From: Phaeosaccion multiseriatum
Taxonomy: Eukaryota > Protista > Ochrophyta, other classes
Direction: 5' to 3'
Assembly (NCBI GenBank): GCA_965112735.1
Contig: OZ218962.1
Coordinates: 558,001 to 622,000 of the forward strand
Length of the DNA: 64,000 nucleotides
A program made the position numbers and the translations under genes. The notes under the pieces were generated by a model. It was given only the letters and a program-made list of their open reading frames with translations. It was not told the DNA's origin and did no database searches. Numbering within the stretch: the first letter of the stretch is position 1; each line of letters opens with the position of its first letter. Positions 1-64,000 of this stretch are shown in pieces.

Positions 1-1176
1 GCCCAGGTCAAGGAAGCGTAGTAGCTTGTCCTCGTCGAATGTGCCCGGATCCATCTCCATACACACCTCCGCCCCCTCCGCTACCACACCCCCCAGGTCT
101 GTCTTCAAGGCATGCATCACCTTGGCTAGGAGGGCCGGAGGGATGAGGGAAGGGGTGCCGCCCCCGAAGAAGATCTGCGTTTGTGTGTCATTTATTCGTT
201 CGTTCCGCGGGAGACGATGGCAGCCGACGGGCGAGCGCAGGAGGAGTCAGTGTGTAGGGGGCGAGGGAGGGTGTAAGGGTAAGCGTAAGGTGTCATGTCA
301 GGGCCACGAATGGATTGGGGAGAAGGGGAGGGAAAGCGGCACTCCTCCTCTTCACTTGTTAGTCTTGTATGCTAGCCCCACCGAGGAGGAGCAGCCCCCT
401 CATGATTATAAACAGAAAAAAAGGTCGGGAGAGAGGGGTAAGCAGACATAATCCTCAGCCCCCCTCCCCATCTCCGAGCCGTCCGATCTCACCCCCCACC
501 ACCCCCCCACCTACCGTCTGGAGTTGGTTGGAGGCAGGCAAGACGTGAGGGTACACTGTGTCTCTTGTGGCTCGGATTTCCCTTAGCACATCGGCGATAT
601 AAGGCTGTGCATTGGCCTCCGCCATCTTGGGACTGTCGCCTATGACCTTGGGGTTGGAGAGAGAGGGGAGAGAGAGGGAGGGGGGGGGGGAGGGGGGATG
701 TGATAGACATGGAGAGGGGATAAAACAGAGAGGGTGAGGGGGCTCCGAGTTAAAGGGTTTAGTGTCGAGGGGAACAGGATGCCATGGCAGAGGGACCAAC
801 ATCCACCACCAACCTTGATGGGAAAGTCGCAGTAGAAGCACCGGCGACGGCAGAAGGGCATGTGAAGATACACGCTCCTCGCTATAGACGACGGAGGCGA
901 GCTCCCCCCCGCCCTGCCCGACTCCTCGCCGCCGGAAGTTGGGGAAAGGATAAGGGAAGAGCCAGTCGCAGGAGAGGAGGCACCGCTGCTGCTGCTGCTG
1001 CTGCTGCTGCTGCGCCCCGGCCTCAGAATGGGAGAGTCGGATTTGCTCTCCCTGCTGCCCCCTGTCACACTCGGAGGGAGAAGGATCTGTAGTGCCGATG
1101 CGAGTCCTCCCCCTCTTCCTCCCCCTCCAAAGCGGAGGCTGAGGGACAGGCAGAAGAGATACAGCCGCCATTGCAT
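1..1176 (-). CDS. HemW/HemN-like radical SAM protein (RSAD1-type), 5' part; gene runs off the left edge
   Basis: Exons 1176-814, 646-515 and 174-<1 join in frame via GT..AG. They give YLHMPFCRRRCFYCDF (CxxxCxxC), IFFGGGTPS and EMDPGTF. The N-terminus is hydrophobic and followed by ASAL. Confidence 0.9.
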
Positions 1177-1362
1177 TTGGTTTTTTCCTTTATTGTCTCT
1201 CCCTCTCCTTCTTGGATTCTACCTCGCCATTTGATCGCCATTTGTTCCTCGTTATTTTTTTTTACTTCTGCCTGGCCTTGTCGCTGTCGTTCTTCTGATT
1301 AGCTAAACTCCACCTCCCCAGGCTCTCAGGGCCACATTGTCTCGCCGCCTCTGCGTGCCACA

Positions 1363-4300
1363 ATGTCTCGCCCCGCTGTGGAGCTTTCACCTTTGCCGAG
1401 CGCTACGTCCGGTTGGGGGGGCATTCCCGCCGGTAGCTTTCGCAGCAGCAAAGGCAGAGAGGAGGAGAAGCAGGGGGGGGCAGGGCCAGCAGGAGCTGAG
1501 AATTGGGACCGTGGGAGCGAGGGCGTCAGAGGTAGCAGCAAAAGCGGATATCCGGGGGAAGACTGTCGTGGGAGGCGCTTCGAGGACTTGGAGACCGATG
1601 ACGACTCGTTGATGGAGGCCGAGAAGCGGACGGATCGGGACTCGCGACCACCCCCCGTCCTAAGCCCCAACGCTTCAGGAGGGCCAGACACGGGGATACA
1701 GCGGTATCAGCAGAGTAACGAGAATGGGCAGCCGCGGCCGGCTCCTATGGACTGCAGCAGCAGCAACAGCGACGACCTTCAAATGTCCTCAGGCAGGCTG
1801 CTGCCCTGCGCCTCCACCATCTTGAATGGAGACTCCGCCCATCCTCAGCGCTCTCCTACTGCACGGGCAACCCGCACCTCGGCCGCTAAGCGGCAGCGAG
1901 CCAGCCCCTACAACGAGGGCCGCTCCCTCGCCGGGTACACCAAGGACAGACCGAGGGATGCCCGCACGCCAGCGCCACTCCGAAAGGCTCAAAGAGAATC
2001 AGAGCAGCATCCCGAGGCGGAAGCCGGCCCTCCTCCGCCACTCCACGGCACCACCGCGGCCTCAGTCGGGAAGTTCGGCGAGCCTGCCTCCTCTGCTTCG
2101 AGTGCCACTGCTAGCAGAAAGGCGAGGAGGATAGGAACCTCCGGTGGAGAGAAGAAGGTGTCTTCTGAGAGCAGCGGCTCGATCTCCTCTGCCGAGGAGG
2201 CGGCGGCGGAGAGCGCCGTGACCCAGTGCGACACCGGCAGCAGCGCCTCCAGCTTTAGATCCGTGGAGAGCAGAACCGAGGAAGAGTCTCTTCTCATGGT
2301 CATCACGCCGCCCCGGCCAATGCCGCGTAACTACGGCGAACGGAAGCGTTGGTATTGCCATGTCGGTGCCTGCCTAAGAGTCGCCCAGACCTCCGGCAAG
2401 TGCGAGAAGCATCACCGCATGTGGAGTGAGCAGCACCACTGCCAGCAGCAGCAGAAGAAGCAGCGCGAGGAAGGGGCTACTCAGTCTCAGAGCTCCGCTA
2501 CAGCGACTGACTGTCAGAACAAGCCTCAAGGCACACGGGTAGGAGCGTGGACAGCGGGGGAGGAGGAGTACGCGGCTGCCATCATCCGCCACTTTAGGAC
2601 GGGCTCCTTACCCACGGCGTTACCAAAGGACACAACTCTGTGTGCTTTCATCGCTGAGAAGCTGGTATGCGACCCCAATCGAGTGTACAGAAAGTTCAAG
2701 GATTTCCGGTGGGGCAGTATCAAGGCAGCGCGTCACAGCTCCAAGCCCGGCTGCCCCGCGTGGGTGGAGCGCGACAAGGTGGAGAGAGAGCTCCGGGAAC
2801 TGGAGGCGAGGTTCCGGGCGGGCCTGGACTCGGCCTCAGGACAGGCGCTTGTCGACTCGGAGACCGCCCCTCTCGTATCCTCAGTGGGTGTGTCCCCTCG
2901 TCCTCCACGGGTCAAGAGCCGAGGTCAGCAGCAGCGACGTCAAAAACAAGGGAAGGAGGGTGCTAGGCCTCAAGGTTCCGCTACCGCGACGGACAGTGAG
3001 CAGGACAACGAGCCTGAAGCCCTACGGGAAGGAGCATGGACCAAGGGGGAGGAAGAGTACGCGGCTGCCATCATCCGCCACTTTCGAACGGGCTCCTTAC
3101 CCACGCCGTTACAAAAGGACACATGTCTGTGTACTTTCATCGCTGAGAAGCTGGCGTGCAGCACCAAGCGAGTTCGAAACAAGTTCCGGGACATCCGCTG
3201 GGGCAGTATCAAGGCAGTGCGTCACATACCCAGCTCGAGGGTGGAGCGCGACAAGGTGGAGACAGAGCTCCGGGAGCTGGAGGCGACGTTCACAGCAGGT
3301 CTGTCATCCGTCGACTCTGAGACAGCCCCCTTCGCATCATGCGGAGTGTCCCCTCGTCCTCCGCGGGCCAGCGGCCGAGGTCAGCAGCACCACCAGCATC
3401 AGCAGCAGCAGGAGGGGACCAAGGGTCAGAGCCCCGCTACTGCGACGGATAGTGAACAGAGTAGGCCTGACGGCCGACGGACAGGGACGTGGACAGCGGG
3501 GGAGGAGGAGTACGCGGCTGCCATCATTTACCACTTCAGTGCGGGCTCCTTGCCCACACCGCTGCCAAAGGGCTCATCTCTGTGTGCCTTCCTCGGAGAG
3601 AAGCTGGCATGCGACCCCAAGCGAGTTCGGAATAAGTTCCCGGAAATGAGCTGGGCCCGTATGAAGCCAGCGGGTCACCGATCCCTCTCGGTGGTGGAGC
3701 GCGACAAGGTGAAGAGCGAGCTCCAGGAGTTGGAGGCGAGGTTCAAAGCAGGCATGGCCTCGGCCTCAGGGTTGGCATCCGGGACCGCCTCCTCATCATG
3801 GGGTGAGACCTCTCGCCCACCGCAGAAAGTGGGGTCGGACGCTGCTGATATCGCTGAGTCTGATGAGGAGACGGAGGGCCGAGACCAACTTCTTCAAGCC
3901 GAGGCGAGTGATCAGGCCGTAGCGAAGAAGGCGCCTCTGAGGAGAGAGGCCTCAGTCGAGCAGAGGGTTGAGAGGGAGGAGAAGACCGAGGCAGCTGCCC
4001 CTTTTGCATGTGCGGGAGGAGCTGGAGGGGGCACACTGAGTATCGGAGAGGAGATTGAGCTGCCTAACAAGCGCTGGAGGAAGCTTGACGATCACTTCCC
4101 GGCTGACTTCGACGGAGAGGGGGAAGAGGAGGCCGTGGGCGCGACTTCGAGGGGCGTGGTCGTGACGGTATGCTCCAAGAAAGTCCGGCTTCTCCCCCTC
4201 TACGCTGTAGGAGCCGAGTACATGCGGGGAGGGAAGCCTAGCAGTGGCGATGCTGCAGCGGTCAGAGGCTTCTTGAAGGCCTATCTGGAGGCATACGACG

Positions 4301-4440
4301 CTTTCGAGGAGCCGAGCGAGACTCTCCCGAGGGAGTGGGCAGCGCTGGCGAGACGCGTGGTGGTGGTGAAGAGGAAGAAGAAGGAGGGGAGGAGGGCACT
4401 GGAAGCGATACGCCCCGTCACGGGGGCAAGCTATCAGTAA
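1363..4440 (+). CDS. Myb-like repeat family member 1: C-x4-C..C-x2-H zinc-finger-like motif, 3 Myb-like repeats and a shared C-terminal domain
   Basis: Uninterrupted 1025-aa ORF. Three repeats of G.WT.GEEEYAAAII.HF..GSLPT...LC.F..EKL.C.P.RV..KF, each followed by ERDKVE.EL.ELEA.F. Also contains RWYCHVGACLRVAQTSGKCEKH. Confidence 0.8.
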   Translation: MSRPAVELSPLPSATSGWGGIPAGSFRSSKGREEEKQGGAGPAGAENWDRGSEGVRGSSKSGYPGEDCRGRRFEDLETDDDSLMEAEKRTDRDSRPPPVLSPNASGGPDTGIQRYQQSNENGQPRPAPMDCSSSNSDDLQMSSGRLLPCASTILNGDSAHPQRSPTARATRTSAAKRQRASPYNEGRSLAGYTKDRPRDARTPAPLRKAQRESEQHPEAEAGPPPPLHGTTAASVGKFGEPASSASSATASRKARRIGTSGGEKKVSSESSGSISSAEEAAAESAVTQCDTGSSASSFRSVESRTEEESLLMVITPPRPMPRNYGERKRWYCHVGACLRVAQTSGKCEKHHRMWSEQHHCQQQQKKQREEGATQSQSSATATDCQNKPQGTRVGAWTAGEEEYAAAIIRHFRTGSLPTALPKDTTLCAFIAEKLVCDPNRVYRKFKDFRWGSIKAARHSSKPGCPAWVERDKVERELRELEARFRAGLDSASGQALVDSETAPLVSSVGVSPRPPRVKSRGQQQRRQKQGKEGARPQGSATATDSEQDNEPEALREGAWTKGEEEYAAAIIRHFRTGSLPTPLQKDTCLCTFIAEKLACSTKRVRNKFRDIRWGSIKAVRHIPSSRVERDKVETELRELEATFTAGLSSVDSETAPFASCGVSPRPPRASGRGQQHHQHQQQQEGTKGQSPATATDSEQSRPDGRRTGTWTAGEEEYAAAIIYHFSAGSLPTPLPKGSSLCAFLGEKLACDPKRVRNKFPEMSWARMKPAGHRSLSVVERDKVKSELQELEARFKAGMASASGLASGTASSSWGETSRPPQKVGSDAADIAESDEETEGRDQLLQAEASDQAVAKKAPLRREASVEQRVEREEKTEAAAPFACAGGAGGGTLSIGEEIELPNKRWRKLDDHFPADFDGEGEEEAVGATSRGVVVTVCSKKVRLLPLYAVGAEYMRGGKPSSGDAAAVRGFLKAYLEAYDAFEEPSETLPREWAALARRVVVVKRKKKEGRRALEAIRPVTGASYQ

Positions 4441-4940
4441 GGCAGTATAGAATATTAACTCACTTGAATAGAACACGGGCAACGCGACTGACTCCGCTGA
4501 GCCGCGCTTTGCTTCAGTCACAGTTGACCGCAGCGTCCAAGCTCTCTCTCTCGCATGCCTCCACCCTCCTCAGAGAGGTTGTAAAATCGCTGCATCAGTG
4601 ACCACACGCTCATGTCTTATGAGAAACTCGTGCGTTGCTTGCCGCTGCAGCCACTTGAAGGACAGAGACAGAGCGCTGTAGTTGAGCCAGCAGCACGCTC
4701 AGGCGGAGAGTGATGGTTCGATAGCACACACTTTGCCTGGCCTGGGCGGGTAGGAGCCAGAAGTCTCCACCCGGAGTAGAGAGGCACCAGGCATGCTGCG
4801 AAAGCGCGATCGCCTCGAGCGAAGAGAGGGATGCGATACGATCCTCTGCCCAGGGCCTTCACCCCTGGGAAATTTCGGTTGCCCAGGAAAAAGGGTTATT
4901 CCCTTGTCAGTTTGATCAGCCGCAGCCTCTACGTACCACG

Positions 4941-6894
4941 ATGGCTCGTCCTGCTGTTGAGCTGTCACCTTGGCCAAGAGCTGAGTCGGGCGGGGGGGGC
5001 ATTCCCGGCAGTGTCACCAGCAGCAAGGGCAGAGAAGAGGAGGAGAAGGAGGTTGTGGGGGACGAGAACCAAGACGAAGAGACGAATGAGGATACAGACT
5101 TGGAGGAGCAGCCTCCCGATGGGTGGGAGAGCGCCGCGGAGGGTGCTAGAGGTACCCTCCAGAGAGTCGTCATGCGCGAGCGACGACAGCGACGAGCCAG
5201 GTTGGTGGTGCATGGAAGGTATATGATGGGCTCTGATGGACTAGCAGGACAGATGCTCTATGGGCTTACGTAACAATGCACCTGGTGGCCCTCTCGCCAA
5301 GGGGGAGGGGGGTGCTCTTGCCGCCACTTCTGTCACTGAGGTCGGAGGCCACTGGTGTGCATCGATGCCTTTTCTGAGACCCGTGGCCGGAGGGAACCAG
5401 ACCGCCCCCAACACCTCTCTCTCTCCCTCTCTCCGTCCCTCCCTCTCCCTTAGCACCCTCCAGGGAGACTACGAGAACCGCTCGCTCGCCGGGTACGTCA
5501 AGGAGAGAGCGAGGGACGCCCGCACGCCCGGGCCACTGCGAAAAGCTCCGAGAGAGTCCGAGCAGCCACCCGAGGTGCTGGTCCATCCTCCTCGGCCACT
5601 GCGCGACACAGCCGCGACGACTGCCCTAGCCAGAGCCGCAGCCGCAGCCGCAGCCGCAGCTATGGCCTCCGGGCGGCCCTCAAAGCCTTCACCTCGTCCT
5701 GAAGCTCCTATCGTTCATCAATTGCTGTTGCCGTTGGTCCCGGCGACTCCTCCTCAGCAGTACTACCACCATCAGCCGCCGCAGCACCAGCAGCCGCAGC
5801 ACCAGCAGCCGCAGCACCAGCAGCCGCAGCTGCAGTCCCATGAGGGGGGTGCGAGGGTGTCTCAGAGCTCCGCTACTCCGATTAACAGAGAAATGGAAAA
5901 GTCTGAAGGCCTACGTAATGGAGCGTGGACTGCGGAGGAGGAGGAGTACGCCGGTGCTATCATCCACCACGTTAGTTGGCGCTCCTTGCCCACGCCGATA
6001 CCAGAGGGCATGTCTCTGTGTGCCTTCCTCGCCGAGAAGCTGTCATGCAAGCCCAGCCGAGTTTCCAGCAAGTTCCCGGGCATCGGGCGGATCGACAGGA
6101 AAGCGAAGCTGGAGCGCGACAAGGTGGAGAGAGAGCTCGGGGAGCTGGAGGAGAGGTTCAGAGCGGGCCTGGCCTCGGCCTCAGAGAGTGCGGCCGTCTC
6201 CTATTCCTCGTCATGGGCTGTGCTCCCTCGCCCTTCGCGGCAGGCTGTGCCAGACGGTGTTGACAGCGCTGAGTCTGGTGGGGAGGCGAAGGCTGGACAA
6301 GAACTTCTTCAAGGAGAGATGGGGCTACTGAGGGATAGCACAGAGGGGGCGAAAGATCAGGCAGGGGAGATGAAGGCGCCTCTGAGCAGAGAAGTGCTAG
6401 TCGAGCAGAGCACCGAGAGCGAGGAGAAGACCGAGTCAGCGGCCCCTCTTGACAGAGCGGGAGGAGCTGGTGTGGACGGGGGCACGCTGTGCATCGGGGA
6501 CGAGATGGAGCTGCCCAACGAGCGCTGGAAGAAGATTGACGACCACTTCCCCGCTGACTCGGACGGAGACGAGCAGGAGAATGCGGTGGGCGCGACTTCG
6601 AGGGGCGTGGTCGTGACCGCCCACTTCGAGAATGTCCGACTCCTCCCCCTCTACGCTATAGACACCGAGTATCTGGGGGGGGGAAAGCCCAGCAGTGGCG
6701 ATGCGGAGGTGATCAGAGGCTTCTTGGAGGAGGTCTATCTGGATGCCTACGACGCCTTCGGGGGGGCAAGCGAGACTCTCCCGAGGGAGTGGGCAGCGCT
6801 GGCGAGACGCGTGGTGATGGCGAAACGGAAAGGACCGGAGGGGGGGGAGGCGCTGAAAGCAATCCGTCGCATCGAGGGGCCAAGCTATCTGTGA
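4941..6894 (+). CDS. Myb-like repeat family member 2 (1 repeat plus C-terminal domain), probably two exons
   Basis: The N-terminus MARPAVELSPWP matches member 1 (MSRPAVELSPLP). A phase-2 intron from GT at 5219 (or 5201) to AG at 5453, after a pyrimidine tract, joins it to the 5260-6894 frame. Confidence 0.7.
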
Positions 6895-7267
6895 GGTGGT
6901 GAGTTGTGGGTATATTTCATTTCGAGGTGTGCCATATCGAGTTGTGTGGATCCCTGCTGTGTCTTGGGCAGCGGCAGATGCAGGACCACACATCGGGCGA
7001 ATCGCATGCAACCACGGAATTCTCACATGTAGCTGTATAGGTGGGTGCGCCTTACTGCAGGACGTAACCAGCAAGAGAACTTGTATCGACCAACACTCTT
7101 GGCCTCACCGGTTGATGTGAGGCCCAGCCGGCACGCCGCAACTCGCAGCACCCCCCCCCCTCTCTTTTCTCCCGTTGTGAATTATGTAAGCCTAAACGGA
7201 GGCCCCAAGCAACAATTTGCTCGACCCCTCACGGGCTGAGCACAAGCTTCTAGTCGGACTCATCCGC

Positions 7268-8443
7268 TCAGCTGCACTTGAGGCTTGCTTCGTACGAGGC
7301 AATGTCGACACCTTGCAGCTTGGGGTATCCGAAGAGCGTGAGGTCGGGCAGCACCCAACGTGTCATCTCCGCCACAAACGTTTGGTTGACATAGAACTCC
7401 GTCATGCGCATGTTGGCGTGCGTGCCTCTCGCCCACCGAAACGTGTCAGTCATTGAACGTGGGGCTCCAGCACTGTCCTGGCGCTCAGACGCAGGAAGGA
7501 GTGCCCGCACCGCCCCCGCTCCTGTGTCGCTCTCTGGTATCCCCGCTGCTCCTTCCTCCGTACTCCGCCTGCTTCTGCTTCTGTTTCCACCGGGAAAGAC
7601 AATTTCCTCGCAGTCCTTGTTGTGGCCGGGCAGATAGAAGCAGTCTCGGAGGCCCTCGTACTTGCCGAAGGTGCGGATCTGCCACCCGTGGCTCGAAATC
7701 TCCTCCAGGCCCAAGGCGCTCACAAAGGGAGCGTACCAGCAACCCATCTGCTCGAGCGGGAGAAAGTAGTCATACTTCACTCCATTTTGCAGACCGCAGT
7801 GGCTGGAGAGGGGGCTGAAGTGCCCGTTGAGATGTTCCTTGTCGTCTTTCCAGTCGCGAATCGCTGCCCGCACGAAAGCCTCGAAGCCGCTGCCGTACTC
7901 AAAAGACGAAGGCGCGAGCATCACGGCCTTATCCCGCCTCGTCCCCACTATCTTGTTGAGGTATCCGGACAAGACGCGGCTGTACGGGTTGCGCACAATC
8001 ATGAAGCGAGGCACCTCGGGATCCGAGTATGCGTCCTCAAAGGCCTGCGTCGTCCTCCCTTCCACGGTGTAGCCCTGCGTGGATCGCTGCTCTCCCTCCT
8101 CGCCGGCGTCGACAAAGGTGCGGAAGAAGTCTTGGCTGGACATTTCGCCCCGGAGAAGCAGGTGCTGCAAATAGGTGCTGCCAACCTTCTGATTGAGACA
8201 TACAATGGCGCGCTTGCTCGGGTCCTCCTTGTTCACGAAAAGTAGGGGCCGAGCATCGCGGTAGGCTGTGGTGCTGACAATCACTGCCTGGGCCACTTCC
8301 GCGTCGTCACGGTGCGTCGCCGCCTCTCCCTCCGCCCAGGCCTCACGAGTCTCCCACGGCTTGAGGCTTGCTCGCCACGCCGGCTTTCCCGCGACTTCAT
8401 CCTCGACGGCTGGCCCTTCTACCGCTGCTGTTGCTTCTGCTGC

Positions 8444-8489
<46 letters not shown>

Positions 8490-8575
8490 TCTGCTGCTGC
8501 TGCTGCGGGGGCGATGGACCCCATTCGGCCTGCCCAAATTAAAACCGGCAGCAGAACTGTTTGTCCAAGCTTCAT
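7268..8575 (-). CDS. Carbohydrate sulfotransferase (Sulfotransfer_2/CHST-like), intronless
   Basis: 5'-PSB-like NQKVGST, 3'-PB-like FMIVRNPYSRVLSGYLNK, HFSPLSSHC, YDYFLPLE. ATG at 8575 begins a hydrophobic leader followed by poly-Ala. Confidence 0.88.
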
Positions 8576-8972
8576 GGTGCAGCAAGCTCTAGGGCGCACC
8601 GAGAAAGCGCGCGTTTCTAACACAGGCGACTAGAGAGAATGAGAGGGGGCTTGGCGACCTTAGGAAAGAGATGGCCCACAGACTCTGCTCTATGTACAGT
8701 ACAATCCGCAGCAAATTATCCTCGTTTGAATGTGACCGCAACTCATTGCTTGGGCCTGGGTCGGAGCTTCAGTCCCGGCAGCGTTAGCAGCAACATTGAC
8801 AGAGAGAATGACCTCACCTGCAGTCACGCCAACCAAGACGGAGAGGTAGAAGAGAAACCCGACTTGGGGAAAAGGTTGAGCGATGGGGGCGAGGGCGGCG
8901 CGGAAGTAGCAGCAGCGCTAGGTTCCGGGAAACTATTGTCGTGGGCGTCGTCACTGCGAGGATGTCGAGTCA

Positions 8973-10325
8973 ATGGTAACACGGGTGGAGGGAACTGAGC
9001 GGAGGGTGTGGGAATTCAACCCAACAACCCTCGCCTCAACGCCAAGCACCGGGATGCAGGGGAACCCGAGTAGCGTGAGTGGGCACCAGCGACCGACTCC
9101 CATGGAAGCAAGCAGTGCCGATGAGCTTCGGAAGTCCTCGGGCAGGCCACTGCCCTGCGCCTCCACAGACTTGAAAAGAGGCTCGGCGCAGCCTCAATGT
9201 TCGACTCTGACCGATCACGTGGGCATCGGAAGCCCTTTGGAAACGTCTGAGAGCGTTGGAACCAGCCTTAGCGCAGCCGTATGCAACCGTAGTGATAGTG
9301 GCAGCGACGAAAGAGGCGCGTTCCGGCCCGTGGATAGAATTGGCGGAGCTTTGCGAATGCCAGAGTCGTTCCTCGACATCACGCCTCGGAAGCGCCAACA
9401 GGGGCGATATTCTCCTGATGTGTGGAGCGTGCCGGAGCAAACTGGCCTGAGGAAGAAGCAGAAGACGACCTCGACGAATACGCCGATCGACCTTGACGGG
9501 GGCGGGGGGCGGAGGGAAGGGCAGGCGATGGGCTTCGCTGAGGTGCGTGCCGATAGCGCCACCACAGCTGCCGCTTCCTGGCAGCCACCTCTCTCGACGG
9601 ACTTCGCAGCACCAGAGGGGGCCAGCAGCGGCAGCGGGGCGTTATCCGAAACCATAGAGGGCGCCCACATTCAGCACAGTGTCTGCTCAGCCCGAAGCGC
9701 ACTAGTGCCCGATGTGGTGGCTGGAAGGGCCGACAGCATCTGCGACACTGAAGGTTGCAAAGAAGTACCTTTGAGCCCAGTGGCGCGAGATGCACCGAGT
9801 GGTGCCGCCCCCTTCGCATCATTGGGAGGTCTTCTTCGTTCTCCGGGGACCGATGGCCGATGTCAGCAGCAGCGGCAGCACTACCACCACCAGCAGCAGC
9901 GGCAGCACTACCAGCACCACCAGCAGCAGCAGCTGCAGTCGCATCAGGGAGGTGCTTGGATGTCTCAGAGCTTCGCTACTCCGATTGACAGAGAAGTGGA
10001 CAAGCCTGAAGGCCTACGTAATGAAGCGTGGACTGCGGAGGAGGAGGAGGAGTACGCGGGTGCTGTCGTCTGCCACTTCAGTTGGGGCTCCTTTCCCCGA
10101 GTTGAAGACAATTTCCCGGGTATCATGCGGGTCTGGAATGGGGAGGGTCACAGCTCCTCCTCCAACTCTCACTGCCCCCCGACAGCGGAGCGCGACAAGG
10201 CGGAGGGAGAGCTCCGGGAGTTGGAGGCGAGGTTCAGAGGAGGGTTGCCATCCGCTGACTTGGAGACTGGTCCCTTCACATCATGGGGTGTGTCGCCTCA
10301 TCCTCCTCGAGTCAAGGGCCGGCCT

Positions 10326-10365
<40 letters not shown>

Positions 10366-10772
10366 AGGGGACCACGCATCCCAAGTCCGCGGCTGCTGCT
10401 GACAGTGGAAAGGCAAAGTCTCGCGGCCTACGGAGAGGAAGGTGGACAGCGGCGGAGGAGGAGTACGCGGCTGCCATCATTCGCTACTTCAGTAGAGGCG
10501 CGCTGCCCACGCCGGTATCGGAGGGCACATCTCTGCGTGACTTCGTCGCTGAGAAGCTGGCATGCAATCCCAGACGAGTCTTTGATAAGTTCGACAGTGT
10601 CAGGCGGCCCACTTTGACAGCAGCGTGTCCCGTGGAGCACGGCAGGGTGGAGAGAGAGCTCCGGGTGCTGGAGGCGAGGTTCAGAGCAGGATTGAAACCC
10701 GTCGACTTGGAGATCGTTCCCTTCACATCATGGAGTGTGTCGCCTCATCCTCCGCGAGTCGAGGGCTGGCGT

Positions 10773-10820
<48 letters not shown>

Positions 10821-11249
10821 GAGGAGGAGGAGGAGGAGGGGGGGGGCACGCATCCCAAGTTCGCGGTTGCTGCTGGTGACAGTGGAAAGGACAAGTCTCG
10901 CAGCCCACGGAGAGGAAGGTGGACAGCGGCGGAGGAGGAGTACGCGGCTGCCATCATTCGCTACTTCAGTAGAGGCGCGCTGCCCACGCCGGTATCGGAG
11001 GGCACATCTCTGCGTGACTTCGTCGCTGAGAAGCTGGCATGCAATCCCAGACGAGTCTTTGATAAGTTCGACAGTGTCAGGCGGCCCACATGGACAGCAG
11101 CGTGTCCCGTGGAGCACGGCAGGGTGGAGAGAGAGCTCCGGGTGCTGGAGGCGAGGTTCAGAGCAGGATTGGAACCCGTCGACTTGGAGACCGTTCCCTT
11201 CACATCATGGAGTGTGTCGCCTCATCCTCCGCGAGTCGAGGGCTGGCGT

Positions 11250-11294
<45 letters not shown>

Positions 11295-12860
11295 GAGGAG
11301 GAGGAGGAGGAGGAGGAGGAGGAGGAGGAGGAGGAGGAGGAGGAGGAGGAGGAGGAGGAGGAGGAGGAGGAGGAGGAGGAGGAGGAGGAGGAGGAGGAGG
11401 AGGAGGAGGAGGAGGAGGAGGAGGAGGAGGAGGAGGAGGAGGAGGAGGAGGAGGAGGAGGAGGAGGAGGAGGAGGAGGAGGAGGAGGAGGAGGAGGAGGA
11501 GGAGGAGGAGGAGGAGGAGGAGGAGGAGGAGGAGGAGGAGGAGGAGGAGGAGGAGGAGGAGGAGGAGGAGGAGGAGGAGGAGGAGGAGGAGGAGGAGGAG
11601 GAGGAGGAGGAGGAGGAGGAGGAGGAGGAGGAGGAGGAGGAGGAGGAGGAGGAGGAGGAGGAGGAGGAGGAGGAGGAGGAGGAGGAGGAGGAGGAGGAGG
11701 AGGAGGAGGAGGAGGAGGAGGAGGAGGAGGAGGAGGAGGAGGAGGAGGAGGAGGAGGAGGAGGAGGAGGGGGAGGAGGAGGTGGTGGTGGAGGAGGATGC
11801 GAAGCCTGGAAGCTCCGCTCCTGTGACTAACACTGGAATGAACAAGCCTTGCGCGGTACGGAAAGGAGCGTGGACGGCGGAGGAGGAAGAGTACGCGGCT
11901 GCTCTCATTCACCACTTCAGTGCGGGCTCCTTGCCCACCTCTGTACCGGAGGGCGCATCTCTGGGTGGTTTCGTCTCTGAGAAGCTGGCATGCAGCCTCG
12001 AGCGAGTTCGATCGAAGTTCAGGGGTAATGTCATCAGCTGGGGCCATACTACGCCGGCGTGTCACAATTTTCTCTCGGGGGTTGATCGCGACAAGGCAGA
12101 GAGAGAGCTCCTGAAGTTGGAGATGAGGTTCAGAGCAGGACTGTCATCCGCTGACTTGGAGACCGTGCCCTTTGCATCATGGGGTGCGTCGCCCTGCCCC
12201 CCGCAGGGGGTTGGACCGGACGCTGTTGGCAGCGCTGAGTCTGACGGGGTTACAGAGGGTGGACAACACCCTCAACAAGAAGGGACAGGGCTACCGAAGG
12301 ATAGCAGGGAGGGGGCGAGAGAGCAGGCCAGGGTGAGGAAGGCGCCTCTGAGGAGAGAGGTGTCAGTCGAGCAGAGCACCGAGAGCGAGGAAAAGACGGA
12401 GGCAGCGGCCCCTCTTGACAGAGCGGGAGGAGCTGGTGTGGACGGGGGCACGCTGAGCATCGGGGACGAGGTGGAGCTGCCCAACGAGCGCTGGAAAACG
12501 ATTGACGACAACTTCCCGGCGGCTGACTCGGACGCAGCGCGGCAGGAGAGCACCGTGGGCGCGACTTCGAGAGGCGTGGTCGTGACGGCATGCTCCAAGA
12601 AAGTCCGGCTTCTCCCCCTATACGCTGTGAGCGCTGAGTACCTACGAGGACGGACGCCTAGCCCTGGCGATGCTGCAGCGGTCAGACGCTTCTTGAAGGC
12701 CTATCTGGAGGCCTACGACGCTTTCGAGGAGCCGAGCGAGACTCTCCCGAGGGAGTGGGCAGCGCTGGCGAGACGCGTGGTGGTGGTGAGAGAGAAGAAG
12801 AAGGAGGGGAGGAAGGCGCGGAGAGAGATACGCCGCACAGAGGGTCGAATCTACCTGTGA
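8973..12860 (+). CDS. Myb-like repeat family member 3 (4 repeats, the first internally deleted; 159-residue poly-Glu; C-terminal domain)
   Basis: 1295-aa ORF with WTA.EEEYA.A repeats and the same C-terminal LSIGDEVELPNERW...PREWAALARRVV block as members 1 and 2. The start is uncertain because 8760-8800 resembles the family N-terminus in another frame. Confidence 0.75.
10401..11291 (+). repeat. Near-identical intragenic tandem duplication of one Myb-like module (477-bp period)
   Basis: GACAGTGGAAAGG occurs at 10401 and 10878, and the downstream sequences are almost identical. Confidence 0.9.
11292..11768 (+). repeat. Perfect (GAG)159 microsatellite, preceded by (CAG)n
   Basis: Read directly from the sequence. 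Confidence 0.95.
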
Positions 12861-12947
12861 TACAATGACCTACGTGTTTCAAGTGTACTACTTCGAAGTA
12901 TATGTAAAGGGAGTCGAATCTTGCAGCCACAGGGCTCCCCCTTCTGG

Positions 12948-15129
12948 TCAGGGCAGGCAAGGTGTGGTATGGTACGCGTTGTCGTCAATATTGGCGTACA
13001 CGGCACTCCGGCTGGGCGGGTGCTTGGCTCCTCGCAGCCACAGGTCCATTCTCAAGCGCGGCCTTGTCTCCCCCTCCTTGTCCTGGGCTCTCTGCGGGGG
13101 GCGAGGAGACACACACCATGATGCAATGGGAAGGGTCTCCGAGTCGAGGGATGTCAGTCCTGCTCTAAACTTCCTTGCCTCCAGCTCCTGGAGCTCTCTC
13201 TCCAGCTTGTCGCGCTCCACCAACTCGGGAGCTGGATATATTGACTTACTGGTGTAGTCGCTGACATGATTGATACCTGGCAACTTACAACAGACTCGAT
13301 TGGGGTAGCATGCCAGCTTCGCGGCGAGGAGTACACTCAGGGATGTGCCCTTTGGTATCTGTATGGGCAAGGAACCCGTATTGAAGCGGTGAGTCATGAC
13401 TGCCACGTACCCCTCCCCCCCCTCCGTCGGCCTTCCTTTCCGTAGGCCGTCAGGCTTGTTGTTTCCACTGTAAGTCGGGGCAGCGGAGCCTTGAGGCCAA
13501 GCCCGCTCCTGCCGCGGCCTCCGCCCCTGCTGAAGCCCCTTCTGTTGCTGCTCCTGACTATGTTGCCGATGGTGATTATCTCGGATCTCGGCCCCTGATG
13601 TGAGAGGGGCGGTTTTGCTCGGTGCCTGCCGTGACTGGGGGCTCAAAGGTGCGGCGCTGCAAGGAGAGCGGTGCCCGTAGACGTCAGTGCCGCAGCTGCT
13701 ATCGGCCCTGCCAGGTACCGCATCGGGCACCATTGCGCTTCGGACTATACAGGCATGGTGCTGAATGTTGGTGCTCTTTGTCGCCACAAAAACGACCCCA
13801 TTGCCGCTGCTAGCCCCCTCTGGTACTGCGAGGTCCAGCGGTAGAGGGGGCGGCCAGTGGGCCGCAGCTGCGGTGTCGCTCTGATTAGGTGGTGCCTCAT
13901 CCTCGCCCAGCGCTCCCCCCCCCCCCATCCCCTCTTCGAGACGAATGTCGGTCCAAGTGGAGTAGGAATGCTCAGTGCTCGACGACGCCTTCTGCCTCTT
14001 CTTCCTCTGGTCCGACTCCTCCTCCTTCCTCTTAGTCTTGACTTTCGTCAAGCTGATGCCCTTGGTAAGGCTCAGGACGAGGTTGTTATGTCCCGTGCAC
14101 AGTCCCCCTTTTCTCCCCGCCTTGGAGCAAGAGGAGTCGAACTGGCAATACCAACGACGTTTGTTGTTCTTCTTGCCGTACCTTGGTGACATCGGTCTGC
14201 GCGGGACGGAGGTGATGAAAGAGCCCCACCGGCCTGAATGTCAAGGCGCCACTGTTGTCGCTCCCACTATCAATGCTACCGCTGCTGCGGACGCCTTCGC
14301 TGCATTTGGTCGTGGGGCTCTCAGGCGCGTTGAATGGGCTTTCGACCCCCAAGTCTCCGTGTCTGACCTCAGTCCTCAACGAAGCCAGAGTCCGGCCCCG
14401 AGGCTGGAATGAGTCTCCGTCCAACTCTATGGAGGGGAGTGGCAGTGGCCGGCCTGAGGATAGAGGAAGCTCATCGCCACTGCTTGCTTCCATGGGAGCC
14501 GATCGCTGCTGCTCATTCTCGCTACTTGTGTACAACTGAATACTGGTACCTGGCGCTGAGGCGAGAGGAGATAGGACCGGATGGGGGAGAAGGTCCTGTG
14601 TTTCTATGGCCACCTCTCCGCTTTGCTGCTGATGCTGGTCCTCCCACCGCTGCCGCTCGGTGGTCTTTGGCGCAGGATGGTCGGGTCTCGGAAAGCTCCC
14701 CATCGTGATCATCTCGCCGTCCCTGTGCGGCTGTTGGTAGCCTCCACTCCAGTCTGAGCCCCCCTTTTTACACCCCCCCCCCTCCTCTCTGCCTTTGGCA
14801 GTGGACGTACTACTGCTGCTCCTGCTGGCCTTGGTCCCGTCCTCGTCGCCATCGAGCTCTTGCCAGGCGGCCTCCTCCTTCTGCTGGCCGTGGCAGCGGT
14901 CGCCTTCTGCACCAGGTATGTCTGCTGCACTCGCACGCACTAGCACTTCGTTGTGCTCGCCCTGGCCCTTCTTGCTGCGGTCACTAGTGCGGCAGCCTCT
15001 TTCTCTCTCTCCTAGAGGAGCAGCAGCAGGAGGCAAGTCGGAGTGTCCCGCACTCGAAAAAATGGTGTACGGAGCCCCTCCGAGCACACTCGTCCTTTGA
15101 CCGGGTCGTGGCGGTACCTCCACACGCAT
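12948..15129 (-). pseudogene. Myb-like repeat family member 4: frameshifted, with a zinc-finger motif, one degenerate repeat and no C-terminal domain
   Basis: ORF 14086-15129 shares PVLSP...APM..SS.D.L..SSGR.LP with members 1 and 3. ORF 12948-14192 has RRWYCQFDSSCSKAGRKGGLCTGH and a degenerate repeat. The frames join if one G is removed from a G-run near 14225, which could be a homopolymer error. Confidence 0.6.
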
Positions 15130-15602
15130 GAGGCACTCGTTCTGCTGTAACGCTCACCAACGCAACCTCCAAAAACCTCACTCAGCCCAAAATGTACCCC
15201 GCCGCTAGCATCCTGATTTCTGCACCCTTCGCCTCGCCCTCGTAGAAGGTAGAAGGCTCAGTGTCGGGCACTCCCTCCACCGACAGTAGCAGCGTGGTGA
15301 ATCCAGCGCCTTTCTGGCAGCATGGGCTGGTCATGCCCCGCCGTCGCAGCCAGCCACGACCTGGTGCGATGCAGCAGGCTTACCTCTCTCTACCTCGATA
15401 AGGGAGGCGCCAATGACACCCAGAATGGAGATAGGGGGGGCGAGGGAGAGCAGAAGGGAGTCCATTGGTGGCTGCGGTTCGGTTTTTAACGGATGGGTGA
15501 CAGTCGGAATGATTTTTTCGGATTCTCCCTTGTTAGCGCGTTGGTTCTCCAGGGGGGTTCGTGCTCTTTTGTTCCCACGGGCACTCTTTGTCTTGTGGGA
15601 CA

Positions 15603-17288
15603 ATGAAGCGAGCCCTGGTGGGGAGCGGCAGAGGAGAAGTGCTTTATTCGAATATCTTCGGCGCAGCGGGAGGAGGATTGAGGCCTGCGACAAGGCGCGG
15701 AAGGACGTGCCTGCAAGCGAGTCGAGGTGTGAGCTCTGCATCAAGACGTGCTGGAAAAGGGGAGAGGTGAGGAGGGGAGGATGGTTGCGAGTGAAGGGGG
15801 CAAGCTGTGCATTTTCTCCATTGAAAGTTCTCCTCTTCGGCTCCTGCCTCTGCAATGCGTGACTCCTGGCCCCTCATCGCCAATACGAAATCGATGCTCC
15901 TGACTTCCCCTGCCCTTGCCCACCTTTTCCTGTATTCAATAGCGTCTACCACCCAGTCGCCGTCGTTGTGCTGCACCGCCACGGTCAGAGGGCCCCGGGT
16001 GTGAATATAGGGAGCTTTGTGGGCAGCAGCAGCGCCCCGGACCAATCATCCACAACGAGTGGAGAAGGAGGAGCGGGGAGCTTAGCAGCGCCAGCACAAG
16101 CACCAGCAGCAGGAGGTCCTTTCGATGCGGACGACAAGTTCTTGTGGAAGAAGTGGATGGTGCCCTTGGAGGAGCAGCAGGTGAGTAGGCACTGGGTGGG
16201 ATGGCTCAATTCCCCTCATACTTCCATCAGCCGCATCCGCTCTGCTGGCCAAAGGGTGTCTATCGTACACCGCAGAGACACGTAGGTACCAGCGTGCACA
16301 CGCCTCCCTCCTTTCTCCACGGCTGCCGCGGTTCACTCGCTGCATGGGAAACCTTTGTCGTTCATTATCGTGTTACTGGCACTGCTCTGCCCTCCCGCCC
16401 ACCTCAGTGCCTCTCTGTGCCTACCCCCTTCCCCCTTCCTGCTCTCGCCTCTCCTCCTTCATCCTTCCCGCAGCGCCTGCAGGCCCTCTTCCCCGTGGAG
16501 CCGGACGACCCCCAGGTCGTGCCCTCAGATCAGGTAAACAAAGCAAGGAGTGTAAGGCCAATCGTTGGTCCCATCCCGCGTGCCCCTTTCCTGTCTTGAA
16601 GTGCGCAGTGTCCTGTTTCCTGGACGCCTTCGTGCATGGGCTGCCATCTACTTGCCCAAGCACTCGGAGAGAGAACTGACCCTCTGTCTGCCTCACCCCT
16701 TCCCTTCCCCGTTGCCCACCCTCCCCTCCCCTTCCTCCCCCCGCTCCTCGCCCCCTTTTCCTCCCCCCCCCCCCCCCTCGTTCCTTCCTTAGCTGACCTT
16801 CCCCTTCGGATGCCTGACCACGAGGGGCCTCGCACACCTCAAGAGCGTGGGAAGGGCTCTTCGCTCGCGCTACGGACGCTTCCGTCTGGCACAGGTCAGT
16901 GGAGAAGAAGAGCACATGTTGGGCAGGCAGGCCTATTAGGGGTGATTGGTGCGGGTCCAGCGCCTTGGCCATTACCGCCTTCGCATCGCGCTACAAGAGG
17001 AAAGACTCTCCCCCCCCACGCGGCTCCTTCGATCCCATGCATTGCTCGTGATCGGGCCCAATGAGGCTCTGTCAGACTCTGCTGGAGATGGACGCATTGC
17101 TTGTGATCGGGACGAGACCTCCCGACCCAAAGCTGGGTCACACTCAGAGCTAAGGATGCCTCTCCCTCTCCCTCTTGCCTTTCCCTTACGTCCATGTGCC
17201 CTACAGGCGGACGTCTTTGCCTACTCAACCACGTATAGACGCACGCAGCTCTCCGTCCAGAGCCTGCTCGAGGGAATGCTGGGTAAGG

Positions 17289-17319
<31 letters not shown>

Positions 17320-19735
17320 ACTGAGAGAGAGCACGAGCAGGGGGAGGGAGGATAGGAGAGAAGAGGGGGGAAGGGATGTCGAGTGAGAACCCTCGAAGAA
17401 TCGTCACCAAGGAGGAGGAGGTAGCGCCTGCTGGAGTGAATGGGGTGGCTTGCGAAGGGACGTCAGGACCCCTTGCCTCTCGCCTCCTATTCTCTGTTCC
17501 TGTGCCCCTGCGCCTTCTGACCTTCTCTGAAAGCTCGAGTAGGCGGAGAGGCAGAGAGACAAAGAGATGCGGCATTTCCCCCCGTCCAAGAACAACACGC
17601 CAATGCAAAAACCACTGTTAACACGGTCTGTCTTGTGTGTCTGCGTCTCTGTCTCTCTGTCTCACCCACTCTTGTATTGATGCAAGCAGACACAGGAGGG
17701 GGTGTCGCCGTCCGTGTGCGAGGCCAAGAGCAGGAGTTCTTGAACGCCTTTGATAGCGACGGACCGACCATGACGCGCCTCATGCGTGAAGTGGTGGCCT
17801 CTCCGGACTTTGCCCGGTACGAGGACACTGAGGGCCGAGGTGAGTGAGACGCCAGCACAACGTCTCTCCTCTCCCTTTTGGATAGTCCCGTTCCCATTGT
17901 TGTTGGCGTCAACCTCGTCTCTCTCCTCCACTCTCTCACTACTTCTCTTCTCTCTCCCTTTCCCTATCTCACGCTCTCCCTCTTGGTCTGCTTGTCTTCG
18001 TCTGCCTACCCCGCTGCCTGCCCGACTACCTTCTCCTCCTGCAAGCTCTGCAAACCGCCCTGCAGAGGGCCGCCCCTGAGGTGTTCGACCGCAGCGCTAG
18101 CAGCACCGCCCCGCAGCCTTGGCAGTGGATGAGCGCTGCTGACTTCTTCTGGTGCAGAGAGGTGCGAGGGCGTCTTGTCGCTGTGTGACAGCCCGTGCCA
18201 GCCTACGACCTAGTACACCCCACACCCTACAGTCTCCGATCAACCTATGTAGACTCTACCTCTATGCCGGCCTGTGTGACAGTCTGTGCGACGGCTTATC
18301 TGGTCTGATTGCCTCCCCCTAAGGCGAGTGTTCACTCTTTTCCTGTGCTTGCTTGCTTGCTTGCTTGCTTGCCCTCGCCTTCCCTCCCCCTCATGACTAA
18401 ACCTTTGTCCCATTCGAACCTTTTCCCATTCGGCCTGCCTACCTGCCTCACTCCTTCCCTCTCTCTCTCCTGCCCCCTGCCTGACTTGCTCCTCCCCATC
18501 CACTACCATCCCCTGCGGAACTCACTCCTCCCCACCCACAGGCCCACGACATCCCCCTACCGGAGGCGCTAAGACCCCTCGCGGCCCCCACGTCCGACCA
18601 CCTCGTGTGGCGCTTCCAGCAGTACTACGCACACCCGCAGCTGCTCTCCAACATGGTCAGGTTAGTGGTGTAGCGAGCAGGACCGGCATTGCATCGGGGG
18701 TAGGGCGATGGGTATCGGGAGCAGATATGCGCCTGCGCGTGCCGTTAGGCTGCTGATCCTGTCCTGCTTCTCAGTCGTCTCATTGGAATTGAAAACTGTT
18801 GTTGCGTGCGTGCGTGCTGGCTTGCTTGTCTATCGCAAAACTTGAATGGTTGAGGACGTAAAGGCGTCTTTTGACATTCGTAGTGAGGCGACTGAGGAAG
18901 AGCACCCAAGGGCCTTCCTTCGATACTCTCGACCACAGCAGCAGGAGCGGCCGGAACAGTGACAGTCTGTCCCTGACGCTACTGAGCACACACGACGTAA
19001 CAATCTTCTCCCTGCTCACGGCCCTGCAAAGTCATCTGGTGCGACAAGGGGGGAAGTTGGTGGTACAGCAGCAGGAGAGGGCGTTCTGGCCCCACTACGG
19101 CATAGCTCTGTCCTTCGAGCTGCTGCAGCGGCGCGCCAGACACCAGCCGCCCACGGCAGAGGTCAGTGTGTGGTTGTCGATGCTGCAATTGAAGAGGGCA
19201 GAGGCAGGGGGGAGACGGGGCTCTCAGTCTGACGGTTGGCGAGAGGCAAGGAGGGAGTAGGCTTGGCTTCTGGGGGGCTTTGAGGCTGCGGCTGAAAGAA
19301 GTTCCATCGGTGAGGGGGGCAAGTGGAAAATAGAAGACGCTGGCCCGCATGACTAATGCGACTCTAACCAGCTCTGCGCCCTCTTTTGGTTCTCTCCCGT
19401 CCTCTTGTCCGTCCCTTCCACAAACACACGCACCCACACACGCCCCCCAGGCCGGCGCCCCCACCCACGTGCGCGTGTTGGTGGACCAATCGCCGCTGCA
19501 GTCGCCGCTCTTCCCCCAAGTACGTCACAATATGACGTCACCCATTCTGTCTGTTCTGCAGGGGCGGCGGGCTGGCGGTGTCCCTGTCCTCCTGCCTCTG
19601 TTCGTTACATGATTCGTCCGCCCGCCGTCCCGCCCACCCGTCCTCTGTGCACAGGGTGAGCCGGTGCCGCTGACGGTCTTGGAGGCCGCTCTGCAGCGCC
19701 AAGGGCTGTTGGAGACCGCTGCCAGCTGTGAATAA
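15603..19735 (+). CDS. Histidine acid phosphatase (branch 2, ACP6-like), multi-exon
   Basis: RHGQRAP motif (exon from 15943), STTYRRTQLSVQSLLEGML (~17207-17282), LSTHDVTIFSLL and WPHYG..LSFEL (~18880-19161), last exon 19655-19735. Probable exon 1 (15603-15766) is Arg/Ser-rich and phase-compatible. Some internal boundaries are uncertain. Confidence 0.8.
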
Positions 19736-19925
19736 AGGCCGGTGCGGCGCAGGCGAGTCTGCCCATCAGCTACGATGCCTTGTGGAGCTTCCTTGTTGTG
19801 CTGCTACACCGATCATGTTGAAATGCCTAGGGAGAGAGCTGAAGAGCGAGGAAAGGGATAAATGGCCTCACACTTAGGTTGAAAGCTGCAAAACTTCGCA
19901 CTGGAACGTATCTCAAAGCTTGTCA

Positions 19926-21672
19926 GGCAGCTCCACCTCGTCCCCGATGCTCAGTGTGCCCCCGTCCACACCAGCTCCTCCCGCACATGCGCGAGGGGCA
20001 GCTACCACAGCCTTCTTCTCACTCTCGATACTCTGCTAGACTGGCGCGTCCTTCACACTGGCCTGGTCGCTCGCCCCCTCCCTGCTTTCCTTCGGTAGCC
20101 TTGTCCCATCGTTCAGCAGAAGTTCTTGTCCAGCCTTTGTCTTCCCACCAGACTCAGCACTGTCAAAAACGTCTGGGCCAGCCCCCTGCGGAGGACGAGG
20201 GGACACTCCACACGATGTGACGGGGACGGTCTCCGAGTCGTACAATGCCAACACTGCTTTGAACTTCGCCTCTAACTCCCGGAGCTCTTTCTCCGCCATA
20301 TCGCGCTCCACTGGACACGCTGTCCCACGGTCCGAGCTGATACCCTTGAACTTCGGGTACACTCGTCTGGGATCGCATGCCAGCTTCTCAGCGACGAAGT
20401 CATGCAGAGATGTGCCCTCCGATACCGGCGTGGGCAGCGCGCCTCTACTGAAGTAGCGAATGGTGGCAGCCGCGTACTCCTCCTCCGCCGCTGTCCACCT
20501 TCCTCTCCGTGGGCTGCGAGACTTGTCCTTTCCACTGTCACCAGCAGCAACCGCGAACTTGGGATGCGTGGTCCCCTCCTCCTCCTCCTCCTCCTCCTCC
20601 TGCGGCGGCTGCTGCTGCTGCTGCTGCTGCTGCTGACGCCGGCCCTCGACTCGCGGAGGATGTGAAGGGAACGGTCTCCAAGTCGACGGGTTTCATTCCT
20701 GCTCTGAATCTCGCCTCCAGCTCCTGGAGCTCTCTCCCCGCCTTGTCGCGCTCCACTGTCGGGGGGCAATGAGAGTTGGAGGAGGAGCTGTGACCCTCCC
20801 CATTTCAAACCCCCCCCCTTTGTCTTCAACTCGCTTGGGATCGCATGCCAGCTTCTCAGCGACGAAGTTCAACAGAGATGTGCCCTCTGGTAACGGCGTG
20901 GGAAAGGAGCCCTAACTGGAGTGGCGGACGACAGCACCCGCGTACTCCTCCTCCTCCTCCGCAGTCCACGCTTCATTACGTAGGCCTTCAGGCTTGTCCA
21001 CTTCTCTGTCAATCGGAGTAGCGAAGCTCTGAGACATCCAAAAGCACCTCCCTGATGCGACTGCAGCTGCTGCTGCTGGTGGTGGTAGTGCTGCCGCTGC
21101 TGCTGACATCGGCCATCGGTCCCCGGAGAACGAAGAAGACCTCCCAATGATGCGAAGGGGGCGGCACCACTCGGTGCATCTCGCGCCACTGGGCTCAAAA
21201 GTACTTCTTTGCAACCTTCAGTGTCGCAGATGCTGCCGGCCCTTCCAGTCACCACATCGGGCACTAGTGCGCTTCGGGCTGAGCAGACACTGTGCTGAAT
21301 GTGGGCGCCCTCTATCGTTTCGGATAACGCCCCGCTGCCGCTGCTGGCCCCCTCTGGTGCTGCGAAGTCCGTCGAGAGAGGTGGCTGCCAGGAAGCGGCA
21401 GCTGTGGTGGCGCTATCGGCACGCACCTCAGCGAAGCCCATCGCCTGCCCTTCCCTCCGCCCCCCGCCCCCGTCAAGGTCGATCGGCGTATTCGTCGAGG
21501 TCGTCTTCTGCTTCTTCCTCAGGCCAGTTTGCTCCGGCACGCTCCACACATCGGGAGAATATCGCCCCTGTTGGCGCTTCCGAAGCGTGATGTCGAGGAA
21601 CGACTCTGGCATTCGCAAAGCTCCGCCAATTCTATCCATGGGCCGGAACGCGCCTCTGTCGTCGCTGCCACT
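19926..21672 (-). pseudogene. Myb-like repeat family member 5: inverted paralogue of member 3, truncated at both ends
   Basis: 21672-20910 is nearly the reverse complement of 9297-10090. It has frameshifts (~21040), a TGG>TAG change (~20913) and a stop at 20036, and breaks off after EVELP at the start of the C-terminal domain. Confidence 0.85.
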
Positions 21673-21696
21673 GCCACTGGGCTGTATATAAATGTG

Positions 21697-21741
21697 CCTC
21701 TCCGCTCACTCGAGGGGGGGTCCTCCGCTGCTCTGGGCCAT
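21697..21741 (-). pseudogene. Orphan exon 1 (type A) of an ankyrin-array unit whose body is missing
   Basis: Matches exon 1 of copies 1 and 2 but has one fewer C in the C-run and a donor changed from GT to GC. The upstream spacer is conserved. Confidence 0.7.
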
Positions 21742-22580
21742 GCTGGCTCGCCGAGAGACGAAAGAAAGCCTGTACCAGGGCTGGCAGCAGGAGGCTCTCA
21801 GGGACGGTATTCACGCTGCACCGCCGCCTTCGCGCTCCACCTCCTCTGGCAGCTTCCCCCGGGGGAGGGGCTTGGTGCCAACAAACTTGTACTCACACTA
21901 CGATCTGTAGGGCGCCCTTGTGGCTCACAGCACCCTCAACAACACGGAGTACGGAGCGCTTGTAGGCTTAATGAAGAGCGCAACCCGCACTCTCATGATA
22001 ATGACACGCTGCTTTTCTGTATTATCGATGCGCGAGAGCAACGTCACGTCCCTAACCTAACTTCTACATTCCTCTCCCTCCTCCTGCTTCATGTACTACC
22101 CACGGCCGCTTTCTCTTGCTGGGAGTACCGCTGCATCCCGCCCTGCCGATGCCTGCACATCTAAGCCACTCTCACATCAAACGGGTTGTCCCCACACCAT
22201 GCTATCCTCCGTACCCTTTTGCTACACCAACTACCACCGCTGCAGTGGAGAGGGCTGCTGCTCACCCCGTCGGCTGCGTTGAGTGCCTTCCTTCGATGCT
22301 CTTGCCTCTCCTGCCCCTCTTTAGCCGCACAGTGCCATCCCACCTTCCCCCGTCGTGCCGTGCTGCTATCCATCGCTGGCCTTGTTCTCATTCCGCCACC
22401 CTCTCCACACTTCCGTCTGTCTGTGCCCCTGCTTGCCTGTCCGTGGCGGTGCTCCAACTAATCTATTCCATCCGACGCTTGTATCCACAGCCAGTCCCAC
22501 TGGCGAGTGTGCACTCCAACCCCCCCCCCCCCCACATCCCCCTCCTCGCTCGCTTCGAGGCCGTGACCTCTCTCCCCTTT

Positions 22581-24442
22581 TCACTGCGTGTCTAGTTTCT
22601 TGCACCTGGAGTCGTCGTCGGCTCCGTGCATGCCTGCAGCCACTTCCAGCACGTTGTCGGAAGACACTCCCCTCTCCTGCGGCGGTAGGCCCCTCTCCTT
22701 GCCGAAGATCAAGTCGCACGTCCGCATAATGTCCGCCGGGCTTTGCGAGTCGAAGTATCGCTTGTCTGCCATAAGAAGATGGCCACGGACCTCTTGCAGG
22801 AGACCAAGCTCTCGAGCAGCAGTCAGAGCCTTGCCCACAGACGCCCCTGCGCAGAGAAGCTCGTGCATCGCCCCTTCATGATTGTGGTATGCTGCGAAGA
22901 GGAGGGGAGTTCTTCCGCTGTCATCCTTGATATCCACCTCAGCCCCCGCGCCGAGCAGGATGCGCAGGGCATGCCCATGTCCTTCGCTCGCAGCATACTG
23001 CAGAGCAGTAGTCCCCTCCTCGTCATGTCGATCAACGTCAGCCCCTGCCGATACGAGCTCACGCAGAGCCTCAGCGTATCCACGGTGCGCTGCCGCCATG
23101 ACAGCAGTCCTTTCCTCTGCGCCATGTCGATCCACGTCTGCCCCTGCTGAGATGAGCTCACGCAGCACCTCAGCGTGTCCGTTAGCGGCTGCCAATACGA
23201 GAGCAGTACTCCCCTCCGCGGCATGTCGATCCACGTCTGCCCCTGCTGAGATGAGCTCACGTAACATCTCAGTGTGTCCCTGCAGCGCGGCCGCCATGAG
23301 AGGTGTTGCTCCCGTAGCACTCACAGGATCCACTTCGGCACCAGCTGCAAGTAGCCGCCTCGCTATCCCTGTATGCCCTTCAATGCTGGCCTCAGAAAGT
23401 GGCGAAGTGCCGTCGTTGCTCAGTTGGTTCACATCTGCGTTGCTGGCAAGAAGCAACTTCGCCACCTCCTCATGACCGTACTTCGACGCCAATATCAGTG
23501 GTGTACTTCCGTCGGTGGTGGCCTGGTTCACATTGGCATTGGCCGCGAGGAGCAGTTCCACCATCTCCTCATGACCGTCCAGTGACGCCATTACCAGTGG
23601 TGTACTTCCGTCGTTGGCGGCCTTGTTCACATTCGCATTGGCCGCAAGGAGCAGCCTCACAACCCCCTCATAATTGCCCCATGAAGCTAAGTTCAGAGGT
23701 GTAGCTCCGTTGTTGTTGACTCGATTCACATCGGCGCCCCCCGCGATCAAAGCTCTGACGACTTCTGTGTGCCCATAGGTCGAAGCTGCACACAAGGCGT
23801 CCCTTTGTCAATTGGTTGATCCAAATCCGCACCGGCCTCAATCAGTATCTGCACGACGTTCAGATGGCCACGTATGCAAGCCCCTATCAATGGTGTGCAA
23901 TCGTCAGAAGTCATCGCTTCGTGGTTTGGAGATGCCCCTTCCCCCAATAGAAGCCCCACAATGTCTGCTCTACCCCCCAACGCCGCTACAGTCATTAGGT
24001 TGTACCCGTCCGCACAAATCGCGGCATCAAGGCAAGCCTTCCTTCCCCCCTCTTCAGCGACAAGGGCGCTGATGGCTCGCTTGACATTCTTGATGCTTTC
24101 CCCCCCAGTGATGGCCCTGTAGAGGCGCGTGGCCTTGTGTCGGCCGAGGAAGGAGAGAGCGAGGGAAGGAAAAAAGACCGTAAAACCAGAGGGGCGGTGA
24201 GTCACTGCTCTCGGGAGGCGACCCGCTTAAGGGCGAGCTCTTTGCAAGCCAATGGGATGGAGTGGAGAAGAAGTGGCAGTTGGATGATAACGCGCATTGC
24301 CAAAGTCGAATGCACTCCGGTTCAACAAACAGTGCGGCGATACCAAGCGCTTCCAATAGTAGCTGCCTCTGCTCCGCCCTCCCTTCTATAAACGTACCTC
24401 TCCGCTCACTCGAGGGCGGGGTCCTCCGCTGCTCTGGGCCAT
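22581..24442 (-). pseudogene. Ankyrin-repeat gene copy 1 (1-nt frameshift)
   Basis: Exon 1 24442-24398 (MAQSSGGPRPRVSGE|GTACGT), exon 2 24133-22581. ACG-CC-TTG at ~23798 versus ACG GCC ATG in copy 2 is a 1-nt deletion, either a mutation or a sequencing error. Confidence 0.8.
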
Positions 24443-25781
24443 GCTGGCGCGCCGAGAGACAAAAGAAAGCTTGTAGCAGGGGCTAGCAGCAGAAGGCCCT
24501 CAGGGACGGTATTCACGCTGCACCGCCACCATCGCGCTTGCTACTGAAACAACTCCACCTTCTCTCCCCTGGCAGCTATATGATATTACACTGGTAGCTA
24601 TTCGTCCTTTCACCCTTGCAGCTAGAGATTCCCCGGGGGGGGGGGGCTGGTGCCAACAAACTTGTACTCACACTCCGATCTGCAGGGCGCCCTTGTGGCT
24701 CACAGCACCCTCAACAACACGGAGTACGGAGCGCTTGTAGCCTCAATGCAGAGCGCAACCCACACTCTCATGATAATGACACGCTGCTTTTCTGTGTTAT
24801 CCATTGTACCCGTGCGAGAGAGCAACGTCACGTTCCTAACTAATTACCTTTTATGTGTGTGTGCGCGTGCGCCTCAAAGCAGTCGAGCTGCACCCCCCTT
24901 CTTTGGATCCACCCCCCCAGAGCGCGGCAGTTTCATATGCCAAGAAATGTATACTCAAACTCCGGCCTTGTCTCTCTTGTGGATGACAGCCCTCGGGTGG
25001 AGGATGCAGGCTACGAAGGCACACAGAGTCGAGAAAGAGGGTGGATGAGTTGCCAAGGGAGTTGGTTCCTTCTTTCATAGCGGACGCGCTGCGAGTATGG
25101 GGGTGGGGGCTAAATTGCCAGCAAAGTACCCTGACAGTGAGTACATTTATCGTCCCCGATGCCTGGGCAGAGCTCACGCGGGGCCAACTTTCCGCACCCT
25201 CTGCTACCCTCTAACACCATGCATACCGAACATTCCTCTCCCTCTCCCTGCTTCATGTACTACCCACGGCCGCTTTCTCTTGCTGGGAGTGCGGCTGCAT
25301 CCCGCCCTGCCGTTGCCTGCACATCTAAGCCACTCCCTCATCAAACGGGTTGGCTTCTTTCTCCCTTTCCCGTGTACCCCACACCATGCTATCCTCCGTA
25401 CCCTTTGGCTACACCAATTACCACACCAGCTGCAGGGAAGAGAGCCGCTGCCCCCCCCGTCGGCTGCGGTGAGTTCGAAGGCGTTCGATGCACTTGCCCC
25501 TCCTTGCCCTGCGGTGCACTGTCTTTAACCACACAGTGCCATCCCACCTTCCCCCGTCGTACCGTGCTGCTATCCATCACTGGCCTCGTTCTCATTCCGC
25601 CACCCTCTCCACACTTCCATCTGTCTGTGTCGCTGCCCGCCTGTCCGTGGCTGGTGCTCCAACTAATCTATTGCATCCGACGCTTACAGCCACAGTCCCA
25701 CTGGCGAGTGTGCACTCCAACCCCCCCCCCCCCCACATCCCCCTCCTCGCTCGCTTCGAGGCCGTGACCTCTCTCCCCTTT

Positions 25782-27248
25782 TCACTGCGTGTCTTGCTTC
25801 GCCCACCTGGAAGCGTCGTCGGCTCCGCGCATGCCTGCGGCCCCTTCCAGCATGGTCTCGGAAGACACACCCCTCTCTTGCGGCGGTAGGCCCCTCTCCT
25901 TGCCGAAGGTCAAGTCGCACGTCCGCATAATGTCCGCAGGGCTTTGGGAGTCGAAGTACCGCTTGTCTGCCATCAGAAGACGATCACGGACCTCTTGCAG
26001 GACACCGAACTCTCGAGCACCAGTCAGAGCCTTGCCCACAGACGCCCCTGCGCAGAGAAGCTCGTGCATCGCCCCTCCACGATTGCGGTGTGCTGCGAAG
26101 AGGAGGGGAGTTCTTCCGATGTCATCCTCGATATCCACCTCAGCCCCGGCCTTGAGCAGGATGTGCAGGGCGTGCCCATGTCCTTCGATCGCAGCATAGT
26201 GCAGAGCAGTTCTCCCCTCCGCGTCATGTCGATCCACGTCAGCCCCTGCCGACACGAGCTCACGCAGCACCTCAGCGTGTCCATATTGCGCTGCCCACAT
26301 GAGAGCAGTAGTCCCCCCATCATTGGCTGCATCCACCTCAGCCCCGGCCGTGAGCAGGATGTGCAGGGCATGCCCTTGTCCGCCTTCAGCAGCGTAGCGC
26401 AGAGCAGTAACCCCCTTCGCGTCATGTCGATCAACGTCTGCCCCTGCCGATATGAGCTCACGTAGTACCCCACCGTGCCCCAGCCCCGCGGCCGCGATGA
26501 GAGGTGTCGTTCCGTTGTTCGTGGGTCGATTCACATCGGCGCCCCCCGCGATCAAGGCTCTGACGACTTCTGTGTGCCCATCGACTGAAGCTCCAGCCAT
26601 GGCCGTCCCTTTATCAATTGGTTGATCCAAATCCGCACCGGCCTCAATCAGTATCTGCACGACGTTCAGATGGCCATGCATGCAAGCCCCTATCAATGGT
26701 GTGCAATCGTCAGAAGTCATCGCTTCGTGGTTTGGAGATGCCCCTTCCCCCAATAGAAGCCCCACAATGTCTGCTCTACCCCCCAACGCCGCTACAGTCA
26801 TTGGGTTGTACCCGTCAGCACCAATCGCGGCATCAAGGCAAGCCTTCCTTCCCCCCTCTTTAGCGACGAGGGCGCTGATGGCTCGCTTGACATTCTTGAT
26901 GCTTTCCCCCCCAGTGATGGCCCTGTAGAGGCGCGTGGCCTTGTATCGGCCGAGGAAGGAGAGAGCGAGGGAAGGTAAAAAGACCGTAAAACCAGAGGGG
27001 TGGTGAGTCACTGCTCTCGGGAGGCGACCCGCTTAAGGGCGAGCCCTTTGCCAGCCAAAGGGATGGAGTGGAGAAGAAGCGGCAGAGGGATGATAACGCG
27101 CATTGCCAACGTCGAATGCACTCCGGCTCAACAAACAGTGCGGCGATACCAAGCGCTTCCAATAGTAGCTGCCCGCTCTCCGTCCTCCCTTCTATAAACG
27201 TACCTCTCCGCTCACTCGAGGGGGGGGTCCTGCGCTGCTCTGGGCCAT
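25782..27248 (-). CDS. Ankyrin-repeat protein copy 2 (intact, ~400 aa)
   Basis: Exon 1 27248-27204 (MAQSSAGPPPRVSGE), phase-0 intron, exon 2 26939-25782 (386 codons) with TPL/TAL..AA..GH..V...L...GADV repeats. Confidence 0.88.
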
Positions 27249-28389
27249 GCTGGCGCGGCGAGAGACGAAAGAAAGCCTGTAGCAGGGCTAGCAGCAGGAG
27301 GCCCTCAGGGTCGGTATTCACGCTGCACCATCGCGCTTGCTACTCTCTTTTCTTCTCTCTCCTTGCAGCTAGAGATTTCCCGAGGGGGGGGGGGGGTGCC
27401 AACAAACTTGTACTCACACTCCGATCTGTAGGGCGCCCTGGTGGCTCACAGCACCCTCAACAACACGGAGTACGGAGCGCTTGTAGCCTCAATGCAGAGC
27501 GCAACCCGCACTCTCATGATAATGACACTCTGCTTTTCTGTATTATCAATGCGCGAGAGCAACGTCACGTCCCTAACCTCACTACCTTACGTGTGTGTGC
27601 GCGTGCGCCTCAAAGCAGTCGAGCTTCACCCCCCGTCTTTGGATCCGCCCCCCTCAACTACACTCATCTTACTCCGAGCTCATAAGCTCCAATATACACC
27701 TCCCCCCCTCTCCCTCCTCCCTCCTCCCTCCTTCCCCAGGAGGATGCCTCACGGCGCTCCACTGCTAGACTCCGTTCCGATGGCACCGTGCCATAAAAAG
27801 AGCACCGCCTTCTTCTCACCGCTCGAGACGCTGGGTGCTCTCCCACCACCACGCTCACGCCCCTCAATCCGCTTGCACATGATGGTTCGTCCTCGCTACC
27901 CGTGCTTCTTCCCTCGCATCTCTCTCAGACACAGCCCTCTGCTTCAGCGCATTTCCTCACCCACGCCTTTCCACGTCTCGCTCTCCATGCCTCCGGGCCT
28001 CTCCAGCAGTGGCACCCCACTATAGAGCTCCCCCCCCCCCCCTATTGATACTCTTCCTCCCCCTCCTCCTCCTGCAAAGCTGCTGCCGCCCATCCCAAGC
28101 GAAAACTCGTTCCCTGTCCCTGCACCTGCCGCCGCTATACCGCTCTTCATGGCCTGATATGACGCATCCTGCTCGTGCTGCTGGTGCTCGTGTTGTTGTT
28201 GGTGTAGTTGCTGCTGTTCTTGTTGGTGTAGTCGTTGCTGATACTGCTGCTGCCTCCCTTGCTACTGCTGCTGCTGCTGCTGCATCCGTGGCTGCGGCAT
28301 GCCCCCATACCCTCCTGCCACCGGAAGTAGCCCTCCCCCCCCACACCCCCCTCCTCGCTCTCTTCGAGTCCATGATTGCTCTCCCCTTT

Positions 28390-30071
28390 TCAATGCGTGT
28401 CTTGCTTCGCCCACCTGGAATCGTCGTCGGCTCCGCGCATGCCTGCAGCCACTTCCAGCACGTTGTCGGAAGACACACCCCTCTCCTGCGGCGGTAGGCC
28501 CCTCTCCTTGCCGAAGGTCGAGTCGCACGTCCGCATTATATCCGCAGGGCTTTGGGAGTCAAAGCACCGCTTGTCTGCCATCAGAAGACGATCACGGACC
28601 TCTGGCAGGACACCAAGCTCTCGAGCAGCAGTCAGAGCCTTGCCCACAGACGCCCCTGTGCAGAGAAGGTCGTGCATCGCCCCTCCATGGTTTTCGTATG
28701 CTGCTACAAGGAGGGGAGTTCTTCCGATGGCATCCTTGATGTCCACCTCAGCCCCGGCGCCGAGCAGGATGTGCAGGACATGCCCATGTCCGGCTTCAGC
28801 AGCGTAGTGCAGAGCAGTACTGCCGTTGTTGTTATGTCGATCAACGTCTGCCCCTGCGGATACGAGCGCACGCAGCACCTCACCGTACCCACTATCCGCT
28901 GCCACCATGAGAGCAGTATCCCCCTCCACCTCATGTCGATCCACGTCTGCCCCTGCCGATAGGAGCTCACGCAGCACCTCAGCGTGTCCGTTACTCGCTG
29001 CCACTATGAGAGCAGTATTCCCCTTTGGGTCATGTCGATCCACGTCTGCCCCTGCTGAGATGAGCTCACGTATTACTCCACCGTGTCCCTGCCCCGCGGC
29101 CACCATGGGAGGTGTCATTCCGTGATCATCAGCTGCATACACCTCGGCACCAGCTGCGAGTAGCCGCCTCGCTATCTCTGCACGCCCAAGGTTGCTGGCC
29201 ACAAGAAGTGGCGAAGTTCCGTCGTTGCTCAGATGATTCACATCTGCGTTGCTGGCAAGAAGCAACTCCACCACCTCCTCTTGACCACTTGACGCCAATA
29301 GCAGTGGTGTACCTCCGTCGTTGGTGGCTCGATTCACATTGGCGCCCCCCGCGATTAAAGTTCTGACGACTTCTGTGTGCCCACAGAGTGAAGCTACACC
29401 CAAGGCCGTCCACTTGTCAACTGCTTGATCTAAATCAGCACCGGCCTCCATCAGTATCTGCACGACTTTCAGATGGCCTCCATCAGTATCTGCACGACTT
29501 TCAGATGGCCACGTTTGCAAGCCCCTATCAATGGCGTTAAAACAGCAGAAGTCATCGCTTTGTGGTTTGGAGATGCCCCTTCCCCCAACAGAAGCTCCAC
29601 AACGTCTGCTCTACCCTCCATCGCCGCTACAGTCATTGGGGTGTGCCCGTCAGCACAAATCGCGGCGTCGAGGCAAGCCTTCCTTCCCCCCTCTTTGGCG
29701 ACAAGGGCGCTGATGGCTCGCTTGACGTCCTTGATAGTCTTCCTCCCGCTGATGGCGTCGCTGAGGCGCGTGGCCTTGTGTCGCCCGAGGGAGGAGAGAG
29801 CGAGGGAGGGCGAAAAGGGCGGAAAACAAGAGGGGTGGTGAGTCACTGCTCTTGGGAGGCGACGCGCTTGTAGCAGAGACCGTTGCCCTCCCGCGAAGAT
29901 CAAGGGGAGACGAAGGGAGGTCGGCAGAGTGAGAAGTTCGGACGCAAGTCACGGCGATGGGAAGGGGGGGGTGAGAAATATAACATTTCCACCGAGGCAA
30001 GGCAACAGCGTCGGACCAATTCGGCCCCGTCGGCGGCGGCTTACCTCTCTGCTGAAGGTTGGGCTCTGCAT
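28390..30071 (-). pseudogene. Ankyrin-repeat gene copy 3, frameshifted by a 32-bp tandem duplication
   Basis: Exon 1 30071-30045 (MQSPTFSRE|GTAAG), exon 2 29774-28390. GGCCTCCATCAGTATCTGCACGACTTTCAGAT is repeated at 29443 and 29475. Confidence 0.85.
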
Positions 30072-31488
30072 GATGGAGGCACCAGCCGCCCCGAGGCCGG
30101 GCGGGGGATGATCCACGAGCCGCCCTGTGGGGGGATAAGTGTAAAAAAGAGGAACGCTCTCCGCGCTATAGAGAGCAGCAGGGAAAGAGGCAGCCGTTGT
30201 CCCGTATCTCGTCTTGAGGCAGGTTTATTGAGAAAATGAAAGTGTGTCTGTCTATCCCAGCCGGCGTACCATCTGCTATCCGCCAGCGTCAGCCGGCTTT
30301 GATTTGTTGCGAGTGCAGTAGTTGGTGTCGATAGCACGTCAGGGGTCGACACTACGGCATGTTACTGGATACGAGATCACCCAGCACCTCAGCGTAGCAG
30401 GGCTAGCAGTAGGAAGTCCTCAGAGACGGCTAAACACAAGGGGAAGGAGAGAAGGGGATCGGTTAACACTAAACTTATACTCACACTCCGATCTGTGGCG
30501 TCGTCGTGGCTCCAGCATCCTCAACAACACGGATTAAGATTAATTATACGGAGCGCTTGTAGCCTCAATGCAGAGCGCAACCCACACTCTCATGATAATG
30601 ACGCTCTGCTTTTCTTTTTTTTTCCATTTTTGCCCCCCTCCTCGAGTCCCTAACCTTACTACCTTTTACGTGTGCGTGCGCGTGCGCCTCAGAACAATCG
30701 AGCTGCACCCCCCTCCTTTGGATCCGCTCCGCCCTACTTCTCTCATCTTACTCCGAGCTAATAAGCTCCAATATACACCTCCCCCCCTCTCCCTCCTCCC
30801 TCCTCCCTCCTCCCTCCTCCCTCCTGGAGGATGCCTCACGGCCCTCCACTGCTAGACTCCGTTCCGAGCGGCCCGCGCCCTAAATGGAGCACCGCCTTCT
30901 TCTCACAGCTCGTGACGCTGGCTGCTCTCCCATCACGACGCTCACGCCCCTCAATCCGCTTGCTCATGACGTTTCGTCCTCGCTACCCGTGCTTCTGCCC
31001 TCGCACCTCTCAGACACAGCCCTCTGCTTCAGCGCATTTCCTCACCCACGCCCTCCCACGTCTCGCTCTCCATGCCTCCGGGCCTCTCCAGCGGTGGCAC
31101 CCCACTGTAGAGGTTCCCTCCCCCCCCCCCCTATTGATGCTCTTCCTCCCCCTCCTCCCCTGTAAAGCTGCTACCGCCGATCCCAAGCGAAAACTCGCTC
31201 CCTGTCCCTGCCCCTGTCGCCGCATACCGCTCTTCATGGCCTGATATGACGCATCCTGCCCCTGCCCATGTTGTTCGTGCTGCTGGTGCTCGTGTTGATG
31301 TAGTTGCTGCTGTTGTTGTTGGTGTAGTCGTTGCTGATGCTGCTGCTGCCTCCCTTGCTACTGGCTGCTGATGCTGCTGCATCCCTGGCTGGGGCACCCC
31401 CCCATACCCTCCTGCCACCGGAAGTAACCCTCCCCCCCCACACCCCCCTCCTCACTCGCTTCGAGGCCGTGTGATCTCTCTCCCCTTT

Positions 31489-33037
31489 TCAACGCGTGTC
31501 TTGCTTCGCCCACCTGGAATCGTCGTCGGCTCCACGCATGCCTGCAGCCACTTCCAGCACGTTGTCGGAAGACACGCCCCTCTCCTGCGGCGGTAGGCCC
31601 CTCTCCTTGCCGAAGGTCACGTCGCACGTCCGCATCATATCCGCAGGGCTTTGGGAGTCGAAGTATCGCTTGTCTGCCATCAGAAGACGATCACGGACCT
31701 CTTGCAGGACACCAAGCTCTCGAGCAGCAGTCAGAGCCTTGCCCACAGACGCCCCTGCGCAGAGAAGCGCGTGCATCGCCCCTCTACGATTGTGGTATGC
31801 TGCGAAGAGGAGTGGTGTTCTTCCACTGCCATCCTCGCTATCCACCGCAGCCCCGGCCTCTAGCAGGATGTGCAGGAGATGCCCATGTCCGGCCCTAGCA
31901 GCGCAGTGCAGAGCAGTAAGGCCGTGGTTGTCATGTCGATCCACGTCTGCCTCTGCTGAGATGAGCTCACGCAGCAACTCAGCGTGTACACCATTCGCTG
32001 CCCCCATGAGAGCAGTAACCCCCTTCACGTCATGTCGATCCACGTCTGCCCCTGCTGAGATGAGCTCACGTAATACCTCACCGTGTCCCTCCCGCGCGGC
32101 CGCCATGAGAGGTGTCCTTCCGTCATCATCAGCTGCATCCACCTCGGCACCTGCTGCGAGTAGCCGCCTCGCTATCTCTGCATGACCTATACCGCTAGCC
32201 ACAAGAAGTGGCGAAGTTCTGACGCTGGTCAGGGGGTTTACATCTGCGTTGCTGGCAAGAAGCAACTTCACCACCTCCTCTTGACCATTTGACGCCGCGA
32301 ACAGAGGTGTAGCTCCGTCGTTGGTGGCCTTGTTCACATTCGCATTGGTCGCGAGCAGCAGTCTCACCACCTCCTCATGACCGTTCAGTGACGCCGCAAA
32401 CAGAGGTGTTATTCCCTCGTTGGTACAGGTGGCTCGGTTCACATTGGCGCCCCCCGCGATTAAAGCTCTGACGACTTCTGTGTGCCCATTGTAACTACCC
32501 ACACTCAAGGCCGGCCCATTTGCAACTGCCCCTTCCCCCAATAGAAGCTCCACAACGTCTGCTCTACCCCCCAACGCCGCTACAGTCATTGGGGTGTGCC
32601 CGTCAGCACAAATCGCGGCCTCGAGGCAAGCCTTCCTTCCCCCTTCTTGGGCGACAAGGGCGCTGATGGCTCGCTTGACGTCCTTGATAGTCTTCCTCCC
32701 GAGGATGGCATCGTTGAGGAGCGTGGCCTTGTGTCGGCCGAGGGGGGAGAGAGCGAGGGGGGGCGAAAAAGGCGGAAAACAAGAGGGGTGGTGAGTGTTC
32801 TTGGGAGGCGACCCGCTTGCAGCAGAGACCTTCGCCCTCCCGCGAAGATCAAGGGGAGACGAAGGGAGGATGGTAGAGTGAGAAGTTCAAAAGCAAGTCA
32901 TGGCGAGCGATGGGAAGGGGGGAGAACATTCACCGAGGGAAGGCAACGGCGTTCAGCGTCGGACCAATTCGGCCCCGGAACAGAAGGCATGGCCATACAA
33001 AGGGGCTTACCTCTCTGCTGAAGGTTGGGCTCTGCAT
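31489..33037 (-). CDS. Ankyrin-repeat protein copy 4 (open frame; in-frame deletion of about one N-terminal repeat)
   Basis: Exon 1 33037-33011 (MQSPTFSRE), exon 2 32727-31489 (413 codons, no stops). The transposon sits ~390 bp upstream of the ATG. Confidence 0.85.
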
Positions 33038-33613
33038 GATGGAGGCACCAGCCGCCCCGAGGCCGGGCGGGGGATGATCCACGAGCCGCCCTGTGGGGGG
33101 AGACGCGTAAAAAAGAGGAACGCTCTCCGCGCTATAGAGAGCAGCAGGGAAAGAGGCAGCCGTTGTCCCGTATCTCGTCTTGAGGCAGGTTTATTGAGAA
33201 AATGAATGTGTGTCTGTCTATCCCAGCCGGCGTACCATCTGCTATCCGCCAGCGTCAGCCGGCTTTGATTTGTTGCCAGTGCAGTAGTTGGTGTCGATAG
33301 CACGTCAGGGGTCGACACTACGGCATGTTACTGGATACGAGGTCACCCAGCACCTCAGCGTAGCAGGGCTAGCAGTAGGAAGTCCTCAGAGACGGCTAAA
33401 CACAAGCGGAAGGAGAGAAGGGGATCGGGGCGCACTTTTATACCGTCGACCGCCGGCCCAAAAAAGCAAAAAAGGAGAAAAAAAAGAAATTAGAAATTTT
33501 CCCCGCCTGCGGCGCCACCCCTCTCCCCTCTCCTTCTCCCCCCCCACAGTAGAGGCAAGTGAAGAAGACCAATGTGTTGTATTTACATCACTATGTACAC
33601 AGAAAGGTATGAG

Positions 33614-33900
33614 TCACCCTGAAGGGCCCTGCTTAGCCTGCTGTAACCTTTCCCTTTCCCTTTGCCGCGCTGCCCTTTTCTGGAGCTTTGCCCTCTCCCT
33701 CCCCTCCGCGCCTGCCTCTGTTCTTCTCCTTTTCTCGGCCTCCCTCTTCTTCCGTAGCTTTGTCTCGCGGGTTCTCTCACCTCCCCCGAGAGCGACACCA
33801 CCCTCTGCAGTAGCAGAGTCTGCAGGTGCTACAGCTGCTCCTGCCCCCGATCCTCCCGCTGCAGGCCACAGTGCTGCGGCTGCTGGTGCCGGCGGTGGTC

Positions 33901-33947
<47 letters not shown>

Positions 33948-36900
33948 CCTTCCCCTCCTCGTCCTCCTGCTTCCACCCCTCCTCCTCCAGCAGCAGCAGC
34001 TCCTCCTCCTCCTCCTCCTCCTCCTCCTCCTCCTCCTCCTCCTCCTCCTCCTCCTCCTCCTCCTCCGCCTCCTCCGCCTCCTCCTCCTCCGCCTCCAGCA
34101 GCGGCAGACTCCATCCCGGAAAGCGGGAGGGGGGTGTAGCCCATGCTGCCACTCGCTGCTGTACCCTCCGCAGTAGCTCCGCCAACATACTCCTCGCTAA
34201 AGTGGTCTCCACCCTCCTCCCCCGCAACTGGAGCCACAGCTGAAGCAGGGTTCTCTGCTCGCTCTTGCCCCTCGATGGCGTCGTGGTCCTCTTGTGGTGC
34301 CGCGAGAGTCTGTGCCCTGGGCAAAAACTGCCGCACCCACGCCTTGTCCACAGGTCCCGCAGCGGCTGCAGATGGTCCCACTTCCCTCCGAAGGGGCCGC
34401 TGAACAGCCTCGAAGAAGTGGCTGCTCCTGAGCTCGTTGTAGGCGAGTTCTGAGGGGAAGACAGACTGTAAGTAAGCTTCTGCAGTGGATGGCATAAGAA
34501 ACACTCCCATACGAGCGGCAAGGGCGGCCAAAGAGCCGCCCACATCTGCCTTGAAGCGACCCCCCACTTCGGAAATCGATGCGCGCATCAAGGTCGCCAA
34601 TTCCTCTTTCGTAAGCTTCTGAGTTCCTCGAAGCCGCCCCCCATGTCTCCCAAGGCGAGCTGCCAGAAACTCACCTCCCCTGGATGTGCCCGCCGCCACC
34701 TCCTGCACTTGACCAGCAGCACTTCCCGTCGTGACAAAAGACTCCACCCCAGGCGAGATCGGCAGCTGCGCCGGTGATGAAGGGGTGGTAGTCGCTACTG
34801 CGACCTCTGAGCTCTCCAACTCGCATGCCTCCCTTTGCGCCTCCCACGCGTAGTGCATGCCTTGTTGAAGCACAAGGGGTGCAGAACGATCAAGTACTGT
34901 GTACCCCTCCTGCATCCCCTTTGGAGCTTGGGGTCCCAGGCGGCCAAGCGAGGCGGCCACTTGCTCAAGCAGCTCGAGGTCGTAGTGGAAGACATCAGAG
35001 GGGAATCTGTCGAGCTTGCGGAGAGCATTCCCGCAGTAGCGAAAGTCAAACTCGTTGACTATGGCGTCCACCAACTCCGCGCTTGCGCTCTTCGACAGAG
35101 CAGACAGCACAAGCCTCAAGTGAAGGTGGTACCCCTCCAGAGCAGAGCTCTGGCGCAAGCAGCGGAAAATCATCAGGCCAGTCTTCGTCGTCCGTAGGTA
35201 CACATACATGTCCACTCCCGGCCTGTCTGAAAGCCTCCCGGCCATGATGTGGCTCATGGCAGTCTTGAAAATGGCGGCGTGCTTACTGTTGAAGAAGGGC
35301 AGGCCAGTTGAGGGCTCCTTCACGTCTTTGAAGAACGTGTAGACCATGGTCAGCCGTTGCGCCAAGACCTATGTGCATTACAAAGAAGGCGGAAGAACGA
35401 GGCCAAATTGAGTCAAGGTAGCCTCACTCAACTGGACGTGTAAGTGAGCAGGTCCAGCACTCCAACAAGCACTGCGAGTCGACCCGCGCTACATACCTTG
35501 GGAGAGGGGATGGTATAGCGGCAGTGCTTCCTCAAGAACTTTCTCCGAATGCGCTTGATCTGTGCCTCAGTGAGCCCTCGTCTGAGCAGGTGCTTCTCTA
35601 TCCTCTCCATTTCACCGGCCATCATGACAAACACCGCATCGCTCAAGGCAATAGCGAAGAATCGGTACACGCGCGAGTCCTTGGAGTGGGCCATGAGAAA
35701 AAATCTGCCAACCAAGGAGGCGGCAAAACGAATCAGATCAATAGAGAGCAAGTCAGTGAGCTGTGTGCTGCTGTTTTTATTTCCCTCCGCCCCCCTTCAG
35801 TGCCATCTCGCTGCTCACCTTGCCATCCAGTGATAGATGTCGTACTTTACTCGCACGTCCTTCCAGGCGTCCCCTGCCCCCTCACCGCCACTGCCCTCGT
35901 TCTCTTTCTCAGAAGCAGCGTCAGCGTGCTGGGCAGGGCAGCGGTAACCCTTCCTCTTACTGATCAGTATCGACGCCTCCCCACCGCTTCCCACCTTTCT
36001 TGTGCGTGAGCCCCAGCCCCTCAGCTGTCTTGTACACAGTCGCTCGCGCCGTCTTCGTGAGACCCATTGGCAGAAGCAGGGGCTCTTCCCATTCAGGAGT
36101 TCTTGCAAACTTGTCGACAAAGACCAACGTTACGTCAGAGTAAGAATCACTCATCGGCTCCTCGGTCGCTCCCTCGCCTTCTTGCTCCAAAATGTCGGCA
36201 TGCCCCCCCTCCCCGCCCCCCCCCCTCCTGAGCGGCTCGCCCCCCCCCCCTCGCTCTTCTCCTTCTTCCTCCTCGTCGTTGTCTTCCCCCTCGTCCGGGT
36301 CTTCGCACACACGCCGGGCCTCAGCAGCTTGTTCCCGAGTCTGCTCCGTATCCCCCCATTCATCTCCAACCGCACCTTCTCCCCCCTCTGCTCTCGCGTC
36401 GCTTATCTCTTTCTGTGCTCCACCTCCTTGGCGCTCTCCAGCTTCGATCTGCTCCGCGGAATCATCGTGCTGTCCCTCCGCAGGCACTTTCTCTCCACTC
36501 GCTGCTGTACACCCTTGCTTCGTCCAGATCGTGTGCTGCAGTAGCCAGCTTGCATAGGCGTCATTCGCGGCGTAACAAGCCTGATCCTTGAGAAGTGGCC
36601 AGCGGCGCCAGTCAGACAACGCACCATTCCCAAGCCTGGACACATGACCGCGAGTCTCTCCCCCAATGCTCTTGTCCAGACGCTTCTTCGTAACTAGAGC
36701 AACCATGTCATCGAGTTTGTGGCTCCCCTGCCCCTGCTTGAGCTGGAGAGAGCTGCGCGCTTCGACAACTATGTCAAGGGCGCCTTTTACATCCACATCA
36801 AACTCCTTCTTCAAGACCGTAACATCCCCCTTGACGTTTGCAGCACCCTTCAGCAAAGACAAGGGCAAGGAGTAAGGGGAAAGAAGCAAATGGGGTTGAT

Positions 36901-39900
36901 CCGTCAAGGCCAAGTGGAAATATAAGGGCCAAGAAAGGCAGAAGGCAAAGTCTCAGCCCCTCTCCACTACACCAGCAGCAGAGCAGCAACGCAGTGGAGG
37001 ACCAGAGCAATAGAGCAGCAAAGCGACAGAGAAGCGGAACAACATACAAGTCGAGCAGCAGAGCAGCGAAAAAGCGAGCAAAAGACAGCAGACAAGCAGA
37101 GCAGCACAGGGCAGCAAACACCCATTCTCCCCTGCAAAAGCTTACCTTCACAATGTCCTCCCGGCTCAGAATCTCGCTGTCGAGCAAGCTGGGCACGCCT
37201 CCCAACTTGGTGAGGGAGAACAGGACGCAGAGCCCCTCGCTCGAGCACAGCTGGAGCACGCTTGTCTTGCCAGGGGACACACCCCTCTGCAGAGGAGCGT
37301 ATGCCTCACGATCAAAACCAAGGAAGAGCTGCCGGCCCTCGACTAACACGCGCTTTGCATCGTCAAGCAAAGCGTGGACTGCCTCGTGGACCTTCTCCTC
37401 AGTGTCCACAAACATGGTTTTGCCCCCCCCTGCCTCAAAGTTGATGACTTCAAGAGCATCGGTGGCAGCAGCGTCAGCGTCCTCGAAGGGGAGGCGCTGC
37501 CTCAGCAAGCGAGCATCCCGCATGTTGTCAATAGTGGCCACCTCAACCTTCGGCCGACCCTCTGCCGCCTTGCGAAACGCCTCAAGAGCTCGGGTGCATG
37601 CTGGGTCATTGTAGCTGCCCGAGTCGACGTTCACGCTAAGAATTGGAGCATTCATCTCTGCAGAGAAGATGGTAAGTCGGATGTTGGCGAACCGCACACC
37701 CTCAAACTCGAGGGACTTGAACACCTTGAAAGAGTGATCCAGCTGAACATCGGCAAAGCACACGGCAATGGAGGGCGGGGAAGAGTGGAAAATGGGGTGA
37801 GGGCACGCAAGAGTGAAGGCCTCAGCAATGGTACACATCAGCAGGCAGCATCCTCTGACTCTAGCTACGAGACTGATGAGCCCTTCTTGCTCCTGACCTG
37901 CAGCATGCGCCCCCAGATCGTCTGTTGCCTGAAGAGCAGCTGCCACTCCTTTCCACGCGCACACTTTTGAAGTAAAAACCTGCGCAATGCTCCAAAGCCT
38001 GGGACATCGATGCCCACACTATCAGCAGTTATCGACTGTTGCTGCGGTTGTTGTTGTTGTTGCTGCTGCTGCTGCTGCTGCCCCGTACTGCTGCTGCTGC
38101 TGTTGCTGCTACCGACGCCTGCTGCTGCTGCCCCCCGCTGGTGCTGCCCCTGCCCCGTGCTGCTGCTGCTGCCGCGCATCCAAGCATCGAGTGTGCTCGA
38201 CGCTGCCCCGCTTCCCTGCGACACGCCATTGCTTTTGTGTTTCTGCTTCGGCCGCTTGGCCTCACCACGCCGCTTGAGTCGACCCTCTGGAGAATAGAAT
38301 GCGGCAGACCCTAGATACTGTAGCTGCATTAGGCTCAGGGAATGCGACTCCAGTTCCTTAAACAGTTTCTCTGTGTCACCGATGCTGCCAGTTGATGTAC
38401 CGTTTCGCACGAGAAGCAGGGCCGCTGAGGTTGTAAGGGCCGTGTTGCCTGGTCCTACCTCAACGGGCAGCTCTGCAGTCACCCACTGGAAGCGTAAGTT
38501 CTCCTTGTACGCTGTGGTCACGCGTGGGTCGTAGGAGTAGAAGGAGGTCGAGTACTCGCTAATGGCTTTCTTCTGAGCGGCAAGCTGGACGGGTGGGGAC
38601 AAGGAAGGAGGGCGAAGTGAGGAAAGGACAAGGGAAGAAGAGAGGCGAGGCGTCTTCATCCAAAGCCGCAGAGAGTAGCGCAAATGAGACACAACCGAAG
38701 CACACGAACCTGCTCTTGTGACGTTTCCTTCTTCTTCTCCGCCTCCTTGTACTCAGCTTTCATCCGTTTCTTCTCCTCCAATCGCACTGCACACAGATGC
38801 CTTGTCCCCACCATGACAAAGTTGTTCTCCAGGCTGGTGACATGCACAGCCCGCTGCGCTGCCGTCCATCCTTTAGCGTGTACACACTCTGTCGAGGCAT
38901 GCCATGCGCAAAAAGGCTGCTGATGGTCCTCTCCAAGGTTGTGGAAGATGTGGGGGGCCCAGACAAACACGTCACGTTGGGCGTACCCTCCCACTTGAGA
39001 CTGGCGGCTTGCCGTCGGGGCCCTGAAGTAGGGAGATCCCCAAGTAGACAACCCTTTCTCTGGATCCTTTGCCGCCTGGAGTGCTACCTTGATGAACTCA
39101 GTCTGCGCTGGTGGTCTATTCTTCGTCCCAAACCCTCCCCTACCACAACCGCCCCCCTCCTCGCCCGTATTACCATCATCCTCGTCCTCATCCTCGTCGT
39201 TCTCACCCCTGTTAGCACAACAAAAGATGTAGAAAGGGGGCGAGAACAACAGGGGCAAGAAAGTGTGTCAAGGTAGATGTAGAAAGGGGGCGAGAACAAC
39301 AGGGGCAAGAAAGTGTGTCAAGGTATGTACAGAAAGGGCGGCGAAGAGGCGATAATTGAGAACGTACCGCTTAGACGTGCGACCAAGGGGCGGCGAAGAA
39401 AACCCTACGAAGTGGTCACCACTTGCACCATCTACCCTGTCTGCGCTCGAAGACATGTCACAGCCCTTCTTCTTCCTCTCCTCCATCTCCTTCTTTCGCT
39501 TCTCTTCCTGCTCCGCTGGGAGCAGGAAATCCTCATCAATTCCTTTTATAGCTGCACTAATCAACCGCTTCTTCTCGCTTATATCCTTCGAGGGCCGGCC
39601 TCGTCCTCCTCCAGTTTTGTAAGCATCTTCTAAAGTCGCCTTCTGGTTGAGCAAGTCCTGCCTTGCTGCCTGCAATTGTTTCCGCCTCTCCTCTTGTGCT
39701 GCGGCGATTGTTGCAAGCTCAGCCTCCACTCTCGCCTGAGTGCCAGTTTTCGAAGCGGTCGCTGGTTGTGCCGCCGCAGCGGCTGCATCTGCCAGAGCAC
39801 CGGCTTGCGTCCAAGTCTCGTCGTCCCAATCACTGGCACTGTCATTGTCGTCGTGCGCTCGCTCCTGCGGCCTTTCCACTGATATCCGAAGAGCCCTGTG

Positions 39901-39927
39901 CACCAGAAATCTCTTCAGGACTGTCAC
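33614..39927 (-). CDS. Multi-exon DDE transposase with embedded DEDDy 3'-5' exonuclease and R3H-like domain (~1780 aa; one frameshift)
   Basis: Exons ~39927-39368, 39208-38710, 38584-37898, 37742-37146, 36847-35819, 35704-35497 and 35368-33614. All introns are GT..AG and phase-consistent except for one extra A at ~35997. Motifs in order: FVWAPH..C..H..C...GW..R.V, LDHSFK, TIDN, GFDRE/GDV/YAANDA, DIYH, CLRQSSALEGYH. The start codon is uncertain. Confidence 0.8.
39225..39324. repeat. 50-bp exact tandem duplication in transposase intron 1
   Basis: AGATGTAGAAAGGGGGCGAGAACAACAGGGGCAAGAAAGTGTGTCAAGGT occurs twice. Confidence 0.9.
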
Positions 39928-41863
39928 AAAGGTGGTGCTGTTCCATCCTTTTGTGCTGCCCCGCTACAGCTTCTGCATTCTTCTCCATTTGCTGCTGCTA
40001 GTGGTGTCATGGTTTGAAATGTTTGATATGTACCTCTCTTTGCTTGACTGCTGCTGCTACTACCAGCCCTGCCACCTTCCTGCCATGAGAAATCCTTCAC
40101 TAAGCCATTACTACTGCTGGAATGTAGCAGTTGTGGTTATTTAAGCAGCGTTGACCTCCTTAGAGGAGGGGGAAGGAGGGGGGGGAGCAGAAAAATATAG
40201 GAAAAAAGTCGCTCCACGGACCAAAAAAAAAGTAGTTTTCGAGCAGAGCGAGTTTACGAGTCGATCGTATCGAAAACGTATTTTCGGGAAACGGGGAGGA
40301 CTGACAGTTACAGCGTCATAGTCATGATATGGTTGAAGGCAAGGGTACGCCGCGTGACGCAAGGGGCCTAGCGGCCCGTCTGACACGTCAGACGCCCACC
40401 CCACCGGGGTATAGCAAGAATCTAGCATTCACTACTGTAAAAGAGGAGGCGACGCGAGGACGGCGTCGCAAGAGTTGTAGCAAGTGCCGAAGAGCTCAGC
40501 GCGGTGAGAAGGACAGCGAAGGGGCGGAGCAGCCCAGCAGTCAACCGCGCGAAGGAGACGGCAGCGACAGCAAAGTTTCCCCACCCGCCCGGCCCGGGGG
40601 GACGAGTGGGATTATCGGGAATCCAACGGGGTGGATGGGAGTAAGGGCGAGGCAGACGCGTCTGCCTGCCCTGCTTTGGCACCCCCTGGAAATCGCATTT
40701 ACCCCCCCTTACACAATATAAACAATTACAAGTATTAGCAGTTAGCCTGACCGAGCGAGAGAGCGTTCGAGGGGAAGGCATGGGTAGTACTAGGTGTCAG
40801 GACGGAGTGGACTGAAAATCGCTCCAGACCAAAAAAATCGATCCACGGACAGGTCGACACTACAGTGTATAAAAGTGCGCCTCTCCCGGGATCGGCTAAC
40901 ACTAAACTTATACTCACACTCCGATCTGTGGCGTCGTCGTGGCTCCAGCATCCTCAACAACACGGATTACTACGGAGCGCTTGTAGCCGCAATGCAGAGC
41001 GCAACCCACACTCTCATGATAATGACGCTCTGCTTTTCTGTGTTATCCATTGTACCCGCCGTCCTCAAACACACTCCCTAACCTTACTACCTTTTACGTG
41101 TGCGTGCGCGTGCGCCTCAGAACAATCGAGCTGCACCCCCCTCCTTTGGATCCGCTCCGCCCTACTTCTCTCATCTTACTCCGAGCTCATAAGCTCCAAT
41201 GTACACCTCCCCCCCTCTCCGTCCGCCTTCCTCCCTCCTCCCTCCTCAGTGTGCCTCACGGCGCTGCACTGCTAGACTCCGTTCCGATGGCAGCCACCGC
41301 GCCCTGAAAAGAGCACGCACCGCCTTCTTCTCACAGCTCGCGACGCTGGGTGCTCTCCCGCCACCACACTCACGCCCCTCAATCCGCTTGCTCATGACGT
41401 TTCGTCCTCGCTACACGTGCTTCTGCCCTCGCACCTCTCAGATACAGCCCTCTGCTTCAGCGCATTTCCTCGGCCACGCCCTCCCACGTCTCGCTCTGCA
41501 TGCCTCCGGGCCTCTCCAGCAGTGGCACCCCACTTTAGAGGCTCCCTCCCCCCCCCCCCTATTGATCCTCTGCAAAGCTGCTGCCGCCCCTCCCAAGCGA
41601 GAACTCGCACCCTGTCCCTGCCCCTGTCGCCGCTATACCGCTCTTCATGGCATGATTCGACGCCTTCTGCCCCTGCCCATGTTGTTCGTGCTGCTGCTGT
41701 TGTTTGTTGGTGTAGTTGTTGCTGATGCTGCTGCTGCCTCCCTTGCTACTGCTGCGGCTGCTGCTGCATCCCTGGCTGGGGCACCGCCCCATACCCTCCT
41801 GGCACAACAAGTAACCCTCCCCCCCTCCTCGCTCGCTTCGAGGCCATGATTGCTCTCCCATTT

Positions 41864-43509
41864 TCAATGCGTGTCTTGCTTCGCCCACCTGGAAGCGTCA
41901 TCGGCTCCGCGCATGCCTGCGGCCACTTCCAGCATGGTCTCGGAAGACACGCCCCTCTCCTGCGGCGGTAGGCCCCTCTCCTTGCCGAAGGTCAAGTCGC
42001 ACGTCCGCATAATGTCCGCAGGGCTTTGCGAGTCGAAGTACCGCTTGTCTGCCATCAGAAGACGATCACGGACCTCTTGCAGGACGTCACGCTCTCGAGC
42101 AGCAGTCAGAGCCTTGCCCACAGACGCCCCTGCGCAGAGAAGCTCGTACATCGCCCCTCCATGATTCTCGTATGCTGCGAAGAGGAGGGGAGTTCTTCCG
42201 ATGTCATCCTCGCTGTCCACCTCAGCCCGCACCCCGAGCAGGAGGTGCAGGGCGTGCCCATGTCCGCCCCTCGCGGCGTAGTGCAGAGCAGTAAGGCCGA
42301 GGTTGTCACGTCCATCCACGTCTGCCGCTGCCGATACGAGCTGACGCAGAACCTCACCGTGTCCCTTATCCGCTGCCACCATGAGAGCAGTACCCCCCTC
42401 CGCGTCATGTCGGTCCACGTCTGCCCCTGCTGAGATGAGCACACGTAATACCTCAGCGTGTCCACAGTGCGCTGCCGACAGGAGAGGTGTTATTCCCATA
42501 GCACTCACAGGATCAACTTCGGCACCAGCTGCGAGTAGTCGCCTCGCTATCTCTGCATTCCCTTGGTTGCTGGCCAAAAGAAGTGGTGAAGCTCCGTCGT
42601 TTCTCAGTTGGTTCACATCCGCGTTGCTGGCAAGAAGCAACTTCGCCACCTCCTCATGACCGTACTTCGACGCCAATAGCAGTGGTGTACTTCCGTCGTC
42701 GGTGGCCAAGTTCACATTCGCATTGGCCGCAAGAAGGAGCCTCACAACCCCCTCATAATTGGCCTGTGAAGCGAAGATCAGAGGTGTAGCTCCGTCGTTC
42801 CTCGCTCGATTCACATTGGCGCCCCCCGCGATCAAAGCCCTGACGACTTCTGTGTGCCCATAGGATGTAGCTGCAACCATGGCCGTCCCTGCGCCAAAAG
42901 GTTGATCCAAATCCGCACCGGCCTCGATCAGTATCTGCACGACGTTCAGATGGCCACATACGCAAGCCCCTATCAATGGTGTGCAATCGTCAGGAGTCAT
43001 CATCACTTTGTGGTTTGGAGATGCCCCTTCCCCCAATAGCAGCCCCACAACGTCTGCTCTACCCCCCAACGCCGCTACAGTCATTGGGTTGTACCCGTCA
43101 GCACATATCGCGGCGTCAAGGCAAGCCTTCCTTCCCCCCTCTTTAGCGACAAGGGCGCTCATGGCCAGTTTGACGTCCTTGATAGTCTTCCTCCCGAGGA
43201 TGGCGTCGTGGAGGCGCGTGGCCTTGTGTCGGCCGAGGGAGGAGAGAGCGAGGGGGGGCAAAAAGGGTGGAAAACAAGAGGGGTGGTGAGTCAATGCTCT
43301 TAATAGAGACCTTTGCCCTCCAGCGAAGATCAAGGGGAGACGAAGGGAGGTCGGCAACGCAAGTCACGGCGATGGGAAGGGGGGTGTGAGAAATATAACA
43401 TTTCCACCAAGGGAAGGCAACGCCGTTCAGCGTCGGACCACTTCGGCCCCGGAACAGAAGGCATGGCCATAAAGGAGCTTACCTCTCTGCTGAAGGTTGG
43501 GCTCTGCAT
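41864..43509 (-). CDS. Ankyrin-repeat protein copy 5 (intact, ~461 aa)
   Basis: Exon 1 43509-43483 (MQSPTFSRE|GTAAG), exon 2 43222-41864 (453 codons). Confidence 0.88.
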
Positions 43510-44339
43510 GATGGAGGCACCAGCCGCCCCGAGGCCGGGCGGGGGATGATCCACGAGCCGCCCTGTGGGGGAGAAGTGTTAGAAAGAGGAACGCTCTCCG
43601 CGCTCTTATAGAGAGCAGCAGGGCAAGAGGCAGATAGAGAGGGGGCCGCCCGGCCCGCCCTTGTATGTCAATTAACCGCCCTGGATGTCAGTAAATCCAC
43701 ATTTGGGCCCGGAGTGGGCTCAGGAAAAGAGGCATTACGCACGCTACAGAGCACCACAGGCGAAGATCTTCGGGAGATCGGAGGTATAGACAGAATTGTA
43801 GATGTTGAGCAGCTTAAAGTCTGATTGTTGCGTCTGTATAGAGCCATTTAGGAGGTGAAATGTGCTGATAGGTTGACGAGATCTTTGCCCTTGAACAAGG
43901 GAGACGCACAAGAGGTGATGATCTTAGGGCAACCTACGGATTGTGTAGTAAAATAGCCGATGAGAAGCCGGGAGTGCGGTCTTAAGAGACAGTGGGCCAA
44001 CATGTGGAGCTGAAGTGTCCGTTGCGTTGGCGGGAATTTGGGCCTCAAACAAGGGGGGAGTAGGGGAAGAGCGTGTGCGAGCAAGAGCCCATAAGGGATG
44101 AATGGCTTTGAGGATACTGCGGCCCACATGAGGAAGTCGACGTTGAGCAGCTAAGAGTGCGATTGTAGGTGCTGTGGAGCGGAAGGGGTGAGGCGAGATG
44201 GAAACACTGATGGCAGCAGTTTTCACCTCAAAAATGGTCAGGAGAGGGAGGAGTGTGTGCGACCAGCAGACCACGAGATGTAAAACCCTTGAGAACACTT
44301 GAGGGATAAATTGTCAGCCGAGTGCTGGGCAGTTCGAAG

Positions 44340-44755
44340 TGTCCTTTCAGGAGCTTCAGTGAAGCTGCACTCAAGGCCGTCCCCGTGCAAATCGTTTGAT
44401 CGAAATCAGCACCGGCCACCATCAGTATCTACACCACGCTCAAATCGCACCTCAAGAGTAATCGCTTTGAGGTTTGGAGATACCCCTTCCCCCAATAGAA
44501 GCTCCAAGATGTCCGCTCTACCCCGCATCGCCGCGGCTGTCATTGGGGTGTGCCCGTCGGCACAAATCGCGGCGTCAAGGCAAGCCTTCCTTCCCCCCTC
44601 TTTGGCGACAAGGGCGCTGATGGCTCGCTTGACATTCTTGATAGTGTTCCTCCCCGCGAATGGCGTTGTTGAGGCGCGTGGCCTTGGTTCGGCCGAGGAA
44701 GGAGAGAGCGAGGGGGGGTTGAAGAGCCGGAGCACCAGAGGGGCGGTGAGTCACC
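44340..44755 (-). pseudogene. Ankyrin gene copy 6, truncated remnant (intron 3' end plus first repeats)
   Basis: IKNVKRAISALVAKEGGRKACLDAAICADGHTPMTAAAMRGRADILELLLGEG, then frameshifts. Homology is lost at ~44340 and ~44755. Confidence 0.85.
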
Positions 44756-44819
44756 AACTGAAACTGGAAGTGTGCGCGAGTGTGTGTGTGTGTGTTACTC
44801 TCCCTCTGGGCCAGCGGGG

Positions 44820-45091
44820 TCAACCCTGCTACACTATCCGCTATCCGCTATCGCCGGCGCCAGCCGGCGCGCTATCCGCCCCCCCGGGGCCCGATAGCGC
44901 GCTATCGAGAATGCGGGCGATAGTGTATCAGGGGTTGAGTGTGTGTGTGTGTCTTGGGCCAGCGGGGTCAACCCCTGATACACTATATCCGCTATCCGCT
45001 ATCGCCGGCGCCAGCCGGCACGCTATCCGCTATCGGCTGGCGGCCGATAGCGTGCTATCGAGAATGTGGGCAACAGTGTATCAGGGGTTGA
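44820..45091. mobile_element. Two tandem copies of a ~120-bp MITE-like hairpin element (44820-44938 and 44968-45091)
   Basis: Terminal inverted repeats TCAACCCCTGATACACT...AGTGTATCAGGGGTTGA and internal GCTATC/GATAGC repeats. The second copy is flanked by the direct repeat AGCGGGG (44961-44967, 45092-45098). Confidence 0.7.
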
Positions 45092-45610
45092 AGCGGGGGG
45101 GGGCTGGACCTGCTCCGCGGTTGAGCCGGCCCAAGAAGGCGCGTTCACGCTCCGAGAGCCACATCTGGTGACTGCAGCTGACTATCCGGCGGAGTCGGGT
45201 CAGGACGTGGCCCTTGGTAGTAGATGAGCCGGTGCGGCCGGTGCGAGAGACGACGCGTTCCGCGAGGGCGTGCAAGAGGGACTGCGCCTGTGAGCCGAGT
45301 CGTCCGTGCGTCTCGATGGCGAAGGTCGTGAGGCGAACTCGCTCTGGGTCGTAGGTGTTAGCGTTGTGCCGCTCCTTGCAGGTCTCGCGGTGGGCTGCTG
45401 CCGCGCCCGGTCTGGTGTCCGTGTGAAGCGCATTCACAAGGCCGTCCTGGAAGTGTTGTTGATCAGGGAGAAGTCAATCATATGTGCTCGGTGGGCGTAG
45501 TCGGGGTCGCGTGCTCCGGAGAGGGCGCGCCGGGGGAGGGTGGCATCCATGCGGTAGGTGCGGGCGATGTTGTGCGGCGGTAGGAAGAGCTCCACTCAAG
45601 TCCCGCGAAG
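45092..45610 (-). mobile_element. Decayed 3' fragment of an RLE-endonuclease (CRE/NeSL-like) non-LTR retrotransposon
   Basis: PGAAAAHRETCKERHNANTYD..RLTTFAIETHGRLGSQAQSLLHALA is a typical RLE C-terminus. The frameshifted upstream sequence reads YRMDATL...HMIDFS. Confidence 0.75.
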
Positions 45611-46190
45611 CATGGAGGACCAATTGCCTCAATGAAGAGCCCAACACGAAACCAAGCAAAGTGGTAATACTTTCTCATGATTGTACTTGTATGCTTTTTT
45701 TTCCTTGTGCTGCTGACTAGGGTGCATGTGTGTATGCATGCGAGTCTCCCGCAACAAGGGGGACACCGGCCCAGCCGTTAGCGACCGCCAGACAAGCAGT
45801 GGTCCCCAGCCAAAGGCCGGTCCGAGGAGACAAGAAACACCCTGCTACCCTCTTTCCTCTCCTTCTACGTGTGTCAATTGCGCCCCAAGAGCGCCCCGGA
45901 TGTGCTGGCTGCTTTCGCGCCTGCTCTTCCCCATCCATCGACAGACTGTGGTCACAATGTAATCCACAGCTTCATGCCCCCCCCCCCCCCCTCCCCCCTC
46001 CCAGGCGAACATGCGAATCAATGCCCACCTCTCCACTGGGCCGGTGATTTACCCGTTCCCATATATGCACAGCAAAGCGTGGGAGCCGATTTCCCCCCCA
46101 CTTCAGCGCCCCCATACCTCACCCCTCCCCTCCTCCTACAACCCAAAATCAGTTGAAAAGCCCGTGTGGGCGTGTGGTCTGGCTTCCTCC

Positions 46191-56641
<10,451 letters not shown>

Positions 56642-57315
56642 TGTGATCACCTCCTCCAAAGAGGGAAAGAAAGATACGTAAAAAAAAAAAACTGACCACC
56701 CGAACCAGCGCCTCCACCGGCCAGCACCCTCTCCGGCCCAAGAAGGAGGGGGGGCTTCCAGATCTAGCGAAGCCTGAGCTTCACCGCCCTTTAATAAAGC
56801 TCTCTGCCATCAAACCCAAACCGCAGCTGGCCCAACCCCAAGCATGATTGGGTTTCCGGAACGAGTATGACAACAAGAGGGGGAGGGGCGGGTAAGTCAC
56901 AGATTTCTTCTTTGGGTTGGGGAACAATGGGCAAGTAACTCAGGCCCATCCCTGTGCCTCCCCGCCCCCCTCTCTTCTCTATGAGCCTCCTCCGTAAAGT
57001 AGAAGAGGAGGACGTGGAGAAGGGGCAGGAGCCAATCCCGGAAAAGGGGGAGGGAACGGGAACATTACATGGAGTTATAAAAGGGAGAAGTGATGAAGAA
57101 GAGGAGGCGGACAGAATTAGCCCCCGCACCAGACGGAGCTTCTCCTTTGGGAGGAGCAGCCATCGACTCGTCAAGAAGCAGCAACAGCCGGAGCAGGGTA
57201 TGATGTCCAGAGTAGTATTGGGCACCGCCCGCACTCGAGCAGTGGAGGGAGCCAAGAGGCTGCAAGAGCGGGAGGCGGCGTACGGCCGGCCCATCTGAGC
57301 GGGAGTGTGAGTCAA

Positions 57316-60300
57316 ATGTGGGCTGCGCTGAGCCTGACCCCCTCGAGGAGAGGCACCTCCGACTCTGCTCGGAGCTCGCGGCAGCAGCGGGAGGGGGGTG
57401 GGGGAGGAGAGTATAACAACAACAGCGTCGTCCGAAGCGCTTGGAGCCGGAGTGGTTCATTTCCCTCCACAGTCACGATCGCTGGTGCTGCTAGTGCTTC
57501 TTCGGATGCTGACGGCCGCACGGTTGGTATGCCCCCCAGCACCGTCCGGAGCGCAAGCAGCAGCAGTCATTTGGGCAGTATCTGCAGCGGGGCGCGAGGG
57601 GGGCAGGAGGTTGCCCCTGTGGCCCCCTCGGGTAGAGGGGTCACTAGGGCTAGACCCGATGTAGAGATCGATATTGAGTCAGGGCGAGGGGCGGAAGAGC
57701 GCTCCACACAAGAAGGGGAGGGAGCGGGAAGCTCCCGTCGGAGCAGCAGCTTCCGGAGAGCTTCCCGTGGTGGCAGTTTCGGTGGCGGAAACTGCGTGTT
57801 TCTGAGTCCGTCTGGCAGTAGTCGCGCTCTCGGCATGAGCCCTACTGCGAGGCTCTTTGGGGGGCTGACCGACCCGGCCTGGCGACGGCCTCCAGAGGAC
57901 CACCTCGCCAAGGGACGGAGGGAAGGAGGAGGGCATGTGGCGGCGGCGACAGACGCGACAGCTGGGGGCTTGGGGGGAGGGGGGCGAGATAGTGCCACCG
58001 GGCAGGGCTCACTGGGAGGCACTCTGAGTAGGTGAGAGAGAAAATGTTGGGTTGGCGCGTTGGGATGGTAGGGAGGGGGGCGGGGGGGCGGGGCGCCTTC
58101 GCATTCGCAAGGTGCTGCCATGCCCTTAGATTCCGTCCACCCACCCCACGTATATCTGTCTGTCTACCTGGTGTCAGGATGCTTCGGGTCAAGCCGGACC
58201 TGTACTACTGTCAGATCTGCTTCGAGCTGCAGCCTCTGGAGCGGGGACACTCGCTCTCGCCGTGCGGCCACATCTTCTGCGGCTCCTGTCTGCGCTCTTA
58301 CCTCACCATCAAGGTTAAGGACGGGCAATTGGCCCCCATCTGCTTCTTCACAGGCGAGGGTACCAGCGGTGGTGGTGGCGGTGGTGGTGTTGGAGGAGGA
58401 GACGGAGGAGGTGAAGGAGGTGGCGGTGGTGGAAGTGGCAGTGTGACGTCCAGTCCCTTGGAGGGACAGGAGGGTGCCGAAGCCGAAGCCATTGAAGCCA
58501 CGAGGATGGCGGAATGGGGGGAGGGGACGGCACCCGTGGAGAGGGGAGTAACTGCGGGGAAAGGTACGGCAGAGCGACAAGGAGATGGGGCTCAGGAAGA
58601 GGAAGAAGTGGTACAAGTGGCGGCAGCCCCCCCACCACCACCAGGTGGTGATACCGCAGCACCACAATCAGGAGGAGGAGGAGGAGGAGGAGGAGGAGGA
58701 GGGGCGTGTGGGCAGGTCATCTCGGAGGCTTGTATAGAGCATCTTCTCGACGCGGAAACCTTCGCCAAGTACCTGAGGTTCAAGTTCCAGAAGTGAGTAC
58801 TGTAACCTGCTGCCTGCTGCTGTATCATGTCACCAACTGCTGGGCCTGTATGGCCAATGGGTACTGCCTGCTGCTACTCTGTCGCGAAGTGCTGCTGCTG
58901 TATCAACCAGCTGGGACTCATTCCTGACTGTATCACAAACTGTCACTGCTGCCGTATCACCACCTGCTACAGTGAGCACGACGATGCGCGGGAGTGCCCC
59001 AAGTGTGACCACGCACAGATCGGCAGCCCAACACACCCCCAAATGGCGTGTGCGGTGTGTGGATTCGCGTACTGCTTTCATCACTCCAACGCACACCCGG
59101 ACTCAAGCTGTGCCGCTTACGAACGGAGCGTCGCAGAGGGTGAGGATGGCAGTGGATGGACGGGGGAAATGGAAGGCGAAGGGGGGGGGGGCAGGCATTT
59201 TGCTTGTACCTCTGCATCTGCCTGTCTACTGTACCCCTGCCCCTGCTTGTATCCCCCATAACTCGCATCTTCCTCCGCCTCGGTGGCCTCCACCCACACC
59301 CTTCTGTCCCTGCCTCGTGTCTTCTGCTCATCGGTCTCCACCCACACCCGCACGCACCCACACACACACCTACCCACGCACGCACCCACAGAGAACAAAC
59401 AGTCGGCAGCTGTGATCAGTACCACCTGCAAGCCCTGTCCAGGCTGCGGTACGGCGGTGGAGAAGAGCGGAGGCTGCAACCAAATGAAGTGCTTCAGGTG
59501 CAACACTTCCTTCTGTTGGGTCTGCCTGGCGAAGGTGGACGAGGGCACGTTCCCCACTCACTATCAGGTTGGTTGGGTGGTTGGTCGGTTGATTGGGTGG
59601 GTGGGTTGATTGGTTGCTTGGGTGGGTGGTTGGGCTGGTTGGTTGGTTGGTTGGTTGGTTGGTTGGTTGATTGGGTGGGTGGTGGGTGGTTGGTTTGCGT
59701 GCTTGGGTGCTTGGGTTGGTAGCTGAGTCAGAAGCGGAACCGTCTTGCTTTCACTCAGTGTTAGACCAGAGAGGAGGAAGCTGAACGCGGCAGTCGTAGT
59801 CGAAAGTCGAAGGGAGCGGAGTGGGTAAACAGAGATGACTCTCAAGCTCCCCTCCCTAACCTACTGACTCGCTCTGCTGCTGCTGACGCCCAACCCGCCC
59901 CCTTGCGTCTCTCTTCTTACTGCTACCCATTACCGCTGCTCACTACCCACTATTGGGTGTCCCTCCTCGCTACCCATCTCCCCGTTACCTTGCCTTCAGT
60001 GGTGGAACGTGGCGGGCTGCCCTAACCAGCAGCTCCAGAACGCAGATGGCAACAACTCTCCGAACTCACAGCGCTGGTACAGAGGCATGGCGCTCTTCCT
60101 GGTGAGCCCTCCCCCCCTTGGTGCTGAGGTGTTTATTGCACGGCGAAGTGTGGAACTCACACTTCTCCCTCCCTCTCCCTCCCTGCCTCCCTCTCTCTCC
60201 CTCCCTCCCTCCCTCCCTCCCTGCCTGCCTCCCTCCCTCTCCAGATCGTGCTCATCGGCCCCGCTGCCCTCGGCTGTACCATCACATGGTCATTGGCGTG

Positions 60301-60817
60301 CTGCTGCCTCCTGCCCCTCTTCGGCCTTCCTCCCAGAGACCTCTTTGTGGGGTGTGTGTCCAACTGGGGATACTTCGTGTTGGCCTTGCTGCTATCGCCC
60401 TTTATTCTTGTGTTGCTTCTGCTCTGCGGCCTAGTGGATCTCTGTTGCGGCCGAGGGTTAAGAGGGAGAGAAGGAGCTAGGGCATCATCATCATCATCAG
60501 CAGCAACAGTAGTAGCACCAGCAGTAGCAGCAGTAGCAACAGCACCTGACCGGAGGGAAGAAGTCGAGGAGAAGGAGCAGAGTGGACACGAGCAGCGGGA
60601 AATGGCACCGGACGGCACACCAGTCAGCGCCATCACGTTGCAACCCAGTCCACATGGGAGCGGGGAGTCGCCCGGGAGTGTGCAGCAGTTGGTGATACAG
60701 CAGCAGGAGAAGGCTGAGCTGCAGGAGGGAGAGGGGGAGAAGGTATCCGCAGCCGACTTGATGAGCAGGGACGCAGTGAGGGGAGAGGAAATCGATCTTG
60801 TATGTAAAAGCGTGTAA
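57316..60817 (+). CDS. RBR (RING1-IBR-RING2) E3 ubiquitin ligase with C-terminal hydrophobic helices
   Basis: Exons ~57316-58031, 58178-58792, ~58972-59139, ~59392-59567, ~60000-60101 and ~60245-60817. Motifs CQIC..CGHIFCGSC, ECPKC..CAVC..YCFHH..H..C and CPGC..VEKSGGCNQMKCFRC..FCWVC. The true start may be upstream (ATG 56981, in a different frame). Confidence 0.85.
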
Positions 60818-61816
60818 TGACACCGGAATCTTATGTATGTTTATTCTTGGCGCCTAACCGAATGTTTTTGTGCATACACGGTCACCCTCGTTGCCATATG
60901 CGGCCCAGACGCGCCGGTCTGGAGCTTTCGCGGAGGACAACAGGAGAAAAGTCCTGCCTCCCATGGGGTGGAGGTGCAGTGGTGCTTCCGTCCGTCCTCG
61001 CTCCGTCTCTCTTATCCACCCTCTCGCTTCTCTCTCTGTTTTGTCTTTCATTCCCTCTCCCCCTCTCCCAATCTTCACTTCTCTCTCTCCCTCTCTTGCA
61101 CGTTGGACCATTCTCGTACCAGCAGTCTGGCTGAGCTGGTCATCCACTTCATACCAACACAAGCCTCAAATGGCAGCGAGTTCAGCAAAGGCCCACATGA
61201 ATGGACTTGTTCAGCTTCACCTCGGTGCTTCTTACGTGTGAGGCATACGAAGATGATCATGACAGTTGTGAGTTGTGAGCCTCTAGGGGGGGGGGGAGGC
61301 GACACGACGTGTTCCCCTTCGAGAGGGGCCCCTCCTTCTCGCGGATGCTCATCGCCCTGCTGCTGTATCACCAGCAGTTTCTGCTGCTGCTGCTGTGGAG
61401 GCCCCATCCTTCGACCCCCCAGCGGGTGTCTCAGGTCTCAGCTTGTCTCTTCTCCTTCTGTCCCCACACACCAAGCCAAGTCCGCCCCCGTCTTTCCGAC
61501 GCAAACCTCGATCCTTCAAAGCTTGTCCGTCCGGCAGCAAGCAGAGCAAAAGGCAGAGCAGCAGTAGCAGCAGCAACATGCCTTCCTCCCCTGCCTCAGG
61601 CACTGCAAAAGGCAGCAGCAGCCGTGCCTCCCTCACCAATCTAAGTGTCCTCTCTTGTGACAATCCCCTCGGCCAGCCCTCGCCTCTCCGCTCCAAAGGG
61701 CCCTTTCTTCCCTTGGCTCCTTCTCTGGGGTCTTCCCCAGCTTGGGTCCTTCCCTTGGTTGGGCAGTAAAAAGTACTAGTAGGTGGAGCCTCTGCCCCGG
61801 CCGCCTCGCAGTAGTG

Positions 61817-61857
<41 letters not shown>

Positions 61858-62301
61858 AGCACCACACGAGGGATTCCTATGTTTGTAGGCTTACTCGCTT
61901 GTCGCCTCTCCCCCCCCCTCTCAGCGCTTGAAGCTTTAAATACGTATGAGTGTGTGCCCCTCTCTACACCCCGGCTCGGCGCTTCAAAGCTTCGCCTCTC
62001 AAGTAAAGCCCCGAATAGCCCCACCGTCCCCCAAACCACTTGTGATCGATCGAACAAGCGCTCCACGAAGGACATAACACCCCCCCCTCCCGTCATCTGT
62101 GGAGCACCAACACACCACGACCAGAGCAGCACAGCCTGTGTCCACCCACCAACCCACCTCGGTATCTTGTCTTCCCTCCATGGGGTGCCATCGCCACTCC
62201 AGAGGTTGCCATATACTGCGGCCTCTTGTCCTCCCTCCATAGGGTGCCATCGTCCCTCCAGTGGTTGCCATCTAGTGCTGTCATCGACTGCCATCTACCT
62301 C

Positions 62302-62605
62302 CTACTTGAGGTGGAATACGGCGCTGCGGTCGTTGGAGCCCCTTCCGTGAGGTTCAGTGAGGCCCAAGTCATCCACAGTGGGGGCAATGGGGATGATGCC
62401 TGATAGGGAGGGGATGGCAGTGGATGGGAGGGGATGGGAGGGGACGGCAGTGGATGGGAGGGGATGTAATTGGTGGGGGGGGATGGGAGGGACATAAAAG
62501 GTGAGAAGGGAATGGAGGGAGAGGGGAGGGGGGGGCGTTGGTCGCCTGCTCCTCGCCTGTCCCACTGCTTGGACAGACAGGTACGGTCAAGTGCACTGTC
62601 CTCCT

Positions 62606-62651
<46 letters not shown>

Positions 62652-63771
62652 TTCTCTCGATCTCTCGCATTCCCTCTTTGTCCACCGCTCTTTCTCTCTC
62701 TCTCTCTTGCTCTTGCTCCCTTCTTCCATCTCTTTCTCTCTCTCGCTCTCCACCTGCTTCACTCACCTCCCGGGTTGAGTGGGAAGAGCTGCTTAAAGTA
62801 GCTCCGACGGCAATCCTCCAGGTCGACGGTTTCAGCCATACCAGGAAGCTGATACACGTCCCTCAGCCAGGCCGAGAGGTGTGGGTAAGAGGAGAGAGGC
62901 CGCTTGGTGCACTTGAACAGGGAGGCGTACACCGCGTCGAAGCGGACGGCTGTGGGATGGCAGTGGATGGGTAGGAGGCGTTGTAAGACACAAGAGAAAG
63001 GGAGAGGACGAGAGGGAGAGAGAGGGGAGGACAGAGGGAGAGAGAGAAAGAGCGAGAGAGGGAGAGGGAGGGAGAGAGAGAACGAGAGAAAGAGAGAGGA
63101 GGGGAGAGAGAGAGGGGGGGAGGGAGAGAGTGGGTGCCCACGTATGCACCTGTGGGGAAGAGCCTTAGGTCCGCCTCTGTGAGCTTGTCACCGCAGAGGA
63201 AGCGCGTCCCCTCCAGCAGGGCCTCGCAGCGGGCCCAGCCCGTGAACACGTCACTTACGGCCGCCTCGTAGGCACTCTTGGGGGAGGGGAGGGGAGAGGT
63301 GTAATGAGAGGGGAAGTGATGGAGAGGGGAGAGAGACGAATGTGCAGATCAGACGTTGGTCAGCACTTGGTGGTGCTTGATTGCTGGGGAGTGGAGAGGC
63401 TCGCATTGAATGAGGTCTGAGGAATTGAAACTGAGGACGGCAGTGGACGGGCAACGGGCCACCCCATTCACCTGCGAGGTGGAAAAGCCCGAGCGGTACA
63501 CTCCATTGTTGAGCAGCTCGTACACCCACGCATTGGTGTCGTCCACAGAAGTCTCGAGAGCCGGGGGGCAGAGGTCCACCTCTTGCTGCTTGTCCTCCTT
63601 GTTGCTAGACTCTGGTGCCTTCTCCGTCTTCGTCCTCGAGGGGGGTTCGAAGGCGTTGAGGGCGCGCATGATGTCGCTGCTCTCGTTGCTGACGAGGCGG
63701 CGCAGCTTCTTGTCCACCACGAGGGGGGCGGTGCATCTTCCCTCGTAGCCGGGGCTGCACAGCTCGTACAC
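62302..63771 (-). CDS. Glutathionyl-hydroquinone reductase (Xi-class GST, YqjG/ECM4-like), 3' exons; the 5' part lies beyond the window
   Basis: YEGRCTAPLVVDKK..VSNESSDI, NNGVYRSGF, RFLCGDKLTEADLRLFPT, RFDAVYASLFKC, FPLNPG|GIIP; stop at 62302-62304. Confidence 0.9.
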
Positions 63772-63931
63772 CTGTTGGTGATAAAATGCAGGGTAGGCGA
63801 GTGTTCGTCGAGAAGCGGTGTTGTGAGGGGACGCTTGTGTTAAGGGGAGGCATATGAACACACACAGACACAGAGACAGAGAGAGACGCACGTAAACACT
63901 CACACGCACACGCACACGCGCACACACACCC

Positions 63932-63966
<35 letters not shown>

Positions 63967-64000
63967 AAACACGTGCACACACACCCAATTCTCTCTCTCT

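Follow-up and report, generated by a model that had tools for sequence, protein, structure and literature searches.

The 64-kb stretch of Phaeosaccion multiseriatum DNA analysed here (the window) contains a long minus-strand coding region in which the motifs of a transposase surround those of a 3'-5' exonuclease and an R3H-like domain, and it raises the questions of whether this region belongs to a mobile element, to which kind, and whether its layout is new. Its boundaries can be read directly, from an empty paralogous site elsewhere in the window: the left flank (32519-33428) is 90.7% identical to 29566-30462, the right flank (40888-41899) is 85.8% identical to 30455-31524, and the two paralogous stretches overlap by 8 bp (30455-30462). 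This overlap is the target site duplication (TSD), a single copy in the empty site and a perfect 8-bp repeat on both sides of the window element. The first-pass annotation had described an element bounded by terminal inverted repeats (TIRs) and a TSD, and this is borne out; the coordinates it gave, 33614-39927, take in the open reading frames only. The boundary features are as follows.

33421-33428, no strand: left TSD copy, GGGATCGG; a single copy stands at the empty site, 30455-30462
33429-40887, gene on the minus strand: the entire element, 7,459 bp; each flank runs collinear with the uninterrupted paralog
33429-33443: inverted-repeat arm at the gene-3' terminus, terminal, GGCGCACTTTTATAC on the plus strand; 15/15 complementary to 40867-40881
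40867-40881: inverted-repeat arm at the gene-5' end, sub-terminal (6 nt inside the end); pairs with 33429-33443
40882-40887: six additional nucleotides that form the gene-5' (right) terminus, GGGAGA in gene sense; GGGGGA in the related loci L002 and L119
40888-40895, no strand: right TSD copy, GGGATCGG; read in the sequence and by comparison with the paralog

The two arms of the inverted repeat match perfectly, and the motif GGGRGAGGCGCNNTTTT at the gene-5' arm occurs once in the window against an expectation of 0. The element inserted into a spacer within a tandem array of ankyrin-repeat genes, generating the 8-bp TSD. No Rfam family reaches its gathering score between 29000 and 42500, the only matches up to E = 1 in this interval being three chance-level hits to isrG, and neither the window nor L002 yielded a tRNA.

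The window holds no further copy. The element family is multi-copy in the P. multiseriatum genome and includes deletion derivatives. Many read-derived contigs are 95-100% identical to the element, deletion joints are seen at 40220 to 40830 and at 40230 to 40827, and summed read depth is 10-50x higher over 38300-40900. Intron joints are absent from the contigs of the four sequencing runs (one sample), which behave like genomic DNA. These observations bear on the idea that the locus is a domesticated and immobile host gene descended from such a transposase, as might be supposed from its long conserved open reading frame and from the occurrence of relatives elsewhere among ordinary genes (the neighbours of L002). 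We regard this as extremely improbable given the perfect TSD and empty paralogous site, the end repeats that are conserved across hosts and flank the L002 gene with its own TSD, and the multiple variant copies and deletion derivatives found among the reads, together with a frame break in the window copy.

One minus-strand gene fills the element. We modelled it from the DNA alone, placing splice junctions by GT-AG and by alignment to relatives, and obtained eight coding segments with six GT-AG introns, each 114-298 nt long, and a single frame break of 1 nt. The segments sum to about 1,789 codons (5,367 nt from the open reading frame position 39963), in agreement with the protein of about 1780 aa reported previously; of the seven phase-consistent exons proposed at that stage, the single gene filling the element stands, but there are eight segments, and their phase is interrupted at about 35995. 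All of the following are on the minus strand.

39368-39963, minus: coding segment 1, N-terminal coiled coil (ARVEAEL... from 39735) and GRGRP motif; aligns with the N-termini of P0019, P0032, P0040 and P0014
39209-39367, minus: intron 1, GT..AG, 159 nt, with a private 50-bp perfect tandem duplication at 39225-39324
38710-39208, minus: coding segment 2, acidic stretch and Cys/His N-domain; DUF6729 at E 0.058, CxxC/H...CxxC in relatives
37898-38584, minus: coding segment 3, FYSYDPRV, poly-Q/S low complexity, and WQLLFRQQ leading to D1; YRSYD.. and SWRQQNV in relatives
37146-37742, minus: coding segment 4, D1 (LDHSFK) and D2 (TIDN), followed by the front half of the exonuclease, which includes Exo I (GFDRE); from phmmer and alignment A1
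35996-36847, minus: coding segment 5, Exo II (NVKGD) and Exo III (YAANDA), then an acidic linker and the opening half of the R3H-like domain; Pfam DNA_pol_A_exo1 at 3.9e-8, and alignment A1
35995 (approximate), minus: 1-nt frame break within the R3H (..LGLTHKK / VGSGGEASILISK..); each frame aligns to one R3H half of the relatives
35819-35994, minus: coding segment 6, remainder of the R3H-like domain, then DxxH (DIYH, 35841-35830); from alignment
35497-35704, minus: coding segment 7, FFLMAHSK...SDAVF...RKHCRYTIPSPK, start of the helical insertion domain; junctions from relatives and P0002
33617-35368, minus: coding segment 8, LSDRPGV, E (SALEGYH), helical C-domain, and a long Gly/Ala/Pro low-complexity and basic tail; from alignment A1

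Coding segment 4 matches P0003 by phmmer (1.3e-46), as it does the long relatives P0007, P0014, P0019 and P0032; coding segment 8 matches P0001 (1.1e-53) and P0002 (2.5e-10). Three other joins were tried and set aside: a 35-nt intron bridging the frame change at 35995 has the wrong phase, an intron of 48 nt separating segments 6 and 7 conflicts with the junction HWMA-R-FFLMAHSK in the relatives, and read-through of segment 7 to its stop conflicts with their junction RYTIPSPK/VLAQRL. No GT..AG intron explains the break at about 35995 (THKK / VGSGG), and the sequence across it is identical in a read-derived contig (35891-36038, gapless). Upstream of the conserved N-terminal coiled coil there is no ATG in frame, those at 39988 and 39946 being in another frame, and the last zinc-ligand position of the N-domain is an Arg rather than a Cys (CAWH..C..CAVR). 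Because of the frame break in the R3H, the lack of a usable in-frame start codon and the one zinc-ligand change, this copy is probably non-autonomous, judging from its sequence. The intron 1 duplication is missing from another copy (joint 39224 to 39275).

The predicted protein has the order Cys/His N-domain, D1, D2, DEDDy exonuclease, acidic linker, R3H, DxxH (DIYH), and E (SALEGYH), as had been claimed for it. All of the named motifs were located: on the minus strand, FVWAPH lies at 38967-38950, CAWH at 38913-38899, LCAVR at 38799-38782, LDHSFK at 37742-37725, TIDN at 37535-37524, GFDRE at 37319-37305, NVKGD at 36838-36824, YAANDA at 36574-36557, the R3H-like domain at 36079-35956, and SALEGYH at 35146-35126, so that the three exonuclease motifs fall between TIDN and DIYH. 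Intronless relatives likewise keep the exonuclease and R3H between D2 and DxxH. The exonuclease has all of the DEDDy residues, matches Pfam PF01612 (DNA_pol_A_exo1), and finds its closest solved structure in the WRN exonuclease (2.7e-16, TM 0.8, 30% identity), with Nibbler and EXD2 also matching; it belongs to the WRN/Nibbler (Mut-7)/EXD2 clade, where the first-pass annotation had put it.

The R3H region of the window aligns to the domain, but has R-ATV-Y in place of R-x3-H, is split by the frame break, and gives no Pfam R3H match in any of the window's own pieces; in the relative P0043, which also has an exonuclease match (2.3e-9), R3H (PF01424) is found at 9.5e-7 and 29.2 bits against a cut-off of 26.8. 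Among the 20 clade members, nine match R3H and eight match the exonuclease. The likeness of the N-domain to DUF6729, proposed in the first-pass annotation, is weak in the window piece (E 0.058; 13.4 bits, where the cut-off is 27) and is recovered in the relatives P0026 and P0014, both of which match that family. The clade pattern in this region is CxxC or CxxH and then CxxC, for example CWRC..CSIC in P0019 and CPKC..CKTC in P0014. A CCHC finger at the C-terminus, which P0034, P0035 and P0036 of the clade have as CPKCG..H..C, is absent from the window's C-terminal exon and from P0019 and P0040, and has therefore been lost within the clade. A literature search found neither a paper containing 'DUF6729' nor one linking R3H to a DNA transposase.

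This architecture is shared with proteins of distant organisms, whose continuous open reading frames encode 1,070-1,537 aa. The longest, P0019 (1,537 aa), has its exonuclease at 573-755 and its R3H at 858-893, and P0014 is a natural relative with the R3H and without the exonuclease; the DDE and DxxH residues are conserved across the clade (alignment A1). The same architecture with an 8-bp TSD, for which the first-pass annotation had suggested searching other genomes, is present in a second element, L002 9909-14695, whose TSD, TATTAATC, is unrelated in sequence to that of the window element. Its ends, GGGGGAGGCGCCGTTTT...AAAAACGCCGCC, are near-identical to the window ends, GGGAGAGGCGCACTTTT...AAAAGTGCGCC, and have the same asymmetry, and a third near-identical end, the 5' end only, is found in L119. 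A metagenome scan with a 17-nt 5'-end motif gave about 120 loci, of which only L119 encodes a relative, the others being chance matches. A profile of alignment A1 returned only close clade members from a set of 5.8 billion, and phmmer with the exon carrying D1, D2 and Exo I gave 31 matches among 1.84 billion representatives.

How D1, D2 and E are arranged can be seen in an AlphaFold model of the exonuclease-less relative P0014 (residues 160-1010; pTM 0.66), which places D1 on strand 309-315 (strand 1), D2 after strand 381-384 (strand 4) and E738 on helix 735-751. The model thus predicts that the three share one RNase H-like fold, as the earlier interpretation supposed, with the R3H looping out. 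It matches ISCth4 of the IS256 family (Z 13.1 over residues 280-779) and the hAT transposase Hermes (Z 9.2), and its R3H matches that of Smubp-2 (Z 8.4, rmsd 2.2). Its AFDB matches include '3'-5' exonuclease' proteins of fish, Perkinsus and basidiomycetes and DUF6729 proteins, at E values from 1e-7 to 3e-16. In the model of the N-terminally truncated P0043 the exonuclease, R3H and helical domain are confident and the D1 and E regions have pLDDT below 50.

Could the element be a Mutator-like (MuDR/MULE) transposon that carries an exonuclease? Its 8-bp TSDs and TIRs are closer to what MULEs usually have, the C-terminal half of the model (residues 573-815) is matched by AFDB clusters bearing the name 'MULE transposase domain-containing protein', and MULE motifs resemble the D-x-[ST]-x-K at D1 and the S..E..H at E. 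However, no Pfam MULE, Mutator or SWIM match at E <= 0.01 was seen in 20 clade members and 10 relatives, nor any PF10551 or PF20700 match at E <= 10 in the window pieces; the detailed motifs agree with those of a Dada element, Dada-1_LB; and the top solved structure, ISCth4, is from a family equally related to Dada (PMC3706591). We consider a Mutator-like origin very unlikely.

Dada is a superfamily defined by Kojima and Jurka (2013, PLoS One 8:e68260; PMC3706591), and the correspondence with it was judged by eye from the motifs of Dada-1_LB and of the first record of Dataset S1, and from the structure matches. In Dada-1_LB these motifs read GIDHSHKI / IIFTDNLADKP / LVVGLDTEW..YAALDAWAS / LKDIFHVFH / RHCKHVVPPPEQL / SGLPLF / ISDPPGIPLYY / YRCWRGTNFTEG, and those of the window are collinear with them, LDHSFKV / TIDNMRDA / GFDREA..YAANDAYAS / KYDIYHWM / RKHCRYTIPSPK / TGLPFF / LSDRPGVDMYVY / FRCLRQSSALEG. 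The window protein has the DDE triad with DxxH between D2 and E that characterises Dada, and the DEDDy exonuclease between D2 and DxxH that characterises its exonuclease-bearing lineages. It is thus highly probable that the element is a cut-and-paste member of the Dada superfamily, from a lineage with a WRN-like DEDDy exonuclease followed by an R3H, a domain that binds single-stranded nucleic acid, in the D2-DxxH loop of an IS256/hAT-like RNase H fold.

There are also departures from the published diagnosis. As of 2013, Dada elements were described as having TSDs of 6-7 bp and no TIRs, and members with definable ends all lay in U6, U1 or tRNA genes (PMC3706591); the TSD is 8 bp in both the window element and L002, no small-RNA gene (U6, U1, tRNA) is the target here, and the window copy has no C-terminal CCHC. 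For the diagnosis of no TIRs/short sub-terminal repeats, the 15-nt repeat is sub-terminal at the gene-5' end and terminal at the gene-3' end, as it is in L002. The inverted-repeat ends, the 8-bp TSD and the targets outside RNA genes could instead suggest a separate, undescribed C/DxxH superfamily, sister to Dada, MuDR, hAT, P and Kolobok, that gained an exonuclease independently at the same loop; the sub-threshold DUF6729 match and the small number of phmmer matches would fit as well. We think this distinctly unlikely, since the collinearity with Dada-1_LB extends beyond the catalytic residues (RHC..xPxP, GLP(L/F)F, (L/I)SDxPG(V/I) and RCxR....E), both zinc-finger signatures of Dada occur in clade members, with P0026 and P0014 matching DUF6729, and the AFDB structural neighbours come from taxa in which Dada was described. 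Moreover, apparent 8-bp TSDs were noted in Dada-U1 and Dada-tIA_PMar, where Kojima and Jurka interpreted them as 6 bp (PMC3706591). The termini and TSDs of the exonuclease-bearing families were left undefined in that description.

With membership of Dada preferred, the layout with an exonuclease inside the catalytic core is not new. The insertion was reported in 2013 in Dada elements of Laccaria and Ectocarpus, together with a proposed end-processing role (PMC3706591), and the element opens no new class; the first-pass annotation had presented the architecture as lacking a functional description, and its claim of novelty fails because the family is already characterised. What is added is a boundary-verified exonuclease-bearing transposon of the Dada type with a second example from another organism, so that the ends of such elements are now defined (8-bp TSD, 5' GGGRGA-GGCGC..TTTT, 3' AAAA..GCGCC). 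The R3H travels with the exonuclease in this lineage, P0014 keeping the R3H alone, and the D2-DxxH loop is a recognisable hot spot for accessory modules.

As to mechanism, the N-terminal Cys/His domain may bind the end repeats and the DDE core would carry out cutting and joining, while the tethered exonuclease, fed by the R3H, might trim 3' ends or unpaired 3' tails at excised ends or at donor or target gaps, the role that Kojima and Jurka proposed for Dada. A more specific proposal is that a mechanistically distinct branch of Dada is characterised by the exonuclease-R3H cassette. In it the nuclease would be needed to trim back one particular 3' end, following an asymmetric pathway like that of IS256, or would act on host small RNAs to counter silencing, in the manner of Nibbler/Mut-7, an idea also raised in the first-pass annotation. 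Such a proposal would take in the 8-bp TSDs, the asymmetric ends, the fixed 6-nt extension and the lack of RNA-gene targeting; taken jointly, we hold it to be unlikely. The clade offers testable constructs for the role of a transposase-tethered 3'-5' exonuclease.

A comparison with known systems places the element closest to the exonuclease-bearing Dada families, Dada-1_LB and Dada-2_LB of Laccaria bicolor and Dada-1_ES of Ectocarpus. It shares with them a DDE and DxxH transposase exceeding 1,000 aa, an element of 4.7-11 kb with introns, a DEDDy exonuclease between D2 and DxxH, and blocks from D1 to E that read as collinear; clade members add an N-terminal CxxC..CxxC region and, in some of them, a C-terminal CCHC, and the sub-terminal position of the inverted repeat at one end recalls Dada. 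The differences are that the exonuclease is followed by an acidic linker and R3H where Dada-1_LB has an unrelated segment, that the TSD has 8 bp instead of 6-7 bp, that the 15-nt repeat is terminal at one end, that the insertion is not in a tRNA or snRNA gene, and that the window copy is without the CCHC finger. ISCth4 (PDB 6xgx, 6xg8) and Hermes (PDB 4d1q) have a similar RNase H-like DDE core, in which an all-helical domain is inserted ahead of the catalytic Glu, but are only about 10% identical, contain neither an exonuclease nor an R3H insertion, and have different N- and C-terminal domains. KolobokD, too, is a C/DxxH-group transposon that brings along a 3'-5' exonuclease, for which a role on transposition intermediates has likewise been suggested (PMC9587614); however, it belongs to another superfamily, Kolobok, with TTAA 4-bp TSDs, and its exonuclease is of the DEDDh/DnaQ (TREX/ERI1-like) type and is not described as an insertion in the D2-DxxH loop (PMC9587614). 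The individual domains resemble those of WRN, Nibbler (Mut-7) and EXD2 for the exonuclease and Smubp-2 for the R3H fold, and PARN is a precedent for an R3H paired with a DEDD nuclease; whereas all of these are host repair or RNA-processing enzymes, in the window element the two domains form a cassette within the loop of a transposase.

The transposon interrupts one unit of a tandem ankyrin-repeat gene array in its host, as revealed by BLAST comparison of its flanks with the window. The array extends from 21883 to 45000, with spacers that are 83–93% identical between units:

near 21.9, 23.7, 26.5, 29.3, 32.4, 42.8 and 44.5 kb, minus strand: ankyrin-repeat units

Because the transposon lies in one of these spacers, an empty paralogous site is present within the same window. 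The left flank (32519–33428) carries on in the paralog at 29566–30462 and the right flank (40888–41899) in that at 30455–31524; in the uninterrupted paralog these alignments share exactly 8 bp, which places the insert at 33429–40887 (7,459 bp). It is bordered on each side by the target site duplication GGGATCGG, and a perfect 15-nt inverted repeat (33429–33443 and 40867–40881) lies at its boundaries, 6 nt inside the terminus at the gene-5′ end, bearing out the first-pass annotation, which had described an element bounded by terminal repeats and a target duplication. We note that host spacer 41660–41800 contains trinucleotide runs similar to those within the transposase gene.

All of the long ORF pieces within 33.6–40.0 kb are on the minus strand. 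With exon junctions placed by GT-AG sites, reading phase, and comparison with aligned relatives, the predicted transposase gene comprises eight coding segments and six introns of 114–298 nt, totaling approximately 1,789 codons:

39963–39368, minus strand: coding segment 1
39208–38710, minus strand: coding segment 2
38584–37898, minus strand: coding segment 3
37742–37146, minus strand: coding segment 4
36847–35996, minus strand: coding segment 5
35994–35819, minus strand: coding segment 6
35704–35497, minus strand: coding segment 7
35368–33617, minus strand: coding segment 8

The earlier dissection of the element was right except at two points, as it proposed seven phase-consistent exons and missed a frame break and the problem of the start codon. 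No intron separates segments 5 and 6; the reading frame changes by 1 nt within the R3H module. In relatives, one half of the R3H aligns with the frame-1 piece (ending LLLPMGLTKTARATVYKTAEGLGLTHKK) and the other half with the frame-2 piece (beginning VGSGGEASILISK), and a contig assembled from public reads has the same sequence as the window. There is no in-frame ATG upstream of the conserved N-terminal coiled coil, the nearby ATGs at 39988 and 39946 being in another frame, and a zinc-ligand position is altered (CAVR, as opposed to CxxC in relatives). Judged from these three sequence features, this copy is most likely defective. Intron 1 contains a perfect 50-bp tandem duplication (39225–39324), and long CTG/CAG- and CCT-type trinucleotide runs within coding segments (33850–34110 and 38030–38180) give poly-Gly/Ala/Pro and poly-Gln/Ser tracts.

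Segment 5 matches the Pfam family DNA_pol_A_exo1 (3.9e-8), and its DEDDy residues are complete (GFDRE, NVKGD, and YAANDA). The nearest solved relative is WRN (2.7e-16; TM 0.8, 30% identity), followed by Nibbler and EXD2, and both the complete residue set and the placement in the WRN/Mut-7/EXD clade thus stand as first proposed. The suggested DUF6729-like N-terminal domain fares less well, with only a weak Pfam signal in segment 2 (E 0.058).

A full HMMER scan of the exon encoding D1, D2 and Exo I against 1.84 billion representatives gave only 31 matches, long proteins among them, and a word-indexed search added thirteen further relatives. Four of these proteins, each from a continuous ORF, have the same layout: P0019 (1,537 aa), P0032, P0040 (1,508 aa, from a genome assembly at NCBI) and P0043 all run from a coiled coil through the CxxC/H...CxxC domain, the YRSYD block, D1, D2, the exonuclease, a Pro/acidic linker, R3H, DxxH and the helical domain to E. 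Relatives give a genuine Pfam match to the R3H domain (29.2 bits in P0043, with a cut-off of 26.8; 9/20 members match). In a further relative, P0014 (1,269 aa, a continuous ORF in a 4,413 bp Logan contig), R3H is present and the stretch from D2 to DxxH lacks an exonuclease, so that the two modules of this loop can occur separately. The P0040 gene lies in an apparently intact element:

9909–14695, contig JACLAC010013698.1 of GCA_014466255.1: L002 element, 4,787 bp, intronless

It has an 8-bp duplication, TATTAATC, at both boundaries, and its termini are GGGGGAGGCGCCGTTTT...AAAAACGCCGCC, compared with GGGAGAGGCGCACTTTT...AAAAGTGCGCC in the window element; both elements carry the same 6-nt gene-5′ extension. 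Upstream of another relative's gene (locus L119) lies a third such 5′ end. No tRNA or known small RNA was found at the target of either the window or the L002 element. The neighbors of L002 are ordinary eukaryotic genes (CFAP126, GAF-domain).

For P0043, AlphaFold gave a model in which the exonuclease, the R3H and the helical domain are well defined and the catalytic strands are not. P0014, which has no exonuclease, was modeled over residues 160–1010 with a 32-row alignment and reached a pTM of 0.66 and pLDDT >90 across the core, with these positions and VIA-align matches:

strand 309–315: D1
just after strand 381–384: D2
579–582: DxxH
helix 735–751: E738
280–779: ISCth4 (IS256 family), Z 13.1, 236 residues aligned
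280–783: Hermes (hAT), Z 9.2
within 280–795: retroviral integrase cores, Z ~7
477–545: Smubp-2 R3H, Z 8.4, rmsd 2.2

The three acidic residues are thus predicted to lie in one RNase H-like fold, from which the accessory module, placed after D2 and before DxxH, loops out in the way the first-pass annotation had envisaged. Neighbors of the model in AFDB are fish, Perkinsus, scallop, and sea-cucumber proteins, together with basidiomycete '3′-5′ exonuclease' proteins and one 'DUF6729 domain-containing protein'; these fall in taxa where Dada was described.

The family is multi-copy in the genome and includes deletion derivatives, since reads contain many variants at 95–100% identity, read-contigs have internal-deletion joints (40220 to 40830 and 40230 to 40827), summed depth is 10–50x higher over the element's 5′ 2.5 kb (38300–40900), and 39224 runs straight into 39275 in one read-contig of the same sample, which so represents another copy lacking the 50-bp intron-1 duplication. 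The joints and raised depth, together with a loose read-contig end at 40180 that runs on into the terminal repeat (region 40180–40850), suggest that internally deleted, MITE-like derivatives retaining the gene-5′ end are abundant.

The analysis shows that the element has moved and duplicated its target, and it establishes the end repeats, the architecture, and a predicted fold; to this we add a model drawn from the resemblance to IS256, hAT, and Dada. The N-terminal Cys/His domain would recognize the end repeats, cleavage and strand transfer would fall to the DDE core, and the exonuclease, which the acidic tether would keep beside the active site and R3H would feed, would act on 3′ ends or tails, trimming them at excised ends or at donor/target gaps. 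That the exonuclease might instead trim small RNAs as an anti-silencing device, by analogy with Nibbler and Mut-7, is unsupported. We speculate from the conserved end asymmetry that the two ends may be processed differently.

The element is real, but its architecture is already published, which the first-pass annotation had named as an outcome that would refute its reading: Kojima and Jurka, who defined the Dada superfamily in 2013, reported an exonuclease inserted in this way in Dada of Laccaria and Ectocarpus (PMC3706591). Dada transposases are of the DDE + DxxH type, bear a distant resemblance to MuDR, hAT, P, Kolobok, and IS256, and have N-terminal CCCC and C-terminal CCHC zinc fingers (PMC3706591). 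That the window element is very probably a Dada follows from this description, from block-by-block collinearity between D1 and E with Dada-1_LB, an exonuclease-bearing Dada of Laccaria bicolor (Dataset S1, PMC3706591), from both zinc-finger signatures, which are kept in members of the clade although the CCHC finger is lost in the window copy, from the AFDB neighbors, and from ESM Atlas fungal clusters with DNA_pol_A_exo1 and DUF6729. There are nonetheless differences. Behind the exonuclease the window lineage has R3H and an acidic linker where Dada-1_LB has an unrelated segment, and a full-text search found no literature linking R3H to a DNA transposase. The duplication is exactly 8 bp in two independent elements (window and L002), the inverted repeat touches one terminus, and no small-RNA gene is targeted, whereas Dada elements have duplications of 6–7 bp, sub-terminal inverted repeats without TIRs, and U6, U1, or tRNA gene targets (PMC3706591). 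Because the ends of the exonuclease-bearing families were left undefined (PMC3706591), these differences may simply be typical of those families in general, and we rate the element as a lineage-level variant of an already known type.
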